Made by a program: the position numbers and the translations under genes | Part shown: positions 1 to 58,119 of the stretch, in pieces | Layout of the letters: every line of letters begins with the position of its first letter | Position numbering within the stretch: the stretch's first letter is position 1 | The notes under the pieces: generated by a model | What the model was told of the DNA's origin: nothing | Seen by the model: the letters and a program-made list of their open reading frames with translations, nothing else | Database searches by the model: none | IMG/VR virus record: IMGVR_UViG_3300035670_000245 | Location: 1 to 58,119 of that record | Reading direction: 5' to 3' (one strand) | Origin: a virus | Lineage: Duplodnaviria; Caudoviricetes | Length of the DNA: 58,119 bases

Positions 1-127
1 AAACCCAATGAAAGGAAATTGAAAATGAGATCAATCGCCGCTACTTTCGCCTTGTTTTTCATCCTCATGGCTTTGCCATGCTTTGCCATTGCAGCAGTAC
101 TGCCTTTCGGCAGTGCTGAGTCATTGT
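1..127. repeat. Terminal direct repeat, identical to 57993..58119; indicates a circular/complete assembly
   Basis: First 127 nt match the last 127 nt; 127 is a common assembler k-mer, so probably an assembly overlap rather than the physical terminal repeat. Confidence 0.9.
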
Positions 128-192
128 TGTTTCTCTGCCTTGCCATTGGTCATGTTTTTCTAGCCTTTTCCGCTTCCATTGCTGCACATTAA
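25..192 (+). CDS. Small hydrophobic early protein (55 aa, two probable TM segments)
   Basis: Not in ORF track; AAAGGA SD then ATG at 25, MRSIAATFALFFILMALPCFAIAAVLPFG...AAH, TAA at 190-192. Confidence 0.65.
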   Translation: MRSIAATFALFFILMALPCFAIAAVLPFGSAESLLFLCLAIGHVFLAFSASIAAH

Positions 193-225
193 TTTCATCC
201 CACACAATCCTGAAAGGATCACACC

Positions 226-960
226 ATGAAATCGAACCTCGCAATCATCGAAGATGCCGCCAAGTTTAACCTCGCCAAGTCTGACCCGAAACCGAAGGTT
301 CAGACAGTCGCTCAGGGAGTGAAACTCCCTGTCCTGAAAGAAACCAACCCGATCTTCGATCGGCCTTTCGGAAAAGATGGTCACACTCTAGGGGAAGCCC
401 TAGAGCATCAGGCATCAGTTTACAAGTCCCTTGTAAAACAGCGCAAAAATCAGCTTGAAAAGCTGAAGGAAATCGGCTTAGTCCTCTTGGAGCTTCGCTC
501 TGTATCCGGGGCTTCAAACAAAGATTATGGCATCCTGGTGTCGAAGACACCACTTTCCATAATGTCTCGCCAAGATCGGTACGATGCCTTGTGGCTTGCC
601 GAAAACTGGACTAATGTCCAGTCATACATGAAGGAGATGGATATCTCCTCGGGATCTGCCGCTTATCTTCGTCAGAAAATGACGAAGAAGACAGATGCTG
701 AACCGAAGGTTCAAAATGAGGTAAAGACTGATGCGAAGCCTTCGGCTGGTACGCAGTCTTCAGAGAAACCGGCTATCGACGAAGCTTCGTCAATACCTAC
801 CGAAGGTAAGACCGAAAACAAGACCTCTACCGAAGGTAGTGACTCGGCTGAGGTTTCGGTGGATAACGAAGAAGACTTTGCTTTGAGCATGGCTCAAATC
901 GTGGAGCAGTCCGGCCTTGACCTTAAAAAGGTCATTAACGCTCTTTTGAAACTTGCCTAA
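226..960 (+). CDS. Early protein, helical core plus low-complexity linker; possible DNA-binding regulator
   Basis: 244-aa ORF with AAAGGA SD; carries several CGAAGGT/TGACGAA motif copies in its coding sequence. Confidence 0.75.
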   Translation: MKSNLAIIEDAAKFNLAKSDPKPKVQTVAQGVKLPVLKETNPIFDRPFGKDGHTLGEALEHQASVYKSLVKQRKNQLEKLKEIGLVLLELRSVSGASNKDYGILVSKTPLSIMSRQDRYDALWLAENWTNVQSYMKEMDISSGSAAYLRQKMTKKTDAEPKVQNEVKTDAKPSAGTQSSEKPAIDEASSIPTEGKTENKTSTEGSDSAEVSVDNEEDFALSMAQIVEQSGLDLKKVINALLKLA

Positions 961-971
961 TGGTAAGGTAT

Positions 972-997
972 CCACGGGGGCTTTCAGCCCCTTGTGG
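972..997 (+). terminator. GC-rich hairpin after gene 2 (terminator or processing stem)
   Basis: CCACGGGGGC-TTTCA-GCCCCTTGTGG; no clear U tail. Confidence 0.4.
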
Positions 998-1062
998 GTA
1001 CATTTAAGGGCATCCGTGAGGGTGCCTTTACATGTACCTACACATCACAGGAGGATGTACAC

Positions 1063-1215
1063 ATGCGTATGCTCATACATGTCATACAAATGGTGGCACT
1101 GGCACATATGCTTTTGCTCACAGTCATGGCAGAGATGCACTGGCTCGCTCCCGCTCTCGTACTCGCTCTCATGGGCCTGTATGTCATACGGTATGCACTG
1201 GAATCAGAAGACTAG
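1063..1215 (+). CDS. Small hydrophobic early protein
   Basis: AGGAGG SD before ATG 1063; MRMLIHVIQMVALAHMLLL... Confidence 0.6.
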   Translation: MRMLIHVIQMVALAHMLLLTVMAEMHWLAPALVLALMGLYVIRYALESED

Positions 1216-1364
1216 GACTACTGTACAAATTGCCATTAGGGTTATCCCTAGGAAAATTTATTTCGTTTGTTTTCAATGACTTGCTGCACTGCACCACAGA
1301 GTTGGCACGATTCTTTCCCCTTTCTATAGGAGGGGGCCAGTTTTTTGCTGACCCTGATTTTACC

Positions 1365-1379
1365 GACGAACCTTCGTCA
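1365..1379. promoter_or_regulatory. Palindromic operator-like site GACGAA-CC-TTCGTCA
   Basis: One of six copies (778, 1365, 2567, 2996, 3395, 57699); directly upstream of an SD. Confidence 0.7.
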
Positions 1380-1399
1380 ATAACCTTAGGAGTGTGTAT

Positions 1400-2119
1400 A
1401 TGAAGCTTTTGTCTATCGATGCAAATTCCAAGCTTGCCAAGACCAATAAGGTAGTCGGTCAGGATTACCTGTATGCTGGCCTGTCCATGATGCCTGACCC
1501 GATCCTGTGCCCTGGTAGCAAGGCCGCACAATGCATGGATGCTTGCCTGAAGACCTCCGGTCTGGGTGGGGTTTTCCCTGCCATTGCACTGGCTAGACAG
1601 GCCAAGACCGACTGGTTCCATCGTGACATGACCGAGTTTGTGGAGGTACTAGTCAAAGATCTTCAGGCACTGGTACGCAAGGCCAATAAACTCGGCAAGA
1701 AGACTAGGGTCAGACTGAATGTCTTGTCAGACATTGCCTGGGAGAATGTCGAATGCTTCCGACTTGGCTCATGGCATGAGGGTATCCCCCAGGCTTTTCC
1801 TGAGATTGAGTTTTACGATTACACAAAACGGGCTGATCGTATCGGCAAGACTCCATCCAATTATCGCCTGACATTCTCCTACTCTGGTGTGCAATCGTAT
1901 GCTCGTCAGGTAATCAAGGCACAGTCTGCCGGGGCTAATATGGCTGTCGTTTTCCATGTTAAGAAGGGTCAGCCATTGCCGAAGTCCTGGCAAGGTAAGA
2001 CTGTCATTGATGGTGACGAGCATGATGCCCGTTACGATGACCCCCAGGGTGTGATTGTCGGTCTTCGGGCCAAGGGTAAAGCAATCAAGGACACAACCGG
2101 TTTTGTGGTGGCAGTTTAA
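1400..2119 (+). CDS. GP88-family phage protein (Cys cluster, possible Fe-S)
   Basis: CPGSKAAQCMDACL, RLNVLSDI, FYDYTK, DGDEHDARYDDP, VGLRAKG motifs. Confidence 0.75.
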   Translation: MKLLSIDANSKLAKTNKVVGQDYLYAGLSMMPDPILCPGSKAAQCMDACLKTSGLGGVFPAIALARQAKTDWFHRDMTEFVEVLVKDLQALVRKANKLGKKTRVRLNVLSDIAWENVECFRLGSWHEGIPQAFPEIEFYDYTKRADRIGKTPSNYRLTFSYSGVQSYARQVIKAQSAGANMAVVFHVKKGQPLPKSWQGKTVIDGDEHDARYDDPQGVIVGLRAKGKAIKDTTGFVVAV

Positions 2120-2144
2120 TTTTATAGGCACAGGAGAATTGACC

Positions 2145-2372
2145 ATGTTTTTTATCTACGATTGTAATGATCAAGTTGCAGGTAATCCTAAAGGCTATCG
2201 TACATTCCGGGGTGCTAATCAGCAGGCTAATGGCAGGAAGTCTAAGCTTTATCGCACACTATGGGACAGGTATTATGCCAAGCGTGAAGCCGACCCTGAG
2301 TGCAGACTAGTTAATCGCATTACGATTCAAGAGGAAGTAGAAAGTTCTACTTTCTTTTCACCGAAAGTTTAA
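2145..2372 (+). CDS. Hypothetical early protein (appears inserted; flanked by a duplicated GP88 3' end)
   Basis: AGGAG SD before ATG 2145. Confidence 0.65.
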   Translation: MFFIYDCNDQVAGNPKGYRTFRGANQQANGRKSKLYRTLWDRYYAKREADPECRLVNRITIQEEVESSTFFSPKV

Positions 2373-2440
2373 TGACAAGCAAGGATACAACCGGCTTTGT
2401 GGTGAGTGTGCAGTAGTTAGCAATTATGTGCCAGTTTTAC

Positions 2441-2456
2441 TGGCACTTTAATTGCC
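2441..2456 (+). promoter_or_regulatory. Sigma54-type promoter motif
   Basis: TGGCACTTTAATTGCC, GG-N10-GC; also one arm of an inverted repeat at 2420-2455. Confidence 0.5.
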
Positions 2457-2486
2457 TTTACAAATAAAAACAAATGTATGTACACA

Positions 2487-2549
2487 CCTTAGGGATAGTA
2501 TTTACCCCTTGAACCGAAGGTGAAAGGGGAGTAAATACATCCCTGAAGG
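2487..2549 (+). promoter_or_regulatory. Long bulged leader hairpin (RNase III site-like), homologous to 57927..57984
   Basis: AGGGAT/ATCCCT, GTATTTAC/GTAAATAC, CCCTT/AAGGG, GA/GA internal loop, ACC-GAA-GGT apex. Confidence 0.65.
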
Positions 2550-2566
2550 GTAGCAGTGAACGGCAA

Positions 2567-2582
2567 TGACGAACATTCGTCA
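2567..2582. promoter_or_regulatory. Palindromic operator-like site TGACGAA-CA-TTCGTCA
   Basis: Upstream of AAAGGA SD of gene 2603. Confidence 0.7.
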
Positions 2583-2602
2583 ATAACTTGAAAGGAATCG
2601 CC

Positions 2603-2995
2603 ATGCAAGTAAAGATCATCCGCAATTCCCACCATGTGATCTTCTCACAGATCCACAAGCAAGCCCATGAGGCTGGCATGAAGGCTGGAACCGATGCCCT
2701 CCCCTCCCCTATGGTAGTGAGTGAGGCTGACATCCAGGGTAACCCTGTCGGCAAGTCCTGGTTTGTGTCTGAGGGTGCCTGTGGATTTGCCTGGGTAGCA
2801 TTCAAGGGCAATACAGCCTGGGGCAAGTGGGCGAAGAAGCAGGGCATTGCTAGCACTGCCTACCCCACAGGGTTACAGATCTGGGTTCACCAGTTTAACC
2901 AGAGCATGGCTCGTAAGGAGGCGTATGCCAGGGCATATGCTGGTGTATTGCGAGAGGCTGGCATCGATGCATATTCCGGTTCCCGTATGGATTAA
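2603..2995 (+). CDS. Hypothetical early protein
   Basis: AAAGGA SD before ATG 2603; CGFAWV and QSMARKEAYA motifs seen in phage proteins. Confidence 0.75.
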   Translation: MQVKIIRNSHHVIFSQIHKQAHEAGMKAGTDALPSPMVVSEADIQGNPVGKSWFVSEGACGFAWVAFKGNTAWGKWAKKQGIASTAYPTGLQIWVHQFNQSMARKEAYARAYAGVLREAGIDAYSGSRMD

Positions 2996-3011
2996 TGACG
3001 AACCTTCGTCA
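2996..3011. promoter_or_regulatory. Palindromic operator-like site TGACGAA-CC-TTCGTCA
   Basis: Between a stop codon and the AAGGAG SD. Confidence 0.7.
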
Positions 3012-3031
3012 ACAAAAAGGAGACACACACA

Positions 3032-3388
3032 ATGGCTAAGATCTTTACTGACACTGGCGTGGCTGAGGCACCTAACACTGACGCATACAAAAGATGGGTT
3101 ATCTGTGATGTGTGCGAAGGGGAAGGGAAGCACTCCCATTCTTTTGGGTGCATAACATCGTCCGAGATGGACGAATGGAGTGACGAGGAGCAGTCCCGTT
3201 ACTTTGCTGGCAAGTATGACCGGCGGTGTTCCGATTGTGATGGCAAGGGCAAGGTGAAAGTATACGCCGAAGGTGCGCCCTTTTGGGTGCGTAGGATATG
3301 GGCCAAGGAACGCTGCTATGCGCAGGTGTCTTTTGAATTGGCACAGGAATACGCCAAGGAGCGGAGAATGCTTGGCGGTGGGTATTAA
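3032..3388 (+). CDS. DnaJ-type zinc-finger protein
   Basis: CDVCEGEG and CSDCDGKG (two CxxCxGxG motifs); AAGGAG SD. Confidence 0.75.
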   Translation: MAKIFTDTGVAEAPNTDAYKRWVICDVCEGEGKHSHSFGCITSSEMDEWSDEEQSRYFAGKYDRRCSDCDGKGKVKVYAEGAPFWVRRIWAKERCYAQVSFELAQEYAKERRMLGGGY

Positions 3389-3394
3389 TTTTAA

Positions 3395-3410
3395 TGACGA
3401 ACCTTCGTCA
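3395..3410. promoter_or_regulatory. Palindromic operator-like site TGACGAA-CC-TTCGTCA
   Basis: Immediately before the AGGAG SD of gene 3426. Confidence 0.7.
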
Positions 3411-3425
3411 ATAGGAGAAACGCAA

Positions 3426-3629
3426 ATGGCTCGTTACATATACATGGTGCAAGGGTGTGATCACAAATTCACCACCAAGCAAGAGGCACAGGACTATGCC
3501 TCGTTTGATCGGTGTATTGAGTTCATGCATGGTAAGGCACCTTCGATAACCATAATATCCCGGCTCACACCCAAGCAGTACAAACAAATGCAGGCTCGTA
3601 AACAACTGGCACAGGAGGCACAGCAATGA
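3426..3629 (+). CDS. Hypothetical protein
   Basis: AGGAG SD, ATG 3426; ATGA overlap with next gene. Confidence 0.7.
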   Translation: MARYIYMVQGCDHKFTTKQEAQDYASFDRCIEFMHGKAPSITIISRLTPKQYKQMQARKQLAQEAQQ

Positions 3630-3919
3630 AAGGCATCACAGTAACCCGTAACCCGCAGATCAAGCTAACCCTGACTGCCGACGATTGGCAGTTATATGAT
3701 GACGAAGACCACCCTGCCAGGGTTATGGTTGCCCTTGACCTGAACGCTAACATTCAACGGATATTAAATAATCCTTCCTTGCCAGACAGCATGAAAAGGA
3801 GGGCTTGCCGGAATTACCTGCGTGTTTATGACAATTATGGTGCGTCAGATACTGAAGGCAGGGATATGTTAGACACGATTTTTTCTGAGTTCTTTGGCCC
3901 TGAATATGAGGAGGCCTGA
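3626..3919 (+). CDS. Hypothetical protein
   Basis: GGAGG SD, translational coupling. Confidence 0.7.
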   Translation: MKGITVTRNPQIKLTLTADDWQLYDDEDHPARVMVALDLNANIQRILNNPSLPDSMKRRACRNYLRVYDNYGASDTEGRDMLDTIFSEFFGPEYEEA

Positions 3920-3921
3920 TC

Positions 3922-4200
3922 ATGAAATTCTACGGTTCGTATGGCAATCAGTACAGGTACAACAAGTTCGGAGATAAGGTGCCCTTGGCACAGCCCTCCC
4001 CTCCCCCGGTTGTGTCTGATGAGTACCAGATCAAGGTGTACATTCGGGAAGTGTACGGGAATACCCTGATCTATCCAGCCTGCAATAAGGCAAAACTCTT
4101 TGCTAAAATTGCAGGTACAAAAACCCTGTTGCCTAATGTATTGGAGAGTATCAAGGCACTGGGCTATACCGTAACCACAATAGTTAATCGGGAGGTTTAA
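3922..4200 (+). CDS. Hypothetical protein
   Basis: GAGGAGG SD; VYGNTLIYP...AGTKTL phage motif. Confidence 0.7.
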   Translation: MKFYGSYGNQYRYNKFGDKVPLAQPSPPPVVSDEYQIKVYIREVYGNTLIYPACNKAKLFAKIAGTKTLLPNVLESIKALGYTVTTIVNREV

Positions 4201-4202
4201 TC

Positions 4203-4496
4203 ATGCAACGCAACATGATTGGCAATGTAATCCGGGTCTATCCACCTGATGCACCACAAGAATATGTTGACTGCCTACTGGCACAGGTGGAACCCAACCT
4301 TGTCTGTGCCATATGCCTGGACACTGGCAACAGGCTAGATGACCCGTGTTTTGTACGCAATACCATGAACCTGACCAGCGAGGACATGGACAGGATACTA
4401 GGGAAGGGTGCCTGCTTTGATCTGCTGAAGGAAGCAAAGCACCCCAAGTGGCTAACAGATATGATGGTTAAACTTAAACCAGACTGGCCTTTTTAA
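4203..4496 (+). CDS. Hypothetical protein
   Basis: GGAGG SD, tight packing. Confidence 0.7.
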   Translation: MQRNMIGNVIRVYPPDAPQEYVDCLLAQVEPNLVCAICLDTGNRLDDPCFVRNTMNLTSEDMDRILGKGACFDLLKEAKHPKWLTDMMVKLKPDWPF

Positions 4497-4506
4497 GGAT
4501 ATAAAA

Positions 4507-4662
4507 ATGAGTGACAACGAAGCAGTGACCCTGGCATTCGACTTGCTAGAGGGTGCCGAGGTAGTGCAAGTATATGATGACACCCTGTGGATTAAGGTAG
4601 ACAGGGGTTCGTACAATGCACTGTATCAACACATGTACCCACAACAATTCACAGAGGAGTAA
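4507..4662 (+). CDS. Small hypothetical protein (51 aa)
   Basis: Not in ORF track; AAGGA SD, MSDNEAVTLAFDLLEG... Confidence 0.6.
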   Translation: MSDNEAVTLAFDLLEGAEVVQVYDDTLWIKVDRGSYNALYQHMYPQQFTEE

Positions 4663-4667
4663 TAACT

Positions 4668-4838
4668 ATGCTTATCGTATTCAAACTGATGTCCCTGGTG
4701 GTGTTCCTGATGTCTGCTTTGAGTCTGGTCTATGTCAACAGCTATGACATCTTTCCCCCGGCTCAGGCACTGGTACTCTCGGCAGGGTTCGCCGTGTCCC
4801 TGGTCTATGGTGTTTTAGGTGCAATCAGATCCAAGTAA
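4668..4838 (+). CDS. Small membrane protein (56 aa)
   Basis: Not in ORF track; GAGGAG SD, two hydrophobic stretches. Confidence 0.6.
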   Translation: MLIVFKLMSLVVFLMSALSLVYVNSYDIFPPAQALVLSAGFAVSLVYGVLGAIRSK

Positions 4839-4847
4839 GGAGGCATT

Positions 4848-5063
4848 ATGTTACCCACAGATTACCAACCCATGACGGTATGCTGGCGGTTCAGCAATGG
4901 TCACGACTGGTCTAAGGAATTCCCTAACGAACAGGAGGCATACCAGTTTATCCAGACCTGTGACCTGCAAGGGCATCCGAGTGTTACTCTTGTGGGTACA
5001 ATCACAACAGGTAAGGCTGGCACCAAGATTAACTACCTCAAGGGAGGGGACAACCATGCGTAA
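4848..5063 (+). CDS. Hypothetical protein
   Basis: AAGGAGG SD. Confidence 0.7.
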   Translation: MLPTDYQPMTVCWRFSNGHDWSKEFPNEQEAYQFIQTCDLQGHPSVTLVGTITTGKAGTKINYLKGGDNHA

Positions 5064-5424
5064 GGTATTTGTCTACCGTAATCTGCACAAGGATTGCTGG
5101 TCTGTTAAGGCACTGGACGGGGAGTTCAAGGGCAGGGTTATCTACCATGCCAAAGAGATCCCCCTCTGGGACTGCAAGTTCAAGGTCAGTGAGGCTGGCA
5201 GACAGCGGGTCTTGCGTGAGAGATCCAAGAATGTACATGCTGGTGTGGTTGGCTACATGTACGATGACATGCTGGCACCGGCAGTGCAGGCACCAATCCG
5301 TATTACCTACAATCCATACAGGTACAACTCTTTCGTAACTGCCGAAGGATTACAGGCAGTGGGCACAGCGGAGTATGTGTGCATGAAGAATGACAAGTCT
5401 GTGTGGGCATGGGCAACTCGTTAG
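5056..5424 (+). CDS. Conserved phage protein
   Basis: GGAGG SD; VYRNLHK...FKVSEAGRQRVLRE...KNVHA...YNPY pattern common in phages. Confidence 0.75.
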   Translation: MRKVFVYRNLHKDCWSVKALDGEFKGRVIYHAKEIPLWDCKFKVSEAGRQRVLRERSKNVHAGVVGYMYDDMLAPAVQAPIRITYNPYRYNSFVTAEGLQAVGTAEYVCMKNDKSVWAWATR

Positions 5425-5434
5425 GAGAACTGAA

Positions 5435-5569
5435 ATGTACGATCACAATCGTAAGAATTCTTTACTCATTATTTTAGGTACAAGTCTGGCAGTGGTAGGA
5501 TTTGTAGGTATAATCTGGTTCACGGCACTACTCTTTGCCGCATTCGGAGTACAGATGGGAGGTATCTAA
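5435..5569 (+). CDS. Small membrane protein (44 aa)
   Basis: Not in ORF track; AGGAG SD, long hydrophobic stretch. Confidence 0.55.
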   Translation: MYDHNRKNSLLIILGTSLAVVGFVGIIWFTALLFAAFGVQMGGI

Positions 5570-5977
5570 TTGTCTTTCAGACCATTCACCCAAACCAAGA
5601 TGCTAATCAACAACCCCAAAGGGAGGAAGCTAAACAAGTATGGTGCCCCGGAAGATATCGTTAGTCACCAATGGGTGCATACCAATGCACGGTTCACTCA
5701 CGGTTGCCCCGAGGTCAAGCAAGCATTCAGTACAGAGACACCCTTCAAGGCACTGGGCTGGGAAGTAAAGCCTGGGTGTCCGACAGAGTCGGTCTATGTC
5801 TGGTGGTATGCCGACTGCCCTGTGTCTGATGACCTTATGTTGTCTATCGAAACCAACAAGGAAATGCCACACAAGTTCCTAGATTTTGTAGCTAAGAAGT
5901 ACAATGTGCAGGTGAAGTATGAGCAGTACAATCCATCGCAGTCCCTTTATCCAACAGCATCAACCATCAATCCTTAA
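5570..5977 (+). CDS. Hypothetical protein
   Basis: GGAGG SD before TTG start. Confidence 0.65.
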   Translation: MSFRPFTQTKMLINNPKGRKLNKYGAPEDIVSHQWVHTNARFTHGCPEVKQAFSTETPFKALGWEVKPGCPTESVYVWWYADCPVSDDLMLSIETNKEMPHKFLDFVAKKYNVQVKYEQYNPSQSLYPTASTINP

Positions 5978-5988
5978 GGAGATTTACC

Positions 5989-6885
5989 ATGTATACATCT
6001 GACCTCATTGCCAACCTTGACAATGTCCTTCCCGCCCTGCCCCAGGAGTTGAACTTCACCCCGGTGCATGAACCACAGATCCGCAATGGCACTATGATTG
6101 GCAATGCATTCTGGGTTGTCAATCCCACCAATGATATGGTGATTGGCAATGGCAAGTCTGTCCACCGTACCGCTAACTTCGCTACCCTCTGGGATGCACT
6201 GCGTGAAGGGTTGGTCAAGGCTAACATCGACACCGGGAATGCCCAGGTAAAGTTCCATGCACTGGGTAATGGTGCCGCTATGTCTGCCGAGATAATACTC
6301 AAGAAGTACGATTTCGAGAAGAAGCTTGGCGAGGCCGCACAGTTGCGTATGCTGGTGCGTGACTCACACGATCAGTCCATCAAGCGTCAGGTACAGGCTA
6401 TGGTCTACCGTCTGGCCTGCCTGAATGGCATGATCTCAATGCGTGAACGGGTTGGTGTGGCTGAGAAGCACACCCTCAATGCTGATGCCGAGGTGCTGGG
6501 TAAGGTAGCTTCCGAGTTCCCTATCCGTCTGGAGAATGAGGCTACCCTCATGTCTAACATGCGTCGCATTGGCACTGACCGTGACCAAGACATCGACTTC
6601 TTCCGTAGGAATGTAGCTACCTACCGTACCAAGTCTGGTGTCAAGATCAACAACAAGTTCTTGGAGCGGGTTGTAGGTATCTACGATAATTACCGTGACC
6701 TGGGGCAGAATGCCTATCGTGTCTACAATACTCTGACACACCTGTCTACCCATGTGGAAGCACAGCGTGATGGCACAGAGGTAGAGCGTAAGCGTATCCG
6801 CATTGAGCAGGACATCGAAGGGGTTATTCATGGCGAAGAGTTCCGGGCACGGTACCTCCCAGATTCCCTGCTTCTTGCGGCTTAA
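5989..6885 (+). CDS. DUF932/DUF945-like phage/plasmid protein
   Basis: SHDQS...YRLACLNGM...KHT motifs; AAGGAG SD. Confidence 0.7.
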   Translation: MYTSDLIANLDNVLPALPQELNFTPVHEPQIRNGTMIGNAFWVVNPTNDMVIGNGKSVHRTANFATLWDALREGLVKANIDTGNAQVKFHALGNGAAMSAEIILKKYDFEKKLGEAAQLRMLVRDSHDQSIKRQVQAMVYRLACLNGMISMRERVGVAEKHTLNADAEVLGKVASEFPIRLENEATLMSNMRRIGTDRDQDIDFFRRNVATYRTKSGVKINNKFLERVVGIYDNYRDLGQNAYRVYNTLTHLSTHVEAQRDGTEVERKRIRIEQDIEGVIHGEEFRARYLPDSLLLAA

Positions 6886-6995
6886 GCCAGACTACAAGAC
6901 CCGGAACTGGGTGGCGAAGTATGCCCTCAGATCCGGGGCTGGCAAGCACAAGGCAGGTAAGCAGAAACCAAAACATAAACTGAAGGAGATACAAA

Positions 6996-7202
6996 ATGAG
7001 ACTGAAGATTCTGACTAGAGATGACATGAATAACATCATGGACACCCTCAATGATCAAGACAGGACTATGTCTGTGGAACAGGATGTAGACGGGTCTGTG
7101 ATGCTGGACATGGGTAATTTTCTGACTGCCTATGCCAATGCCACAGTGTCTTATGTAGCTAAACAAAAAGAGTTCAAGGCTATTCTTGAGGAGGCACAAT
7201 GA
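6996..7202 (+). CDS. Hypothetical protein
   Basis: AAGGAG SD. Confidence 0.65.
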   Translation: MRLKILTRDDMNNIMDTLNDQDRTMSVEQDVDGSVMLDMGNFLTAYANATVSYVAKQKEFKAILEEAQ

Positions 7203-7471
7203 ACATGGCTAAGATACAGACCACAATAACCAAAGAGGTTACTGGTAACGAGCGGTTCTGGATCGGTATGATCTTCGGTATCTTTTGTACCGTCTTGGTG
7301 GTCTTATCTTTGGATAAGATCTTTGGTGATAACTATCTGCCCTCTGCACTGGACATGCCCAAGGATGTCATCACTGCCTACAATATGGGTATCAAGGATG
7401 CACTGGTGGTGAACCCACCTAGTGCTGACCTTGAGAATGTCTGTGCCGCACTGTGGTCTAATAAACAATAG
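7199..7471 (+). CDS. Hypothetical membrane protein
   Basis: TM segment FWIGMIFGIFCTVLVVLSL. Confidence 0.65.
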   Translation: MNMAKIQTTITKEVTGNERFWIGMIFGIFCTVLVVLSLDKIFGDNYLPSALDMPKDVITAYNMGIKDALVVNPPSADLENVCAALWSNKQ

Positions 7472-7481
7472 GAGAATGGAC

Positions 7482-7691
7482 ATGGTTAAAGTATCTGGTG
7501 TGCCCTACGATGTAGAGTTACCCAACAAAGATCCCTTCAATGCTCTTGCAGATAAGATGTTCGATACTGGGTACAACACTGCATTAGAACTGTGTGTTTC
7601 GTACTTAGAACAGATGCATCAGCAACATAAAGAGATGCATAACTACTATCGGGTAGCGGCAGAGAACTTGAAACTTAAACTTAGGAATTGA
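7482..7691 (+). CDS. Hypothetical protein
   Basis: AGGAG SD before ATG 7482. Confidence 0.6.
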   Translation: MVKVSGVPYDVELPNKDPFNALADKMFDTGYNTALELCVSYLEQMHQQHKEMHNYYRVAAENLKLKLRN

Positions 7692-7715
7692 TAACTTAAG
7701 AATGGGAGCAGTGCC

Positions 7716-8642
7716 ATGCCTAGGAAGAATGGTATAGGTCTGACCGACTTAATCGATGAGTACTATCAAAGCCTAGACTACCGAAGCCTTAGTCCTGCTA
7801 CCCAGCGGGACTACAGGTACTGCCTCAATGCCCTGCTAGAGATCAAGCATAGGAACACAGTCTTTAGCAGGGCTGGAATCCAGACAATCAAACCACCCAA
7901 TGCACAGTTTGCCTACAATACCTGGGCAGAGAAGGGTGTGCCCTGGGCTAACCATTGTCAGGCAGTGGCTAGTAAGGTCTGGAACTATGCTATCAGCCTG
8001 GGGTATACAGAAGCTAACCCCTTCAGCAAGCTATCTAAAAGGCCACACAACCCCCGCAAGAATGTCTGGACTAGGGAGGATGTCAGGCTATTTCTAGACA
8101 CCGCCTACAGCAGGTTTCAGTGGCGGTCTGTGGGGCTGGTAGTACAGATGGCATATGAGTGGTGCCAGAGGCTGGGTGATATGGCTAACCTGACCTGGGA
8201 CAAGTACAATTTTGACCAGAAGGTGTGCAAGCTAGAGCAGTCTAAGCGTAGGGCAAGGGTAGAGTTACCTGCCACAGATGAACTACATGCTATGCTGGTT
8301 CAGCAGTTCGATGAGGTAGGGCACCAGAAGTATATATGCCCAAAGGTATATATGAATATTATCATAAATGATAATCCCTACAGTAAGTGTGAACTGCGTA
8401 GGGTAGCTAGGATAATCATGGATGCGGCAGGGTTACCCCAGCACTACCAGATCATGGACATGCGTAGGACAGGCACTGTCGAGATGGTCGATGCAGGTGT
8501 GCCCTTGGCACAGATCATGTCAGTCACTGGACACGCCAACCCTCAGTCGGTTAAGCCGTACCTTAAGAATACCTTAGCTTCAGCTACATCAGCGTTAAGA
8601 AATCGTTATGAATATAAACTTGCCAACGGTAGAAATCCATGA
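7716..8642 (+). CDS. int: Tyrosine recombinase/integrase
   Basis: SAM-like N-domain; catalytic QRLGD, QSK, DMRRT, VTGH and PY residues in the expected order. Confidence 0.85.
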   Translation: MPRKNGIGLTDLIDEYYQSLDYRSLSPATQRDYRYCLNALLEIKHRNTVFSRAGIQTIKPPNAQFAYNTWAEKGVPWANHCQAVASKVWNYAISLGYTEANPFSKLSKRPHNPRKNVWTREDVRLFLDTAYSRFQWRSVGLVVQMAYEWCQRLGDMANLTWDKYNFDQKVCKLEQSKRRARVELPATDELHAMLVQQFDEVGHQKYICPKVYMNIIINDNPYSKCELRRVARIIMDAAGLPQHYQIMDMRRTGTVEMVDAGVPLAQIMSVTGHANPQSVKPYLKNTLASATSALRNRYEYKLANGRNP

Positions 8643-8648
8643 TAGCCT
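8620..8648 (+). promoter_or_regulatory. Sigma70-type promoter for middle genes
   Basis: TTGCCA-N17-TAGCCT with TG extension. Confidence 0.45.
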
Positions 8649-8693
8649 ACTGCCAGGGCGCACCGAGGGTGAAGTATCAAAAGGAGAAGTGAC

Positions 8694-8960
8694 ATGAGTA
8701 TCGCAGCTATGAAGCAAGCATTACAGGCACTAGACCTGATAGACAAAGACATTGAGTGGCACGACAAATCACCGACTAGGAAATTCTGCAATCAAGCCGC
8801 ACACTTTTTACGACAAGCCATAGAGCAGGAAGAGGACGCAGTAGCGGCAGAGCGTGAGGCGTGTGCGAGGTTAGTTGAGGCCGATGGTCTGGCCCGTGGT
8901 GCAGAGGGGTATATGTTGACCAAAGCCGCAACAAGAATTAGAGCAAGGGGTGAGACATGA
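8694..8960 (+). CDS. Hypothetical modular protein
   Basis: AMKQALQAL...LRQAIEQ...AEREACA...IRARG modules. Confidence 0.7.
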   Translation: MSIAAMKQALQALDLIDKDIEWHDKSPTRKFCNQAAHFLRQAIEQEEDAVAAEREACARLVEADGLARGAEGYMLTKAATRIRARGET

Positions 8961-9544
8961 TTAAAACATGGCAAGAGCGATGCGAAGAACACCCAGACCA
9001 CGAGGGCATTGTGACTGAGCAGATGATTCGTGACCGTATGCAAGAGGAAATTGACGCACTACGCCAAGCCATAGAGCAGGCAGAGAAGCAAGAGCCTGTG
9101 GCGTGGTTTACTGATGACCACCGGGAAGACAAGTCAGCAACTACATACAGCAAAAGAATGGCTGAAAGATGGAAAGAAAAAGGCTGGCCTGTAACGCCCC
9201 TTTACACCTCACCTGTACACGCCAGCGACATATCGCAAGAACGTGTCGATGAAACGGGGAAAGAACGACATGAGCCTGTGGCGTGGATGATGATTAACCC
9301 GTCGCATCTATCAGGCAGCCGCAGTCTGCACTGGGAGCCGCAACAGTGGCATATCACCTGGGAGGCAGTGCCCCTCTATGTCGCACCACCAAAGCGTGAA
9401 TGGGTTGGGCTGACGGATGAAGCAGTTTGGTTGGAGTATCAGCAACTTTGGCCTTTCCATCCAGAAGAAGAGCCGACACTGGCTAAAGACATTGCGAAGT
9501 TTGCCCGAGCCATCGAAGCGAAGTTGAAGGAGAAGAACACATGA
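8957..9544 (+). CDS. Modular protein with EPVAW and KREWVGLTD repeats
   Basis: Two EPVAW...PLY units; ends AIEAKLKEKN. Confidence 0.75.
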   Translation: MIKTWQERCEEHPDHEGIVTEQMIRDRMQEEIDALRQAIEQAEKQEPVAWFTDDHREDKSATTYSKRMAERWKEKGWPVTPLYTSPVHASDISQERVDETGKERHEPVAWMMINPSHLSGSRSLHWEPQQWHITWEAVPLYVAPPKREWVGLTDEAVWLEYQQLWPFHPEEEPTLAKDIAKFARAIEAKLKEKNT

Positions 9545-9825
9545 ACGACTACGACAAAAGCATACACAGCAACCCAGACGCACAAGCATGGGCTAGATTT
9601 TTTATTGACACAATGGCAGAGCAAAGCTGGCGCATAGAAGACATCGACGAAGGGCTAATGACTGGGTGGTTTGCAAACGCAATGATGGCGATGCACGACC
9701 ATGTAAAGCGTGAGTGGGTTGGGCTGACTGATGATGACTATGAAGAACTGCTAGAGACTAAAGACTGGGGCGGTTCTTTAATTTACGCTGTTGAAAACAA
9801 ACTAAAGGAGAAGAACAATGGATAG
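9541..9825 (+). CDS. Modular protein with KREWVGLTD repeat
   Basis: Shares DNA repeats with the upstream gene. Confidence 0.7.
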   Translation: MNDYDKSIHSNPDAQAWARFFIDTMAEQSWRIEDIDEGLMTGWFANAMMAMHDHVKREWVGLTDDDYEELLETKDWGGSLIYAVENKLKEKNNG

Positions 9826-10213
9826 GGATAGACAATGCCCGAGTTGTGGTGGTTTTTGTAAGAGGTCTGGGTGTGAACGAGAGAATGTCAACTCACAGAG
9901 TGAACTGGCTATGCAAGAGATGGTGGCTGAGAACCAAAGGCTAGGTTTCTATGATGATGCCCCACCAACTTGTCAAGATAACCGACAGGTTGAATTAAAG
10001 AATGCTTTAGAATTACAGGAGGTTGTTAAAGAGTTCTTTAATAAGTTCCTCAACCGAGTAGAAGACAGTGACGAGGGCAAGCCCTTCAATCCTGTCATCG
10101 TTAGTTGCTGCCGTGCCCTGATGGTTCAGCCCTTGTCAGATATATTAGAGCGTATGCGTGTGCTGTCTGGTGCTAACCCTAACCCACTGTATGAGGAGAA
10201 AGACAATGCCTGA
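9818..10213 (+). CDS. Hypothetical protein with N-terminal Cys cluster
   Basis: CPSCGGFCKRSGC; coupled start. Confidence 0.65.
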   Translation: MDRDRQCPSCGGFCKRSGCERENVNSQSELAMQEMVAENQRLGFYDDAPPTCQDNRQVELKNALELQEVVKEFFNKFLNRVEDSDEGKPFNPVIVSCCRALMVQPLSDILERMRVLSGANPNPLYEEKDNA

Positions 10214-10385
10214 CATTACGATGTGCATGGGTGGAGACTGCCCACTAAAACAAGACTGTTATAGATACACAGCCAACCCGTCACCTTACTTACAGAGTTA
10301 CTTTGGTGAGATCCCGTATGACAATGAAGCAAAAGAGTGTGATAGTTTCTTAGACAACAGAATACAGGAGGAGAACAACAAGTGA
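10206..10385 (+). CDS. Small Cys-rich protein
   Basis: MPDITMC...CPLKQDCYRY; GAGGAG SD. Confidence 0.65.
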   Translation: MPDITMCMGGDCPLKQDCYRYTANPSPYLQSYFGEIPYDNEAKECDSFLDNRIQEENNK

Positions 10386-10624
10386 CCATACCCCGTGAAC
10401 GGGCTAATGCTGTGCTGAATACAGAGCAGTTTCTTATCCAGCTACTAAACCCACAGCTAACACCCAAGGTACCTAAACCCATACGCCAAATGGCAGGCCG
10501 GTTGCTGAAGCACTACCCCACTAGGTTTGACCTGGAGATGGTGCAATTGCACTGGACTAATGGCCTTATGGACTGCCCCTTCCAGCTAGACGATAGCCCC
10601 TTTGAAAGTGATGACAATGAGTGA
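10382..10624 (+). CDS. Conserved phage protein
   Basis: MTIPRER...TPKVPKPIR...LKHYP pattern. Confidence 0.7.
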   Translation: MTIPRERANAVLNTEQFLIQLLNPQLTPKVPKPIRQMAGRLLKHYPTRFDLEMVQLHWTNGLMDCPFQLDDSPFESDDNE

Positions 10625-11240
10625 TGTAAAATTAATCTGGTCTACCCCTGATGCCGAGAATCTTATTGCCTACATGGCACGGGTATCTAACCCTGAGAAC
10701 CAGGACAACCCCGACTATGAACGATTGCTTCGTTACCTAATGAAACACCAGCACTGGTCACCCTTTGAAATGGTCAATGTCTGCATGGAGATTGAAACCA
10801 CCAGGGATATAGCCCGACAGATTCTTAGGCACAGAAGCTTTAGCTTCCAAGAGTTTAGCCAACGATATGCCAAGGTAGATCTCTGGTCTTTACCTAACAC
10901 AGTACGGTTGCAGGATGAGAAAAACAGACAGAACTCTATAGAGATAGATGACCCTGAACTGCAACAGTGGTGGGAAGATGAGCAGGTGAAGGTGATACGA
11001 CAGGCTAACCAGACCTACAATGAGGCACTGAGTAAAGGGGTAGCCAAAGAGGTAGCCAGGAAGGTGCTTCCCGAGGGTCTGGTGCTGAGTAAGATGTACA
11101 TGAATGGTACCCTCAGATCTTGGATACACTATGTACAGTTGAGGTGTGGGCCAGAGACACAGAAGGAACACCGAGAGGTAGCAGAGCAATGCAAGACAAT
11201 CCTGCAAGAGATCTACCCGACAGTAATGAAAAGCCTGTAA
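10617..11240 (+). CDS. thyX: Flavin-dependent thymidylate synthase
   Basis: HWSPFE and RHRSFSFQEFSQRY signature; TQKEH. Confidence 0.95.
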   Translation: MSDVKLIWSTPDAENLIAYMARVSNPENQDNPDYERLLRYLMKHQHWSPFEMVNVCMEIETTRDIARQILRHRSFSFQEFSQRYAKVDLWSLPNTVRLQDEKNRQNSIEIDDPELQQWWEDEQVKVIRQANQTYNEALSKGVAKEVARKVLPEGLVLSKMYMNGTLRSWIHYVQLRCGPETQKEHREVAEQCKTILQEIYPTVMKSL

Positions 11241-11395
11241 CCCCTTGTCTACGGGTCTGTAACTACGATAAGGTAAGGGAAGTATGCGTTACATGTAACA
11301 GGACTAAGCAAGATCTGATAGCCTGGGGCAGTATGACAAACGAGCAGCGACTTAAACGAATGAAGGAGATTGAAAATGAAAGTTTACATAAGTAA
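11189..11395 (+). CDS. DUF1289-like small Cys protein (start uncertain)
   Basis: TPCLRVC...CVTCNRT...W..M...R pattern. Confidence 0.6.
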   Translation: MQDNPARDLPDSNEKPVTPCLRVCNYDKVREVCVTCNRTKQDLIAWGSMTNEQRLKRMKEIENESLHK

Positions 11396-11909
11396 CTATC
11401 GGTATCACTGGTACTCCCCTTATCCTCTTGTGGCTAAGATATTCAGGACGGATGACTGGGAAGATCCACGGGTAGAGAAGTGGGCTGAAAGCAGACTGCT
11501 TCAGGGAATATCCAAAGGAATAGAGAAGTTTCTAGATTTCATTCACCCCCGTATCATCTATGTCAAGATAGACAGGTACGACACATGGAATATGGATTCA
11601 ACCTTGAAGCACATCATTGTGCCTATGCTTAAGCAGCTAAAAGAAACAAAGCATGGTGCCCCTTTTGTGGACGATGAGGATGTACCAGAGGAATTAAAAT
11701 CTACCAGCGCACCTCCGAAGAAGGATGACTGGGATGTAGATGACAACCATTTCAAACGGTGGGATTATGTACTGGATGAAATGATCTATGGCTTTGAGAC
11801 TGACCCTGACCTAGAGAACATTAGCATGGAGGAATACAGAAAGATCAATGAGAAAAAGCAAAAGGGTTATTTACTGTTCGGTAAATATTACCAATGTTTG
11901 TGGGACTAA
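11376..11909 (+). CDS. Conserved phage protein
   Basis: IDRYDTWNMD...WDYVLDEMI...LFGKYY.CLWD; AAGGAG SD. Confidence 0.75.
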   Translation: MKVYISNYRYHWYSPYPLVAKIFRTDDWEDPRVEKWAESRLLQGISKGIEKFLDFIHPRIIYVKIDRYDTWNMDSTLKHIIVPMLKQLKETKHGAPFVDDEDVPEELKSTSAPPKKDDWDVDDNHFKRWDYVLDEMIYGFETDPDLENISMEEYRKINEKKQKGYLLFGKYYQCLWD

Positions 11910-11975
11910 CCTACTAAAATGTACCGTTCGGTAAACATACAGATATAACCGCTTATCCATTTTAAAGGTGCAGAT

Positions 11976-12749
11976 ATGTACGCTAATCAATTCGTCAAAG
12001 AACTGGATCTAGCTGAGGGCTACACCTACAGGGGTGACTGCCCTGTGTGTGGTAGGAAGAATACTTTCACAGCCAAGAATGACATGGGTAATCTGGTGTG
12101 GAACTGCTACTCGCATAGCTGCAAGACATCCGGGGGTACCCGTACTAACCTGACAGTGGAGGATATAAAGAGACTTATTCTCAGACAAGAGGACAACCAG
12201 GATATAGAAATATTTTCCTTACCCCCCTATGTTGTAGTGAATTACAACAATGAACACCTAGCCAATGTCTGTGATGCCTATGGTCTGAATGCGACATTGC
12301 TGGATCTCAGGTATGACATCAAGGAATCTAGGGTTGTGTTTCCTATCTACCAGAATGGATTGATTGTGGATGCAGTAGGCAGGGGTAAGGCTAACTCCGG
12401 GGCACCCAAGTGGAAGAGGTATGGCAAGGCCAGGACAGCCTATGTCAGGGGCACACACCCTGTGGCAGTTGTTGTAGAAGATGCAATATCTGCCGCTGTG
12501 GTAGAGACTCTTGGTGGCACTGGCTTTGCCATCCTGGGTACCCAACTACTAGATGAGCATGTTCAGATGCTACGGGCTTATGAGCGGGTCATTGTTGCAC
12601 TAGATCCTGATGCAGCTACAAAGACTATCCAGTACAAGCGAGAATTGTTCTCCAATGGCATTGACTCCTTCGCCATGAACCTGTATGATGACCTGAAGTA
12701 CCGGACTGTAGATGATACAGAGTCTCTTAAAAAACTATTAGCGAGATAA
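11976..12749 (+). CDS. DNA primase (Zn finger + TOPRIM)
   Basis: CPVC...CYSHSC; VVEDAISA; ALDPDA. Confidence 0.9.
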   Translation: MYANQFVKELDLAEGYTYRGDCPVCGRKNTFTAKNDMGNLVWNCYSHSCKTSGGTRTNLTVEDIKRLILRQEDNQDIEIFSLPPYVVVNYNNEHLANVCDAYGLNATLLDLRYDIKESRVVFPIYQNGLIVDAVGRGKANSGAPKWKRYGKARTAYVRGTHPVAVVVEDAISAAVVETLGGTGFAILGTQLLDEHVQMLRAYERVIVALDPDAATKTIQYKRELFSNGIDSFAMNLYDDLKYRTVDDTESLKKLLAR

Positions 12750-12755
12750 TCACAC

Positions 12756-13979
12756 ATGGAACATGCACTATTAAAGTCGTTGATGCATAAAGAATTTTAT
12801 GATGACACAAGAGGTAACCGCTGTCCCGAGAAGATCTTCAGCAAGGATCTACGCAAGGTCAAGTCCATTATCGATAAGGCAATGGATACCTACCAGCGTG
12901 ACCTATCCTTAGATGAGATCAAGGCACTATTCTTTACCGAGAATCCCACACTCACTACTGCACAGAAGCAGCAGTACGAACTGCAATTCCAGAAGATTAA
13001 AACCTCCGAGACAATCGGTGCTGATGTAGCTTCCGAGATCCTGAGCAATATGTTCAGGCAAGTTGTCGGTGAGGAGGTAGCTAACCTTGGGTTTCAGTAT
13101 GTCAATGGTGAGCAGTCAAGCATGGAACCGTTGCGTAACATTCTGGAGCAATACCAGGATGACTTTACCCCTAGCATCCGAATCAATTATGTAGACAACA
13201 GCATCGACAACCTGATTCAGTCTGCATCCAACAGCACCAAGTGGCAGTTCAATATCCACAGCCTACACAGTGCAGTACCTGGGCTGGATAACGGTATGCT
13301 CTTTGTCATTGGGGCACGGTCTAATGTGGGTAAGAGTTCATTCCATGCCAACATATGTGCTGCCCCGAATGGCTGGGCACACCAGGGTGCCAAGATCCTT
13401 GTGCTATGTAACGAAGAGAAACCAGAGCGGGTAGCTAGCCGGTACATGACAGCAGCTACAGGCATGACGATGGCACAGATTGTAGCCAACAAACCCCAGG
13501 CACACAGACTCTATGACCCTATCAAAGATAACATCAAGTTTGTCGATGCTACAGGTAAGAACATGGGCTGGGCTGAGGCAGTGATTAAGAATCACAAGCC
13601 TGACATAGTCGTGCTAGATATTGGCAGTAAGTTTGCAGAGGATGGTGCAGCTAGTAATAACCATGAGACATTGAAGGCCAATGCAATCTATGCCCGTAAC
13701 CTGGGAAAGATGTATGGCTGTCTGGTGGTGTACTGCACCCAGCTATCTGCTGAAGCTGAGGGCAAGGTCATACTGTCACAGTCTATGATTGAGGGTAGCA
13801 AGACAGGACTGGCAGGGGAATCAGACCTTATGATTCTGATTGCTAGGAACCCCCCGCTTCAGGATCAAACGGATGACGATGGTCTTCGTTATCTAAACAT
13901 TACCAAGAATAAGATTACCGGCGTACACAGAATAGTCAACTGTGAGTTTGACTACCACACTGGCGTATACTCATCGTGA
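12756..13979 (+). CDS. DnaB-like (SF4) replicative helicase
   Basis: Walker A GARSNVGKS, NEE, DIVVLD, TQLS, KNK. Confidence 0.9.
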   Translation: MEHALLKSLMHKEFYDDTRGNRCPEKIFSKDLRKVKSIIDKAMDTYQRDLSLDEIKALFFTENPTLTTAQKQQYELQFQKIKTSETIGADVASEILSNMFRQVVGEEVANLGFQYVNGEQSSMEPLRNILEQYQDDFTPSIRINYVDNSIDNLIQSASNSTKWQFNIHSLHSAVPGLDNGMLFVIGARSNVGKSSFHANICAAPNGWAHQGAKILVLCNEEKPERVASRYMTAATGMTMAQIVANKPQAHRLYDPIKDNIKFVDATGKNMGWAEAVIKNHKPDIVVLDIGSKFAEDGAASNNHETLKANAIYARNLGKMYGCLVVYCTQLSAEAEGKVILSQSMIEGSKTGLAGESDLMILIARNPPLQDQTDDDGLRYLNITKNKITGVHRIVNCEFDYHTGVYSS

Positions 13980-16033
13980 AGACCCTGATATTAGACATAG
14001 AGAATACAGTATCGAATAGAAACGGAAGGAAGCACCTAGACCCATTTGAGCCAGACAATACTCTGGTAATGATTGGGTGTAAGTGGGTGGATAAAGAGGT
14101 GTGTGTCTACACCTTTGACCATGCAGAGGTTACGAATTCGTCAGAGACTATCAACGAATACCGACAGTCTGTACAGTCTCTGCTTGATGCGGCTGATCTG
14201 CTGGTGGGGCACAACCTGTCCCACGATCTTGTCTGGTTGTGGGAGTCCGGGTTTACCTACGATGGTAAGATATTCGACACCATGCTAGGTGAGTATGTCT
14301 TACTGCGTGGTCAGAACCTGCCACTAGATCTTGGTTCTGTAGCTGAAAGATATGGCACAGTACAGAAGCAAGATACCCTGAAGGAATACTTTAAGAAAGG
14401 TTATAGCACCCGTGAGATACCCTTCATGGAGTTGCAGGAGTATCTCATTCACGACATCCATGCGACCCAGGGAATATTTGAGAAGATATATGCTAGGTTG
14501 GAGACAGTCCAGGATGAGGGTCTACAAAAGACAATTGAGTTAAGTAACGAAGTTGCTGTCGTACTGTCTCGCATATACCAGACAGGATTTAAGGTAGACA
14601 CCATTGCCCTGGAAGATGTGCGTAAAGAGTTTGAGACAGAGAAGGCAGACCTAGAGCGTACCCTAAACGAGTATGTTCGTACCCTCATGGGTGATACCCC
14701 TATCAATCTCAACAGCCCAGAGCAGCTATCCTGGATTGTGTTCTCCCGTAAACCCAAAGACAAGGCAGCATGGGCCAAGGCATACACACCCTACATGCCT
14801 GATGCAGACTTCAAAGATGCAGTCAAGCGACACTTCATTACATTGTTTAAGACCAAGGCAGTACAGTGCCCGACATGCAAGGGCTTAGGTTCCATACAAA
14901 AGGTCAAGAAGGATGGCTCGTTATTTAAAAAGAGTAGTAAGTGCAGCGATTGCAGCGGGGGTTATAACTTCGTACCAACGAAAGAGGTTGCTGGTCTTAA
15001 GTTCACGCCGCCTTCTGTTAAGTGGGCCAGTGCCAACGGATTCGGAACTGACAAAGGGAACCTGGAGATATTGGAACGGGTTGCCACCAGTAAGAGTATG
15101 GAAGAAGCTAGCCGATTCCTGAAGGGACTAAGAAGACTCTCTGCCCTAGATAGTTATCTAAGTTCTTTTGTGGGTGGCATATCCGATTACCTAAAGCCCA
15201 CAGGTTTGCTACATGCCAAACTGAATCAGCACATTACAGCTACGGGTAGATTCTCTGGTAGCAACCCTAACTTCCAGAACTTCCCACGGGGTAAGACCTT
15301 TCCAATCAAACGGGTATTCGTATCCAGGTGGGAGGGTGGCAAGATTATGGAAGCAGACTTCGCACAGCTAGAGTTTCGGGTGGCTGCATTCCTTAGCCAA
15401 GATCCAGTGGCTATGAAGGAAGTGTCTGAAGGTTTCGATGTCCACAGCTACACCGCTAGGATTATCACAGAGGCTGGGCAGGAGACTTCCAGGCAGGTAG
15501 CCAAGACCCATACCTTTGCCCCTCTGTATGGCGCTACAGGCTACGGTAGAACCCCTGCTGAGGCAGCGTACTACTCACACTTCATGGAGAAGTACAAGGG
15601 CGTAGCAAAGTGGCACAAGACCCTAGCTACCCAGGCTATAGGGTATAAGTACATCAAGATACCTAGTGGCAGGGAGTATGCCTTTCCGAATGTACAAAGG
15701 AAGAGAGACGGGTCAGTTACTTTCTTTACCCAAATAAAAAATTATCCGGTGCAGGGTTTTGCTACGGCAGACATTGTGCCCCTGGCTTTGGTGGAGATCT
15801 TTAATAGATTGAAACCGTACAGTAGTTGTGTAGTAAACTCTGTGCATGATTCAATCGTTATTGATGTGCATCCAGAGGAAGTAAATAAAGTTGTAGAAGT
15901 AGTTGACAGTGTGCAAGAAGATCTGATAGGCTTGATTAACAGTCGATGGAACATAGATTTTAATGTCCCGCTTGCACTGGAAGCAAAGATAGGTGTAAAC
16001 TGGTTAGAACAAAACGAACTTGAAAGGAAATAG
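13976..16033 (+). CDS. polA: Family A DNA polymerase with 3'-5' exonuclease and DnaJ-like Zn-finger insertion
   Basis: DIEN, GHNL..D, TGRFSGSNPNFQN, DFAQLEFR, RQVAKTHTFAPLYG, NYPVQG, VHDS; insertion CPTCKGLG...CSDCSGG. Confidence 0.95.
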   Translation: MKTLILDIENTVSNRNGRKHLDPFEPDNTLVMIGCKWVDKEVCVYTFDHAEVTNSSETINEYRQSVQSLLDAADLLVGHNLSHDLVWLWESGFTYDGKIFDTMLGEYVLLRGQNLPLDLGSVAERYGTVQKQDTLKEYFKKGYSTREIPFMELQEYLIHDIHATQGIFEKIYARLETVQDEGLQKTIELSNEVAVVLSRIYQTGFKVDTIALEDVRKEFETEKADLERTLNEYVRTLMGDTPINLNSPEQLSWIVFSRKPKDKAAWAKAYTPYMPDADFKDAVKRHFITLFKTKAVQCPTCKGLGSIQKVKKDGSLFKKSSKCSDCSGGYNFVPTKEVAGLKFTPPSVKWASANGFGTDKGNLEILERVATSKSMEEASRFLKGLRRLSALDSYLSSFVGGISDYLKPTGLLHAKLNQHITATGRFSGSNPNFQNFPRGKTFPIKRVFVSRWEGGKIMEADFAQLEFRVAAFLSQDPVAMKEVSEGFDVHSYTARIITEAGQETSRQVAKTHTFAPLYGATGYGRTPAEAAYYSHFMEKYKGVAKWHKTLATQAIGYKYIKIPSGREYAFPNVQRKRDGSVTFFTQIKNYPVQGFATADIVPLALVEIFNRLKPYSSCVVNSVHDSIVIDVHPEEVNKVVEVVDSVQEDLIGLINSRWNIDFNVPLALEAKIGVNWLEQNELERK

Positions 16034-16034
16034 T

Positions 16035-16937
16035 ATGAGCGATCTAGTGACCCTCAATGATAGTGCCAACTTTGCAGCAATGGCAGCAGCTATGGGTATG
16101 AATGCAGATGTAAAGAAGGAAGGTAAGAAGTCAGCCTTGGCCCGGTTAAAAATTGACCACTCAGGTGTGATGGGTGAAGAGGAAATCAAGGGCAAGCTGA
16201 AGAAGGTACAGGTAATTGATGCTGGTAACTACTGCCTCAGTGTACCGTCTGGTGATGCAGACAAGAAAGTTTATTGCAGTGCCCCTTTGATTCGCCTGTT
16301 CAATCAGCGTTTTATGTACAAGCGTTTCATCAAAGAAGGTGACACAGGCCGGTTCGTCAAGACCCTGATGGCTACGGATCTTAAGGCTGATCTCCGGGAC
16401 ACAGACGGTGGCTTTAACTGCGGTAAACCGGGAGGCTGGGTTGAGGATTACAAGGCACTGCCCGAGGACATGAAGAACCTGATCAAGTCCATCAAGCGTG
16501 TGCGTGTTTTGTTTGGCACAGTGACCATGCCTGATGCAGTTAATGAGGATGGATCACCTGCTGATCCTGTTGTTGATGTCCCGTTCATCTGGGAAGTAGA
16601 CAACAAGACTAGCTTCAAGGATATGGGTGCCCCGATTACCCAGCTAGCGAAGAACAATCGCCTGCTGCCTCAGCACAATATCCTGTTGTCTACCAAAGAG
16701 AACCCCCTGCCTAACGGTAGTGCATTCTGGACTGCTGTCCCAGCCCTGGATCTCTCGGTGACCCTACCGCTGACTGACAAGGATCAAGAGATCTTTGCTT
16801 CATTCAACCAGTGGATCAAAGACTACAACGAGTATGTAGCTAATGCACACAAGGAAGCACAGAACCTTACAGAGGACGATGCTTTGAAGGATGTAGTCGA
16901 TGAGTTTGTAGACGTAGAAGTACAGGAAGCTGCCTAA
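16035..16937 (+). CDS. Probable single-stranded DNA-binding protein
   Basis: Follows PolA; acidic C-terminal tail; position-based inference. Confidence 0.55.
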   Translation: MSDLVTLNDSANFAAMAAAMGMNADVKKEGKKSALARLKIDHSGVMGEEEIKGKLKKVQVIDAGNYCLSVPSGDADKKVYCSAPLIRLFNQRFMYKRFIKEGDTGRFVKTLMATDLKADLRDTDGGFNCGKPGGWVEDYKALPEDMKNLIKSIKRVRVLFGTVTMPDAVNEDGSPADPVVDVPFIWEVDNKTSFKDMGAPITQLAKNNRLLPQHNILLSTKENPLPNGSAFWTAVPALDLSVTLPLTDKDQEIFASFNQWIKDYNEYVANAHKEAQNLTEDDALKDVVDEFVDVEVQEAA

Positions 16938-17791
16938 TGAATCACCCTGCCGAGATTAAAGTACACCAGTACCTGTCCAATGTACAGGCCGGTGAGGCTA
17001 CACTGAGTGATGAGGTCATTGACCAGATCACCACAGATGTACGCAATGCCCTGGTGAAACAATTCTCTAAGAGAGATAAAAACTTTCGATTGAGAATGTC
17101 TAATATCGGCAGGGATTACTGCCAGCTATGGTTCGACAAGAACGATCCAGATGCAGCAGTGCCATTCTCTACAAACTTTATCATCAACATGATGATAGGG
17201 GATATTGTAGAGGCAGTCTTCAAAGGGTTGTTAGTTCAATCGGGTGTGTCCTTCACCAACGGTGAGAAGGTTGTATGGGATCTAGGATCTGTCGCAATAG
17301 AGGGCACACCCGACCTCATTATGGATGGCAAGGTAGACGATGTTAAGTCTGCTAGCCCCTGGTCTTACGAAAATAAGTTTAAAGACTACGCCACATTGGC
17401 AGAGAAAGATTCCTTTGGTTATGTGGCCCAGCTTGTAGGATATGCCGAAGCTGCCAAGGTACAGCCTGGAGGCTGGTGGGTAGTCAACAAAGCTAACGGC
17501 GAGTTCAAGTATGTATCTGCTGAAGGTGCCGAGGTTGCACCTGTTGCGGAGAATACAAAGGCATTAGCCGCAAAGCTTGCGGAGAATAAGTTTGAACGGT
17601 GCTATGAGGCACAGGAAGAAACCTACCGCAAGAAACCTACAGGCAACATGATACTAGGTAGGGATTGTCAATGGTGTAGCTACAGATACAAGTGCTGGCC
17701 TGGATTGAAAGAGATGCCTAGCCTTGTGTCCCAGGCTGAAGACAAACCCATTGTTGCTTATGTAAAGATTGACGAGAAGTATGCCGTATAA
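16937..17791 (+). CDS. PD-(D/E)XK exonuclease (Cas4/RecB-like)
   Basis: RMSNIG..C, GTPD, DDVKS, GYVAQL..Y, CQWCSY..KC. Confidence 0.8.
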   Translation: MNHPAEIKVHQYLSNVQAGEATLSDEVIDQITTDVRNALVKQFSKRDKNFRLRMSNIGRDYCQLWFDKNDPDAAVPFSTNFIINMMIGDIVEAVFKGLLVQSGVSFTNGEKVVWDLGSVAIEGTPDLIMDGKVDDVKSASPWSYENKFKDYATLAEKDSFGYVAQLVGYAEAAKVQPGGWWVVNKANGEFKYVSAEGAEVAPVAENTKALAAKLAENKFERCYEAQEETYRKKPTGNMILGRDCQWCSYRYKCWPGLKEMPSLVSQAEDKPIVAYVKIDEKYAV

Positions 17792-18227
17792 GAAAAAGAA
17801 TCATTGGTCTGCTGTGAAGAAGTCTGCGTTCCGCAGTGGGCTGGAAGAAAAGGTACAAAAGTATCTCACTGATAATGGTGTCTCTTTTAGGTACGAGACT
17901 ACCAAGATCCAATGGGAAGACAGAATGATTCGGAAATACACACCTGACTTCATTCTGCCTAACGGGATTATCATAGAGACAAAAGGTTTATTCACACCAG
18001 CAGACAGGAGGAAACACAAAGAGATTAAGAGGCAGCACCTATTCTTGGAGATCCGGTTTGTATTTGAGAATAGTAAACGCAAGATAAGCAAGCATAGTAA
18101 AACTACCTATGCTGACTGGTGTGATCAACAAGGTATTATATGGGCCGACAAAGTAGTGCCACTAGAATGGGCATTGGAAGAAGGCCACTGGGAAAATTTA
18201 TTTGACTACGAAGGAGTAAGAGTATGA
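17781..18227 (+). CDS. T7 endonuclease I-like resolvase
   Basis: FRSGLE, YTPDF.LPNGIIIETKG, IRFVF, YADWC. Confidence 0.9.
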   Translation: MPYKKKNHWSAVKKSAFRSGLEEKVQKYLTDNGVSFRYETTKIQWEDRMIRKYTPDFILPNGIIIETKGLFTPADRRKHKEIKRQHLFLEIRFVFENSKRKISKHSKTTYADWCDQQGIIWADKVVPLEWALEEGHWENLFDYEGVRV

Positions 18228-18550
18228 CAACGCCCCACCTGCAGAACGATGATATGGCTTTGGTTGTTCGACCCAACATCACCAATGGTAAATGGAATAG
18301 CACAGTAGATGTACAGCTTGTGGTTATGCCCAAGAAGAACATGTCTACTGAAAGTATGGAAGAAGTCTTCTACATTATGCATGGTCTTGTAGCTGCATTT
18401 AATCTTATGAACTCTGATGAAAACTTTGCCGGAATGGTAAGTGCAGAATTAGAGCGGATGGCTGAGGCAGGCGAGTTGATTAGTCACCCAGGATCTACGG
18501 ACAATGTAATCTCAATCGATCAATGGACTAAGACAAAGGGTAACGCATGA
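18224..18550 (+). CDS. Hypothetical protein
   Basis: AAGGAG SD, coupled. Confidence 0.7.
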   Translation: MTTPHLQNDDMALVVRPNITNGKWNSTVDVQLVVMPKKNMSTESMEEVFYIMHGLVAAFNLMNSDENFAGMVSAELERMAEAGELISHPGSTDNVISIDQWTKTKGNA

Positions 18551-18903
18551 ACGCACCGGCTGAGAAGAAGTCTATAGATGATGCCGCACCTGAAGACTGG
18601 CACCGTACTGTCTTCAAGCATAGCTGGACCAAGGGCATTGAGAATAGTTTCAATCAAACCCTGGACAAGTTCGATGAGGTATCTAAACCACAGCACTACA
18701 ACTTTGGTAAGTTTGAAACCATCGATGTAATTGTAGATACACTAGGTGAGTTTGATGCCGTCAGTTACTGTCATGGCAATGTACTTAAGTATGTCATTCG
18801 TTCCAGGCACAAAGGTAAACCCATCCAGGATCTAGAGAAAGCTATCTGGTATCTAAATAAGATGGTTGAACTCTTGAATAAAACCAAGGGGGTAAACTGG
18901 TAA
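18547..18903 (+). CDS. DUF3310 protein (T7 gp1.7-like putative nucleotide kinase)
   Basis: V..P.HY..G..ETID...GNVLKY..R..HKG...DLEKA.WYL. Confidence 0.85.
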   Translation: MNAPAEKKSIDDAAPEDWHRTVFKHSWTKGIENSFNQTLDKFDEVSKPQHYNFGKFETIDVIVDTLGEFDAVSYCHGNVLKYVIRSRHKGKPIQDLEKAIWYLNKMVELLNKTKGVNW

Positions 18904-19088
18904 TGAAAACGAATGTCATTGTCGAGGTTTCTTTTGAGACAATCTTTGATGCTGACGAAATGCCTAGTTCCTATACAGAGCCAGACTACTTGGAGGAAGT
19001 TATCAAGGAGGCTGTAGAGGATGCTATGACCGATCTCGGTGCCAAGGATACCAAGGGTATCAACATAGCAATAGAGGGTCTTGAGTGA
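18903..19088 (+). CDS. Small acidic protein
   Basis: TAATG-coupled ORF. Confidence 0.65.
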   Translation: MKTNVIVEVSFETIFDADEMPSSYTEPDYLEEVIKEAVEDAMTDLGAKDTKGINIAIEGLE

Positions 19089-19519
19089 CCGCTAAGAGGT
19101 TTTCCAGGGATCTCTTTGAGGAGAATGACACCCTCGCCCGTGCAGCCGGTAAAAGATACTGGCGATCTAGAGGTTGCACTGTCGAGGATAACCCCAATAG
19201 ATATGGCCCTGACTTAATAGTAAGCACACACTATGAGAAACACTACTGCGAAGTCGAAATCAAAAGGGTCTGGTCAGGTAAAGACTTTCAGTATCCCACC
19301 CTACAGATCCCGGCGAGGAAACAAAAGAACCTTCTACTCGACTTGCCATGCTGCTTTATTGTCTTTAACAATGAACAAACACATGGATTTCTTTGTACGC
19401 ACTTTGAACTTATTCGTGCCCCTATAGTTGAGGTAGCTAACAAGTATGTGTACTCTGGTGAAAAGTTTTTTCAGTTACCTATCGAAGACCTTGAACTGAT
19501 AGAGGTGCCAAGTGAGTAG
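19085..19519 (+). CDS. Putative PD-(D/E)XK nuclease
   Basis: GPDL...EVEIK motif. Confidence 0.6.
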   Translation: MTAKRFSRDLFEENDTLARAAGKRYWRSRGCTVEDNPNRYGPDLIVSTHYEKHYCEVEIKRVWSGKDFQYPTLQIPARKQKNLLLDLPCCFIVFNNEQTHGFLCTHFELIRAPIVEVANKYVYSGEKFFQLPIEDLELIEVPSE

Positions 19520-19781
19520 CATAAACATTACTTGCATTGAGGTTATTGAATGGTACGATGCCCAGGTTGAGAACTCTTGGGATGACAATACAAAAGCTAA
19601 CTTAGCTGAATGTATAACTGTTGGTTTTCTTGTGGATGAGAACAAACAAGCTATATGTTTAGCATTAACTGTTGCAGAATCCCACACCTGTGGTAGGATG
19701 CACATACCAAAGAAGTGGATTAAGTCCCGTAAATCTTTTATGATAAAGGAAGAAGCAGATGGACAAACAAAAGCTGACTGA
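19512..19781 (+). CDS. Conserved phage protein
   Basis: EWYDA...W...TVGFL...IPKKWI pattern. Confidence 0.65.
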   Translation: MSSINITCIEVIEWYDAQVENSWDDNTKANLAECITVGFLVDENKQAICLALTVAESHTCGRMHIPKKWIKSRKSFMIKEEADGQTKAD

Positions 19782-20214
19782 ATATGCGGAGTTGTTAGAT
19801 GACATTGCTGGAAATATTATTTACAATCATCGCCTTAACAGCGGGGTTGTTAATTTGTTACGACATAGTGTTGACAGCAACGATAATTATGACTTTGTCA
19901 TAGTGGATACAAAAGACATTGACTCTTGTTTTTCTGTTGTAAACAATTACAATGAGACTATCAAAAAACATCTTGAGGAGTTATCTGATGCTATCGGAAA
20001 AGTATATAAGCTTGCTTACGGGGATGAAATGTCCGACACAGATGGGTGGTACTCCACCGAAGGGGATGAGCATGGAGAGGTACCTGTGGCCTTTCAAGAC
20101 GGAGAAGGAATTGAAATTACTAGCGACCCACTATGGGAAGAAGAGTACAACATCCTTAAAGGATCTGCCCCCGGCACTACTGTAACCATAAGGAGTAGGG
20201 AAGATGGTAAGTAA
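19759..20214 (+). CDS. Hypothetical acidic protein
   Basis: AAGGA SD, overlapping start. Confidence 0.6.
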   Translation: MDKQKLTEYAELLDDIAGNIIYNHRLNSGVVNLLRHSVDSNDNYDFVIVDTKDIDSCFSVVNNYNETIKKHLEELSDAIGKVYKLAYGDEMSDTDGWYSTEGDEHGEVPVAFQDGEGIEITSDPLWEEEYNILKGSAPGTTVTIRSREDGK

Positions 20215-20608
20215 AAAGATATTTGAATACCGATTTGATCTTGAACAAGAGATACTTCGTGTCTGGGGTTTGAAGGAAGACCTTGAACTCTTCCATGAAA
20301 AGTATCTTGATAGCCCTACCCCTATGTCAGAAGACGAGGTATCTAACACCATAGCTGGCCTAATAACCCTGACGGATTTACGGTGTGAGAAAGCGTTCAA
20401 CACATTTGAGAAATGGTGTTCTGCTGACTATGATAGGCAGAAAGAGTTTGATAATGTACTAGAAATTGCAGCTAATATAGCTATGACTGAAGGGTTAAAC
20501 GATGTTACCGTACCGCATGAAGACTTTAGGACACGGATTGCCAGGAAGATCCGCTCCCTTAAGGTGCGTAATATAAGTGAAGAAGATTATCATAACGATA
20601 CATTTTAA
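20204..20608 (+). CDS. Hypothetical protein
   Basis: RFDLEQEI...W motif. Confidence 0.65.
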   Translation: MVSKKIFEYRFDLEQEILRVWGLKEDLELFHEKYLDSPTPMSEDEVSNTIAGLITLTDLRCEKAFNTFEKWCSADYDRQKEFDNVLEIAANIAMTEGLNDVTVPHEDFRTRIARKIRSLKVRNISEEDYHNDTF

Positions 20609-20612
20609 CTAT

Positions 20613-20641
20613 TAGACTTTAACCATACCTTCTGGTATAAC
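20613..20641 (+). promoter_or_regulatory. Sigma70-type promoter upstream of RNR
   Basis: TAGACT-N17-TATAAC(TAC); same -10 context as the promoters at 44756 and 57181. Confidence 0.6.
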
Positions 20642-20651
20642 TACAGATTCC

Positions 20652-20675
20652 GGGGCACTCGTTGCCCCTTTTTTT
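20652..20675 (+). terminator. Intrinsic terminator-like hairpin
   Basis: GGGGCA-CTCGT-TGCCCC followed by T7. Confidence 0.65.
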
Positions 20676-20729
20676 ACCACTGTTGTTTCTGTTGTTTGTT
20701 TTATCTTTTAACTTTACTTAGGAGTTTTT

Positions 20730-21740
20730 ATGACACCATACTCGACTTACATAGCCAAGTCCCGCTACTCTCGTTTCCTTAACACAGAGAACCGGCGGGA
20801 GAACTGGAACGAAACTGTAACCCGTTACTTCAACTTTATGGAGGATCACCTAGCTAAAAATTATAGCTATAATTTAACCCGTGATCTTCGTACCAAACTA
20901 GAGAATGCCGTACTAAACCTGGAAGTAATGCCCAGCATGAGGGCACTAATGACTGCAGGTAAGGCACTTGAACGGGACAACACTGCCGGTTACAATTGTT
21001 CATACATCCCTATTGATGACCCCAAAGCTTTCGATGAAGCTATGTACATTTTACTATGTGGAACGGGCGTAGGTTTCTCTGTGGAGCAGAAGTATGTCAA
21101 TCAATTACCTGAAGTACCCGATCAACTTTTTGATAGTCAAACTACTATCGTGGTTTCCGATTCAAAGGAAGGGTGGGCTAAAGCACTACGACAGCTACTG
21201 GCTCTTCTTTATTCTGGTGAAGTTGCAAAGTGGGATCTATCGAAGGTTAGGCCAGCGGGTGCTAGACTTAAGACATTTGGAGGACGAGCCAGTGGCCCCG
21301 CCCCACTGGAAGAGTTATTTAAATTTACCATCGCTAAATTCCGAGGTGCATTGGGTCGCCGTCTCACTTCGATTGAATGCCATGATATTCTGTGCAAGAT
21401 CGGGGAAGTTGTTGTGGTTGGCGGGGTGCGTAGATCGGCAATGATCTCTCTGTCGGATCTTGAGGATGACAAGATGCGGCACTGTAAGTCCGGTGCATGG
21501 TGGGAACAGAACGGGCAACGGGCACTAGCAAATAACTCAGCTACATATGTACAGAAACCTGACACAAGTCAGTTCCTGCATGAGTGGACAAGCTTATATG
21601 ATTCACACAGTGGTGAGCGAGGTATCTTTAGTCGTGAGGCATCGATTAAGCAAGCCGCTAAAAACGGGCGTAGGAACCCTGACTACGAGTTTGGTACCAA
21701 TCCATGCTCAGAGATCATATTGCGGCCTTACCAATTCTGT
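20730..21740 (+). CDS. nrdJ: Class II (B12-dependent) ribonucleotide reductase, exon 1
   Basis: PSMR, YNCSY, GTGVGFS, GGVRRSA, GTNPCSEI; ends ...PYQFC at the splice site. Confidence 0.9.
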
Positions 21741-21938
21741 TAATTTTAGCAGCCTTACATAGTAATATGTATTGCAAACCGTGTGAATTCAGGGGAAGTC
21801 CAGACCGGATAATCCTGACCCAAGTTAAATCGGGGGCAACGACTAGTCGAAAGACGTACACTCAAGCGAGTGGAAGCGCACGGCACCCTCATGGGGTGAT
21901 GATATAGTCTAAGCTGCATAGGAATATGCAGATGGGTG

Positions 21939-21967
21939 TTGACTAACAAACTTTGTTGTGATATAAC
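21939..21967 (+). promoter_or_regulatory. Intron-internal sigma70-type promoter for the endonuclease
   Basis: TTGACT-N17-TATAAC followed by AAGGAGG SD. Confidence 0.6.
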
Positions 21968-22014
21968 TAATGTGTAAACTTTAAAAGTTACAGAACTCAA
22001 AGGAGGTTAGTCAG

Positions 22015-22464
22015 GTGGAAAGAAATAGAGAAGGTTACTTGGTTTCAGATACGCATAGAGAGTGTACTAATTGCAAGTGCATATTTGAAAAGACAAGTAA
22101 AATGACGTTGTGTAAAACGTGTAACAGTGAAAGAGTTAAGTCACAGACACCAGAGTGGAAAATGCACCAAAGGGCAAAACAGCGGAGTAAAGAAACTGGC
22201 AGGGAATTCAGCTTGTTGGTTTCTGATATAGTAATACCCGATGTCTGCCCCATATTGGGGATTAAATTGAATATGAATTCTGGTAAATCTGGTGCTTATA
22301 GAAACTCACCTTCACTTGATCGCATAGACAATAGTAGAGGCTACACTAAAGATAACATTCAAGTTATCTCTCAGTTAGCAAATGCAATGAAATGTCATGC
22401 GACTAACTCTGAGTTACATATGTTTGCACAATGGGTTCTTTCCAATGTCCCTGCCGCAGAGTAG
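22015..22464 (+). CDS. Intron-encoded HNH-like homing endonuclease
   Basis: CTNC...CKTC zinc finger; CPILG...SPSLDRIDNSRGYTKDN...AN.MK; GTG start with AAGGAGG. Confidence 0.85.
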   Translation: MERNREGYLVSDTHRECTNCKCIFEKTSKMTLCKTCNSERVKSQTPEWKMHQRAKQRSKETGREFSLLVSDIVIPDVCPILGIKLNMNSGKSGAYRNSPSLDRIDNSRGYTKDNIQVISQLANAMKCHATNSELHMFAQWVLSNVPAAE

Positions 22465-22486
22465 CGAACTGCGGTGAATACAACTG

Positions 22487-23365
22487 AATCTTACAGAAGT
22501 AGTCATTAGAGCAATGGACACTGTAGAAGATGTAGCCCGTAAGGTTGAGATTGCTACAATCTTAGGTACATTCCAATCAACCATGACACATTTCCCTTAC
22601 CTGCGTAAGATCTGGCAGAAGAATACAGAGGAAGAAAGGTTGCTGGGTGTATCCTTTACTGGTATTCTAGATAACGAATGGATGGGGAAAGTAAGCGATG
22701 AAACTGCAAAGAACTTGGAACAACTTAAGAGTGTCGCCGTGGATACCAACCTTCAGTTTAGCAATCTGCTTGGGATTCCCCAGTCGGCTGCGATCACTTG
22801 TGTCAAACCTAGCGGTACTGTGTCTCAGCTTGTTGATTCTGCCTCTGGCATTCATACTCGACATAGCGATTATTATATTCGTAGGGTTAGAGGAGATAAG
22901 AAAGACCCTCTCACGGCTTTTCTAACCAAGGCAGGCATCCCTACAGAAGATTGTGTCATGCGGCCTGAGAGTACGGCAGTATTCTCATTCCCAATGAAAG
23001 CGCCAGAAGGTGCCCGAACACGGGAAGATCTGACAGCTATCCAGCATCTGGATCTGTGGCTAATGTATCAGCGTCATTGGTGTGAGCATAAGCCGTCTGT
23101 CACCATCTCTGTGAAAGAAGATGAGTGGATGGATGTAGGTGCCTGGGTGTGGAAGAACTTCAGTGAGATATCTGGCGTGTCTTTCTTGCCGTATGATGGT
23201 GGCACCTATCGTCAGGCACCATATGAGGAATGCACAAAGGAGCAGTACGAAGAACTGTTGGCAAAAATGCCAACAACTATTGACTGGGATTCTCTGATAG
23301 AATATGATGATAATGTCGAGGGAGTGCAGACATTAGCTTGTACAGGTTCTTCTTGCGAAATCTAG
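22487..23365 (+). CDS. nrdJ: Class II ribonucleotide reductase, exon 2
   Basis: NLTEVV in frame with ATG 22514; TCVKPSGTVS, EHKPSVT, C-terminal ACTGSSCEI cysteine pair. Confidence 0.9.
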   Translation, partial: NLTEVVIRAMDTVEDVARKVEIATILGTFQSTMTHFPYLRKIWQKNTEEERLLGVSFTGILDNEWMGKVSDETAKNLEQLKSVAVDTNLQFSNLLGIPQSAAITCVKPSGTVSQLVDSASGIHTRHSDYYIRRVRGDKKDPLTAFLTKAGIPTEDCVMRPESTAVFSFPMKAPEGARTREDLTAIQHLDLWLMYQRHWCEHKPSVTISVKEDEWMDVGAWVWKNFSEISGVSFLPYDGGTYRQAPYEECTKEQYEELLAKMPTTIDWDSLIEYDDNVEGVQTLACTGSSCEI

Positions 23366-23373
23366 GAGGTAGT

Positions 23374-23547
23374 ATGGAGCAGCAAATAAAAAAGGATCGT
23401 CAACCCCCTTTGCCAATCCAGTTTGATAAAGGCAAGTACGCCTTTAAAAAGGGATGGCTAGGGAATCCATACGATCCTAGTACTGTCCAGGGTAAAGAGT
23501 GGCAGCGAGGTTTTAATGCTGCCTACTTTGAGAACCTAAGCAAGTAG
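23374..23547 (+). CDS. Small protein resembling the ribosome modulation factor (Rmf-like) pattern
   Basis: AGGAGG SD; G..AF..G...NPY.......EW.RGF. Confidence 0.6.
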   Translation: MEQQIKKDRQPPLPIQFDKGKYAFKKGWLGNPYDPSTVQGKEWQRGFNAAYFENLSK

Positions 23548-23600
23548 CCCAAGGGGCACACCGGCACCGAGTAGGGTGTCCCCGCACACGGTAAGCGGGA

Positions 23601-26600
23601 CTATCTATACTTACTTAGCAAGGCTTGATACTTGTGTACCTGATCATACGCCTTGTCTTCATCTAGTGTACGCCCTTCATTATTCTCTGCGTACAATTCA
23701 TTAATAGCTTTCCGATCACGCTGCGGCATGTTGAAGAAAGTCATCTTATTAACCCTGGCCCTGTCTTCCATAGTCATCTCAGCTTGAGATAGATTTCTGC
23801 CTATGCTCATTGCATAGCGCATGTTAGCTGTAATAGCCAGCTTCCTCTGAGCAGGGGTCATCTCCTGATACCGATCAGAGTCAATAAGCTTACCTACAAA
23901 CTTATCTATGTATGGACCGCTCTTCATAATCAGAGTGCGGTCATACACCTTATCACCACTTGTACCATAGAAAGTAAACGGGTCTAAACTAAGAGACTTG
24001 AATTCTCTTTCTATTTTATTTACAGCAGGCACAACACGCACACCTGATAAGACATTAAAAAACTCACCGGCACGGGTACGAACTTCTTGTTCATTGCGTA
24101 AGTATTGTAGTGCTTCAGGTAATTCCTCTTTCCATCCTGGCACTTTAACTTGCACACGATTGATAGCAGATTCAGTTACAAGGTCATCACTCATTAGAAC
24201 ATTCGGATCTCTTGCAATCTGTGCTTCTTCATCAAACATATCCAAGAAAGCAAACACGGGTTGTGCAGGCTGTACGAACCTTCCAGCAACATCGCCAATG
24301 ACCTTACCAATAGCTTTCTCAAATCGTTCTGCTTCTTTTCCTTCTTCTGCAGCTACAAGTTCTGGTATGCTATTTAATATACTAGCTTGTGCCCCGGCTG
24401 GCATCTTCATACCTGCAATAGCTTCAAGCATTTCAGTTACATTAGCCTCTGCTACTTTGCCCAACTTCAACTTTGCAATGAAGTCACCGACTGCAAGATA
24501 AGGGCCAATAGGGAATATAGCCCTCATGTCTGCAGTAGAACCGTCTTCATTCTCAATGTTAAACCACTCAGTGCCCTGGTTTTCTAATCGATATTTGTAA
24601 GCAGCGTAAATTGCGCTTGTTCCTATTACACCTTTAGAAAACTTTTCTAGCCCTTCCCTGTACAAACGATTAGCTTGGTCTGGGTCTTTTGAAAACTTAG
24701 CAGCAGCCATGAGCATATCTGACATACCAGACGTAGCACCTAAAGGGCTGTACTTATACTGGAATGCCATAGCATTAGTCATAAATCTTGGGAAGGTAAC
24801 AAGCAAGCTACCCCCAGGAAGGTTCTCAAAGAACCGCACAAAGCCATTGGCAAGACCTTCTACCTTAGCTTCTACAGTATTCTGCCCCTTCTTGGCTGGC
24901 TTAGGCATGTAAGAGAAGGTTCCCTTAAGTGCATCGTCAGCAGCGTTCTTAAGTATGTCTGGTGGTATATTTTTACCGTCAGCCATAATCTGGTACATGT
25001 CCATGCCTACCCTGCGTAGCTGCCTTTCAACGCTAGCAGTGAAGATTGCTCTACGGAAGTAAACGTCTTGTGCTACGTTAAGTGTGTTTACAAACTTAGC
25101 TACACGGCTTAAATCTTCTGTACCACTTTCTTGTAGGGCATGGAATATAGTGTTCTTTAAATTAGGATTATGGGCCAGAAGCTTATCAGTTACTTCAGCC
25201 GTTATACCTGCATTAGTAAGGTAGGTAAAAGTATTTAAAGTGTCACGCACCATAGTGTTAAGCCCTGTGCCCAACTCCTTGACACCTGACTTAACACCGC
25301 CGTTAACTGCAGCCTTTAGTGCAGATCCTGTAGCAAATAACGTGCCTTCTATTATGCGAGAAGCTGCTTCCATAGTAAGGCCAGCAGTAGTACCATATGC
25401 GTTACGTACAGTTGTAGCTATACTAGAAACAACCAATGCTTTTGATTCTCGTTCTAGTCTTTTAATCCCGTCAGCAAGATAACCCATGACACTGGTTACC
25501 TCTTGATCCCTGCCGTACATTTTCTTAACCAGCCTCTCAGCCTCTGGATCAAGCTGTACAGCCCTCTTGAGTACCTTGGCAAGGGTGGAGTACCCCTGCA
25601 TGATAGAAGCGGCATCAGCGACCGTTGTGCGGGTTGCCTGACCAAACTCTTTGAGTGTCAGTCCTGTTTTGTTCAAGGCAGCATCAAGCACATCTTCGTC
25701 TATTGAATCGATAGACATAAAGACATCTTTAACTGCATCAGAAACCTTTTGTTGACCGGCAGCTACCCGTTGCTTTACCTGGGAGAAGTTTGGGTCTACA
25801 GTAAGAATGTACCTAGCTACATTAATTGCACGGGTATTAATATCTTTACGAACTTCTGCCTGTGTCAATGCTGTCTGTGGTGACACCGCATCTAATATTT
25901 CTCTACCCTCAAAGATATCAAACTTAGTAAGAGTGTCTTCCATGTCAGCATCAAAAGCTTCCACAAGCTTCTGTGTCTGTACGTCTTCTGGTGTCTTAAT
26001 ACGTGAAGCTAAAACTTTTTCTAGGTCTTCTTTGGTAGTCAGCTTTGGTTTACGGAAAGCGGTAGCTGCCTCAGCAGCACCAAACACAGCACTAACTGCA
26101 GCACCCAGTGCTACCCGTGTTGGATCTATAGTTCTTTCTTGGTTATCCATTTCAGAAAGATCTATATCTGCAACTAATGCATCGTACCTTTCTTGATCAA
26201 TGATTCCAAACTCTAAAGCTTCTTGCGCTTCTTGTTTTTCTTTTTCAAGGTTGTCCGTTACAAGTGCTTTATCTAGTTTCAATTCACGCTGTAAATCTGC
26301 CGCACTGGCAGCAGCACCAACGGCACCTTCAGTAACAGCACCGGCAGTAGCAGCTTTAATACGATTTTTTATTGCGCCTTTGATTCCCTCCCGTGCAGCT
26401 TTATATCTAGCAAATGCACCTACACCAAAGCCCAGCAAGTTAGACGGGTCAGAGGCCATAGACAATGCAGCCTCAGCAAAAGGTCTTATCCCAGGCTGAC
26501 CGCCCTTCTCGTACCAGTCAGGTACTTTCTCATACAACTCATGGGCCTTGGCTGCTTTAAGTACATCTTCTTTCTTTGCGTTATAGATCCAGTTAAGTTC

Positions 26601-27029
26601 TGGCACACCATTCATTGTGGTGTTCCACTCAACCTGACGCATAGCAGTCATCCAACGCTTTACATACTCTTCGTCAGTTTCGTTTTGTTGTTGTTCACCC
26701 GCCTTACCAAATCTAACAACGGCATAGTCCTTAATAGTTTTAAGGTTCTCTGGCTTTGTCAGATTCTTAAAGTCAACAATTTCTTTAGGTGGTAATTCTT
26801 TGACCGGTTCAGCAGGTTCTTCTACAGTAGGCGCAGCCATACCCGTCTCTAATTCAAACTGAGAGGGAGCAGGACTAAAAGCTTCTTTAGTTTGTTTAGC
26901 AACAGACTTTGCAACAGGTGCAGATGGTAAAGCAAACTCCTCATCTTCCGACTTAAACTTAGAAGATGTTGGTGCCTTGTAGGGTTTAGTTAAATCAAAC
27001 TCATCATCTACATTAATTGTAGCTGCCAT
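23601..27029 (-). CDS. Large internal virion (ejection) protein
   Basis: 1142 aa, helical, last gene of the structural arm, as in podoviruses. Confidence 0.65.
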   Translation of the reverse strand: MAATINVDDEFDLTKPYKAPTSSKFKSEDEEFALPSAPVAKSVAKQTKEAFSPAPSQFELETGMAAPTVEEPAEPVKELPPKEIVDFKNLTKPENLKTIKDYAVVRFGKAGEQQQNETDEEYVKRWMTAMRQVEWNTTMNGVPELNWIYNAKKEDVLKAAKAHELYEKVPDWYEKGGQPGIRPFAEAALSMASDPSNLLGFGVGAFARYKAAREGIKGAIKNRIKAATAGAVTEGAVGAAASAADLQRELKLDKALVTDNLEKEKQEAQEALEFGIIDQERYDALVADIDLSEMDNQERTIDPTRVALGAAVSAVFGAAEAATAFRKPKLTTKEDLEKVLASRIKTPEDVQTQKLVEAFDADMEDTLTKFDIFEGREILDAVSPQTALTQAEVRKDINTRAINVARYILTVDPNFSQVKQRVAAGQQKVSDAVKDVFMSIDSIDEDVLDAALNKTGLTLKEFGQATRTTVADAASIMQGYSTLAKVLKRAVQLDPEAERLVKKMYGRDQEVTSVMGYLADGIKRLERESKALVVSSIATTVRNAYGTTAGLTMEAASRIIEGTLFATGSALKAAVNGGVKSGVKELGTGLNTMVRDTLNTFTYLTNAGITAEVTDKLLAHNPNLKNTIFHALQESGTEDLSRVAKFVNTLNVAQDVYFRRAIFTASVERQLRRVGMDMYQIMADGKNIPPDILKNAADDALKGTFSYMPKPAKKGQNTVEAKVEGLANGFVRFFENLPGGSLLVTFPRFMTNAMAFQYKYSPLGATSGMSDMLMAAAKFSKDPDQANRLYREGLEKFSKGVIGTSAIYAAYKYRLENQGTEWFNIENEDGSTADMRAIFPIGPYLAVGDFIAKLKLGKVAEANVTEMLEAIAGMKMPAGAQASILNSIPELVAAEEGKEAERFEKAIGKVIGDVAGRFVQPAQPVFAFLDMFDEEAQIARDPNVLMSDDLVTESAINRVQVKVPGWKEELPEALQYLRNEQEVRTRAGEFFNVLSGVRVVPAVNKIEREFKSLSLDPFTFYGTSGDKVYDRTLIMKSGPYIDKFVGKLIDSDRYQEMTPAQRKLAITANMRYAMSIGRNLSQAEMTMEDRARVNKMTFFNMPQRDRKAINELYAENNEGRTLDEDKAYDQVHKYQALLSKYR

Positions 27030-27032
27030 TAT

Positions 27033-28370
27033 TTATTTTACCTTTTGCCAGCTTGTTCCATTCCATATACGGACAGCACCACTTTCACTTTGATAAGCTG
27101 CACCAGCTTCTAACTTATCTACATCGATAGTGTTGTCTGGTTTCCTGGGTATTGGTTTAGCATTAACTGCAGCAGCAGCAGCAGGTTGTGCAGTCTGCCT
27201 ACGGGCAGGGGCACCCCTAGCTGCACCACCCCCACCAGCCTGGGGTTCTACAGGTACAGGGGGTCCACCTACAGGTTCCCCGCCTCTAGGCGCACCAGCA
27301 ACCTGCCTCCAGCCCCTAACAGTCAATGTGTCGTAATCAACCTCAGCAAACGGACTGATAGCATCTGCCACGTTTCTGTCTATTACTCGATTACCACGAA
27401 GCAGACCGGCATTCTCAAAGACATCCCTAGCTACGTCTTGACGCATACGCAAGAATCTTTTAGCCTCATCTGATCCAGGTATTGTAACTACAAAGTCCTG
27501 TAGGTTAGGGTCAAATGTAATCTCTTTAAACTGCAGAGGTGCAATCTCTTCTTGCAACCGTGTATTAACAAGCTTACGAATCTGTTCAGCACTACGGGGC
27601 TTAAGAGTTTCATCCTTCTCTGTCTTAGCCTTACGTTGTGCCTCAAGGAATACACGCCCAGCAATCTGTGCCTGAAGCTTTTTACCTTCAGGTGTCCTAA
27701 CTGCATTAGCCATTTTCTCTGCTGTAGTCTTGCCTTCCATACCTTGGGCTATATCTGACAGTTTGTTTTCTAGTTCAATAACACCCTTAGACTTTTCATC
27801 CTCTGCAAATACACTGAAGTCAAAAGGCGTAGCAGTCAACGGAATCTCTGGCATTTCAGTGGCTTCAAGTTCTTCTTGTGACATGCCGGTAGTAGCAAGG
27901 AATTCTTTTGTAGCACGTTCTCCGGCCCGAGACGGAAGACCAAACGCACCTTCCATTTCTTTAGCTATCGGCATACGAGTTGTAGACTTAACAGGTGTAG
28001 ACAGCCGTTTGATAATAGAATCAAGTGCCTCACTCGGACGTTCACCACTACGCTCACCAAGGAACTGGGTAATCTTTTCTGGGCTTAGTGTACCAGCTAC
28101 AGCTTCTTTCTGCAGAAGTTCTGTGATAGTTTCTGAATCACCAGAGGTAATAATCTCACCAATAGCTGCATCAGGGATACCATAACCACGAAGCTGACTA
28201 GCAGTCTTCTTTAGTTCATCTCGGCGTGTCTCTGCAGTCTGCAGTGCTTTCTGCCTGGACTTATACATCTCACTAAGCTGGACTTTGAGATTGTCTTGAA
28301 TCTCCTTATCCCGCTCTTCAATAAGTTCTGTGGCCTTGGTAGCAAAGCCAGTGACAAATGCTGACCACAT
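27033..28370 (-). CDS. Internal virion protein
   Basis: 445 aa; F.TGFA N-terminus; context. Confidence 0.55.
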   Translation of the reverse strand: MWSAFVTGFATKATELIEERDKEIQDNLKVQLSEMYKSRQKALQTAETRRDELKKTASQLRGYGIPDAAIGEIITSGDSETITELLQKEAVAGTLSPEKITQFLGERSGERPSEALDSIIKRLSTPVKSTTRMPIAKEMEGAFGLPSRAGERATKEFLATTGMSQEELEATEMPEIPLTATPFDFSVFAEDEKSKGVIELENKLSDIAQGMEGKTTAEKMANAVRTPEGKKLQAQIAGRVFLEAQRKAKTEKDETLKPRSAEQIRKLVNTRLQEEIAPLQFKEITFDPNLQDFVVTIPGSDEAKRFLRMRQDVARDVFENAGLLRGNRVIDRNVADAISPFAEVDYDTLTVRGWRQVAGAPRGGEPVGGPPVPVEPQAGGGGAARGAPARRQTAQPAAAAAVNAKPIPRKPDNTIDVDKLEAGAAYQSESGAVRIWNGTSWQKVK

Positions 28371-28371
28371 A

Positions 28372-28914
28372 TTAGACTTCCTCCGACATAGGTTTAGCCA
28401 TTAAGCCACGGCGAGGCATAGGTGCTTCAGCTTCCATGGGTGCTTCTTCTCTTGGCCCACTGGGCAGAGGGGGCACCTTACCAGCATCCATCTCTTTAGC
28501 TACCTCTTCTACAATCTTACGTGCCTCATGGGCGGGAATACGTTTCTGCTTGTCTAGTTCTTCAAATGAATCTGTGTACTTAACACCGTTAGCATCACCA
28601 ACATACCTAAACATTTCCTGGATTACAGGATTAATTAACACAGCCAAGTCGATTGTATGTATACCATCCATGACAGCAGAGGTAGTAATCATGTCTGCCA
28701 TAGACTCAATAGAAATATCCTCAGCAAATGCATTTAAGATTGCATCTTGCTTTTCAGGATCAAGAATCTTATCTGCATAAAACTCTACAGCATCTTCAAT
28801 CTTTACAATCTGTGGAGGATTCTCCCAAGGACGGTTCCCCGGCTCTGTCGTAAGAGACATGCCAGGGACTGGGCCACTGAGATTACCTGCATCTACTTGA
28901 GGTAAACGAATCAT
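28372..28914 (-). CDS. Conserved virion-associated protein
   Basis: PVPGMSLT.EPG.RPWENPP; C-terminal RGLMA. Confidence 0.7.
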   Translation of the reverse strand: MIRLPQVDAGNLSGPVPGMSLTTEPGNRPWENPPQIVKIEDAVEFYADKILDPEKQDAILNAFAEDISIESMADMITTSAVMDGIHTIDLAVLINPVIQEMFRYVGDANGVKYTDSFEELDKQKRIPAHEARKIVEEVAKEMDAGKVPPLPSGPREEAPMEAEAPMPRRGLMAKPMSEEV

Positions 28915-29204
28915 TCTATAATTCCTTGTGTGTTTTTAGCTTTAAGTTTTTCTACCTTCTCTGCTTCAATTACACCACGGGGGTTGGTAGACATCTCTAA
29001 TCGTTTAGCACGAATAGTATTTACGTAGTTAGCTATACGCTTTGTGAAGTCTTCTTGACCAGTCCCAGGCATCTCTTGTGCAGGATTCTTCCTAGCCAAT
29101 AGACCACGGGTGTCCCGCTTGGCAGACTTCTTATTTCTCTCAGCGTCAATGATACTGTCTACTCGCTTGGAGAATTTACGCATTTGTGCATATTGATTTA
29201 CCAT
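28911..29204 (-). CDS. Small basic protein
   Basis: AGGAG SD; RGLLA motif. Confidence 0.65.
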   Translation of the reverse strand: MVNQYAQMRKFSKRVDSIIDAERNKKSAKRDTRGLLARKNPAQEMPGTGQEDFTKRIANYVNTIRAKRLEMSTNPRGVIEAEKVEKLKAKNTQGIIE

Positions 29205-29218
29205 TTGTTATTCTCCTG

Positions 29219-32200
29219 TTACTCCGTTGGGAATATGTAATTGTCTTCTTGGATGCTCATGTCTGGGGCTTCGCCATACCCATAATTATCTTGATTTGGG
29301 TTATCTAAAAACTCAAAGTTAGGTTGATTATACCCAGAAGAACCGTACCCATAGTTATAATCTTGCTCCACGCCGTTATAGTATGTAGTACCGTCAGGCG
29401 CTATTTTTATGTCATTTTTACCGTCAGAAGCATATGTCCACCCATACCCAGTTTCTCCTGCTTTTGCATTATTGGGCAGTATTGTATAACCAGTAGAAGA
29501 CCCTGTTATTGCATTCTTAATTCCCATAAACCCGCCAGCTACAACACCTGCCGCCCCTTGAATTAATCCACCAATGCTAGCAGCAATGCCTCCCTTATCA
29601 AATACCTGAGCAGCTAGGCTACCAAGTGCCTGATATTTAGCTGCCTCAATCTGAAACTTAGCAGCTTCAATTGTAGCTTGTTTTGCCAGAACCTGTCTAG
29701 CTAATTCATTCTCACGATCAAGTGCATTCTCACCTGTCTTCCAGGCATACTCAATCTGGTCACGATAAGACTGCCACAGATTATTATACTCAATCGTGGT
29801 AATACCCAGTGCAGCAGTAGCATTAACTTCATTAGCCCTGTTAATAGCAGCCGTATCAGCCAGTGCAATATTCCTACGCCACTCAGCATTAGATTGATCA
29901 ATGATCCTACGGTACTCAGCATTAAACTGATCCCGTGCATTCTGCTGACTAGCATTAAACTCAGCTACAGAATTAATCTGGCTAACATTAAACTGGTTCA
30001 TTGCATTAGCTTGTGTCGCATTGAACTGTTTAATCTGTGCAGTCAATCCATCATAGAACTGATTAACCTGATTCTCACTAGCTGCATTAAACTGTCGTGC
30101 AGCATTCTCAGCAGCCTGATCCGACAGAATAGACTGGATCATAGACTGTGACTTAAACAAAGCAGTCTGTTGCTGGTTGCTGAGATTGGTAAGATCCATC
30201 TGCAAGAATGCCTGTGCGTTAAGCACATTGGCTTGCTGACGGTTGTTCAGGTTAGCTGTCTCTAGCGTAGCAATCTGGGCAGCATTAGCCATCACCAGTG
30301 CTTGCCGGTTATTCAGGTTAGCTAGATTTACAGACTCAGTAAGCCGTGCATTCTCTAAAGCAATCTGTTGCTTTGCACTAAAGTTAAGATTAGCAATCTC
30401 AGAAATTGTAGCTGCATTAGTGACCCTGGTTTGGAATGCTTGATCAAACTCTTGTCCAAGGAATGCAGCCCGTTGTTGTGCAGACAACACAGCCATCTGT
30501 TGCTTATTGGTGAGATTCTGAATACCCATCTCACGGTAGATCTGTGCATCAGCAGAGGCAATCGGCAGGGCAGACTCAATGGTAGCTTGTATCAATGCCT
30601 GCCCAGCTAGACTAGAAGCAGCCAGACCCCGTTGTGCCATAACAGCAGTGGCATTACGTAATGCACCAGCAGCCCATGCCGGGGGATTGTTAGCCTCAAA
30701 GTTAGTGGTCAGTTTAGCAAGCTGACCCTGCACAGTCATGTCCTCAGTGACTACACCCTGGGCAGCTTCATTCTTAGCAAGGGTAGCTTCTACAGCAGCC
30801 CTGTCAACCGTTGGACCTTCGATCAATTCCCCTGCTACAAGTTCCCGTGTAGGTGCCCCAGTAACCTGTCCAGCAACCCCTTGAGCAGCCTGCAATCCAG
30901 CCAAGGCAGTACTGGTAGGTTCCATTGTTTCTGGCTTAACCTGAGCCTGCTGAGACACAGCACCTTGTGCAGGTTGTAATCCAGCTAGTTCACCAGACAC
31001 GGCACCAGTGGCTGTAGCAGCCTCCATAGTGGCAGCAGCCTGGGGTGCAGTAGGGGTGACCTGTGCCACGCCAGGAACGGTAGCACCGGCAATCTGAGCA
31101 GCTTGAGCCGGGGCACCAGTGGGTGACACAATCTGCCCAGGTTCAGTAGGTACTGTAGCTGCAGTAACCTGTGGGATATTAACCCGTGGTACGGTATTAG
31201 TTGTAGGTATATTTGCCATTTGTGTTCCTGTCATACCCCCAGTTGTAGTGGGGGTTGTAGTGCCTGTAGTACCCGTGGTAGGTATTTGTGGGGTGGTGGT
31301 AGCCGTTGTCTCAGTCCCGCCCCCTGTAGTACCTCCTGTTGGGGTAGTAGTAACCGGCGTAGTAACCGGCGTAGTGGTGGGCGTAGTGGTGGGCGTAGTG
31401 GTGGGCGTAGTTGTAGTTGGGGTAGTAGTATCACTAGCACCAGCACCAGGAATAGTTACAGGCGCAGTTGTAGTAGGCGTAGGTGACGGGGTTGTCCGTG
31501 TCTCAAGTGCCCTCAAAGCCTCATACGCCCTATCAACACCAGGGACTTGCTCACCAAAAGTTACCCAGGGTTTTGCTTCTTCACCACCAGCCTCTTGTGT
31601 AGGTGCAGCTTGACTAGTTTGTTGAAGAGGTTGTAAATATAAATCCCTTCTTACGCTTGTATTTTTGTTAGACAATTCAAGATACTTATCCCGATTTATG
31701 TCTCTTTCTTCTTGTGTTTGATAAGGCGCACTAAGATACCCCAATGCTTCATCGATTAATCTTTTATCTTCTTGTTTAATACGCTTTAAAACCTCTGGCG
31801 TATAAATCTTTTGGAAAGAGTTTAAGTCTGCTAACTCCGGGGGCAAAGACATGCCCATGTCTCTTAATGCTTTTTCTGCTTCATTTTTATGGATTGCTAA
31901 TTGTTGCTGCCACCCCTCTTCATTAACAACATAGTTATGACTTTGAGGGCCAAATTTATCAGCAACGTCTTTTGCCTGTAAAAGAACATCGCCTGTTCTG
32001 TTTATATAACCACTAATAATATCTTTACGTGCTTGTTCTACCCGATTGTTTTCTGACACATAAGCATTGTTTAATTGCTTTTTTAAATTTTCAAGAGACG
32101 AACTTAATCCTTCTACAAAACCTTTTGCAGAAGGGTCATTTGGGTTTTTTTCTAAGGCTGCTTTCCAAGGAGCAAGCTGGCTTTCTGTACTTTTAATAGC

Positions 32201-32452
32201 ATTAGAAAGACCTAACTCAAGCATTGTCCTAGGTTCAAAGTTATCAGGCAGTGCAGATGCAGTCACAGCACCGCCTTCTTGGTACTTTTTAACCATGCCG
32301 CCACGGGCCATATACTTTTCAACAACAGTGCTGTACTTCCGCTCCATTGCTGGATCAGACTTTACAAATTGATCAAACATATTCATTGGCCCTTCGTAGC
32401 CAAGCTTACGGGCCAAGACTTCACGTTGTTGTTTAGTAAATTTTTTAGACAT
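29219..32452 (-). CDS. Large internal virion protein with Thr/Pro linker and Gln/Asn/Ala-rich coiled region
   Basis: 1077 aa; PTTT repeats, PPAWAAGA, N..N.QQ repeats. Confidence 0.7.
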   Translation of the reverse strand: MSKKFTKQQREVLARKLGYEGPMNMFDQFVKSDPAMERKYSTVVEKYMARGGMVKKYQEGGAVTASALPDNFEPRTMLELGLSNAIKSTESQLAPWKAALEKNPNDPSAKGFVEGLSSSLENLKKQLNNAYVSENNRVEQARKDIISGYINRTGDVLLQAKDVADKFGPQSHNYVVNEEGWQQQLAIHKNEAEKALRDMGMSLPPELADLNSFQKIYTPEVLKRIKQEDKRLIDEALGYLSAPYQTQEERDINRDKYLELSNKNTSVRRDLYLQPLQQTSQAAPTQEAGGEEAKPWVTFGEQVPGVDRAYEALRALETRTTPSPTPTTTAPVTIPGAGASDTTTPTTTTPTTTPTTTPTTTPVTTPVTTTPTGGTTGGGTETTATTTPQIPTTGTTGTTTPTTTGGMTGTQMANIPTTNTVPRVNIPQVTAATVPTEPGQIVSPTGAPAQAAQIAGATVPGVAQVTPTAPQAAATMEAATATGAVSGELAGLQPAQGAVSQQAQVKPETMEPTSTALAGLQAAQGVAGQVTGAPTRELVAGELIEGPTVDRAAVEATLAKNEAAQGVVTEDMTVQGQLAKLTTNFEANNPPAWAAGALRNATAVMAQRGLAASSLAGQALIQATIESALPIASADAQIYREMGIQNLTNKQQMAVLSAQQRAAFLGQEFDQAFQTRVTNAATISEIANLNFSAKQQIALENARLTESVNLANLNNRQALVMANAAQIATLETANLNNRQQANVLNAQAFLQMDLTNLSNQQQTALFKSQSMIQSILSDQAAENAARQFNAASENQVNQFYDGLTAQIKQFNATQANAMNQFNVSQINSVAEFNASQQNARDQFNAEYRRIIDQSNAEWRRNIALADTAAINRANEVNATAALGITTIEYNNLWQSYRDQIEYAWKTGENALDRENELARQVLAKQATIEAAKFQIEAAKYQALGSLAAQVFDKGGIAASIGGLIQGAAGVVAGGFMGIKNAITGSSTGYTILPNNAKAGETGYGWTYASDGKNDIKIAPDGTTYYNGVEQDYNYGYGSSGYNQPNFEFLDNPNQDNYGYGEAPDMSIQEDNYIFPTE
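31347..31406. repeat. Five 12-bp tandem repeats encoding P(T/V)TT units
   Basis: GTAGTAACCGGC x2 then GTAGTGGTGGGC x3. Confidence 0.85.
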
Positions 32453-32455
32453 GTG

Positions 32456-32959
32456 TTAGCTTAGATATAAAAGTTTTTCATCGGTGCGTCTTTTGACTAA
32501 TCCTGGCAGAACTTTACCCCCGCCCTTAACCCAGGTCATAAATGCTTCAGCAGCACCTTCATGGTCACCACGATTGGCCTTCATTCGTATAGAAGACCTT
32601 TGCAGATTTCCTAACCCAGCATTGAAGGCAAAAGATACAAGAGCGTCAAACCTGCCTTGACTGCCAGCACTATTGGGAACAAGTCGAAGAACACCACGTT
32701 CAAAAGTGCAGACATCTTCTGCGAATAGTTTCTCAATTTCTTCTTTTGACCAGACACGATTGTCCTCTGGCTTTAATGCGTACTCTTTACGCAACAGCCC
32801 CATGTACCCTTCTTTACGAACTACAGGTAATTTAATCTGCTCTTGGTACAGAACATGCCCGTATCCAATAGTCCAGATATGTGCAGGGCAAAGGTAAGGT
32901 TTGTTTCTGTATCCTTCATACTTGTGCATTAAATCTGCACCAGCCTTACTTAACTTCAC
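32456..32959 (-). CDS. Endolysin, GH24 lysozyme
   Basis: EG....Y.C....WTIGYGH; FDALVSFAFN.G; LPGLVKRR. Confidence 0.9.
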   Translation of the reverse strand: MKLSKAGADLMHKYEGYRNKPYLCPAHIWTIGYGHVLYQEQIKLPVVRKEGYMGLLRKEYALKPEDNRVWSKEEIEKLFAEDVCTFERGVLRLVPNSAGSQGRFDALVSFAFNAGLGNLQRSSIRMKANRGDHEGAAEAFMTWVKGGGKVLPGLVKRRTDEKLLYLS

Positions 32960-33459
32960 TTCTTACTCCATGCCCTAGACCCAAACCAAAAGCCTATAAT
33001 ACCTCCGAGCATAGCCATTTCATCTGCACTAAAGATTATATCAGCATACAATAGTATATCAGAAATGTCTTTAATCAAGTGGGGATTAGTAAATAAAAAG
33101 TAAACAAGTGCTGTGTTAATAAGTACAAGTTCTAGTACAAAAATGTAAGTCACTGTAGGGCGAACTGTGCCAATGTAATTAGCCACCCACTTGCTAGACC
33201 GATCAAGAATCTTCTCATCATGCTTAAGAGCAGCCTCAGTCATCTGAGCATCTGTCTGTAACGCAACCTGTTCAGTTTTAATTTCTTCAATGCGTTGCTG
33301 GGCAATAAAGCCTTCACGCATCATCTGAACATCACGTTCGTTTTGTAGCTTAGATAATTCTAATTCATGTTTCTTATCCTGCTTGTCTTGAAAAAAGTCA
33401 AGCAGCTTTGGTAGACCAGACATTAAAATACCACCAAGTGTAGATAACAAAGACAGCAT
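32956..33459 (-). CDS. Putative holin-like membrane protein
   Basis: VRP.VTY, TM segments, IIGFWFGSR; adjacent to lysozyme. Confidence 0.6.
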   Translation of the reverse strand: MLSLLSTLGGILMSGLPKLLDFFQDKQDKKHELELSKLQNERDVQMMREGFIAQQRIEEIKTEQVALQTDAQMTEAALKHDEKILDRSSKWVANYIGTVRPTVTYIFVLELVLINTALVYFLFTNPHLIKDISDILLYADIIFSADEMAMLGGIIGFWFGSRAWSKK

Positions 33460-33926
33460 TAGAATTTACCTTTCATTGAGTACAGCCATGCAGAACCTAC
33501 TAGTATGCCAGTTACTATTACAGCTAAGACAGTAATCCAGAAACCGAGTAAGATACTTTCTATAATATCTTTTCTTTTCTGTTTCTTTTCTTGTGCCAGC
33601 TTTATGGCCTCTCTAGCTGCTTCTTCCCTTCTGTGTCTGGCCTGTACTTGAAATTGTTGCCAGTCATCCCACAGCCCAGGTCTTCCCTGGTATATAAACA
33701 TCTCTTTTAATTCTTGCTCTTGCTTTTTTAATTGTTCTAAAGCAAAGAACTCCTCAATATCAGATCTCTTGTGATCCGGTGTAGCTACAACTTTTTCTTG
33801 TATCTTTGATTTATTATCGAAGTAATCAAAGACAGCCTTACCGGCTTGTATTAATTCACCAGAGTTTTGTACAGCCTCTTTGATTACAGCAAACGCTGCA
33901 TTTGCTGCTGCTAACTCTAGTAGCAT
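33459..33926 (-). CDS. Membrane-anchored coiled-coil protein
   Basis: C-terminal TM helix; lysis/tail region. Confidence 0.65.
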   Translation of the reverse strand: MLLELAAANAAFAVIKEAVQNSGELIQAGKAVFDYFDNKSKIQEKVVATPDHKRSDIEEFFALEQLKKQEQELKEMFIYQGRPGLWDDWQQFQVQARHRREEAAREAIKLAQEKKQKRKDIIESILLGFWITVLAVIVTGILVGSAWLYSMKGKF

Positions 33927-33928
33927 TA

Positions 33929-34123
33929 TTATCCTTTAGGCAGTGATCCATGCGAAGCTAGCCACATAAATAAACCAATGATAGCAACACCAGTAATCCA
34001 TGCTACTTTCTTTAGCACAGACTTACCCACCTCTGTGTAAACTTTTTCTAATGCTCTCTCAGCAGCTTTCTCTGCAATGAGTTCTAGTTGAGCGTCTGTT
34101 AATGGGAGTTCTTTGTCAGCCAT
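33929..34123 (-). CDS. Small membrane protein
   Basis: AAERALEKVYTEVGKSV followed by TM. Confidence 0.65.
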   Translation of the reverse strand: MADKELPLTDAQLELIAEKAAERALEKVYTEVGKSVLKKVAWITGVAIIGLFMWLASHGSLPKG

Positions 34124-34127
34124 TTAT

Positions 34128-34580
34128 TTACTCTGGTTTAGAAGGCCATGTAACGGACCAAGGAAAGCCAGCTTGAACAGTGATATCACGCAATGCTTGG
34201 CAATAGTCAATCCATGCTTGACTAGGATTCATGTCACTGCGAAAACGCCAATCTGTTTCTGCCAATAAACGATTACGTTCATTTCTAATATCGTTTTCCT
34301 TAGCTTGTTTTATGTTTTGCTGTTCTTCAGTAGACAGAGCCACTGTCTGCCATGTGTGTGTCCATTGTCCATTTGTAAGGACAGGAGTCCCCCACACAAG
34401 GCGCTGTGTAGCAGCGTTATAACTAGGCTCTGCTGTAGAAACTACAGGGTACACACCCCATTCAGCAAGTGTTTGATCACTTGGGTTTTTAGGGAATGAA
34501 ACATTTGGGTTGTCTTTCCGAAGCTGACCGATTGAGTACGGATATGTCTCGACCGCTCCGTTGGTTACTTTGACGTACAT
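34128..34580 (-). CDS. Tail fibre assembly chaperone-like protein
   Basis: R..RN.LLAETDW...W..Y.QALRDI..Q.GFP..V.WP.KP. Confidence 0.8.
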   Translation of the reverse strand: MYVKVTNGAVETYPYSIGQLRKDNPNVSFPKNPSDQTLAEWGVYPVVSTAEPSYNAATQRLVWGTPVLTNGQWTHTWQTVALSTEEQQNIKQAKENDIRNERNRLLAETDWRFRSDMNPSQAWIDYCQALRDITVQAGFPWSVTWPSKPE

Positions 34581-34581
34581 T

Positions 34582-34818
34582 TTATTTCTCCAATTGAGAT
34601 TGAATTACTTCCAACATAATTTTGGCTTTACTTTGCTCATAAAGACTTGTTTTTAATAAATTTTCTAATTGATTTTTGAAGTCTACAAAATATTCATCGT
34701 TTTTTATTTTGTTAATTGCCAAACGAAAATTGTCTATATTTACTTGATACTCTGTCACCTCTTTAATTCGTGTTTCAAAAGCTTTTTTTAACAATTCATT
34801 TTTGTATTGTTCATCCAT
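34582..34818 (-). CDS. Hypothetical coiled-coil protein
   Basis: AAGGA SD; AT-rich. Confidence 0.65.
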   Translation of the reverse strand: MDEQYKNELLKKAFETRIKEVTEYQVNIDNFRLAINKIKNDEYFVDFKNQLENLLKTSLYEQSKAKIMLEVIQSQLEK

Positions 34819-34827
34819 TGTCTATCC

Positions 34828-35895
34828 TTATTGTTCTTGAGCTAAAAAAAGCTGTCTAAAGCTGTCGGTAGATGATGCGTTTGAATATTTAGACCCAAAT
34901 CCACTGCTACTCCACGCATATGCTTCAATTGCATTAGATCCAGACATTATTATTGCATCATCATCAATTGAAAAAGTTACGCCACCTGACCCGCTTGCTG
35001 GCAATGTTGCTGGGTCAGAATATTTTGTACCAAACCCTGTGCTATCAGACCAAGGATATACTATTATATAAGGAGATGAATTAGACAAGACAGCGACGTA
35101 GTCCCCAGCGTGGCTAAAACATAAACCGTTACAAGATCCAGGTGGCACGGTGCTTGGGTTTGAAAAGGCACTACCAAAACCTGTGCTATACGCCCAAGGA
35201 TAAACTCTTATGTAAGGAGAACCAAACCCACTATCGCTTGTATGGGCAACAGAACTTCCAGACGGTGAAACGGCTACTTTTGGTTGACCCCCTGAAGAAA
35301 TTGCAGATCCAGGATCAGAATATTTTGTGCCAAATCCTGTGCTATCGCTCCACTGATATGCATGCAAAGCTGCCCCAAAAAAACCCCCATCCCTACAAAA
35401 AAATATAACATCGTTGTTTGGGTGAAAAACAACAGATCTCCAACTGTTGTCAGATGTGGCTGGGTTAGCGTATTTTGTACCAAATCCAGAGCCAGACCAT
35501 GCCCATGCCATAGATCCGTTACTTTCTGCCCCAGCCACTCCTAAAACAGTTTGATTGGGGTTCCAAGCCATACCATAACAAGTACCAGTCGGTAAAGTAG
35601 ATGGATTAGAAAATTTAGTTCCTATTGTTCCACTTGTAAAAGGCCATGTATGTATATAAGGAGAAGAGTCACTACAACCCGCAATTACAGTTGCATCTGG
35701 GGATATTGCACAACCCCATGCCTCTGACGAAAGTGAACTATTGGCTGTTGATATTAATGATCCAAACCCACTACCAGAATCCCACTCATATACAACCAAT
35801 CTATCATTAGTAGTATCGGCGCTTACCAACCATTGCGGTTTTGCCCCGCCAGCAGAACCAGCAGTAGCCTGTAATTGATTAGTTATATCAGCCAT
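34828..35895 (-). CDS. Beta-propeller-like putative receptor-binding protein
   Basis: About seven repeats of (Y/W)xW..S.GFG.K(Y/F)S(N/D)P; follows tail fibre. Confidence 0.65.
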   Translation of the reverse strand: MADITNQLQATAGSAGGAKPQWLVSADTTNDRLVVYEWDSGSGFGSLISTANSSLSSEAWGCAISPDATVIAGCSDSSPYIHTWPFTSGTIGTKFSNPSTLPTGTCYGMAWNPNQTVLGVAGAESNGSMAWAWSGSGFGTKYANPATSDNSWRSVVFHPNNDVIFFCRDGGFFGAALHAYQWSDSTGFGTKYSDPGSAISSGGQPKVAVSPSGSSVAHTSDSGFGSPYIRVYPWAYSTGFGSAFSNPSTVPPGSCNGLCFSHAGDYVAVLSNSSPYIIVYPWSDSTGFGTKYSDPATLPASGSGGVTFSIDDDAIIMSGSNAIEAYAWSSSGFGSKYSNASSTDSFRQLFLAQEQ

Positions 35896-37439
35896 TATTT
35901 AATATCCAAGCCAGCAACAAAACCAAACCAAATAGTACCCCCGTCTCTTGTTGTAAACACAAGCTGATCTTTACCGGAGGCTGTAAGAGTAGGCGCAGTT
36001 CCTCCAGGCCAATCGACAGAAGCAGGCCACGTAATTGCGAATGCTCCACCATTAGTTAGTTCTAACACAAACGTGCCGAAATCGCCTGATCCAGGGGGGT
36101 TGCTAAAAGTAAATGTACAGGCTTGATCTAGTGTGGCTGAAAAGAAATTTGCGTTTGTCAGATCAAAGGTTTCTGTTGATCCTGTATTACCTACCGCAGA
36201 TCCTTCAACCGCATAGTCTTTAAGTACAGAACGAGTAAGAAGATTGTCTGCCATTGCAATAGCAGCGGTCGTTACTGTCCCTGTAAAGGTGGGAGAGGCT
36301 GAAAGAACTACAGAGCCTGTTCCTGTGGAAGAAGTTACGCCTGTACCACCATTAGCAACGGGAAGAGTTCCAGTGACACCTGGAGTAATATTAGCAGACC
36401 CATTAAACGAAGCTGACGATGTGCTTGCTAGGTTAGTTTGGATAGTTCTAGCAGTAGTAAGCGTGGCTGCTGATCCTGTAGTATTCTGATTAAGTGTAGG
36501 AACGTCACCAGCTTGAATCGTTGACATCACTACGTTAGAACCATTACCCCGCAAATATGAACCACTGGTAGTTGCACCAGCAAAAGCATTCATTGCAGCC
36601 TGGGCTGTAGTTTGCCCAGATCCACCGTTAGCTATAGGCAGAGTGCCCGTAACTCCGGTTGAAAGAGGTAGTCCAGTAGCATTAGTCAGAGTTCCAGAAG
36701 ACGGGGTACCTAAAGCACCTCCGTTAGTAACAAATGCCCCAGAAGACCCTACATTGACTGCCAGTGCCGTTGCTACGTTGCTCCCTAACCCAGATACACC
36801 GGTTGAAATCGGAAGCCCTGTAGCGTTTGTAAGGGTGCCTGACGATGGTGTTCCAAGGGCACCGCCAGAAAACAAAGCTGCTGCCCCGTTTACTTGTACT
36901 GTGCCAGAACCTTTAGACACAAGGTTCAGTGAAATGTTTGTGTCAGTTCCTGTAGCTGCAATACTAGGTGTTCCAGTAGCTGCTGCGTTGGTTACAGTTA
37001 TTTCGTTTACTGCAGAACCAGTAGCTGTAAATAGTACAATCTCATTGCCGTTTGTATCTAACAGCCCAGTAGTAATCCTGGGGGTTGTGATAGTTACCCC
37101 GTCAATAGTTCCACCGTTGATGTCTGCAGTGTCAGCGACAAGGCTATCAATGTTAGCAGTGCCATCAATGTAGAGATCTTTAAACTCGTAGCTAGAAGTA
37201 CCCAGATCTAGTGTGTTATCTGTCTTAGGTACAAGAGCAGAAGAGGTAACCTCTAAAGCCTGAGATGGGCCTACCTTAGTAATAGCCGCACCTTCAGCAG
37301 CAGTGCCGTCATGTGTGTGTCCGGTGCTTGCATTAAATGCATTTACAATGGCATCAAACTCACCATCAAGGTCAGACGCATTAATAACATTACCTGTAGC
37401 AATGTTATTAGTACTGTCATTACGAACGTAGCCTGTCAT
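35895..37439 (-). CDS. Tail fibre protein
   Basis: TGHTHDGT N-terminus; GTPSSGTLTNATGLP and GTLP.ANGG repeats; ITWPASVDWPGG.AP C-terminus. Confidence 0.85.
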   Translation of the reverse strand: MTGYVRNDSTNNIATGNVINASDLDGEFDAIVNAFNASTGHTHDGTAAEGAAITKVGPSQALEVTSSALVPKTDNTLDLGTSSYEFKDLYIDGTANIDSLVADTADINGGTIDGVTITTPRITTGLLDTNGNEIVLFTATGSAVNEITVTNAAATGTPSIAATGTDTNISLNLVSKGSGTVQVNGAAALFSGGALGTPSSGTLTNATGLPISTGVSGLGSNVATALAVNVGSSGAFVTNGGALGTPSSGTLTNATGLPLSTGVTGTLPIANGGSGQTTAQAAMNAFAGATTSGSYLRGNGSNVVMSTIQAGDVPTLNQNTTGSAATLTTARTIQTNLASTSSASFNGSANITPGVTGTLPVANGGTGVTSSTGTGSVVLSASPTFTGTVTTAAIAMADNLLTRSVLKDYAVEGSAVGNTGSTETFDLTNANFFSATLDQACTFTFSNPPGSGDFGTFVLELTNGGAFAITWPASVDWPGGTAPTLTASGKDQLVFTTRDGGTIWFGFVAGLDIK

Positions 37440-37447
37440 ATTAATTC

Positions 37448-39427
37448 CTATCGTCTATCAAAGAGAGCGTACTCAAGGGTTGCAGCATCCAAAGAAAAAG
37501 AAGGGTTAGTGTCATTGCTTGTGTATTCCAGTGAAGCATTAAACCCTGAACCAATAACTTGCGTCATGAACATATTGGTAAACTTACCACCGTATACTGT
37601 AGTGCCATAAGAAGTGGAAGAGTTATCATATAAACCCCCACTAGTCAGTGTGTTAATTAAATTTATAGAGTTTGGCTGTATAATATTTACTTGGTCAAGA
37701 TCTAACTTAAGATTAAACTTAATATTAACAGAACCTTCAGGGTCTGTGTACAAAGTCATCTTATAAAAAGTCTTTCTTAACTGCGGATCTTGTACTGGAA
37801 TAAAAGGTGTAGCAAAAATAGCTTGAATGTTTGCACCATCAAAGCTGTACCCATCTTCCATTTGGTACACATACCCAGAATCATTTGCAAATAAGATAGT
37901 TTCTGTTTTGCTTTTATACAAGTAGTCAGATACATAAGACTTAATACCACGGATATCTGCCCAACCGTAATAAACACCACCTTCACCGATAAGCTGTGTG
38001 CCTATGATACCTGCAGCAGAAGATGAAGTAATGTTATTTGCATAGCCAAATATACGGTACTGCGACTTGCTTTTAATTACAACAGAAGAAAACGATGTAC
38101 TGTTTTGCGTAATATCTGTAATTTCTTTTTGTATTTGTTTAGACACACTGGCAATATTAAAGTCACCAATCTTATCTGTTGCACTCAATAGCCTCAGACC
38201 ATCTGGCCCAAGAAACATAATGTCACTGCCGACTTCTTGAATTGTATCTTCGTCAACGCAACCAATGTTTTCTGTAATTGGCTGCAACACAAAATCAGCA
38301 AGTGTGTTTCCTGTAAGCCTACTTATTTTATTTTCACTAAATATAATAAGCTGTTCACGGAAAGTAATTATACCTGTAATTCTACTACCTACAGAAATAA
38401 CACCTGCACCGTTTGCTACATTAAAGTCTGTATCTGTATACGGGGCAGTAAATGAAAGCTTGTCGCCTTTAGCAAAAAACATTTGGTTCTTATGAAAGAC
38501 CACATGTGCTGCTGCATATACATCTGACGGTGCGCTATTTAATTGAGTGTATGTAGTGCCATCCCAAATAAAAGGGTAATTAGCCCCGTCTACACTTACA
38601 ATCTTTTCAGTAGTAGCAATTCTATACTTAAAAAATCTAGACTTGTTTGTAGTTGTTCTATTGGCTGTCAGAAATGTTATTACTGCATTATCTGCTGGGC
38701 TACTGTCTAAATTAGGGCTAATAGAAATTGTAGCAGCACCAGCAGTTACAGTAGGTGTAGCAGTTACTGTGTATATTAAATCTACACCAGCTATTGTAAA
38801 AGTGTCACCGGCTTGTGGTACTGCAGTTAATCCATCTGCAGCAAGGGTTCCTCCAGTCTGAGATCCACCTGCTACTAATACAGTACCATACGAAGGTACG
38901 TTAATCCGGGTCCAAGAGGTGCCAGTAGAAGAATAGACATTGTTGTTCCGTACAGCAATGCCGTATGTTTCCCAGGCAGCTACACCCCTAATCAACCCAG
39001 TATTTGTTGTAAAACTAATAGCAGCTTTATCTGTAGGGCTGCTATCTAAAGAGGTAGTTAAAGTTAAAGTAGCCCGTTTAGTAGCAGAGTCATACGAAAC
39101 ACCACCAGTTGCAATTGTATATGTACCAGTAACCCCTGCTATAGTAAACGAATCGCCAACAGATGGTGCTAAATACAGATTGGCAATAACTAAAGTAGTC
39201 CCAGTCTGACTGCCACCATGTACTAAAGGACTGCCATAAGACGGCACAATAGAAGAGCTAAACTTAGTGTAACCTAGTATCTTTTTATAACCGCCATCGA
39301 CAGATGGTTCAAAGTTACGCAGTATCCTTGCAGATCCTGGCGCTTGAATACCATGCTGCAAAGGAGACAGGTTGGTAATCAACCCACCAGAAAACTGAAT
39401 CGGTAGTGTCTGCCAACCGTCAGCCAT
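37448..39427 (-). CDS. Tail tubular/nozzle (stabilisation) protein
   Basis: 659 aa beta-rich, follows adaptor; IGC...TIQE.G.D..FL..DG. Confidence 0.7.
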   Translation of the reverse strand: MADGWQTLPIQFSGGLITNLSPLQHGIQAPGSARILRNFEPSVDGGYKKILGYTKFSSSIVPSYGSPLVHGGSQTGTTLVIANLYLAPSVGDSFTIAGVTGTYTIATGGVSYDSATKRATLTLTTSLDSSPTDKAAISFTTNTGLIRGVAAWETYGIAVRNNNVYSSTGTSWTRINVPSYGTVLVAGGSQTGGTLAADGLTAVPQAGDTFTIAGVDLIYTVTATPTVTAGAATISISPNLDSSPADNAVITFLTANRTTTNKSRFFKYRIATTEKIVSVDGANYPFIWDGTTYTQLNSAPSDVYAAAHVVFHKNQMFFAKGDKLSFTAPYTDTDFNVANGAGVISVGSRITGIITFREQLIIFSENKISRLTGNTLADFVLQPITENIGCVDEDTIQEVGSDIMFLGPDGLRLLSATDKIGDFNIASVSKQIQKEITDITQNSTSFSSVVIKSKSQYRIFGYANNITSSSAAGIIGTQLIGEGGVYYGWADIRGIKSYVSDYLYKSKTETILFANDSGYVYQMEDGYSFDGANIQAIFATPFIPVQDPQLRKTFYKMTLYTDPEGSVNIKFNLKLDLDQVNIIQPNSINLINTLTSGGLYDNSSTSYGTTVYGGKFTNMFMTQVIGSGFNASLEYTSNDTNPSFSLDAATLEYALFDRR

Positions 39428-40149
39428 TAAGAAATCCTAAATGAATATGCGGTACGCCTATTTTGTTGTATCGCTGTTGAACGGACATACTCATATCTGT
39501 TGATAAGTATAGTCCTCATGTTTTTAATCCCAGCTTCAAACTTACGCATTGCTATTGCCGCAGCTTGCTCATTACTACGAAACATATAAGCATGGTACAT
39601 AGCACCTTCAACAATTACATGCCGATAAATCTCAGGTATTGTAGGTACGTCCGTAGCACCAATTAACTCTACCGTTGTAGAGTAATATTCATACACAATT
39701 TTGTATGCTTTATCAGGTGCGGGTACTATACCAAATTCTAGCCCAGGGGAACGAAAAACGTACCTGGGTAAATCCCGCAAGCTTGTGTCTGTATTATACT
39801 CTTGGTCTACAAACTTTTCAAGATAATCTTCGTAGTTAAGTACTTTTAATTTTTCAGTTCTGTTGTCTAACGTATCATCATGCTTAATGCGAAACGTGTC
39901 TATGTCAATAGTCCGAGCATAGGTAGGAAAGGCATAACGAGTTGTGCCAGGAGTTAAAGTTTCTTCTGTCTCTACGTAATTAAAGGGCCATTCAAACTGC
40001 TGTTGATTAATATCTTGAATGGCAGAATTAACAGCGTCTTTGGCCTGGGAATAAAAACCAGTGGCGTTAGCAAAGTTAGACTCAGTCAACTCGACTTCAT
40101 TAAGCCGTTTGTTAACGTCATTGACAAGCCCTAAAAAGTTATAAGCCAT
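39427..40149 (-). CDS. Head-tail adaptor (tail tubular protein A-like)
   Basis: LVN.V..RLNE, WPF, P.PDKAY, P.IPE.Y. Confidence 0.7.
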   Translation of the reverse strand: MAYNFLGLVNDVNKRLNEVELTESNFANATGFYSQAKDAVNSAIQDINQQQFEWPFNYVETEETLTPGTTRYAFPTYARTIDIDTFRIKHDDTLDNRTEKLKVLNYEDYLEKFVDQEYNTDTSLRDLPRYVFRSPGLEFGIVPAPDKAYKIVYEYYSTTVELIGATDVPTIPEIYRHVIVEGAMYHAYMFRSNEQAAAIAMRKFEAGIKNMRTILINRYEYVRSTAIQQNRRTAYSFRIS

Positions 40150-40466
40150 TAGTATTCCTTAACCCGTAATTTAACAGTACGTTCAGATACAGTACCTGTG
40201 CTGTCTGTTATATTACAATAAAATTTATATTCTGTGTTATTAGTACCGAGGCCCAGGTTAATAGTAGTTACTTGGCCTGAAGTTGTAGGTGCAACATTTT
40301 GTATGCCATTAACAACGGCACCAGAAGGTATTAAAGTTTTTGTCCCGGTTGCATCATCGACATACCAGGATACATTTGTAATAGATGCAGAGCCAAGGTA
40401 CCTAGACCAGTCTATACTGTAGTCTAGCGTTTCGTCTGGATCTTTATTAGGCCATCTAAAAGACAC
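40149..40466 (-). CDS. Virion structural protein (KDPDE.LDY..DW family)
   Basis: N-terminal motif common in tail modules; start probably GTG. Confidence 0.65.
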   Translation of the reverse strand: MSFRWPNKDPDETLDYSIDWSRYLGSASITNVSWYVDDATGTKTLIPSGAVVNGIQNVAPTTSGQVTTINLGLGTNNTEYKFYCNITDSTGTVSERTVKLRVKEY

Positions 40467-40480
40467 AATGAATCCTTTAT

Positions 40481-41140
40481 TTATTGTCCAGCAGGAACAA
40501 TAACTGTACGCTCTTTTGAAGAAGGTTTTCTTGGAACATATGCAGTTCTATTTCTGCTATATTGAGATGCTACAGAGTTAAAATTAAAAGAGGTAGTTGT
40601 TATTGTAAGATTGCCTGCAATTAATACCGCTATGTTTGTAGGTGAAGTAATAACTTCATTTTCTAATATTACGACAGTGCCTACATTAGTTGTACCAAAA
40701 ACACCTGTTAGAGTTACAGTAGCCTTAGCAATAACATTAACAGAGCCGACAAATCCTGTAGCGACAAAGCCTGAAACATCTATGTAGTTATTTGTCTCTA
40801 GCGTTACAGTGCCTACCTCAGCAGTACCAAAAACACCAGTTAAAGGTACGGTGTTATTTGTTTTTTGTGTTACTGTACCTATAGACCCAGTAGCTTCTGC
40901 TCCCGTAGGTACAACAATTGCCTCAGCACTTACACTAACATTGCCTACAAAACTATCTAATGGATCTGTGTTTGGTGTATCAATTAAATGTAATGCATCA
41001 GCTTGTATTTCTAAAGTATCATTTAAAACAAAACTAGCATTAACACCATCAACAAATACAGTTACGCTAGCAACTCCGTACTGCGAAGTTCCATATATAC
41101 CTATGCCATATACAGCACCAGATCCTATAGAACTAGGCAC
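40481..41140 (-). CDS. Beta-rich virion protein
   Basis: YG.G.YG...YG and TG..GTV repeats. Confidence 0.6.
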   Translation of the reverse strand: MPSSIGSGAVYGIGIYGTSQYGVASVTVFVDGVNASFVLNDTLEIQADALHLIDTPNTDPLDSFVGNVSVSAEAIVVPTGAEATGSIGTVTQKTNNTVPLTGVFGTAEVGTVTLETNNYIDVSGFVATGFVGSVNVIAKATVTLTGVFGTTNVGTVVILENEVITSPTNIAVLIAGNLTITTTSFNFNSVASQYSRNRTAYVPRKPSSKERTVIVPAGQ

Positions 41141-41148
41141 AGTTGTCC

Positions 41149-41592
41149 TTAAGCAATACGAATGATTGCGTTAGAAGCGTCAGCAGTAGGGAATTGAATT
41201 ACAAAGTCACCGGCAGTAGATGTTTTATCCCCACCAAAAGCAAGCACACAAACGGCATCTGTAGTGCCTGTGCCACCAGCAGTAGTGGTATTATAAATCA
41301 AAGCACCATTTGCAGTAATGGTAGCAGTTGACCAAGTAACATCAGCAAAGTCTACATAGCCGGTAGTGCCACTAGTACTTACCCCGTTATTAGTAAGTGC
41401 ATTGCCACCAGCACTGTAACCTACGCCACTTACCTCGTTAGTGACAGAGTAGTCCGTAGTGCTTGCACCTAGCGTAGCAGAACTGGTGTAGAGGGCAATT
41501 TTAAAACTATGCCCAGTTGAAGCAGAAAAATTATGTTTCCCCTCAAGGAGTTCTCCCTTGAAAGAAGTACACATTGCTGTGGTAATTGCCAC
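41149..41592 (-). CDS. Conserved virion structural protein
   Basis: MCTSFK.ELL, FKIALYTSSA, GYSAGG..L, FGGDKTST.G.F. Confidence 0.7.
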   Translation of the reverse strand: MAITTAMCTSFKGELLEGKHNFSASTGHSFKIALYTSSATLGASTTDYSVTNEVSGVGYSAGGNALTNNGVSTSGTTGYVDFADVTWSTATITANGALIYNTTTAGGTGTTDAVCVLAFGGDKTSTAGDFVIQFPTADASNAIIRIA

Positions 41593-41594
41593 TG

Positions 41595-41831
41595 TTATCT
41601 CCTTGAAAGTAAATACCGTTCGTTAGATTGAACGGCTTGCGTTATATAATACTCAATAACTTTTTGAATATTATTCTTAAAGGCTACTGCTTGATCTCGT
41701 ATTGGACCCTCAGTCTTATCGCCTACATACATTATTTTATCTGCAGCTAATTTAGCCCACTGCTCTGCAGATAAAGGGCCATTACTACTAGCCATCACAT
41801 TGATTGAACCTACTTGAAAATCACCGAGCAT
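41595..41831 (-). CDS. Hypothetical protein
   Basis: IRDQAVAF pattern; coupled. Confidence 0.65.
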   Translation of the reverse strand: MLGDFQVGSINVMASSNGPLSAEQWAKLAADKIMYVGDKTEGPIRDQAVAFKNNIQKVIEYYITQAVQSNERYLLSRR

Positions 41832-42493
41832 TATATATTCGCCATTGCATTTGCAAGTTTAAGATCATACGGAGTATTTATATCAATTGCTTCTAACTCA
41901 GAAGTCTTAAACAAATAGGGACGCTTGCCGAAAAAGTAACTATTATTCTTCATAGCTTGATGGGGCTGTATAAAAAATGCCCCTGTCTGCTTGTAGTAAG
42001 CTGGTAGTTCTTTGGCAAGCGTGTGTTTTTCTTTGTATGGATTATAGTTTAACGGGTAGTAATTAGGTGTCCATAAATGTTCTTGGATAGCTAACACCGA
42101 TACTAAACTATCAAACCCTTTTAACTGTTCATTTAAAAAAGTTTTAATGGCACTGTCGTATGTAGCACCTCCAACAAATGGGTTTGTTACATGTACCCAT
42201 ACGACAATGTCAGCATCTACTCTTTTAACAAAATCTGCAATCATCATGTTTGCTGATGCCACAGACTCGTCACAGCATACTGGATCTCTGTATACTACGT
42301 TTACTTTATGCTTGTCAGCTTCTCTAGCTAACTCGTCACCGTCTGTGCCAACGTATATATCTGTTATAAACTTAGACTCTTTTAACTGAAATAGTTTCCT
42401 GCCCAATAAAGTTTCAGCACCTATTCTGCATAAATTCTTATTAGGTATTCGTGTGCTACCTTTTCTTACAGGAACTAACGCAGCTATTTTCAT
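41831..42493 (-). CDS. Acylneuraminate cytidylyltransferase-like (NeuA/CMAS family)
   Basis: PVRKGSTRIPNKN, V.TD, TNPF, QTGAF, IDINTPYD. Confidence 0.8.
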   Translation of the reverse strand: MKIAALVPVRKGSTRIPNKNLCRIGAETLLGRKLFQLKESKFITDIYVGTDGDELAREADKHKVNVVYRDPVCCDESVASANMMIADFVKRVDADIVVWVHVTNPFVGGATYDSAIKTFLNEQLKGFDSLVSVLAIQEHLWTPNYYPLNYNPYKEKHTLAKELPAYYKQTGAFFIQPHQAMKNNSYFFGKRPYLFKTSELEAIDINTPYDLKLANAMANI

Positions 42494-42855
42494 TTATCTA
42501 CAGAAGAATCCATCATTCTAGAGTACTGCACTATTTGCAATTTATCCCATGAGGTTTCTACAAAGATTGCTGATATCCTTTTGTACCCATGTTTAATTGC
42601 ATAATCTACTCTTGTATTACCTATATAACACTTATACTTCTTTATAGTCCCTGGCTTTATTATAATAGGCCATTTCATTCCACCAGAATCTATTGATTCT
42701 TTTAGACGAACTAAACAATCAGGGTCAGCTTTGGCATACCTGTCTAGTTCTGTTTCTAAGTCCTGGATATTTACTAACTCTATTTTCCACCCAGGTACTA
42801 TGCATCTACAAACTAAATCCACAATATAAATAGGGTGACCCCTTGTGAGGGCCAC
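42490..42855 (-). CDS. ParB/Sulfiredoxin-like small protein (start uncertain)
   Basis: LKESI...GMKWPII...IGNTR..YA...GY. Confidence 0.55.
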   Translation of the reverse strand: MALTRGHPIYIVDLVCRCIVPGWKIELVNIQDLETELDRYAKADPDCLVRLKESIDSGGMKWPIIIKPGTIKKYKCYIGNTRVDYAIKHGYKRISAIFVETSWDKLQIVQYSRMMDSSVDK

Positions 42856-42860
42856 CCCAA
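42831..42860 (-). terminator. Terminator-like hairpin after capsid/decoration genes
   Basis: GGGTGGCCCT-CACA-AGGGGTCACCC then TATTT on the - strand. Confidence 0.5.
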
Positions 42861-42871
42861 GTTGCTAGCTA

Positions 42872-43393
42872 TTAAGCAAGCTGGTCACGATCTACTTCAT
42901 CGGTAGCGGCTTGAATGCTATTGCAATCAACAACAATTGCAAACACACGAAGCTTACCGGTAGTTACGTTACCCGTTACAGCCAGCTTAACGTCAATCGT
43001 GTCAGCGGTAGTGACAAACTGCGTGTAAGCAGGGCTGCTAGTGCCGATAACAGTACCGTTAGTACCACCAGCAAGGTAGCCGGTAGAAGAAACAGACTGA
43101 CCGTCAACAATGTCATCGCCAGCAGCGAAGTCAATGTCTACGGTGGGGCTAGTGCCGTTGAATGCCGTAAGAACTTCTGCACCAGCAGCAACAACCAGCG
43201 TACCGGCAGGTACCGTAAGCAGTTCAAAAATATCGCCAGTAACTGCGGCAGAAAAAGCACCTGCACGAACCAGCTTGGCAATATCAAGAGTTGCTTCAAT
43301 CATGTAAGTCTGGTTCCGTACATCAGGGTACGTACCGGCAGTTTCTTTGCCGCCCCCTGCAACAGTACCGTTGGTTAGGTTATAAGTAGCCAT
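42872..43393 (-). CDS. Capsid decoration/minor capsid protein
   Basis: Directly after MCP with AGGAGG SD; beta-rich; DEVDRD.LA end. Confidence 0.6.
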   Translation of the reverse strand: MATYNLTNGTVAGGGKETAGTYPDVRNQTYMIEATLDIAKLVRAGAFSAAVTGDIFELLTVPAGTLVVAAGAEVLTAFNGTSPTVDIDFAAGDDIVDGQSVSSTGYLAGGTNGTVIGTSSPAYTQFVTTADTIDVKLAVTGNVTTGKLRVFAIVVDCNSIQAATDEVDRDQLA

Positions 43394-43411
43394 TTTCTAA
43401 ATTCCTCCTAA

Positions 43412-44488
43412 TTAAACACCAAGGTTGTAACGAGCAACGGTCAGACCTTCAGGACGTAGAATCTTACGTCCATACAGGTGCATACCACGCACAATGTCAG
43501 CAAAGCTGTCGGGATCACGATAGCTTTCAGTCTTGGTGATCTGCTGCGCCGAAGCAACAGCACTGGAGTGACCAGCAACAATAATACCGTAGTTGGAGGA
43601 CTGAGCGCCAGCATTGCTGGTGGACGGGCCAGTACCAACCTTGGGAAGGCTGTTAGAAACATAGACTTTGAAGCCATGCAGATTGTTAAGAACAAGACCA
43701 TTCTGCAGACCCGATCCACCGAAATCACCATTCAGAAGACGGCTATCCTCATCCTTAAGGATCTCGTAGAACACAGGGTCAATAACCAACCAGCGACCAG
43801 CCTGATCGACAAACTGGGTATCCAGCAAGCGGCTCATACGAGCAATAACTTGCAGGGGGCTAACCAGCGTAGCCGACAGAGTGGTTTCGCCAGGAAGGCG
43901 GGGGCCAAGGGGAATCGAATCACCAGCAGTACCATCAGTGGTAAGCTGACCAGCAAAGCTAGTACGATCCAACTTCATGGAAGAAAGCAGTTCATCCGAA
44001 CCAGCAGAAGCTACAGCCTTCGTTCCAGGGGCCGTAGTACGTGCCGTAGAAGCGGGGGCATTCTTAGCAGACTGTTGGAAGCCGCAGAGATAGCCAAGGA
44101 TGTCAGCGTCAAACTGGTCACGCAAGCGATAAGCAGCACGATCAGAGGCCAGCGACATGAAGTTCACATGGCTGTGAGCAGCCTCAATGTCATCAATCTT
44201 AAAGGCAAAGTAGTTTGCCTGATCGACAACCAGGGTGAAATCCTCGTCATCCAGATCCTGAGCCGTGATTTGCGTACCACGTGCATAGTTCTTAACGGTG
44301 ATCTCAGGCTCTTTGATGATCTTAACAGAGTCACCAAAGTTAGAAATCTCACCGAAGTAATCGGAGTTAGTAATAGCTTCTACAACGGAAGCACGGCGAA
44401 ACGCAAGCTGTACTTGCTTGGAATAAATGACTGGCGAAAAGTTGCCATTGGGTAGATTGCCGTATCCTGCGGCGGTGGGAAATGCCAT
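43412..44488 (-). CDS. Major capsid protein
   Basis: GNFSPVIYSKQV, YFGEI...GD.VKI..EP, F.DIVRGMHLYG.KILRPE; AGGAGG SD. Confidence 0.9.
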   Translation of the reverse strand: MAFPTAAGYGNLPNGNFSPVIYSKQVQLAFRRASVVEAITNSDYFGEISNFGDSVKIIKEPEITVKNYARGTQITAQDLDDEDFTLVVDQANYFAFKIDDIEAAHSHVNFMSLASDRAAYRLRDQFDADILGYLCGFQQSAKNAPASTARTTAPGTKAVASAGSDELLSSMKLDRTSFAGQLTTDGTAGDSIPLGPRLPGETTLSATLVSPLQVIARMSRLLDTQFVDQAGRWLVIDPVFYEILKDEDSRLLNGDFGGSGLQNGLVLNNLHGFKVYVSNSLPKVGTGPSTSNAGAQSSNYGIIVAGHSSAVASAQQITKTESYRDPDSFADIVRGMHLYGRKILRPEGLTVARYNLGV

Positions 44489-44752
44489 GATATTTGTCCT
44501 CCTAAGACAATGTAAAAGATAAAATAATCTTAAGCTATTCTAAGATAGCCTAAATTAAAATACGCTTACACACTTACTACAGAGGCTGGCATCATTTGGT
44601 GCGTTTATACTTGAGCGCCCCCAAGCATAATACGGGCAAATATGTTACAGGTAATTCTGTGTTCGTTGTTTTGCGTTACAAGTTTTAAATTTGCCGGGGG
44701 CCATTACTGGGGCGGCATCGGGAGCAAAGATGTATGCCTACACCTTTGTCCC
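44489..44752 (-). promoter_or_regulatory. Long structured 5' leader of the capsid gene
   Basis: About 260 nt non-coding with several nested stems downstream of a promoter. Confidence 0.55.
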
Positions 44753-44755
44753 GTA

Positions 44756-44783
44756 GTTATACCTACTTATTTAGATTTGTCAA
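44756..44783 (-). promoter_or_regulatory. Sigma70-type late promoter
   Basis: TTGACA-N16-TATAAC(TAC). Confidence 0.65.
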
Positions 44784-44787
44784 GTAC

Positions 44788-45657
44788 TTATCGTGCAGAA
44801 CCTGATAAATCGTAAATAAACTTACCAGACTTGATTGCAGCCACAATTTCTTCCTGCCTTGATTCATACTCACGGGCAGACATCCGTTCTACGTCTGACT
44901 CTTTAATGTAGCCTGAACCCTCCTTCTGACTCGGTGATGATCCACGGGAAGGCATCACACTCTTAGCTGCATCCCGAGAGTTAGGCTGGTCTTTCCGTTT
45001 CTTATCAATCCCCATGTCTGCCTTATACAAATCAATTGCACGGGCAGCGGATCTGGCATCTGTTTCATTCTCATACAAAGCCTGCTGAACCCAGTTAGGT
45101 TGCTTGTCCACCCACTCATGGAAATCGTCTGTGTCCCGAATAACGTCAAAGTCAGGGTGCAACCGCATCAGTTCAGCCTCAGCCTTTTCTTTCTTGGCTG
45201 TATAGGCCATGTTGTCAATCTCTTTTAGCCGATCCTCAATGGTCTTAGCTTGTTCCTGGGCTTTCTTGATTGCAATTGTTTCTACAATCTTAGCTACATC
45301 AGGGTATTCTTTAGCCCACTGCTCTAGTTCTTCTTCAGACTTAGGCAGCTTAATTTGCTGCTTAGTGGACATCTCAAGCTGAGATTTTAATTCGTCAATC
45401 TGTTTCTGTAGTTCTGCTTCTTTCTTTTGGGAGTGCCGCCGAAGATCTCCATATCGTTTCTTAAAATTTCCTTCTTCTTTGTTGGCAGGATCTTCGTCTT
45501 CCTCTTCAGCCTGGGTATTCTTTGAGGTTTCAATTAGACTCTTTAACTCCTCTTCCTCTTTTTTAATGCGCTCTTCAAGAGCAGAACGAGTAGCAAAACC
45601 AGTATTGGGTTTAATAGCTACAGCCTTGGGTGTAGTATCTACGACAGCTTCAGTCAT
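44788..45657 (-). CDS. Capsid scaffolding protein
   Basis: FKKRYGDLRRH, LPKS.EE, HPDF; coiled-coil; upstream of MCP. Confidence 0.75.
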   Translation of the reverse strand: MTEAVVDTTPKAVAIKPNTGFATRSALEERIKKEEEELKSLIETSKNTQAEEEDEDPANKEEGNFKKRYGDLRRHSQKKEAELQKQIDELKSQLEMSTKQQIKLPKSEEELEQWAKEYPDVAKIVETIAIKKAQEQAKTIEDRLKEIDNMAYTAKKEKAEAELMRLHPDFDVIRDTDDFHEWVDKQPNWVQQALYENETDARSAARAIDLYKADMGIDKKRKDQPNSRDAAKSVMPSRGSSPSQKEGSGYIKESDVERMSAREYESRQEEIVAAIKSGKFIYDLSGSAR

Positions 45658-45763
45658 CTTCTTTCCTTTTTAATGGGGCTTACCGTAGCCGGTCCTTCCG
45701 GGGGATCAGGTTGCCATATCGGGGATTAAGTTAGTATACCAGTCAGCCCCGCCTGACAGGGTA

Positions 45764-47656
45764 TTAATCTTTTTTGTTAGCCAGTATATTTACTGTCTGA
45801 CCTATTGCCCTACCTTGCAGATAAGGGGCAACTCTAGCAATTGCAGTTTCTATATCTTCACCACGGACTGCGGCCCGAGCAGTGGCTTGAAGCATAATTT
45901 TTGTATTACTTTGAATAGCTGCTATTGCTTTTGGACTCATTGTACCTTTTAAGCTATCCCTTACAGCATTTGCTCCAGACTGACTGACACCTTGTACTAT
46001 TAAACTTTCTGTAAAGGCATCCATAAAACTCTGGTTCTTAACTATTGAGTTAACTGACCCGCTGGCTAATGCCCCAGTAAATATACGTTGGGTTTGTTTA
46101 ACATCCAGGTTTAGTGTTTTAGATAATGACGCTACGTTTTCTGCGCCACCAAATACCGTATTAGTAATAGTAGACGCATTAGCATTTAAACCACCAGAAA
46201 TCGCACCAGTGAGCATAGCATCACTTACGTCCTGGCCTGTAGCTGCTGCTACAAATCCGTTGAATCCTGCGTTAACTACAGCGTTACCTAGTGTGTTAGC
46301 AACGCCAGCAGAGATAGCACCACCAGAAGCTGCCTGTATGCTAGTGCCTAAAGCATCGCCATAGGTATTGAGTTCGGCACCAACTGAGGCAGTGGCATAC
46401 GATACGGTTGCAGCTTTAAGAACATCTCCAGGAGAACCGCCAGAGCCAGATACCTGCGCTGCTTTTGCTACCGCATATACCGTTGGGTTACCTCCGCTAG
46501 CAATAAATGCAATCTCTGGGCCATACGGAATTTTCGCAAAAGCCTGAGTAACATCTTGAATAGCCCCTCTTATACCACCATAATCTTTTGGTGCAGTAGT
46601 AATTGTTCCACTAATAGTACCTTCTTTGTTTATTACTAAATTGTGAAACGTATCCCTACCTCGCTGCCAGTTATCTTTTATATAAACTAACTCATCCCCC
46701 CTAGCACCTATACCTAAAATAGGAGTTGTGTCGTATACCTCATTCCCATATCCATAAGTATTATGGTACTTACCACTTAAATAAGTATTTTCAAAATCTC
46801 TAAACTGATCTTTTGTAAATAAAAAACCCCTGCCATTTCCTAGTTCTGACGGGTGTGGTAGTCCTTGTGCAGCGACGGCACCTTTTAATTGTATATCTTT
46901 TAATGAAGAAATATCAATAGGCTGTGTTTCATTGTACAAATACTGCAATGTATCTTTATTTAAAAAACCACTATTAAATATTTTTGCATCGCCCCAGTCT
47001 TTGCCTTTCATAACATAAGTCTCGGGCAAAAATACATATTCATTAAAGCCGTCATCTCTTATCATGTAAGAGAAACTTTCATGCTCTTTAACAGGGCCGT
47101 CTATAGAAGCATTCCATTGTGTTATGCCGACCTGTCTATTTTGTTCTATCCGTGCGTTATTAAAAGACAACTCACCAAATTTAGTTTCAAACTTCTTTTC
47201 ACTAAACTGGGGTAAATCGTATCTATAATTCTTAACAAACTCTTGTTCTTTTTTAAGCAGATCTTCTTCTGCTTTTGTAGCTATGTCTGTAATCTTTTGT
47301 TGTTGCCTAAAAATTGCCTGTTCTTTTCTATAGTCTTCAAGAATGCTGGCAGCAGAAATACCTTCAGCATCCAATATACTTTCTGGCTTTTCAAAGTAAG
47401 TAGAACGAAGAACATCTTTAGCAGAGGTTATGCCTGCACCTTGCAATATATCAGAAGCAGGTCTTTGCTTTGGCTGAACACCAGCACTTTGCAATATGTC
47501 TAAAGAAGATCTAGGTAGCTGTGGCTGTGCCGTTGTTGTTACGGGCTGAGTTTCCGTTACATTAGTAGTAGTTACTGGAGCAGCACCCTCTTCCTTATTT
47601 TCAAAGGCAGAGTACATCTGATACTCTAAAGGATTCTGGTAACCAGACACAGCCAT
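45764..47656 (-). CDS. Hypothetical virion-associated protein, Gly/Ala-rich C-terminus
   Basis: 630 aa ORF between portal cluster and scaffold. Confidence 0.6.
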   Translation of the reverse strand: MAVSGYQNPLEYQMYSAFENKEEGAAPVTTTNVTETQPVTTTAQPQLPRSSLDILQSAGVQPKQRPASDILQGAGITSAKDVLRSTYFEKPESILDAEGISAASILEDYRKEQAIFRQQQKITDIATKAEEDLLKKEQEFVKNYRYDLPQFSEKKFETKFGELSFNNARIEQNRQVGITQWNASIDGPVKEHESFSYMIRDDGFNEYVFLPETYVMKGKDWGDAKIFNSGFLNKDTLQYLYNETQPIDISSLKDIQLKGAVAAQGLPHPSELGNGRGFLFTKDQFRDFENTYLSGKYHNTYGYGNEVYDTTPILGIGARGDELVYIKDNWQRGRDTFHNLVINKEGTISGTITTAPKDYGGIRGAIQDVTQAFAKIPYGPEIAFIASGGNPTVYAVAKAAQVSGSGGSPGDVLKAATVSYATASVGAELNTYGDALGTSIQAASGGAISAGVANTLGNAVVNAGFNGFVAAATGQDVSDAMLTGAISGGLNANASTITNTVFGGAENVASLSKTLNLDVKQTQRIFTGALASGSVNSIVKNQSFMDAFTESLIVQGVSQSGANAVRDSLKGTMSPKAIAAIQSNTKIMLQATARAAVRGEDIETAIARVAPYLQGRAIGQTVNILANKKD

Positions 47657-48208
47657 TTAGTCTTCCTCTTCTTCGTTTTCTTCAGACTCTTCAGCTTCTA
47701 CTTTTTTAATAATGTCATCTATCTCTGACTCAAACTCCCCCGTGTCATCCATTGTAGCTTCTTCAGAGTTACCCATCTGGCCCATAGCTTCCATCTTGGC
47801 TAACCCTTCTTTAGCAGCTTGTCGTAGCTGCATAAGTTTTTCTAAGCCAATGTAACGAACTACGTCAGCCGGGAAAACAAACTCACCCTCACTAAGTTGG
47901 GCAGGGATATCGTCTCGCACTTCTTCTTGTAGTGATCCTGTAGGCACCTCATTACCAGAGACAGGGTCTACCGTGCCCCCTTCCTGAAGCATACCGCCAG
48001 TCTGCATTAATACACCGCCTTTAGCCATAGCTGGCTTAGACTTCATGTGCATACCAGGAGGAGACTTTATATTATTGGGGGTAGCTGATGTTGCTTTTGC
48101 TGAAGGTGTTGGGATATCCCCCGGCCTATATTTAACCACAGGATCATAAGGAAGTACGATCTGCTTTTTCATTTCCTCCGCTTTTTTAACAGCGTCACTT
48201 GGCCCCAT
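47657..48208 (-). CDS. Conserved protein with DPVSGNEVP...LSEGEFV motif
   Basis: AKGG/EGG repeats; DDIPAQLSEGEFVFPADVVRY. Confidence 0.7.
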   Translation of the reverse strand: MGPSDAVKKAEEMKKQIVLPYDPVVKYRPGDIPTPSAKATSATPNNIKSPPGMHMKSKPAMAKGGVLMQTGGMLQEGGTVDPVSGNEVPTGSLQEEVRDDIPAQLSEGEFVFPADVVRYIGLEKLMQLRQAAKEGLAKMEAMGQMGNSEEATMDDTGEFESEIDDIIKKVEAEESEENEEEED

Positions 48209-48422
48209 TTACTTCTTCCTTTAAGTATTTTAATTTACGTAAAGCTGTAATAGCACCCTGTGCTTTAAACAACTCCTTCTCATCTGCACTTTGTTCTAGT
48301 GTCTTTTGATGAAATAGGATATGGTTATCTAATACAGCATTGAAAGCGTCCCACTTATTCTTTTTATTTACAAGGTCGGTAAGTTGATAGTAATAATCAA
48401 CAATAGATTTAGTAACTGCCAT
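48195..48422 (-). CDS. Small protein downstream of portal
   Basis: AQGAI.ALRKLK.L motif. Confidence 0.65.
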   Translation of the reverse strand: MAVTKSIVDYYYQLTDLVNKKNKWDAFNAVLDNHILFHQKTLEQSADEKELFKAQGAITALRKLKYLKEEVNGAK

Positions 48423-48425
48423 GTG

Positions 48426-50513
48426 TTATTGCATCCTTGGTTGAGGTTGTGGGGGTGCGGCAGAGAACCCTTGTTCTCCGGGCACAGGAGCAGCCCCTAC
48501 GCCGATGTTACCACCGCCAGCACCCGTCATATCTTGAACGCCAGGAACCCCAGGTGCGCCCTGTTGTGGGCCTTGCTGGGCAGGTGCAGGAGCGGGTGGC
48601 ATTAAGGCCTGTTGTCTTGCAGCCTCTTCCAGATTGTTAGTTACTTTCTCTGGATCAAGATCCATTGCCTTGGCGATCTCCCGGATTATATACGGAAACT
48701 TAGCAAAAGGCAATAGGGCTTGATTACCTGCAGTAATCTGTAGGAACTGCATAAGCCGTTGGCTACGTACTTCGTTAGCCATAAGACTTTCGGTACCCCG
48801 TGCTTTAACTTCCAGGTCACCTTTAATCTCAGGATCAAAGTCAAACTGCATATTAAAGCTGAAGAAAGCCTCACCAATCGGGCGTAGCAGGTAGTCATCA
48901 ATATTCTTAATAACTGTCTTAATACCGCCAGCAGCAGCATTCATAAGCATACTAATGCCGCTAGCCGTTCTACCTACGCCACTGACACCCGTTTGACCGT
49001 GGGCAAATGAAGGCATACCAGTAGCTTCGTCAGCAAGTACCCGTGCCTTATCAAACATCTGCAGGTTTTCTTGGGTAACATTAGGAAACTTGGTACCAAA
49101 CAAAGCCTGTCCTGGTGCCCCACCCTGCCGTCTGAATACCTTTCCTGGGTACACCGACATGTCTTGTCCTGGTACTAGGTTGGTTTCATCTATCTCAAAA
49201 ATGAGATTTCCAGAAAGCACACCGTTGTCTACAGCCATACGCATAAACCCGTTCATCAGGGTTTGCGTATCGTCCATGTTCTCGGCAATGCCTACACCGA
49301 AGATAGAGTAGGGGTTAAGTTCGTAGGGTACAGCGTAGTAAGGAATACGGGTGGGCTTAAACGGATTAAGCACCAAGCGAATAATCCTGCCGTTACATAG
49401 CCAAATGTTAGCCTGCAACTCATCTAACTCTTCCATGTCTACAGGAATAGTTATGTCGTTGTCTTCTAATAGTTCTTTGTTTACGACACCCCAGTACTCA
49501 AGAACCTCAAACCGATCAATGTCTTGGTTGGGCTGATAGTCACTAAGATCATCTTCCCAGTACTTCTTAATATAAGTCTCACCGTAGTCAATTACTTCTT
49601 CAATTACATTGGCCCGGAACATAGGGCGCTTCTTTAATGCCCGAAGCTGGCTACGGCTTAACTTGTGCCTTTCAATAACATACTGAACCTCATCCATATT
49701 GACCGCATCTGGGTCAGGATAAAAGTTCCATACACTAACATGTGAACTGGAAGGAACTGTTTTAATTGTTGGATTATATGCACCATCCTCTTTCCAATCT
49801 GGGTACTCTTTGTCGATAGCAAACGGGCCTTTCATAACCCCTGTACCAAACAAAGCCATCTCAAATGCCATTGACCGTAGTTGCTTTGAAGCATTGCTTT
49901 CTTCAAGCTGGTCTTTAATTTTCTTTTCCATCTTTTTAGCTGCAACTTGTGCAGGGCTAAATGTGACAGATGACGGAGTTAAACCTGGGCCTTCTTTCAG
50001 CCCAACAATATCCCGTAGTTTATTTTTTAGTGGGCCAAGACGATCCATTAACGTCTTTTGCGTAGCCCCCGGAATGTTTTCTCTACCATCACCAGGGAAT
50101 CCATAAGGTGATTCCATGCCAGCGTCTTGGTTCTTATTTGCTGGATCGAAGTGGACACTTTCAGCTACACCCTCCGGTAGAGTGGTAGGTTCAATGCTAA
50201 TCGGAAATGTATTGTTAGCAAACAGTACGTCTACAATCTGACCATACGCAGCTAGTGTTTTTGTTTTAGTTACTTTAATAAATACACGGGACTTTTCTGC
50301 TTCAGTAAACTGCACTTCAGGGCCATAGATCCCCCGGTAATTCCGGTAAGATTTTAACCACCGCTCTTCATCATTCCTGCGGGAGTTTTCTGCTTTGACA
50401 TACTTCTCATTTACGTATTCGACAAGGGCAGAAACAGAAGCAGCCTCATCCGAAGCTGTCTCTACATCATCAAGCATTACGCTTTCTTTTTCTATGAAAC
50501 CTGAATTAGCCAT
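48426..50513 (-). CDS. Portal (head-tail connector) protein
   Basis: 695 aa after TerL; FGTG..KGP, FYPDP, G.G..E, TASG.SML. Confidence 0.85.
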   Translation of the reverse strand: MANSGFIEKESVMLDDVETASDEAASVSALVEYVNEKYVKAENSRRNDEERWLKSYRNYRGIYGPEVQFTEAEKSRVFIKVTKTKTLAAYGQIVDVLFANNTFPISIEPTTLPEGVAESVHFDPANKNQDAGMESPYGFPGDGRENIPGATQKTLMDRLGPLKNKLRDIVGLKEGPGLTPSSVTFSPAQVAAKKMEKKIKDQLEESNASKQLRSMAFEMALFGTGVMKGPFAIDKEYPDWKEDGAYNPTIKTVPSSSHVSVWNFYPDPDAVNMDEVQYVIERHKLSRSQLRALKKRPMFRANVIEEVIDYGETYIKKYWEDDLSDYQPNQDIDRFEVLEYWGVVNKELLEDNDITIPVDMEELDELQANIWLCNGRIIRLVLNPFKPTRIPYYAVPYELNPYSIFGVGIAENMDDTQTLMNGFMRMAVDNGVLSGNLIFEIDETNLVPGQDMSVYPGKVFRRQGGAPGQALFGTKFPNVTQENLQMFDKARVLADEATGMPSFAHGQTGVSGVGRTASGISMLMNAAAGGIKTVIKNIDDYLLRPIGEAFFSFNMQFDFDPEIKGDLEVKARGTESLMANEVRSQRLMQFLQITAGNQALLPFAKFPYIIREIAKAMDLDPEKVTNNLEEAARQQALMPPAPAPAQQGPQQGAPGVPGVQDMTGAGGGNIGVGAAPVPGEQGFSAAPPQPQPRMQ

Positions 50514-50521
50514 AATTATCC

Positions 50522-52033
50522 TTAGTATCCCATGATTGCATCAGCGGGTTTAAAGCCAGACGATTGCGTACCTGGAGTGTAGTCCCATATACTAAACCTA
50601 GGTCTACTCATTATACCATACCGCAATGCGTCATATAAGTGGTCAAAATTGACTTTAGTGTCAATATCCTCTGGATTGTTTTTGTCCAAAGGCAGTACCG
50701 GTAGCTGGGCAATAAGGTTAGTACAGTTGTCTGTAATAACTAATCGGGGTTCTTCAGTGAATTCATCTATCTGAAGTCTCCGGTGTATCTCGTTTTTACC
50801 TGCTACCCTAGATCCCGCAGACCTATCTGATGGCCTCCACCTACATCCTTCAGATATCATCTGCTCTGCTAGTGATGGGCCTGTATCTCCCCGCTTATGC
50901 CAGCAAGAAGAGTCCAATACTCCGTACTTAATCTGCCCATCTCCCTGCTCTACTTCTAAAATCATACGTGCTAGGTCTTTAGCTAGCACCTTGCTGACAT
51001 AAAGTTCCCGGTAAACAATAAGTTGCTCAGAAGGAGAAACAGCAAACCAGAGAACAGCAGAATAAGAGCCATATCCATAATCACAAGCCCTAAATTTGAC
51101 CCAGTTTTTGGGTATTTCACAGGCCGGGATAACATGCTCTTTTCGATTGAACTCAGGAAAAGCCGCTCCCTCTGCAACATCCCAGTTTCCCTCCAACAAT
51201 TGCTTGCGTTGATGCTCAGGTAGAGACAAAAGCATCGTCTCATAGTCCCCTTGATCCGCAAGGTAGGGGTTATCTGTCAGCAAAGCAGGTATAAACCTAC
51301 GTTTGAACAGGGGTTGCCCCTCTTTACTGTGTCCTTTGGGGTACACCAACGTCTCATTGGTGTCTATATCGGTAGCCCAGAAGCTATTTCCTGGCCTAGA
51401 GGGGTCAATAAACATCTTTTTAACCCATGCATGACCCGGACCCCCTGGGTTTGTGGTAGCCCTCATAAAGATAGGCAGGTCTGGGGCGGTACTCCGTAGC
51501 CGTGAACGCATATAGTTCCAGGCAAACGGGGTAGACCACTGGGTTAACTCGTCAAAACCTACCCAACTAAAGGCCAAACCCTGATACCGTAGTACGTCCT
51601 CGTCCCTATCGAGGTAGGAAAACCATAATCTACCACCCTGTGGGGTAACCCATTGCATTTTTCTCTCTGACCACTTGATGCCTGGGTAGATTTTGGGGTA
51701 CATCTCTTGGGACTTCCATATGAGTTCCCGTAATTCTTCTGTTGTATGTCGTAATAGCAAGCCACTAAACTGCGGATGACCCATGTAACGTAGTGGATCT
51801 GCCAACATGGCGTAGCTTTTGCCTCCTCCTGCTGCTCCTCCGTAGAGAACTTCACGTTCTCCCGCTGCAAGAAATGCTGTCTGTGGGCCAGGGTTTGGTT
51901 TAAAGATGACATTTTGTGTCTCTAGTACCTGCTCAAGTTCGGAGTTCTGCCGGTTCTCCTCCTGGGCTATCACTTCCTCTATCGATATTTCTCTTATTTC
52001 TGGGTTTATTAACTCGCTCTGCTGCTTCTGCAA
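50522..52033 (-). CDS. terL: Terminase large subunit (start uncertain; TTG 52033 proposed)
   Basis: YGGAAGGGKS Walker A, GFDELT Walker B, TTNPGG, DYGY, DH.YDALRY. Confidence 0.9.
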   Translation of the reverse strand: MQKQQSELINPEIREISIEEVIAQEENRQNSELEQVLETQNVIFKPNPGPQTAFLAAGEREVLYGGAAGGGKSYAMLADPLRYMGHPQFSGLLLRHTTEELRELIWKSQEMYPKIYPGIKWSERKMQWVTPQGGRLWFSYLDRDEDVLRYQGLAFSWVGFDELTQWSTPFAWNYMRSRLRSTAPDLPIFMRATTNPGGPGHAWVKKMFIDPSRPGNSFWATDIDTNETLVYPKGHSKEGQPLFKRRFIPALLTDNPYLADQGDYETMLLSLPEHQRKQLLEGNWDVAEGAAFPEFNRKEHVIPACEIPKNWVKFRACDYGYGSYSAVLWFAVSPSEQLIVYRELYVSKVLAKDLARMILEVEQGDGQIKYGVLDSSCWHKRGDTGPSLAEQMISEGCRWRPSDRSAGSRVAGKNEIHRRLQIDEFTEEPRLVITDNCTNLIAQLPVLPLDKNNPEDIDTKVNFDHLYDALRYGIMSRPRFSIWDYTPGTQSSGFKPADAIMGY

Positions 52034-52469
52034 GTTTTTTTGCCTTCTCGACTCCCCTGCTGCCTTTGCGATTTTCGTACTTTTCTGCAAGCTCAATCGC
52101 CTTTTTGTACCTGATGGCCCAGGACCAGTAGCTTGAGGAGATGCTTTGGTTTTTTTGTTCACTTCGTATTCTTTTCAACAGCCCTAAGTGGGATATGTAC
52201 CTACCTGTAACTTTATGCAGCCATGCTGCTACATGCCTACTAGAGTACCTTCTTAAATAATCCTTGGCTTTATCTAGTGCTTCTAGTTCTAGCGGGATAG
52301 GATCAAGCACATATGGATCTTCTTCGTTCTCTTTATACCCAAATGGTACCCTTGTTCTAGTACTCAGTCTTGGTATTTGTACAAACTCCCCTTCCTTTGT
52401 TACAGATTTAGGTTGAGGTAAGATCCATCTTCCTGCTGATTCTTTTACTGGTAGTGCTTTATTCCACAT
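51933..52469 (-). CDS. Putative DNA-binding packaging-associated protein
   Basis: VPFGY...S.R.VA.WL...TGR.ISH.GL (recombinase/HTH-like); overlaps TerL 5' end. Confidence 0.6.
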   Translation of the reverse strand: MWNKALPVKESAGRWILPQPKSVTKEGEFVQIPRLSTRTRVPFGYKENEEDPYVLDPIPLELEALDKAKDYLRRYSSRHVAAWLHKVTGRYISHLGLLKRIRSEQKNQSISSSYWSWAIRYKKAIELAEKYENRKGSRGVEKAKKLAEAAERVNKPRNKRNIDRGSDSPGGEPAELRT

Positions 52470-52827
52470 CCTTGTCTTTAGGCGGTAGGATCATAAGACC
52501 ATTACTAGCCTCCACCTGTACCTTTTCAGTTTTAACCAGCCCGACCCTATCAAGCAGGTCTTTAGCTGCACTCAGCTTCTCACGAAGACCCAACTCTGTA
52601 GGATCAACCATCCCACTAACAAGGGACATTGCGGCACGGGGAGCGTTACGAGCCATATATAGCTGGGTTCGCTCCATGATTTCTTCTTTAATTCCTTTAA
52701 TGATTTCGGTAGTTGAAACATTTTCAGAGTATCCCGCAAGTATTTTAGCACGAACAACATCCCCTCCAGCTTCATCGAAGAGGACATCTAAAAATTTTTG
52801 TTGTCTTTCAGTCAGATTTCTTGCCAT
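52459..52827 (-). CDS. Terminase small subunit-like protein
   Basis: LTERQQKF...A...AGYS; AAKDLLDR.G. Confidence 0.7.
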   Translation of the reverse strand: MARNLTERQQKFLDVLFDEAGGDVVRAKILAGYSENVSTTEIIKGIKEEIMERTQLYMARNAPRAAMSLVSGMVDPTELGLREKLSAAKDLLDRVGLVKTEKVQVEASNGLMILPPKDKDVE

Positions 52828-52835
52828 ATCAATCC

Positions 52836-53051
52836 TTAAATTATTTTCTTTTTGTCTTCGTATTCTACGCAGCCATAATGAAGATCTCCAAAAATGCCTT
52901 GTTCTTCCATCTGTTCAATCAAGACATCTGCCATTTCTTCTGCGAATACTTCACACTTTTCTTTGTCGGTGTAGATCTTACTATCTTTTAATGTTGCTTC
53001 GTTGCAGCCACCAAACAGAATTGAACAGAGAACAAATTTGGCGACCCACAT
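52836..53051 (-). CDS. Hypothetical protein
   Basis: AGGA SD; tight packing. Confidence 0.6.
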   Translation of the reverse strand: MWVAKFVLCSILFGGCNEATLKDSKIYTDKEKCEVFAEEMADVLIEQMEEQGIFGDLHYGCVEYEDKKKII

Positions 53052-53059
53052 AATTTTTC

Positions 53060-53395
53060 CTAGAATTGTTTAGGTATAAAATGTTCTTTTACATAAACAG
53101 TTATTACCACACTACTGTCTATGTTTGCAGAACCTTTAAGGCTTTCTCCCTTTACCAACCACAAAGGGGTAGTAGCCTGGATGATTGCATTGCCTTCGAT
53201 CTCTACATTGTATGCCAATGCTACGTCAGAAGCTGTAGTTGAATTGTACCACTCCAGTGTAAAGGTACGCTTACTAGCTGCTGCATTGGAAATAATAATA
53301 CTCTGTACCTCTGTCTCATAGTTTGTAGGTACGCTGTATATTGTTCCACCGCCGGTAGTTAACTCCAGGGCTACGGTTCTGTTTTTAGTTTCCAT
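53060..53395 (-). CDS. Hypothetical beta-rich protein
   Basis: YSVP...IIISN pattern; coupled. Confidence 0.65.
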   Translation of the reverse strand: METKNRTVALELTTGGGTIYSVPTNYETEVQSIIISNAAASKRTFTLEWYNSTTASDVALAYNVEIEGNAIIQATTPLWLVKGESLKGSANIDSSVVITVYVKEHFIPKQF

Positions 53396-54624
53396 TATGT
53401 AAGATCGTAAAATTCCATAGTTCCTACTATATCATCCGTCCCTGAAGTTACCCTAGCAGCTAATGTGAATGTGTCACTTGTGCCGCCAATAGTTCTGCCA
53501 AGTTGTAATCCAAAATTATAAGAACCATTAACGTCTAACTGGGCACTAGCTTGATTAGTACCACTTACATATTCTGATCTAAGTATTGTGCCCCCGGATA
53601 AAGCTGTAGCCGTAATATCAAAGTCTACAGATGCAAATGTAGTTGTATCATAAGAAGCACCTGTTAACGTAGTATTTTTAATTAGTGCTATTTCATACAG
53701 AGAATTACCAGTGATTGTTGCTGAATATTTGTTTAATAAAATTACAGCATCTAGTCTATCACTAGCAAGGCGTATTGTTACAAGAGGTTCAAAAGAAGTG
53801 CCTACCGTTGTAGTACCTGTCATTCTAGCTACAAGAGGGGCTACCTTTCTTTCATATCCTCCCTCAGACAATACAGTACTACATATCTGTTTTAATACAG
53901 AAGCAGAAGCTGTACTTGCGGTATTAGTTATTTCGTATCGTATTGGCAGTGTAGCAGTTGTCATATAGACACTGTCTAGCACATTGGCATGATGGAACGT
54001 ATGGGCTACATAGTATTCACCGTTTATAATAAATCCACAGCGAACAGACCCTACACCTAACCACTCAACATCTATCCAAAATATTTGGGACTTGGTTAGG
54101 TCTAGAGTCAAACCACTATCTCCAGTCCCGTTTAGCTTGTCTCCATTCCAGCTAGCTTGCGCTACTTTTGTATCTACGGCTGAACCAGATATGTAAGATC
54201 TTTTTACAAGATTAACTGTTGTACCGTCTTGCTCAAGAAATATACCATTGTTAGCACCAAAGAAACCTACCCTTTGTCGTAGCCCTGTCTTAGCTGCATT
54301 AAATACAAAAGTATTTAGAATGAGCAGGCTTTTTCCAGGCTGGTAAGAAAATACTCGTTTAGTCTCACGGATAACCTGATTCCCAGATCCGGTATCTACA
54401 TTTAACGAGACTGTGCTTGTGTCTGCAGAATGAGTTGCAGAAGCTGTGCCTGATGTAGCTGTATCGAACAAACCATTGTCAGCATAGCGGTGGCTGCTAT
54501 CAAACAGTGTGAAAGGCTCACTAACCCGAATCCGTCCAAAGGCATCCAGGGCGGTTCCATAGAAGTTGACATTGCCTTGCCCCTCTTTAATACGGACATA
54601 TTCAGGATAATGGGTTATGGACAT
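53395..54624 (-). CDS. Probable virion structural protein
   Basis: DAFGRIRVSEP.TLFD, YQPGKS, EWLGVGSVR motifs. Confidence 0.65.
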   Translation of the reverse strand: MSITHYPEYVRIKEGQGNVNFYGTALDAFGRIRVSEPFTLFDSSHRYADNGLFDTATSGTASATHSADTSTVSLNVDTGSGNQVIRETKRVFSYQPGKSLLILNTFVFNAAKTGLRQRVGFFGANNGIFLEQDGTTVNLVKRSYISGSAVDTKVAQASWNGDKLNGTGDSGLTLDLTKSQIFWIDVEWLGVGSVRCGFIINGEYYVAHTFHHANVLDSVYMTTATLPIRYEITNTASTASASVLKQICSTVLSEGGYERKVAPLVARMTGTTTVGTSFEPLVTIRLASDRLDAVILLNKYSATITGNSLYEIALIKNTTLTGASYDTTTFASVDFDITATALSGGTILRSEYVSGTNQASAQLDVNGSYNFGLQLGRTIGGTSDTFTLAARVTSGTDDIVGTMEFYDLT

Positions 54625-55010
54625 TAGTCTCTAAACTTTTTTACTTTTTTAGCAACTGCTTTAGGTTGGCTGACAAATTGCTTACCTGCCTTTGTGCCTT
54701 CCCTTTTAGCTTTCGTAGTAGCTGCATATTCTTTCGATGACAGTGACTTGATAGCTTTCTCAGGTAGATACCTCTCTCCAGTTGCGCCTGGACCAATAGT
54801 TGACGGCTTACCACTCTTTGTTCTCCATTTTTGTTTAGTCCATTCAGAAAGAGATTTTTGTTCCTTGGTCTTGCTACCAGTGTAACCGCCCCCCTTATCC
54901 TTATAGATCTTTCCTGCTAATTGCATAGCCCTGGCGGAGTGCTTACCACCCATCTTAGCCTTGGCCTCTGCCTTGGCTTTCTCCCAAAGCTGTGGGTTAC
55001 TTCTTCCCAT
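54624..55010 (-). CDS. Basic protein (DUF5872-like)
   Basis: [27 protein letters not shown]. Confidence 0.65.
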
Positions 55011-55143
55011 TCTTTTTAGGCCGTGCCTTGCCTGCAGAACTTAAAGCAATAGCGATAGCCTGCTTCTGTGGCTTACCCCGTTTCATCTCCGCTTTAATGT
55101 TCTGGGAGATTACTTTTTCACTAGAACCTTTTTTAAGAGGCAT
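54997..55143 (-). CDS. Small basic protein (48 aa)
   Basis: Not in ORF track; [30 protein letters not shown], a common phage motif. Confidence 0.7.
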
Positions 55144-55145
55144 AA

Positions 55146-55418
55146 TCAGCCTTTCTTGGCTTTCTTGGCAGGTGCCTTAGCCATCTTAACCGGAATGACC
55201 AGCATCCCCACAGCAGACTTTTTAGACCCCTTGCTGGGGGTTTTAGCTAGACATTTACCTGCTGCCTTACACTTAGCAGGAGAGGGGCACATATCACAAG
55301 CTTTAAACTTCTTAGCTACCCCACCCTTAGCCATATACCCCATCTTGTTACGAACTTCCTGGGGCAACTTAGCAAGGCCAGGGTTAGCTGCTTTGTCTAC
55401 TGGTTTCATTCCGGGCAT
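55146..55418 (-). CDS. Small basic protein with MAKGG and Cys cluster
   Basis: AAGGA SD; [10 protein letters not shown]...C. Confidence 0.65.
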
Positions 55419-55429
55419 GATGGTTTCCT

Positions 55430-55936
55430 TTACTTGTTACGGCTACCGCCAGAGGCTTTTACAGAAGCACCACAGTTAGCCATACCCCCCTTGGCATAAT
55501 TCTTAGCCATGCCACCGCCCATCATCTTCTTGGTGCCCATGCCACCTGCAGCATACTTCTTAGCCATACCACCTTTAGCCATTGCACTACGGCCCACTTC
55601 CCCAAGTTTCTTTTTAAGTGCCCTACGCTCTGCAGGAGAGTAACCTTCTTCAACTTCTTCCAGGGTACGCTTAGTATTCTTAGCACTACCCATGTTATCT
55701 AGTTCTTCCTGAATAGCTTTCTTTTCTGCTGCAGTAAGACCCTTTTCTTTAGCCTTACCCTTTTCTTTCAGGGAAGCCTGCATGTCAGCCTTTTCTTTTT
55801 CAGTCAGGCGTACACTCTTTTCTTTCTTACCTGCATCTTCAGGCTGACCAAACATACTTTTCTTAGCTGCCTTGTCCATCTGTTCTACATTCTTAGGTCC
55901 AAGACGCTTTAGTACTTTACTCAATGCTGCTGCCAT
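55430..55936 (-). CDS. Basic protein with repeated (M/Y)AxGG motifs
   Basis: AAAGGA SD before ATG 55936 (MAAALSK). Confidence 0.7.
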   Translation of the reverse strand: MAAALSKVLKRLGPKNVEQMDKAAKKSMFGQPEDAGKKEKSVRLTEKEKADMQASLKEKGKAKEKGLTAAEKKAIQEELDNMGSAKNTKRTLEEVEEGYSPAERRALKKKLGEVGRSAMAKGGMAKKYAAGGMGTKKMMGGGMAKNYAKGGMANCGASVKASGGSRNK

Positions 55937-55937
55937 T

Positions 55938-56255
55938 TCAAATTCCTTTCGTGTGTTTTTGGGATTTAGGGGGCAACTTCTTAGAACCTGACGGACCTGC
56001 CCACAGTCGCTTATCAGCCCAATATGCCGCAGATAATTTACCCTTGGCAATATTCTTTCCATGTCTTGCTTTAAAACTCTTCCTAGCCTCTTCACTGTAG
56101 TTATGCCCCATAGTGGCATCACCATAGTGAATCAACTTAACCTTGTCACCTTCCTTGGCTACAACCATTTCCTTTTTGCCAGGACGGTTAGACTTCTTGG
56201 GCTGGTTGTAACCAGTAAATCCCAGTTTCTTGTATCGTTCAGGGAATTCAGCCAT
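55938..56255 (-). CDS. Basic protein (DUF6321-like)
   Basis: KLIHYG...RKSFKARH...SAAYWA. Confidence 0.65.
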   Translation of the reverse strand: MAEFPERYKKLGFTGYNQPKKSNRPGKKEMVVAKEGDKVKLIHYGDATMGHNYSEEARKSFKARHGKNIAKGKLSAAYWADKRLWAGPSGSKKLPPKSQKHTKGI

Positions 56256-56256
56256 G

Positions 56257-56712
56257 TTACTTTTTCTTGGGTGCAGGCTTTTTAGCTACTGGTTTTTTAG
56301 CTACAGGCTTTTTAACTGCTGGTTTCTTTTTGACCATCCCGCCTTTGGCAAAGTCTTCACCAGTAGCCCGACTGTATTCATTGGCAATAGAATCCCGCAT
56401 ATCGTCTGAACTTTGTAGCTTACGCTTATTTGCATTAATACGATTCTTAAGAGACTTGTCAGACATTAAACCAGGAAATTTTTTCTGCCTTTCTTTTAAC
56501 TCTTTGACCATTTCTTTGTTGCCAGTGCGCCGGTCTAGTTCTTGTTTGGCATAGTGCTTTTCGTCAGAAGTTCCGCTCTTAGCAGCTTTTTCTAACTCAT
56601 CTTTTTTCATTCTTTCAACTTTACGTTGAACTTCAGCTTCTTCAACTACTCTTTTTGTGTAACCACTTTTATCTTTTTTAGCTAACTTTGCTGCAAATTT
56701 ACCGAGCGACAT
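56257..56712 (-). CDS. Basic protein with histone H1-like KKP(A/V) tail
   Basis: GGAGG SD; FAKGG then KKPAVKKPVAKKPVAKKPAPKKK. Confidence 0.7.
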   Translation of the reverse strand: MSLGKFAAKLAKKDKSGYTKRVVEEAEVQRKVERMKKDELEKAAKSGTSDEKHYAKQELDRRTGNKEMVKELKERQKKFPGLMSDKSLKNRINANKRKLQSSDDMRDSIANEYSRATGEDFAKGGMVKKKPAVKKPVAKKPVAKKPAPKKK

Positions 56713-56713
56713 T

Positions 56714-56923
56714 TCACTTCCTCCATCCAAGGGAACGCATAGAAGACTCTACCTGAGCCAAAGAAAAAAGTATTCCTGTCCGTTCCTTCAAGGCAACACG
56801 AACAAAGAATACATCCGAGTGGGGTACATGTAGATTGTCTAGATAGTTCCCTACAAGTGCTTCATAGAAATCTTCTAGTACAAAATTATCACGTAGGTAT
56901 ACAGTTTTTTTAGATTTAGTCAA
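56714..56923 (-). CDS. First late-arm protein
   Basis: HVPHSDVFFVR motif; TTG start. Confidence 0.55.
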   Translation of the reverse strand: MTKSKKTVYLRDNFVLEDFYEALVGNYLDNLHVPHSDVFFVRVALKERTGILFSLAQVESSMRSLGWRK

Positions 56924-57180
56924 GCTATTTCTGCAGTTTCAAAGGTACAGATAGAAACTACACATTTAGGGGATACAGATAGTATCTATGTAGGTGTGTC
57001 ACTTTAGGTGTGACACTTAAGTGAGTGTGTGTTTTTTAGGGGTAGTCCTAAGTTTATATATGTAATGTGTTAATTACTTTATTTTATAAACTTTAAATAC
57101 ATTACAGTTATATAGTTTTTTATAGTTATAATATTATATAGTTATAGTATTAAACACTCTCACACTTTCCCTTAACGGTA

Positions 57181-57209
57181 GTTATACACACGTTTTAGTG
57201 TTTTGTCAA
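57181..57209 (-). promoter_or_regulatory. Sigma70-type late promoter
   Basis: TTGACA-N17-TATAAC(TAC). Confidence 0.7.
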
Positions 57210-57266
57210 GACTTATGTCAATAAAACCTAAAATAAATATTTCTGTACATCTTCTTGACGTTTAAG

Positions 57267-57295
57267 ATTTTAGCATATTTTCTGTCCCGTGTCAA
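57267..57295 (-). promoter_or_regulatory. Second sigma70-type late promoter
   Basis: TTGACA-N17-TAAAAT with TG extension. Confidence 0.6.
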
Positions 57296-57538
57296 ATCAC
57301 TAAGCATATGCGTCTACCGATATATGAAAACCAGTGTTAACATTTGTGTGTGATAAGGCATGTTAGTGATTACTAACTAATACTAAAAACCTGATCTGTG
57401 TAAGAGTCCATATACATATAACGCCAGACCCCCCGGTGGCCCAGGCCCGGCCCCCCTCGCATGATGCACGGGCGCAGGATGTCACATACGCATGATGCGA
57501 TCACGACATCACGGATAGCGCATGATATTTGCTATGCA

Positions 57539-57551
57539 AATCAAGGGGTTA
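57539..57551 (+). promoter_or_regulatory. IHF consensus site
   Basis: AATCAA-GGGG-TTA matches WATCAANNNNTTR. Confidence 0.55.
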
Positions 57552-57763
57552 GATCTAAGGTTATACTGATTTCATATCAGTATCTGGTCAAAAATCGAAA
57601 GTGAACCGGGCCGATTCCGACAGGTGGTCAAAGATTGACCAGTCGGTGCATCAATTGCCCCTTTTCATTTTACAAATGAAGGGGTGGGGTCTGGTCATTG
57701 CCGAACCTTCGTCAATAAGTTTGGCTATGCCAAAAAGCTAGTTTGACCCCTTGCCAATGTAAT

Positions 57764-57779
57764 TGGCACGGTCTGTGCT
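57764..57779 (+). promoter_or_regulatory. Sigma54-type promoter motif
   Basis: TGGCACGGTCTGTGCT, GG-N10-GC. Confidence 0.55.
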
Positions 57780-57870
57780 TCTGGTCGATTCCCCGAAACC
57801 GAGTCGGCTTTGCCTTGCCTCATCACATACGAAACTTCCCGTCAGCCTTTGGCTTCCTGCGTGGAAGTTT

Positions 57871-57886
57871 TGGCATGGCCTTTGCT
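57871..57886 (+). promoter_or_regulatory. Sigma54-type promoter motif
   Basis: TGGCATGGCCTTTGCT, near-consensus TGGCAYR-N4-TTGCW. Confidence 0.65.
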
Positions 57887-57909
57887 GGGGGTCAAAATCG
57901 ACCGGCAGA

Positions 57910-58007
57910 CCTTTCATGGGTTTCATGGGGACTAGTAAATTACCCCTTGAAGCTTTGGTGAAAGGGGAATAATTTACAGTCCCCTTCTTATGAAACCCAA
58001 TGAAAGG
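57910..58007 (+). promoter_or_regulatory. About 100-nt leader hairpin sequestering the RBS of gene 1
   Basis: CCTTTCAT/ATGAAAGG, GGGTTTCAT/ATGAAACCC, GGGGACT/AGTCCCC, GTAAATTA/TAATTTAC, CCCCTT/AAGGGG. Confidence 0.7.
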
Positions 58008-58119
58008 AAATTGAAAATGAGATCAATCGCCGCTACTTTCGCCTTGTTTTTCATCCTCATGGCTTTGCCATGCTTTGCCATTGCAGCAGTACTGCCTTTC
58101 GGCAGTGCTGAGTCATTGT
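57993..58119. repeat. Second copy of the 127-bp terminal overlap
   Basis: Identical to 1..127. Confidence 0.9.

Follow-up and report, generated by a model that had tools for sequence, protein, structure and literature searches.

What is the function of a short palindrome that recurs six times in the early region of a phage genome? The window, that is, the whole 58,119-nucleotide stretch analysed here, is the complete 58-kb genome of an HMO-2011-type podophage (an aquatic phage). A first-pass annotation had reported six palindrome copies with TGACGAA arms, and all six were found at their places: the 14-mer core GACGAANNTTCGTC is exact at 778, 1365, 2568, 2997, and 3396, and the copy at 57700 (GCCGAA...) has a single mismatch to this core. 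The TGACGAA arms hold for the three copies that match the full 16-mer TGACGAANNTTCGTCA exactly (2567, 2996, and 3395) but not for the copies at 778 and 1365, which start with CGACGAA, or for the mismatched copy at 57700. Counted against a shuffled background, as had been proposed, the window gives 6 matches at two or fewer mismatches, whereas shuffles average 0.84 and do not exceed 3 (0/100 reach 6), and the full 16-mer has no match in 100 shuffles. The six copies span 3.8 kb (57700..3410), and a scan of the 58-kb genome found no copy outside this interval, as the annotation had stated. Its description of the immediate surroundings was also accurate: the 3′ flank is AATA after five of the six copies (AACA at copy 2996), and the central dinucleotide varies (GC, CC, CA, CC, CC, and CC). 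The orientation of the flank is identical in all six copies, and the CC center is common to four, as might result from recent copying or from a role tied to one strand.

The sites, extended to 22 bp on the basis of related loci (see below), and the features around them are as follows.

57696..57717, no strand: site 1, CATTGCCGAACCTTCGTCAATA, with one arm mismatch; 522 nt 5′ of the gene-1 ATG and 49 nt 5′ of the first sigma-54-like promoter match
57871..57885, + strand: predicted sigma-54-type promoter match TGGCATGGCCTTTGC
57940..57972, + strand: P element 1, sigma-70-like (TTGAAG, 17 nt, TAATTT), inside an inverted repeat and 5′ of the first early ORFs
226..960, + strand: gene 1, 244 amino acids, the first early gene, of an uncharacterised family; candidate site-binding protein
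774..795, no strand: site 2, within gene 1, in DNA coding for a disordered linker (reads IDEASS)
1361..1382, no strand: site 3, ending 18 nt 5′ of the ATG of the GP88-family gene 1400-2119
2502..2534, + strand: P element 2, sigma-70-like (TTGAAC, 17 nt, TAAATA), 33 nt 5′ of site 4
2564..2585, no strand: site 4, in the leader between P element 2 and gene 2603-2995
2993..3014, no strand: site 5, which begins with the TAA stop of gene 2603-2995; precedes gene 3032-3388
3392..3413, no strand: site 6, preceding gene 3426-3629 and, together with site 5, flanking gene 3032-3388
7716-8642: tyrosine integrase, the tyrosine recombinase that had been noted downstream

As the annotation had it, four copies (1365, 2567, 2996, and 3395) stand 5′ of a Shine–Dalgarno sequence and start codon, the distance from the end of the 14-mer to the ATG being 22, 22, 22, and 17 nt, respectively. 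Two of these directly follow a stop codon: copy 2996 lies 3′ of the TAA at 2993-2995, and copy 3395, 6 nt past the TAA at 3386-3388, comes directly after a second in-frame TAA. Site 3 is preceded by a terminator-like hairpin (1316-1336 plus a T-run). P element 1 would be a promoter, judging by its consensus alone; a consensus promoter scan placed no promoter at any of the sites. Weaker or ambiguous sigma-54-type matches occur at 57764-57778 and 2441-2455. The everted half-site arrangement that had been pointed out at 667-687 is present, but we read it as a coincidence because its left half codes for YLRQ, a motif invariant in the protein, and the closest relative (L038/L039) lacks its right half.

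In 38 related loci, the site is a 22-bp quasi-palindrome, TA[G/C]TG[T/A]CGAA-NN-TTCG[A/T]CA[G/C]TA. The window and these loci together contain 151 sites in 257,592 bases, compared with 1 to 7 in 20 shuffles. Relatives have 5 to 11 copies each, in the early region only; in the records of two larger relatives, 6/6 sites fall within 6.3 kb of 27.4 kb and 5/5 within 3.3 kb of 24.8 kb. Of 107 non-redundant sites, 53 end 5′ of a Shine–Dalgarno sequence and start codon, 12 to 23 nt before it in 51 of these. Upstream of gene 1, at −236 to −919, every one of the 23 loci with sufficient 5′ sequence has a site, and 29 of 30 loci have one within the gene, at +470 to +600, in the part coding for the linker.

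Base statistics of the 22-mer were obtained from 106 non-redundant sites. T4, G5, C18, and A19 are near-invariant (98, 106, 106, and 103 of 106). Deviations at pairs 1/22, 2/21, and 4/19 number 40, 19, and 11, and none of these 70 is compensated by a second change. Pair 6/17 is complementary in 51 of 106 sites, its two positions being statistically independent (Fisher p = 1.0). At the center, the only restriction is two-fold symmetric: A does not occur at position 11, nor T at position 12. Pair 3/20 behaves differently: 41 sites have G,G, 34 have C,C, 14 have G,C, and 11 have C,G, and the pair is mismatched in 78 of 106. A strictly two-fold symmetric dimer would not be expected to favor identical bases at these two positions of one strand, as seen here (Fisher p = 8e-7, not corrected for relatedness). 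The slightly asymmetric 22-mer occurs in both orientations before same-strand genes (21 C-form and 19 G-form sites with a Shine–Dalgarno sequence and ORF). Taken together, the independent half-sites, the never-compensated deviations, and the occurrence of both orientations argue for a double-stranded, dimer-bound site rather than an RNA hairpin.

At equivalent places, relatives further removed from the window have palindromes of different sequence. These are GTCCAANNTTGGAC in CRP-1 and CRP-345, GTCCG-N4-CGGAC in HMO-2011, and, in three further metagenomic types, ACGGAATTCCGT without a loop (L128), TGTACAC-N4-GTGTACA (L132-L134), and TGTCGGA-N3-TCCGACA (L136). The site sequence switches with the phage lineage, together with the gene-1 family, while the positions of the sites are conserved. 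A profile of the gene-1 family finds members in CRP-1, CRP-345, and HMO-2011 and gave no match in CRP-2, CRP-207, CRP-603, HTVC033P, CRP-235, CRP-3, and CRP-738. Palindrome families of five to six copies occur in exactly the four genomes with gene 1 (the window included); in the other seven, the largest repeated-palindrome family has one to two copies, and shuffles reach two to three. Array and gene 1 therefore agree in 11/11 complete genomes, which are phylogenetically non-independent. This co-occurrence could also mean only that one early module is inherited jointly, with another early protein or a host factor as the binder.

In the gene-1 protein, a conserved N-terminal peptide and a long helix precede a helical core (residues 76–160), which is followed by a disordered linker (158–212) and a C-terminal two-helix domain. 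The linker is hypervariable apart from a retained translated motif, [DV]E[AP]S[ST]. The structure model has a mean pLDDT of 78.7, with values above 90 in the core; residues 1–40 are predicted to be disordered, followed by one long helix. The best structural match of the core found with VIA-align was the DNA-binding domain of KorB (8qa8_A; Z = 4.5, RMSD = 3.5, 74 residues), followed by 1r71_A (KorB, 4.3), VirB (4.0), SopB (3.9 and 3.7), and P1 ParB (3.3); all of these are weak matches with Z < 5, under the level that VIA-align itself calls meaningful. All the KorB, VirB, SopB, and ParB alignments cover residues 76–163. A Foldseek search with the model gave no match at E ≤ 0.001, and Pfam searches with 62 family members (E ≤ 0.01) gave no family and no DNA-binding, ParB, or N-terminal ParB/Srx CTPase domain. 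As for other candidate regulators, the annotation had seen no CI-like repressor, and PHROG and Pfam searches with 76 ORFs (E ≤ 0.001 or 0.01) likewise detected no repressor family, neither CI-like nor gp71-type; the window does encode homologues of L5 gp82 and gp88.

Based on these observations, we propose, with a probability of roughly 0.55, that a dimeric, sequence-specific phage protein, most likely the gene-1 product, recognises the six copies as double-stranded operators. We infer all three components of this proposal, namely the identity of the binder, dimeric binding, and a repressive effect. The gene-1 protein would be made first, from promoters in the 57.7-58.0 kb control region, and would then bind the site 5′ of those promoters and the site within its own gene, as well as the leader and intercistronic sites of the early cassettes that follow. 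Such binding would modulate transcription of the early operon, most probably through autoregulation combined with shut-off or silencing by a roadblock or local spreading. Models for these modes would be KorB acting on OB sites in RK2, the phiC31 repressor acting on conserved inverted repeats, and Cluster A repressors acting on stoperators.

Leader hairpins that act in the stability or processing of the polycistronic early transcript, in insulating the translation of each cassette, or in binding a phage RNA-binding protein (nut/boxB-like or operator-hairpin-like) offer another explanation, in RNA or single-stranded DNA, which we consider improbable. It would suit the placement of half of the sites before translation starts, the several sites that begin at or just after an upstream stop codon, and the covariation of the arms between lineages, by which complementarity is preserved; moreover, five of the six window copies out-fold shuffles (−5.8 to −8.6 kcal/mol, z −2.8 to −3.9). 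Yet the sixth copy has no folding advantage over shuffles (z −0.58), the window hairpins are weak overall and without a T-run (−3.6 to −8.6 kcal/mol), and Rfam gave no family at the sites. Within the clade, the uncompensated arm pairs, the independent pair 6/17, and the mostly mismatched pair 3/20 speak against this explanation, and the stem-loops controlling translation that the annotation had suggested are not supported. Stems are uniform per genome while loop letters vary freely, a pattern opposite to the usual one in protein-bound RNA hairpins; the L128-type palindrome has no loop at all; both site orientations are found on the transcribed strand; and copies also lie 5′ of promoters and within coding sequence. 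A primary role in recombination, in which the sites are crossover points of a dedicated recombinase or hot spots of the phage annealing machinery and would mobilise single-gene cassettes in a PeSL- or attC-like manner, is unlikely in our view, even though gene gain, loss, and reordering do end at sites, as the annotation had anticipated. Gene 3032-3388, bracketed by two sites, is missing from the closest relative, which keeps one site and has two additional genes with a site before each. Contigs from two other runs have a 925-bp replacement beginning at 2996, with site 5 as its left end; contigs from other runs show a joint 2114->3390, ending 2 nt 5′ of site 6, and two cassettes swapped in order; and, among the borders of blastn homology blocks, several lie at 2995, 3017, or 1350-1352 (ends) or at 1389, 2992, or 3391 (starts). 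However, the sites occupy the intergenic gaps, so that every cassette boundary falls near one, and two of the five clear structural variants involve no site: one has a start codon at its end (24->226), and the other is flanked by duplicated gene ends (2092->2387). Conserved copies within gene 1 and 5′ of promoters are not cassette borders. Tyrosine recombinase cores have inverted binding arms around a 6- to 8-bp overlap, and attC is a long imperfect hairpin with extrahelical bases; a center of 2 bp that differs in sequence between copies fits neither geometry, and no serine recombinase was found among the PHROG matches of the genome. The part of the annotation's suggestion that is not supported is, hence, that of a dedicated site-specific system.

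Two further explanations invoke the host or the repeats themselves. Early sigma-54-type promoters could be driven by a host enhancer-binding protein, with the sites as its upstream activating sequences. Sigma-54-type matches (TGGCAY-N5-TTGC) are conserved 5′ of gene 1 across the window clade, that at 57871..57885 being kept in relatives with a variable 5-nt spacer; site 1 lies approximately 100 to 190 nt 5′ of the inferred start of the best-conserved match (five loci); and the T-variant of the site reads TGT-N10-ACA, which we take to be a NifA-type motif. Still, this is very unlikely, as CRP-1, CRP-345, and HMO-2011 have palindrome arrays but early regions without a sigma-54-type match, the majority of copies are just 5′ of start codons or within gene 1 rather than upstream of such promoters, the site sequence tracks the phage lineage and gene-1 family and not a common host factor, and no enhancer-binding protein was seen among the PHROG and Pfam matches of the phage. 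Small selfish palindromic repeats (REP- or MITE-like) that have spread in the early region and are functionless for the phage would account for short palindromes at gene ends, some of them tolerated in frame within a gene. This we regard as highly unlikely: orthologous positions are retained across lineages despite the changed site sequence, the sites strictly co-occur with one protein family, and, unlike in REP/RAYT systems, they are restricted to a few kilobases of the early region of a phage, with no REP-associated/HUH (RAYT) transposase among the PHROG matches.

The operator array proposed here can be compared with several known systems. Like the window site, the OB site of KorB is a short palindrome repeated about a dozen times or fewer, near promoters, at a distance from them, and within genes. 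In excerpts of PMC11790492 and PMC13768133, KorB of RK2 is described as a ParB-family global repressor acting at these operators, a dimeric helix-turn-helix silencer. The ParB and KorB systems and the phages share several palindromic copies (6 in the window and 5 to 11 in relatives), some of them within or adjacent to the candidate binder's own gene, and the modeled gene-1 protein resembles KorB in having a putative DNA-binding core, a flexible linker, and a small C-terminal helical domain. It differs in lacking the N-terminal CTPase domain and any Pfam ParB family (62 members), in having no ParA or KorA partner among the PHROG and Pfam matches of the same genome, and in its setting, a phage early operon instead of a plasmid backbone; the fold match is below significance. 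The Streptomyces phage phiC31 has conserved inverted repeats, present in many copies in short intergenic gaps of the early region and bound by repressor c. The window likewise has a palindromic operator-type site repeated in short gaps of a phage early region, although the protein family and host phylum are different and the binder here is a candidate only. Stoperators are asymmetric 13-bp sites that follow the direction of transcription, are bound by monomers, and occur genome-wide. In Cluster A mycobacteriophages, they are bound by L5 gp71-type repressors, whose proposed action, according to parts of PMC9283540, is to block the elongating polymerase. Many copies of one site in short gaps of co-directional genes are common to both, and the repressor or roadblock operator is the best supported of the three options in the first-pass annotation; however, the window sites are palindromic, orientation-free, and confined to a few kilobases, and being symmetric and orientation-free, they are not stoperators in the strict sense.

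Cluster O mycobacteriophages have a 17-bp repeat, TGTTCGGNNNCCGAACA, in >30 copies genome-wide, with invariant 7-bp inverted arms and a variable center, located between genes, near gene starts, and within genes with no clear orientation rule, as described in sections of PMC4351075. The L136 palindrome has the same 7-3-7 geometry, and the placement is similar; in contrast, the arrays studied here have 5 to 11 copies in the early region, a site particular to each lineage, and a candidate cognate protein. The PeSL of T4-type phages, which are composite sigma-70 promoters with terminator hairpins (portions of PMC2839356 and PMC4122927), are also repeated motifs between small non-essential early genes that mark the ends of indels and replacements in close relatives (portions of PMC2839356), but the sites in the window have no promoter consensus, and their weak hairpin has no T-run. 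Because identical 16- to 22-bp sites flank single-gene cassettes, they serve as short homologies for gene gain, loss, and reordering, which we read as a by-product. Most likely, the array is part of an early regulatory module in which the site sequence differs between phage lineages.

All six palindrome copies reported by the first-pass annotation are present, five as exact occurrences of GACGAANNTTCGTC (at 778, 1365, 2568, 2997, and 3396) and one with a single mismatch (at 57700), and all fall within 3.8 kb across the circular junction. The longer 16-mer that had been proposed, TGACGAA-NN-TTCGTCA, is exact at three of these places only; the other three deviate. Allowing up to two mismatches, the window contains six copies; shuffled sequences averaged 0.84 and had at most 3, and 0/100 reached six. 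The sites and the two genes named with them are as follows.

57696–57717: palindrome site 1
774–795: palindrome site 2
1361–1382: palindrome site 3
2564–2585: palindrome site 4
2993–3014: palindrome site 5
3392–3413: palindrome site 6
226–960 (+): gene 1, the first large early protein (244 aa), candidate binder of the sites
7716–8642: tyrosine integrase

As described previously, the arms are the same within the genome while the two central letters differ, AATA stands 3′ of five copies, and no copy occurs elsewhere in the window genome. Four copies do precede a Shine–Dalgarno sequence, each followed by a start codon; one copy directly follows a stop codon, and another lies 6 nt past one. The everted half-sites noted at 667–687 exist but are read here as coincidence, because the left half encodes an invariant YLRQ of the protein and the closest relative lacks the right half.

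The first 127 bases of the window recur at its end, which indicates a complete genome of 57,992 bp (44.5% G+C). Early and replication genes occupy a rightward arm (about 1 to 23.5 kb) and virion and lysis genes a leftward one (23.6 to 56.9 kb), the two being separated by a noncoding control region of 1.1 kb. The DNA polymerase shares 60.1% identity with that of Puniceispirillum phage HMO-2011 and 53 to 59% with those of Roseobacter phages CRP-1, CRP-345, CRP-2, CRP-603, and CRP-207, which places the window among the HMO-2011-type podophages. Phages of this type are among the most abundant marine virus groups, and the clade of the window is common in fresh water. The early region has no blastn match among cultured phages. 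PHROG and Pfam matches to the window genome bear out both the tyrosine recombinase downstream of the array and the lack of a CI-like repressor; they include no recognizable repressor, RNA polymerase, serine recombinase, or ParA. Farther along the rightward arm, a group I intron (Rfam RF00028, 84.9 bits; 21731–21931) interrupts the ribonucleotide reductase gene (20730–21743 and 22514–23365) and is followed by an HNH/endonuclease VII-like ORF (22015–22464).

Gene 1 has 152 metagenomic homologues and was used as a handle to collect seven viral-contig loci and 31 metagenome loci. In the window and these 38 loci (257,592 bases), the core CGAANNTTCG occurs 151 times, compared with 1 to 7 times in 20 shuffles. 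After removal of identical contexts, 106 sites gave the 22-nt consensus TA[G/C]TG[T/A]CGAA-NN-TTCG[A/T]CA[G/C]TA. Far from being randomly placed, the sites hold conserved positions around and in gene 1. An upstream site lies 236 to 919 nt 5′ of the gene in all 23 loci showing one, the seven loci that show none having only 40 to 407 nt of upstream DNA; an intragenic site lies at +470 to +600 in 29/30 loci; and more sites follow downstream. A Shine–Dalgarno sequence, start codon, and ORF follow 53 of 107 nonredundant sites, with the start codon 12 to 23 nt away in 51 of the 53. In two larger records of relatives (27.4 and 24.8 kb), all sites fall within 6.3 and 3.3 kb, respectively. A scan of viral contigs with an exact 18-mer pattern returned 32 loci with one match each, which were set aside as likely chance singletons on an estimate from the collection size.

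Phages that are less closely related have other palindromes at these positions.

Palindrome families in more distant phages and loci
CRP-1 / CRP-345: GTCCAANNTTGGAC, 5–6 exact copies
HMO-2011: GTCCG-N4-CGGAC, 5 copies
L128: ACGGAATTCCGT, 5 copies
L132–L134: TGTACAC-N4-GTGTACA, 9–11 copies
L136: TGTCGGA-N3-TCCGACA, 5 copies

One of the CRP palindromes lies inside gp01 and one before the next gene, and copies flank an unannotated gene-1 homologue (54165–54785) in HMO-2011. The metagenomic loci L128 and L132–L134 have GP88 and L5-gp82-like early genes in common, L132–L134 also having DUF932; tblastn found none of the three in L136. Among the loci examined, no palindrome family was seen in L129, L130, and L135, where about 500 nt are available downstream of the gene, too little to count against the pattern, or in L131, a weak match (27%). 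A profile of 62 family members found gene 1 in CRP-1, CRP-345, and HMO-2011 and did not find it in CRP-2, CRP-207, CRP-603, HTVC033P, CRP-235, CRP-3, or CRP-738; tblastn queries with the window or CRP-1 gene 1 were too insensitive, giving no match or CRP-1 and CRP-345 alone. De novo counting of repeated inverted repeats gave families of five to six copies in the four gene-1-bearing genomes and in no others, the seven without the gene having families of one to two copies; shuffles reach two to three. This correspondence indicates that the array and gene 1 form one module. Judging by these comparisons, the site sequence changes with the gene-1 lineage, and the array of the window is real, conserved, lineage-specific, operator-like, and tied to an uncharacterized early protein family. 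Host LexA, CRP, or NifA boxes were considered and rejected, since the lineage-specific change of site opposes a shared host factor. In the CRP-1 lineage, one copy falls within the integrase gene, some 260 nt short of the gene end (CRP-1 6868, CRP-345 7079), and another in conserved coding sequence that follows the DNA polymerase gene (CRP-1 13621, CRP-345 14469); the latter place is kept with one mismatch in CRP-2 (13782), which otherwise lacks the array and gene 1.

Palindromes beside ribosome-binding sites could act in RNA as stem-loops, as suggested at first, or in DNA. The RNA reading fared poorly. None of the deviations at the opposed positions 1/22 (40 sites), 2/21 (19), and 4/19 (11) of the 22-mer is compensated, and positions 6 and 17 take A or T independently, being complementary in 51/106 sites (Fisher p = 1.0). 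Pair 3/20 is mismatched in 78/106 sites. The slightly asymmetric 22-mer occurs in both orientations before same-strand genes, the copies in the window fold as RNA with only −3.6 to −8.6 kcal/mol, and no Rfam family was found at the sites. The center obeys a single, two-fold symmetric rule: A is excluded from position 11 and T from position 12. Taken together, these results argue against a hairpin requirement, and the pattern bears the marks of a duplex site that would be read by a symmetric dimer. Across all loci, positions 3 and 20 tend to carry one and the same base on a given strand (G,G 41; C,C 34; G,C 14; C,G 11 sites; Fisher p = 8e-7, ignoring relatedness), giving flanks of TAG...GTA or TAC...CTA rather than complementary bases. 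The outer TAG...GTA recurs in distant variants with other inner half-sites (L128, L132–L134); it may weaken an unavoidable mRNA hairpin beside the ribosome-binding site or may reflect an asymmetric contact.

The sites are also placed unlike promoters. In HMO-2011 and CRP-1, the palindrome lies about 20 to 35 nt 3′ of a conserved sigma-70-like element (TTGATA, 17 nt, TATAAC-like), whose counterparts in the window are at 57940–57972 and 2502–2534, the latter 33 nt upstream of site 4. This spacing makes the sites leader, intercistronic, or intragenic rather than promoters. A promoter for a phage RNA polymerase was rejected on the same placement and on the lack of an RNA polymerase among the PHROG matches. 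An RNA run covered 9/30 bins and was uninformative on transcript starts. The two window elements form a 33-nt repeat (85% identical) in which the −35/−10 pair is joined by an inverted repeat (CCCCTT...AAGGGG). In HMO-2011 and CRP-1, homologues of this element (TTGATACTTTAGTGAAAGT...) stand ahead of the palindromes; its stem differs between lineages, whereas its loop-like center is kept. Sigma-54-type matches (TGGCAY-N5-TTGC) occur on the early strand in noncoding DNA at 57871–57885, 57764–57778, and 2441–2455, the last being ambiguous because a terminator-like hairpin has it as its 3′ arm. With a variable 5-nt spacer, the match at 57871 recurs in the related loci L039, L072, L073, L074 (twice), and L076; none was found in the early regions of CRP-1, CRP-345, and HMO-2011, and no enhancer-binding protein was seen in the phage. 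Between two sigma-54-like matches, at 57800–57870 (L039 100–155), a stem GAAACTTCC...GGAAGTTT encloses a small hairpin with a pairing-preserving change between the window and L039 (AGCC/GGCT versus GTCC/GGAC); it has no Rfam match and may be a structured leader or small RNA. Three GCATGAT repeats and a further, separate palindrome, TGGTCAAAGATTGACCA, also lie in the control region (57459–57530 and 57625–57641).

A role of the sites as recombination junctions, bounding gene gain and loss, was borne out in part. The gene at 3032–3388, between sites 5 and 6, is missing from the closest relative (L038/L039), where a single site is left, and that relative has two extra genes with a site ahead of each. 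Relatives differ in gene order, and several homology blocks begin or end at sites. Among structural variants read from contigs of other runs, a 925-bp replacement from 2996 (two runs), a 2114-to-3390 joint, and a two-cassette swap touch sites, but two others do not (24 to 226, and 2092 to 2387 between duplicated ends of the GP88 gene). The contigs thus indicate that the sites are frequent joints, not the sole ones, and there is no sign of a dedicated recombinase. The GP88-family gene has its 3′ end (2088–2119) duplicated at 2381–2415, after a small ORF (2145–2372), and a contig of another run lacks exactly 2093–2386, which makes the small ORF an insertion flanked by a short direct repeat. A small hydrophobic ORF (25–192, 55 aa) between the shared leader and gene 1 is missing in L038/L039 and in the contig with the 24-to-226 joint, the leader being fused directly to the gene-1 ATG.

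Clustered at 50% identity, the gene-1 family comprises at least 83 groups; Pfam matched none of 62 members, and no PHROG was found for gene 1. A DUF3102 lead from a protein atlas (29% of one cluster) was not confirmed by Pfam. A first structural model, from 25 close homologues, had a pLDDT of 62 and no clear fold. The model based on the 62-sequence alignment has a mean pLDDT of 78.7 (core >90) and the following parts.

N-terminus: disordered, first eight residues invariant
Helix: 40 residues, after the N-terminus
Core: helical
Linker: residues 158–212, disordered
C-terminal domain: two helices

The linker is hypervariable except for [DV]E[AP]S[ST], the translated site. Foldseek with this model found nothing at E ≤ 0.001, and a profile search found nothing among PDB sequences (best E 6.1). 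In an exhaustive structural aligner, the KorB DNA-binding domain ranked first and second (Z 4.5 and 4.3), followed by VirB (4.0), SopB (3.9 and 3.7), and P1 ParB (3.3), all below the secure level of the tool and all on residues 76–163. We treat this likeness of the modeled core as a lead, not a finding. It does fit the predicted architecture, in which a flexible linker connects a DNA-binding core to a small dimerization-like domain, and the biology of that family, whose members have several short palindromic sites, some of them inside or next to the gene of the binder; parS, for example, is located within spo0J.

Among known systems, the array is alike in kind to the KorB operators of RK2, the conserved inverted repeats of phiC31, and the unexplained 17-bp repeat of Cluster O mycobacteriophages (PMC4351075). 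The stoperator comparison made at the outset holds to the same extent: the array resembles Cluster A mycobacteriophage stoperators in kind but lacks their defining features. Likewise, as recombination joints the sites are similar to the PeSL cassettes found in T4-type phages (PMC2839356) but lack the defining PeSL features. Those of structured RNAs, recombinase core sites, and REP elements are all lacking too. Site features expected of the ParB/KorB family are present in the array, although the gene-1 protein is without a CTPase domain.

The most far-reaching reading, to which we assign a probability of about 0.3, is that gene 1 and its homologues make up a new class of master regulators in phages, having a DNA-binding core like that of KorB/ParB and no CTPase domain. 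Such a protein would be made first after infection, read a lineage-specific array that includes a site in its own linker-coding sequence, and switch the entire region of early cassettes in HMO-2011-type podophages and their aquatic relatives, with at least seven distinct specificities having evolved; the sites would double as gene-exchange joints, and the freshwater clade would be wired to host sigma-54 promoters.

In the main texts of an HMO-2011-type comparative paper (PMC9038755) and the CRP phage paper (PMC6918029), "palindrom" and "promoter" occur 0 times, and our literature search found no description of this array. Gene control in HMO-2011-type phages is undescribed, and the array provides a cis element together with a candidate trans factor. 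With at least seven natural specificity variants, the pair makes a ready-made test system for protein–DNA coevolution, and the reading is directly testable in the cultured phages CRP-1 and CRP-345 with their RCA hosts and HMO-2011 with IMCC1322. The sites also explain where the hypervariable early cassettes of these phages get cut and pasted.

Follow-up and report, generated by a model that had tools for sequence, protein, structure and literature searches.

Putative host sigma-54 promoters before the early genes of a clade of HMO-2011-like phages

Our analysis reveals three -24/-12 elements, here termed P-up, P1 and P2, in the intergenic DNA of the rightward arm of a phage genome of 58,119 bases (the window, that is, the whole stretch of DNA analysed). 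On balance, we regard the three as genuine host sigma-54 (RpoN) promoters that would depend on a host activator. The findings suggest that a host activator protein may be needed to start infection both in the phage of the window and in those represented by seven related contigs. A broader proposition is more tentative: in this clade of HMO-2011-like phages, which encode no activator of their own, stacked sigma-54 promoters may have taken the place of the sigma-70 early promoter seen in relatives, with the early/replication arm gated by a host enhancer-binding protein that answers a stress or nutrient signal; we consider this possible, and well short of probable. A preliminary description of the same DNA had proposed sigma-54 control of early transcription. 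The part that stands is that the elements are non-random, are placed before transcription units and keep their spacing; sigma-54 dependence itself is what we infer from them.

The genome and its -24/-12 elements

The record is a complete viral genome in which the first 127 bases are repeated as the last 127. Its family A DNA polymerase is closest to those of the HMO-2011/CRP phages (54–60% protein identity) and its gene order is the one common to them, which places it among the HMO-2011-type phages; at the DNA level, HMO-2011 and the CRP roseophages are the only matches to its helicase and polymerase region. The rightward genes on 1–23,550 encode gp88-family, L5 gp82-like and DUF932 proteins, integrase, ThyX, a Toprim protein, helicase, polymerase, a PD-(D/E)XK nuclease and ribonucleotide reductase, and the leftward genes on 23,600–56,930 include those for terminase, portal, major head and tail proteins. 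The divergent arms are separated by a non-coding region of 1.1 kb (56,924–58,016), which is the site of the -24/-12 finding. No match to this control region was found in a DNA search of cultured phages, and none to the first conserved early protein in a protein search of them. The genome contains no tRNA, and the DNA 5' of the integrase gene holds a small ORF and no obvious attP. A scan of genome contigs with the DNA polymerase returned four loci in MAGs of unrelated phyla, at no more than 58% identity; these are presumably binned phage contigs and have no bearing on the host. Among 20 listed runs, none of which is an RNA run, sampled words of the phage were present at 0.81–0.99 in three DNA runs of one study, one of which may be the source, and at no more than 0.30 in the others.

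P-up (TGGCAC-N5-GTGCT, TGGCACGGTCTGTGCT) occupies positions 57764–57779 of the + strand, with the GG at 57765–57766 and the GC at 57777–57778, and has a predicted start at ~57790. P1 (TGGCAT-N5-TTGCT, TGGCATGGCCTTTGCT) is located downstream at 57871–57886 of the same strand (GG at 57872–57873, GC at 57884–57885), and its predicted start at ~57897 lies ~30 nt 5' of a leader hairpin; together they make up a tandem pair, spaced by ~107 bp, with which the rightward arm opens. P2 (TGGCAC-N5-TTGCC, TGGCACTTTAATTGCC) is found at 2441–2456 of the + strand, with a predicted start at ~2467, and precedes a second leader hairpin and the gene at 2603. The three motifs that the preliminary description had reported at 57764, 57871 and 2441 are indeed present there, with the correct GG-N10-GC spacing, and point into the rightward arm, while the motif that it had quoted at 1303 has TC in place of GC. 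The elements are intergenic, are positioned upstream of the genes with which they are co-oriented, and contain no sigma-70 hexamers. P1 in addition matches YTGGCAYGr-N3-TTGCW, which we take to be the extended consensus.

The excess of these elements over chance was assessed by searching both strands of the window with the pattern TGGCAYNNNNNKTGC (TGGCAY-N5-KTGC). The pattern has six matches, all on the + strand, as compared with a mean of 0.57 in 100 shuffles, none of which reaches six. Three of the six (57764, 57871 and 2441) fall within the 2,802 nt of + strand intergenic DNA, in which a first-order Markov simulation predicts 0.016 (Poisson P for at least three, 7e-7); the likeness of P-up and P1 extends outside the core and suggests a tandem duplication, by which the independent events would be nearer two than three. 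This pattern-based count agrees with the enrichment in intergenic DNA for which the preliminary description had proposed a test. TGGCA alone occurs in 107 and 104 copies on the two strands, so the excess belongs to the two-part motif. The other matches on the + strand are coding, one in a 51-aa ORF (4532–4546 within 4507–4662) and two further ones at 5273–5287 and 12515–12529. The last of these recurs at the corresponding coding position of one relative (L055), and coding constraint may explain it.

Relatives and conservation of the elements

Relatives of the phage were gathered from viral and metagenome collections by the core of the leader hairpin only, and the motif was not used for their selection. 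After a filter for leader-like matches, 30 distinct hairpin units were retained, which by eye form five sequence groups. The clade of the window consists of eight contigs: the window, L054, L055 (= L001), L066, L081, L074 (= L002), L105 and L142. The strict motif is found 40–58 nt upstream of the hairpin segment in 10/10 units of this clade, as compared with 0/20 units from the other clades. By comparison, a canonical sigma-70 promoter scoring 10–11/12 stands directly before the hairpin in all four units of one other clade. A promoter of this type is absent at the orthologous places of the window's clade, where the best sigma-70 score before the hairpin does not exceed 9/12 and, where it reaches 9, the hexamer is the motif's own TTGGCA.

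The eight contigs of the clade (110,259 nt) contain 29 strict matches, 25 of which are co-oriented with the early genes. Among more distant gp88-bearing phages (loci L003–L047, 420,686 nt), 23 matches were found, of which 19 lie in ORFs of at least 60 aa and several are repeats of one coding site or of one tRNA-like site. The genomes of HMO-2011 and CRP-1 have one and two matches, respectively; this is chance level, so there is no transfer from a cultured system. Across these collections, the putative sigma-54-type elements are confined to the window's clade. The relatives of group D, which carry TGGAAC..GCA, were considered as a second sigma-54-like class and dropped, the spacing being inconsistent among them.

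The aligned 180 nt that precede the hairpin have 33 invariant columns out of 206, and the longest invariant blocks, TTGGCAT and TTGC, both belong to P1. P1 is kept in 8/8 contigs of the clade, with four different spacers. The place of P-up is occupied in 6/7 of the other contigs (7/8 with the window) and is empty in L074, L054 has three stacked copies of the element, and the stacks of the clade consist of 2–3 copies that are 93–107 bp apart. P2 is kept in L055, L066, L081 and L105, where its spacer TTTAA is conserved too. Consistent with a prediction of the preliminary description, the GG-N10-GC spacing is kept in related phages as the spacer drifts.

Sigma-54 recognition is conserved across bacteria. 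In the sections of a sigma-54 ChIP-seq study of E. coli that we draw on, the GG and TGC are described as important and further motif positions as uninformative (PMC4591121). Among the orthologues of P-up and P1, we counted 0 changes in 65 comparisons at GG/TGC, as compared with 13 in 65 at the low-information positions, with the position classes taken from the E. coli study; the P-up comparison excludes L074, the two elements are paralogous, and L066, L081 and L105 are nearly identical, so there are fewer independent observations than the counts suggest, and the result is to be read as a pattern rather than as a strict probability.

The alignments also bear on whether the elements could be weak sigma-70-type promoters, in which TTGGCA would be the -35 hexamer and TTGC would be kept for another reason. 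TTGGCA-17-CAAAAT at 57870 scores 9/12, the scores are likewise 8–9/12 in L055, L066, L081 and L105, and both the 1303 element and the elements of group B relatives fit TTGGCA followed by a TA-rich box 16–17 nt later. However, as read from the alignments, a candidate -10 hexamer downstream of TTGGCA is conserved neither at P1 nor at P-up: it is not conserved in L054, L074 or L142 or after any P-up copy, whereas TTGC is invariant, and the true sigma-70 promoter found at this place in the sister clade reaches the higher score given above. We therefore consider weak sigma-70 promoters an unlikely explanation for P-up, P1 and P2.

A sigma-70-type reading is more suitable for the element at 1303. 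The preliminary description had quoted it as a degenerate sigma-54 motif (TGGCACGATTCTTTCC at 1303; the element is placed at 1302–1330 of the + strand), in which a TGGCAC forms the -24-like half and the -12 GC is absent. The segment reads TTGGCA-17-TATAGG, precedes the gp88-family gene at 1400, is overlapped by a terminator-like hairpin (1316–1336) and resembles the element of group B relatives. Its orthologues are kept in L054, L066 and L074, each of them lacking the -12 GC. Since the GC is missing in both the window and the relatives, and the sigma-70-like arrangement fits better, we set the sigma-54 assignment of this element aside; it reads better as a sigma-70-type promoter. The near-IHF site reported at 1271 is present, one position off consensus. 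The conservation of GC-less TGGCAC elements (the 1303 orthologues and group B) also speaks against the sigma-54 reading of P-up, P1 and P2, since TTGGCA may also be a -35 hexamer or may be read by another factor.

Sigma-70-type promoters, phage factors and flanking dyads

The strongest sigma-70-type match of the genome, TTGACA-17-TAAAAT with TG (11/12), is located at 57267–57295 on the - strand and faces the structural arm. A second intergenic match of at least 10/12 lies at 44516 on the - strand, before the major head gene. On the + strand, no intergenic match of at least 10/12 is present in the genome, and all matches of this score are in coding DNA. This agrees with the earlier statement that the early arm has no good sigma-70 promoter; the companion statement, that middle and late promoters are clear sigma-70 types, holds for the leftward structural arm and finds no confirmation for the middle genes. 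Likewise in line with the earlier view that no activator is visible in the genome, a six-frame search returned no bEBP AAA+ domain (PF00158) and no HTH_8, and no sigma-70 region 2 or sigma-54 DNA-binding domain. Readings of the elements as sigma-28, sigma-32 or ECF promoters (GGAAC..TCAAA) were compared by eye only and set aside, the spacing or the second element not being conserved.

A phage-specific system would offer another account, in which TTGGCAY..TTGC is read by a factor that the phage encodes or carries in its virion, or by an RNA polymerase that escaped recognition, and the likeness to sigma-54 is coincidental. Two ORFs of the virion arm, of 1142 and 1077 aa, match no PHROG family and could encode such a factor, and the TGGCAC elements that lack the GC are conserved too. 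In addition, passages on Pseudomonas phage YuA describe a conserved phage-specific promoter motif that is inactive in the absence of phage factors (PMC10914365). By comparison, the conserved positions and spacing of the elements studied here coincide one for one with those critical for sigma-54, and no sigma domain was detected in the six-frame search. The search for a T7-type RNA polymerase (PF00940) was silent, but its control was silent too (0/14 genomes). The nearest Atlas clusters of the 1142- and 1077-aa ORFs have no common Pfam family and are not RNA polymerase-like; for the 1142-aa ORF, the nearest Pfam-bearing Atlas clusters are of polyvalent-protein domains, none of them resembling a polymerase. 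Neither the family nor the Atlas comparison supports a cryptic RNA polymerase in either ORF, and we judge a phage-specific system rather unlikely.

Upstream of the tandem pair, an IHF consensus site (AATCAAGGGGTTA) is found at 57539–57551 of the + strand, 225 nt from P-up. The IHF consensus is not enriched in the window (2 matches as compared with 3.3 expected). It is, however, kept in 5/5 clade contigs that reach at least 300 nt upstream, with three different N4. The site is followed directly by the palindrome ACTGAT-N5-ATCAGT (57564–57582, and likewise in L054, L066, L105 and L142); it precedes the first motif by 182–272 nt, and all the remaining conserved dyads lie downstream of it. In the usual architecture, enhancer, IHF site and promoter follow one another in this order, with IHF within about 100 nt of the start. 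Here, the IHF site is not within about 100 nt of the start and does not lie between an enhancer and the promoter, no recognisable enhancer being found beyond it. The IHF consensus that the preliminary description had placed ~220 bp upstream is accordingly present and conserved, but not in the usual order, and in this non-canonical position it may or may not serve these promoters.

Several further dyads surround the elements. A 16-bp dyad (TGCCGAACCTTCGTCA) is located at 57699–57714, 64 nt upstream of P-up, and recurs at 777, 1364, 2567, 2996 and 3395, in four cases just before ribosome-binding sites; its six matches, all in the early region, compare with 0.39 expected, and in the relatives variants of it lie 25–95 nt upstream of the first element. 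None of the conserved upstream dyads can be assigned to a known bEBP. The palindrome TGCCAAT-GTA-ATTGGCA (57752–57768), a candidate operator or hairpin, supplies with its right half the -24 element of P-up. A palindrome of the TGCCAAT-N3-ATTGGCA type is kept in the relatives at P-up and, in varied form, at P2, where the -24 half forms the 3' arm of a terminator-like hairpin (2428–2446); a double role of P2 as promoter and terminator-like hairpin is possible. Another hairpin of the + strand (57832–57870; outer stem AAACTTCC/GGAAGTTT, inner stem AGCC/GGCT) abuts the -24 element of P1, and in L055 and L142 both strands of its inner stem are altered (to AGTCC/GGACT).

These observations raise the question of whether hairpins or palindromic operators, such as TGCCAAT-N3-ATTGGCA and the terminator-like structure at P2, are the conserved entities and the resemblance to a -24/-12 promoter is incidental. 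In P-up and P2 the -24 half does form one arm of a dyad, and a T-rich tail is conserved at P2. Yet no comparable dyad covers the -24 half of P1, which is the best conserved of the elements, and dyads leave unexplained why an invariant TGC stands at exactly six bases from TGGCAY in all copies (25 forward, 4 reverse). Conservation of hairpins or operators alone is in our view very unlikely to account for the elements. In the palindromes over the -24 halves of P-up and P2, and in the 16-bp dyads, we see probable operators, at which a phage regulator would shut these promoters; part of the conservation may thus serve other ends.

Downstream of the elements, leader hairpin 1 (57927–57984 of the + strand), a 25–29-bp stem with the conserved core TTACCCCTTGAA..GTGAAAGGGGA, separates P1 from the first start codon (58017, which corresponds to position 25 of the window). 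Leader hairpin 2 (2491–2544, also + strand) lies between P2 and the gene that follows it. Rfam contains no family for the leader hairpin, and the sole Rfam match of the window is a group I intron. From the MAFFT-aligned hairpins, the consensus fold recovered a 6-bp inner stem alone. The stems are almost fully Watson-Crick, with 13 G-U pairs in the forward as compared with 6 in the reverse orientation over 25 sequences. A sigma-70 promoter inside the leader hairpin was considered and dismissed: scores of at least 9/12 occur in 4/28 forward sequences as compared with 6/28 reverse complements, none of them in the window's clade.

Proposed mechanism and comparison with known systems

On the reading that we favour, host RNA polymerase would recognise P-up, P1 and P2 as promoters of the sigma-54 class. 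Transcripts initiated at ~57790 and ~57897 would run through the conserved leader hairpin into the first genes, and P2 would restart transcription at ~2467, before the second copy of the hairpin. Since the phage has no enhancer-binding ATPase, a host bEBP would drive open-complex formation, and the early/replication arm would consequently be conditional on the signalling state of the host; the leftward structural arm would be served by an ordinary strong sigma-70-type promoter. In this scheme, we infer the binding of sigma-54 holoenzyme, the start sites and the dependence on a host activator, whichever protein that may be. Two features speak against it, namely that no activator is encoded and that no convincing enhancer was found. 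Phages that lack an RNA polymerase of their own are expected to start from strong sigma-70 promoters, and early genes that depend on a host bEBP look risky for a phage.

Alternatively, the sigma-54 holoenzyme might bind the same sites and remain there in poised closed complexes, with a blocking, insulating or silencing effect (in a lysogen, for instance), and the transcripts would originate elsewhere, the AT-rich region near 57119 being one candidate. The absence of a detectable activator or enhancer and the presence of an integrase gene would fit such a role, and weak + strand sigma-70 matches lie upstream at 57119 in the window and at 6034 in L054. The sigma-54 holoenzyme rests on promoters in an inactive form, and many of the sites bound in E. 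coli are not classical promoters, as described in parts of the ChIP-seq study (PMC4591121). However, the sigma-70 matches upstream do not rise above what chance gives in AT-rich DNA, and the sites are placed and oriented as promoters before each leader hairpin. We assign the poised-complex model a low probability.

If the early genes are sigma-54-dependent, infection or induction would be coupled to an active host activator, for instance one that responds to nitrogen, envelope stress or RNA damage, and this would form a direct link between host physiology and phage take-off. Together with the integrase, such control could provide a repressor-free latency switch, in which closed complexes remain silent until a host activator fires. 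The apparent swap of promoter class at one orthologous position, with sigma-70 in the sister clade and the sigma-54 type here, would also be useful for studies of class change.

Our literature search, which covered main texts in one library, found no report of sigma-54 promoters in HMO-2011-type phages. The one precedent found in the texts consulted for a sigma-54-like promoter in a phage is P015 of Pseudomonas phage YuA, reportedly attributed to Ceyssens et al. 2008. As far as the consulted portion of the article goes, P015 has a mapped start and promoter-trap support, and YuA resembles the phage studied here in that host RNA polymerase is used and a sigma-54-like promoter stands beside sigma-70-like ones (PMC10914365). 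By comparison, YuA is unrelated and has one such promoter with experimental support, whereas several conserved copies, known from sequence, precede the first genes here. Two other articles touch on the subject: in the portions consulted, the effects of rpoN on Salmonella phages are ascribed to metabolism and RpoS and not to phage promoters (PMC8744999), and another phage paper mentions a weak sigma-54-like protein and no promoter (PMC7693777).

The closest likeness of the elements themselves is to the sigma-54 promoters of E. coli, which, in the sections cited (PMC4591121), share the GG/TGC at fixed spacing, the low-information spacer and the lack of -35/-10 hexamers, with transcription predicted to start 19 bp downstream of the motif centre, and the same conservation profile. 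The obvious difference is that the elements described here occur in a phage, which has neither an activator gene nor a recognisable enhancer, and in tandem at the head of its early arm. With the podoviruses of the HMO-2011/CRP-1/CRP-2 type, the phage of the window shares the order of integrase, primase, helicase and polymerase and the two convergent arms, and an analogous hairpin is present at the start of the HMO-2011 record; by comparison, motif matches in HMO-2011 and CRP-1 stay at chance level. T7-like phages carry the tandem early promoters A1, A2 and A3 near the entering end. The arrangement is alike in that several promoters for host polymerase, putative in our case, are stacked before the first genes; A1–A3, however, are sigma-70 promoters that require no activator.

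A conserved block and the genome ends

A strongly conserved block, ACCTGATCTGTGTAAGA..CCATATACATATAACGC..CCCCCC, is located at 57383-57450 between the leftward sigma-70 promoter, which faces the structural arm, and the IHF consensus site. The same block is also present in clade members L054, L066, L074, L105 and L142, as well as in L006, a locus of group B (the relatives whose TGGCAC-type element lacks the -12 GC). It may represent the physical genome end or a packaging site; if so, a distance of about 300-450 nt would separate the sigma-54-type promoters from the entering end. The window itself carries an exact terminal repeat of 127 bases (1-127 = 57993-58119). Overlaps of this length typically arise when an assembly is closed into a circle at the largest k-mer, so the repeat is not necessarily a genuine terminal one.

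Repeats and a leftward element of the early region

The 16-bp dyad TGACGAAnnTTCGTCA occurs six times in the window versus 0.39 copies expected, and is confined to the early region (777, 1364, 2567, 2996, 3395 and 57699). Four of the six copies are positioned immediately 5' of ribosome-binding sites, and TGTCGAAnnTTCGACA variants are present in relatives. The dyad is likely the operator of a putative early regulator. Direct repeats of another kind, TTCACCTTCGGTGTT, form arrays of 4-5 upstream of the early promoter region in group B loci L003, L006 and L010 (about 3100-4300). Similar repeats are found in L066 and L105, while those of the window differ, being TGGTCAAAnATCGA-like and situated at 57586, 57626, 57782 and 57889. 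These direct repeats may serve as iterons of an origin or of a regulator.

In four relatives, a further -24/-12 element on the reverse strand points leftward in the gap 3' of the first conserved early gene (L054 7875, L066 6066, L105 2086 and L074 5921), and could drive a putative short antisense or small RNA. The corresponding gap of the window contains no leftward -24/-12 element and is occupied by a small hydrophobic ORF (1063-1215).

Group I intron and structural-arm ORFs

A group I intron (RF00028, 84.9 bits) at 21731-21931 is flanked by ORFs 20730-21743, which matches ribonucleotide reductase domains, and 22015-22464. In the leftward arm (minus strand), a 69-aa ORF (56714-56923) is followed by the first two ORFs of larger size (56257-56730 and 55430-56125), which encode proteins rich in lysine, alanine and proline with histone-H1-like tails of KKPVAKKP and GGMAKK repeats; neither protein matched a family. 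The 1142-aa ORF at 23601-27029 (minus strand) has no PHROG family, and its nearest Pfam-bearing Atlas protein clusters carry the polyvalent-protein domains LPD38, LPD3 and MuF_C (scores 0.92-0.94), which we take only as leads.

Leader hairpins of the early genes

The two leader hairpins of the window (57927-57984 and 2491-2544) comprise stems of 25-29 bp with a conserved core, TTACCCCTTGAA..GTGAAAGGGGA. Thirty such units were found in loci L008 and L048-L142, always immediately upstream of the first early gene. Pairing of the outer stems is retained even though their sequences are wholly different between phage groups. The hairpin has no family in Rfam; it may serve for RNase III cleavage, stabilise the 5' end or act as a dyad at the DNA level. 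An analogue is found in the cultured podovirus relative HMO-2011, at record positions 1-45.

What the first reader, a model, noticed from the sequence alone, without database searches (positions are those of the whole stretch)
57910..58007. Two homologous long leader hairpins with compensatory changes, each just after a sigma54 motif
Seen: 57927-57984 and 2491-2544 share one architecture: outer stem, bulged A, 8-bp stem (GTAAATTA/TAATTTAC versus GTATTTAC/GTAAATAC), purine bulge, CCCTT/AAGGG, tandem GA/GA loop and a short apex. The sequences differ but pairing is kept. Each begins about 35-40 nt after a sigma54 motif, so promoter plus hairpin looks like a duplicated module. The first extends (CCTTTCAT GGGTTTCAT with ATGAAACCC A ATGAAAGG) to bury the AAAGG SD of gene 1. 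Established: T7 early mRNA and the lambda N leader use such stems as RNase III sites. Inference: a processing-dependent translational switch, an antitermination RNA, or an ssDNA hairpin recombination substrate with extrahelical bases.
Basis: partly seen in the sequence, partly recalled or inferred. Interest (0 to 1): 0.7.

Follow-up and report, generated by a model that had tools for sequence, protein, structure and literature searches.

The report
Conserved GA-capped hairpins in phage leaders
The two look-alike hairpins in front of this phage's early genes belong to a widespread family in HMO-2011-type phages that I could not find described anywhere; the stem sequence changes freely but the tip never does, which points to a specific, still unknown role in early gene expression.

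Summary
The window is a complete 58-kb HMO-2011-type phage genome. Hairpins A (57927-57984, extendable to 57910-58007) and B (2491-2544) are its only two copies of a conserved element. I found this element in 88 viral loci, including cultured Puniceispirillum phage HMO-2011 (3 copies) and Roseobacter phage CRP-1 (1 copy). The apex (N-GA-AC-loop-GU-GA-N') does not vary, while the roughly 24-bp stem covaries strongly: 95-97% of cells are paired, 15 of 16 and 10 of 16 pairs show double changes, and 0 of 500 shuffles reach the observed values. Copies always lie on the coding strand of the early operon. The first sits in the leader just after the promoter, and the others run from a stop codon towards the next ribosome-binding site. 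All 39 multi-copy loci have their copies on one strand. The sigma54-type motifs are credible but specific to this lineage. There is no Rfam match, and four literature searches found nothing. The function is unproven. My best guess (0.35) is an RNA processing and stability module of the T7 RNase III type with a specific apex determinant, which at copy A also hides the ribosome-binding site. Antitermination, a protein operator and DNA-level roles remain open, and the near-absence of wobble pairs is a real caveat for the RNA reading.

The parts
57927..57984 (+). Hairpin A core. Covariance-model hit at 57935-57977; invariant apex at 57944-57966.
   Evidence: Fold -31.3 kcal/mol, z -5.87. R1 35.1 bits; R2 47.6 bits.
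57910..58007 (+). Extended hairpin A. The outer stem CCUUUCAUGGGUUUCAU / AUGAAACCC-A-AUGAAAGG encloses the core and pairs with the ribosome-binding site.
   Evidence: Fold -54 kcal/mol, z -8.16; same structure within the whole predicted leader, z -7.56. Identical in L019. A relative in laid contigs has a different outer stem that again pairs with the site.
57871..57886 (+). Sigma54-type -24/-12 motif (TGGCAT-N5-TTGCT), the proximal promoter candidate for leader A.
   Evidence: 0 mismatches. The GG and TTGC elements are kept while the spacer differs at 3 positions in L019.
57764..57779 (+). Second, upstream sigma54-type motif. Its TGGCA is the right half of an inverted repeat TGCCA-N7-TGGCA (57752-57768).
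   Evidence: 1 mismatch. GG and GC are kept in L019 with the spacer changed. One laid contig joins 57781 to 57869, which removes the stretch between the two motifs.
58001..58020 (+). Ribosome-binding site (AAAGGAAA) and ATG (58018, which equals window position 25) of the first rightward ORF.
   Evidence: Read from the sequence. The site lies in the 3' arm of the extended hairpin.
2491..2544 (+). Hairpin B core. Covariance-model hit at 2497-2539; apex at 2506-2528; contiguous helix spans 2486-2551.
   Evidence: Fold -30.3 kcal/mol, z -5.84. R1 35.6 bits; R2 47.9 bits. Leader fold z -5.11.
2441..2456 (+). Sigma54-type motif (TGGCAC-N5-TTGCC) before B. It is the 3' half of the palindrome at 2420-2455, which is also terminator-like.
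   Evidence: 1 mismatch. The 40-nt block is 100% identical in L019 while its flanks diverge. The palindrome folds at -20 kcal/mol, z -5.25. Terminator-like hit at 2428-2446.
2568..2581 (+). Small second hairpin (GACGAACAUUCGUC) between hairpin B and the ribosome-binding site. It is the counterpart of the GUCCG-N4-CGGAC hairpin in HMO-2011-like copies.
   Evidence: Folds. Kept in L019 with a changed loop. The same big-hairpin, small-hairpin, ribosome-binding-site layout is seen in relatives.
2590..2605 (+). Ribosome-binding site (GAAAGGAA) and ATG (2603) of the 130-aa gene after hairpin B.
   Evidence: Read from the sequence. ORF 2603-2995; weak PHROG match of unknown function.

Best explanation
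Hairpins A and B are this phage's two copies of a conserved cis-element of HMO-2011-type phages. The element is a nearly perfect hairpin of 39-99 nt whose tip does not vary: a helix, then a symmetric GA/GA internal loop, then an A-U and a C-G pair closing a 3-4-nt loop. Its stem changes freely by double substitutions. It lies only on the coding strand of the early (rightward) operon. The first copy sits in the 5' leader shortly after the early promoter, which is sigma54-type in this lineage and sigma70-like by eye in others. Further copies fill the gaps between early genes. I infer that it works as RNA. On this reading it is a double-stranded leader and intercistronic module that is cut by, or protected from, host ribonucleases, much as the RNase III sites punctuate the T7 early transcript. 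The invariant tip would be either the specific mark read by a still unknown factor or the point where folding starts. At copy A the outer stem also pairs with the ribosome-binding site, so translation of the first gene would need the hairpin to be opened or cut. What is shown: the family, its anatomy, its covariation, and its position and orientation. What is inferred: that RNA is the active form, the processing and stability role, and the translational gate.
For: Family and covariation. 72 of 93 viral loci from an apex-pattern scan form the long hairpin (21 dropped by eye). Native flanks give 18.2 pairs and -29.7 kcal/mol against 9.9 pairs and -16.8 for 400 chimeras between groups. On 36 distinct sequences, 95.3% of cells are paired against 67.9% in shuffles, 15 of 16 pairs have double changes, and the covariation score is 0.586 against 0.139 (0 of 500 shuffles reach these values; slid controls reach at most 0.159). 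A replicate set ascertained with a different apex variant gives 97.3% against 80.7%, 10 of 16 pairs, and 0.390 against 0.112. The apex helix itself covaries (CCC/GGG, CAC/GUG, CUC/GAG; the pair next to the GA loop changes U-A, A-U, C-G), while the GA..GA core is kept in 65 of 70 distinct cores. Position and strand. All 39 of 39 sources with two or more copies have them on one strand, with a median spacing of 1127 nt. HMO-2011 has 3 copies in series: 30 nt before gp74, then between gp74 and gp01, then between gp01 and gp02. Secondary copies start at the upstream stop codon and are followed by a ribosome-binding site and ATG. No copy lies in the late region of the window or of HMO-2011. Double-stranded length. 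The mean is 24.4 pairs (range 17-28), about two helical turns. Sense-strand signals. The mismatches are always GA/GA on the coding strand. The only recurrent one-sided change is C-G to U.G in the cap, in 6 of 36 distinct sequences, which is a valid pair only on the sense strand. The sense fold is the more stable in 45 of 68. Hiding of the ribosome-binding site at A.
Against: The stems are almost purely Watson-Crick. Among 41 distinct copies there are 599 WC, 2 G.U and 3 A.C pairs. In full hairpins G.U makes up 27 of 1656 pairs on the sense strand and 33 of 1668 on the antisense. No stem pair shows a one-sided change. This is unusual for a structured RNA and fits a DNA hairpin or cruciform equally well. 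As far as I recall, RNase III needs no particular apex, so the invariant tip is not explained by that enzyme alone. No RNA data exist for this phage. Four cultured relatives (CRP-2, CRP-207, CRP-3, HTVC033P) have no copy in their early regions, so the element is dispensable for the group. Only copy A hides its ribosome-binding site. Both alignments used for the statistics were fitted to the model, and both scans fixed the apex by design.
Confidence: 0.35

Rival explanations
1. Processive antitermination element, working like HK022 put or lambda nut. The nascent hairpin, alone or with a phage protein bound at the invariant tip, modifies host RNA polymerase so that it reads through terminators in the early operon.
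For: The layout matches put, which has homologous copies just downstream of the early promoters, one close to the start and one further in (PMC9378689, passages read). Here copy A follows its promoter motif by 23-40 nt and copy B follows its own by 34 nt. Further copies lie inside the operon. The element is restricted to the early region. Terminator-like hairpins lie downstream of A at 95-118, 1316-1336 and 2428-2446. An invariant tip suits a fixed partner such as RNA polymerase.
Against: put is two stem-loops of about 70 nt, whereas copy A is a single hairpin. 0 of 49 copies have a boxA-like sequence nearby. The conserved part is an internal GA/GA loop, not a boxB-type pentaloop. Stems of about 24 perfect pairs are not needed for either known system. 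Copy B has its own promoter motif. Terminator-like hits are not enriched (13 found against 9.1 +/- 3.4 in shuffles).
Confidence: 0.2
2. Operator for a sequence-specific RNA-binding protein or nuclease, from the phage or the host, that recognises the GA-capped tip and shuts off or times early-gene expression.
For: The tip is invariant across phages that share no other nucleotide similarity. The element is restricted to early transcripts. It is present in only part of the phage group, which suggests an accessory system. An L5 gp82-like early protein is present in the window, HMO-2011 and CRP-1 and absent from the early regions of the four hairpin-less phages.
Against: The tip lies about 24 bp away from the ribosome-binding site, so a protein bound there would not block the ribosome directly. 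No RNA-binding or nuclease domain was found among 30 window proteins scanned with Pfam and 10 with PHROGs. The gp82-like family has more than 3900 members in many phages. Its confident model (pLDDT 90.3) matches no known fold, so the co-occurrence (3 with, 4 without) is weak evidence.
Confidence: 0.15
3. A DNA-level element: a strand-specific single-stranded DNA hairpin or an extruded cruciform. It would serve as a hairpin promoter (as in phage N4), a priming or recombination site, or the homologous boundary of mobile promoter-plus-gene cassettes like the PeSLs of T4-type phages.
For: The stems are Watson-Crick on both strands, with no wobble excess and no one-sided changes. There are 2-3 co-oriented copies about 1.1 kb apart at the start of the early region, which as I recall resembles the N4 early promoters. 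In one contig group the same promoter plus hairpin precedes 5 different genes. Laid contigs show deletion joints between repeated promoter motifs. These last two points resemble PeSL-mediated shuffling (PMC2839356, passages read).
Against: Promoter motifs lie upstream of the hairpins, so the hairpins should be transcribed. Neither of the two largest proteins (1142 and 1077 aa) gave a Pfam or PDB-sequence match, so no virion RNA polymerase was recognised; this is not conclusive. The asymmetric GA/GA centre always faces the coding strand. The U.G variant is valid only on the sense strand. In PeSLs the stem-loop is a terminator lying between or over the promoter boxes, whereas here it lies downstream. 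In integron attC sites, as I recall, the base of the stem is conserved and the tip is variable, which is the reverse of what is seen here.
Confidence: 0.2
4. A generic stable hairpin with no specific partner. The tip is conserved only because it is an unusually stable cap that starts the folding of AT-rich stems, or by descent.
For: The same 21-nt cap occurs in an unrelated 55-nt tandem and dispersed repeat of one Bacteroidia metagenome-assembled genome. Tandem G.A mismatches and C-GNA-G triloops are known to be stable (recalled).
Against: Many other stable caps exist, yet 65 of 70 distinct cores keep the same GA..GA core while every neighbouring pair covaries. The element is restricted to early operons and to one strand.
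Confidence: 0.08

Closest known systems
RNase III processing sites of the phage T7 early operon (R0.3, R0.5, R1, R1.1, R1.3) and the lambda N-leader RNase III hairpin (recalled, not read here)
   Same: Homologous hairpins of roughly two helical turns. One lies in the leader after the early promoters and others lie between early genes, on the transcribed strand. In the lambda N leader the structure also affects translation.
   Different: Here a 20-nt tip is invariant across very divergent phages and the stems are nearly perfect. The internal bubble typical of T7 sites was not identified. Cleavage is untested. The hosts are probably alphaproteobacteria (the cultured relatives' hosts are SAR116 and Roseobacter), not E. 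coli.
HK022 put RNA (putL, putR)
   Same: Homologous structured RNAs just downstream of the two early promoters, with pairing kept between copies (PMC9378689).
   Different: put has two stem-loops of about 70 nt with bulges and a triplex. This element is one long hairpin, sometimes followed by a small second one, with a tandem-GA cap. It has up to 3 copies, some directly between genes. No sequence similarity was tested.
PeSL cassettes (promoter-early stem-loops) of T4-type phages
   Same: Repeated units of about 100 bp made of an early promoter, a stem-loop and a ribosome-binding site, standing before variable small early genes and acting as recombination points (PMC2839356; PMC4122927 abstract). 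The palindrome overlapping the promoter motif before copy B has this composite look.
   Different: The PeSL stem-loop is a G/C-tract terminator placed between or over the -35 and -10 boxes. The GA-capped hairpin lies downstream of the promoter, has no U-tract (42 of 49 have at most 2 T in the next 8 nt) and has a conserved tip with covarying stems.
Sigma54-dependent phage promoters (Pseudomonas phage YuA; recalled, not read here)
   Same: TGGCAY-N5-TTGC motifs before phage genes, conserved in a relative with a variable spacer.
   Different: Here the motifs precede early-region genes. No activator protein was found among the 30 proteins scanned. Two of the three motifs overlap TGCCA-N7-TGGCA inverted repeats.

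Membership tests
T7-type RNase III processing site | Double-stranded stem of about 20 bp or more | tested here: met
   Mean 24.4 pairs per hairpin, range 17-28, in 68 distinct copies.
T7-type RNase III processing site | Located in the leader and between cistrons of a polycistronic early transcript | tested here: met
   Window copies follow promoter motifs. HMO-2011 has copies before gp74, between gp74 and gp01, and between gp01 and gp02. Secondary copies run from the stop codon towards the ribosome-binding site.
T7-type RNase III processing site | Cleaved by RNase III in vivo or in vitro | not testable with these tools
   No RNA run holds the phage.
HK022 put RNA | About 70 nt folded as two stem-loops | tested here: inconclusive
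   Copy A is one hairpin. Copy B and HMO-2011-like secondary copies have a big hairpin plus a small one. Definition taken from PMC9378689.
HK022 put RNA | Homologous copies downstream of the early promoters | tested here: met
HK022 put RNA | Acts on the RNA polymerase beta' zinc-binding domain without a protein factor | not testable with these tools
   Needs biochemistry.
lambda nut site | boxA sequence next to the hairpin | tested here: not met
   0 of 49 distinct copies have a YGCTCTTWA-like sequence in the stretch searched, which was the hit plus 30 nt on each side.
lambda nut site | boxB: 5-bp stem with a conserved GNRA-like pentaloop (recalled) | tested here: not met
   The terminal loop varies in sequence and length (3-4 nt). 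The conserved part is the GA/GA internal loop.
Kink-turn / K-loop | Tandem G.A pairs | tested here: met
   At the sequence level only: GA opposite GA in all copies.
Kink-turn / K-loop | Three-nucleotide bulge between the canonical stem and the G.A pairs (recalled) | tested here: not met
   The loop is a symmetric 2x2 with Watson-Crick helices on both sides.
Intrinsic terminator | U-tract directly after the stem | tested here: not met
   T count in the 8 nt after the hairpin is 0-2 in 42 of 49, 3 in 6 and 4 in 1.
PeSL cassette | [quoted passage not shown] | tested here: inconclusive
   The same promoter-like region plus hairpin precedes 5 different genes in one contig group. Deletion joints lie between promoter repeats.
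PeSL cassette | The stem-loop is a terminator between or over the -35 and -10 boxes | tested here: not met
   The GA-capped hairpin lies 23-40 nt downstream of the promoter motif. Only the separate palindrome at 2420-2455 overlaps a promoter motif. Definition taken from PMC2839356.
N4-type hairpin promoter | The phage carries a virion RNA polymerase | tested here: inconclusive
   The 1142-aa and 1077-aa late proteins have no Pfam or PDB-sequence match. Their folds were not modelled.
Integron attC site | Conserved core sites at the base of the stem with a variable tip (recalled) | tested here: not met
   Here the base is variable and the tip is conserved.
Sigma54 promoter | TGGCAC-N5-TTGC with GG and GC ten bases apart | tested here: met
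   57871-57886 (0 mismatches), 2441-2456 (1) and 57764-57779 (1). The window total is 14 against 5.74 +/- 2.19 expected.
Sigma54 promoter | Both elements conserved in relatives while the spacer varies | tested here: met
   Window against L019. The site before B is identical, so it is uninformative.
Sigma54 promoter | An enhancer-binding AAA+ activator and host RpoN | tested here: inconclusive
   No Sigma54_activat domain among the 30 window proteins scanned with Pfam. The remaining ORFs were not scanned and the host is unknown.
Any Rfam family | Covariance-model match | tested here: not met
   Whole window at gathering thresholds: only a group I intron. Both hairpin regions, HMO-2011 locus L075 and locus L014 at permissive E-values: only chance-level hits to eukaryotic families.

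The most novel reading that the evidence does not exclude
The GA-capped hairpin is a new class of phage regulatory element. Its invariant tandem-GA tip would be the docking site for a conserved, still unidentified partner (host RNA polymerase, a ribonuclease or a phage protein) that sets the timing of the early programme in HMO-2011-type phages. These phages include isolates infecting major marine bacteria. The strict Watson-Crick stems leave open that it acts as strand-specific folded DNA as well as RNA.
Probability: 0.4. Interest if true: 0.75.

Novelty: new variant of a known kind. Interest (0 to 1): 0.62.

Why it matters
HMO-2011-type phages infect SAR116, Roseobacter and SAR11 bacteria and, as I recall, are among the most abundant viruses in the sea, yet nothing is known about how they control their early genes. 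This element gives a concrete, testable handle. It is a short motif with clear-cut invariant and covarying parts. It is present in two cultured phage-host systems (HMO-2011 and CRP-1) and absent from close cultured relatives, which serve as natural controls. Whichever mechanism is right (processing, antitermination, a protein operator or a DNA hairpin), the family would add a new recognisable regulatory signal for annotating uncultured phage genomes. It is also a candidate new family for RNA databases.

Tried and rejected
1. Nucleotide search of the leader regions against 50,697 deposited phage records: no match.
2. Earlier notes of this scan, by place and by sequence: nothing. A words query was malformed and not repeated.
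3. MAFFT alignments A1-A3 could not align the lower stems, and RNAalifold on A1 recovered only the apex. I therefore used a 9-sequence seed with a hand-written structure and Infernal realignment.
4. RNA expression: no RNA holder was listed among 20 runs, so transcript ends could not be examined.
Among the 80 loci searched, none has the full architecture; there are only apex-only local hits, the best being 30.7 bits in a Bacteroidia MAG repeat.
6. Candidate partner protein (L5 gp82-like): widespread family, confident model, no fold match by Foldseek or by the wide VIA search, where the best Z was 2.6. I dropped this lead.
7. Virion RNA polymerase idea: the two largest late proteins have no Pfam or PDB-sequence match. 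I did not pursue it with folds.
8. Wobble-pair strand test: no asymmetry.
9. Literature searches: 'HMO-2011' with 'stem-loop' gave 0 papers, with 'hairpin' 0, 'HMO-2011-type' with 'promoter' gave 3 unrelated papers, and 'HMO-2011' / 'intergenic' / 'secondary structure' gave nothing relevant. The phage sigma54 search gave nothing directly relevant in the listing.
10. Supplementary files of papers were not consulted because they are closed. Those of the put and PeSL papers hold alignments that could refine the comparisons.

Full report
**What the window is.** The last 127 bases repeat the first 127, and the record is a complete viral genome with terminal repeats. Genes run rightward from about 1 to 23.4 kb (replication and nucleotide metabolism) and leftward from 23.6 to 56.9 kb (virion and packaging). 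Its DNA polymerase is 60% identical to that of Puniceispirillum phage HMO-2011 and 54-59% identical to those of Roseobacter phages CRP-1, CRP-345, CRP-2, CRP-603 and CRP-207. It is therefore an HMO-2011-type phage. The public runs that hold it are labelled subsurface, soil and freshwater metagenomes. Hairpin A lies at the divergent junction between the two arms, in front of the first rightward gene. Hairpin B lies 2.7 kb further into the rightward arm.

**Checking the observation.** Both hairpins exist as described and fold far better than shuffled sequence: z is -5.87 and -5.84 for the cores and -8.16 for the extended A. The apex pattern occurs twice in the window against 0.13 expected. Two covariance models find exactly these two sites and nothing else. 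R1 gives 35.6 and 35.1 bits, and R2 gives 47.9 and 47.6 bits. The next hits are the antisense of the same sites, followed by unrelated sequence at 10.8-13.4 bits. The sigma54-type motifs are at the stated distances. The outer stem of A includes the ribosome-binding site.

**The hairpins belong to a large family.**
- A scan of viral contigs for the shared apex returned 93 loci. In 72 of them the motif caps a long hairpin whose lower stem differs completely from group to group; I dropped 21 loci by eye as not forming one.
- One locus is phage HMO-2011 itself.
- Native flanks pair much better than chimeras made between groups: 18.2 pairs against 9.9, and -29.7 against -16.8 kcal/mol.
- A model built from 9 copies found further, more divergent copies 0.35-2.6 kb away on the same strand in many loci. 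In these copies the apex helix itself covaries (CCC/GGG, CAC/GUG, CUC/GAG), as does the pair next to the GA loop (U-A, A-U, C-G), while the GA..GA core stays fixed.
- Formal counts on 36 distinct sequences: 95.3% of cells paired against 67.9% in shuffles, 15 of 16 pairs with changes on both sides, and a covariation score of 0.586 against 0.139. None of 500 shuffles reach these values, and slid controls reach at most 0.159.
- A second scan with the CAC/GUG apex variant gave 97 more stretches (80 rows were listed, 4 of them loci already held). The second model R2 found 79 strong matches in the 76 new loci. The replicate statistics are 97.3% against 80.7% paired, 10 of 16 pairs, and 0.390 against 0.112.
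- Caveat: both alignments were fitted to the model, and both scans fixed the apex by design, so conservation of the fixed letters is partly ascertainment. The variation seen in model-found secondary copies is what defines the true invariant core.

**Where the copies sit.**
- Across the two alignments, 88 sources hold at least one copy and 39 hold two or three. In all 39 the copies are on one strand, with a median spacing of 1127 nt.
- HMO-2011 has three copies in series: 30 nt before gp74 (the first rightward gene at the divergent junction, as in the window), then between gp74 and gp01, then between gp01 and gp02.
- Secondary copies begin at the stop codon of the upstream gene. In HMO-2011-like phages they are followed by a small GUCCG-N4-CGGAC hairpin, a ribosome-binding site and the ATG. 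Window copy B has the same layout, with its small hairpin at 2568-2581.
- Neither the window nor HMO-2011 has a copy in the late region.
- The element is not universal in the group. CRP-1 has one copy (50.9 bits with R2). The early regions of CRP-2, CRP-207 and CRP-3 have none, and HTVC033P has only a non-significant 15.6-bit hit. The whole records were also searched, with a filtered method.
- Eighty of the 120 bacterial genome loci that matched the apex pattern were searched with the model, and none holds a full-architecture copy.

**Promoters.**
- At site A, the GG and TTGC elements of the motif at 57871-57886 are kept in relative L019 while the spacer changes. The same holds for a second motif at 57764-57779.
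- At site B, the motif is the right half of a 36-nt palindrome (2420-2455) that is 100% conserved in L019. It folds at -20 kcal/mol and also scores as terminator-like.
- I read these as credible sigma54-type promoters. The one before B is combined with a terminator or operator.
- Only 2 of 43 distinct relatives' hairpins (both in L019) have such a motif within 130 nt upstream. Other groups show sigma70-like boxes by eye (TTGACA, 17-18 nt, TACCAT or TATTAT) 0-25 nt before the hairpin; I did not test these statistically.
- The hairpin therefore follows whatever early promoter a lineage uses. No sigma54 activator was found among the 30 proteins scanned with Pfam.

**RNA or DNA?**
- For RNA on the coding strand: the promoter-then-hairpin order; the exclusive co-orientation with genes; the asymmetric GA/GA centre always on the coding strand; a U.G replacement of the cap's C-G pair in 6 of 36 distinct sequences; and a slightly more stable sense fold in 45 of 68.
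- Against RNA: the stems are almost purely Watson-Crick. There are 599 WC, 2 G.U and 3 A.C pairs. G.U makes up 27 of 1656 pairs on the sense strand and 33 of 1668 on the antisense. No stem pair shows a one-sided change.
- This could reflect a need for perfect duplex, copying between the two arms during replication (inference), or function as folded DNA. No RNA run holds the phage, so the question stays open.

**Mechanism.** The stems average 24.4 pairs and span 39-99 nt. They have no U-tract, no boxA, no three-base bulge and no Rfam match. They are therefore not terminators, nut sites, kink-turns or members of any curated RNA family.
- Their length, perfection and leader-plus-intercistronic placement most resemble the RNase III sites of the T7 early transcript (recalled).
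- Their two-to-three homologous copies after early promoters also resemble put RNA.
- The promoter-hairpin-gene modularity resembles PeSL cassettes. This includes five different genes behind one promoter-hairpin unit and deletion joints between promoter repeats in laid contigs.
- None of these three explains the invariant tip, which argues for a specific partner.
- I rank an RNA processing and stability module with a specific apex determinant first (0.35). At copy A this module also gates translation. The gate is supported by a relative whose different outer stem again pairs CCTT with the ribosome-binding site.
- Antitermination and a DNA-level role follow at 0.2 each, a protein operator at 0.15 and a generic stable hairpin at 0.08.

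**Novelty.** Four literature searches and the Rfam searches found no description of the element. The kind of element, cis-acting hairpin modules in phage early operons, is known. This family, with its tandem-GA cap and strictly Watson-Crick covarying stems, appears to be new.

Noticed in passing
window 21731-21931 (+): A group I intron (Rfam RF00028, 84.9 bits) interrupts the ribonucleotide reductase gene. ORFs 20730-21743 and 22514-23365 match the single HMO-2011 reductase gene (65% and 63% identity). ORF 22015-22464 after the intron core may be a homing endonuclease; I did not check it.
   Followed up: partly
window 2429-2445 and 57752-57768 (+): Both promoter regions carry the same inverted repeat, TGCCA-N7-TGGCA, whose right half is the -24 element of a sigma54-type motif. 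It could be an operator overlapping the promoter.
   Followed up: partly
window 57656-57725 (+): A possible third, degenerate module lies upstream of promoter A. It has a hairpin on the same CCCCUU/AAGGGG base but without the GA cap (57656-57689), followed by a stretch (57700-57719) that resembles the small hairpin and spacer after copy B (2568-2587). The fold z-score is only -2.3, and neither model detects it.
   Followed up: partly
window, whole: Sigma54-type motifs are enriched: 14 with at most 1 mismatch against 5.74 +/- 2.19 expected. By my reading, 12 of the 14 point the same way as the local genes. A perfect match lies at 4532-4547 in the early region.
   Followed up: no
window 25-192 (+): The first ORF after hairpin A is a 55-aa hydrophobic peptide with a terminator-like hairpin inside it (95-118). 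It is absent from relative L019 and from a laid freshwater contig, where the leader runs straight into the homologue of gene 226-960. It looks like a lineage-specific insertion.
   Followed up: partly
window 57040-57530: The 1.1-kb divergent intergenic region has a very AT-rich stretch (about 57040-57420), a GC-rich run (57430-57460) and three GCATGAT repeats (57461-57530). It may be an origin or operator region.
   Followed up: no
L130 5711-5844 and at least 12 other contigs of one Bacteroidia MAG (loci L105, L113, L131, L132, L136, L150, L152, L155, L163, L165, L169, L171): A 55-nt tandem and dispersed repeat carries the same 21-nt GA-capped mini-hairpin next to a GACUCC..GGAGUC hairpin, but without the long stem. 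It has no Rfam match. Whether this is convergence or chance is unexplained.
   Followed up: partly
L098 about 6786-7000 (HMO-2011 record 54786-55000): After gp74 there is a small GUCCG..CGGAC hairpin, a ribosome-binding site and an unannotated ORF for a small hydrophobic peptide, by my reading of the printed sequence.
   Followed up: no
window 56714-56923 (-): The first leftward gene (69 aa, no clear family) matches translated DNA in 30 of the fetched loci, at 49-54% identity in the 14 matches listed. It lies next to the regulatory region and is a candidate regulator.
   Followed up: partly
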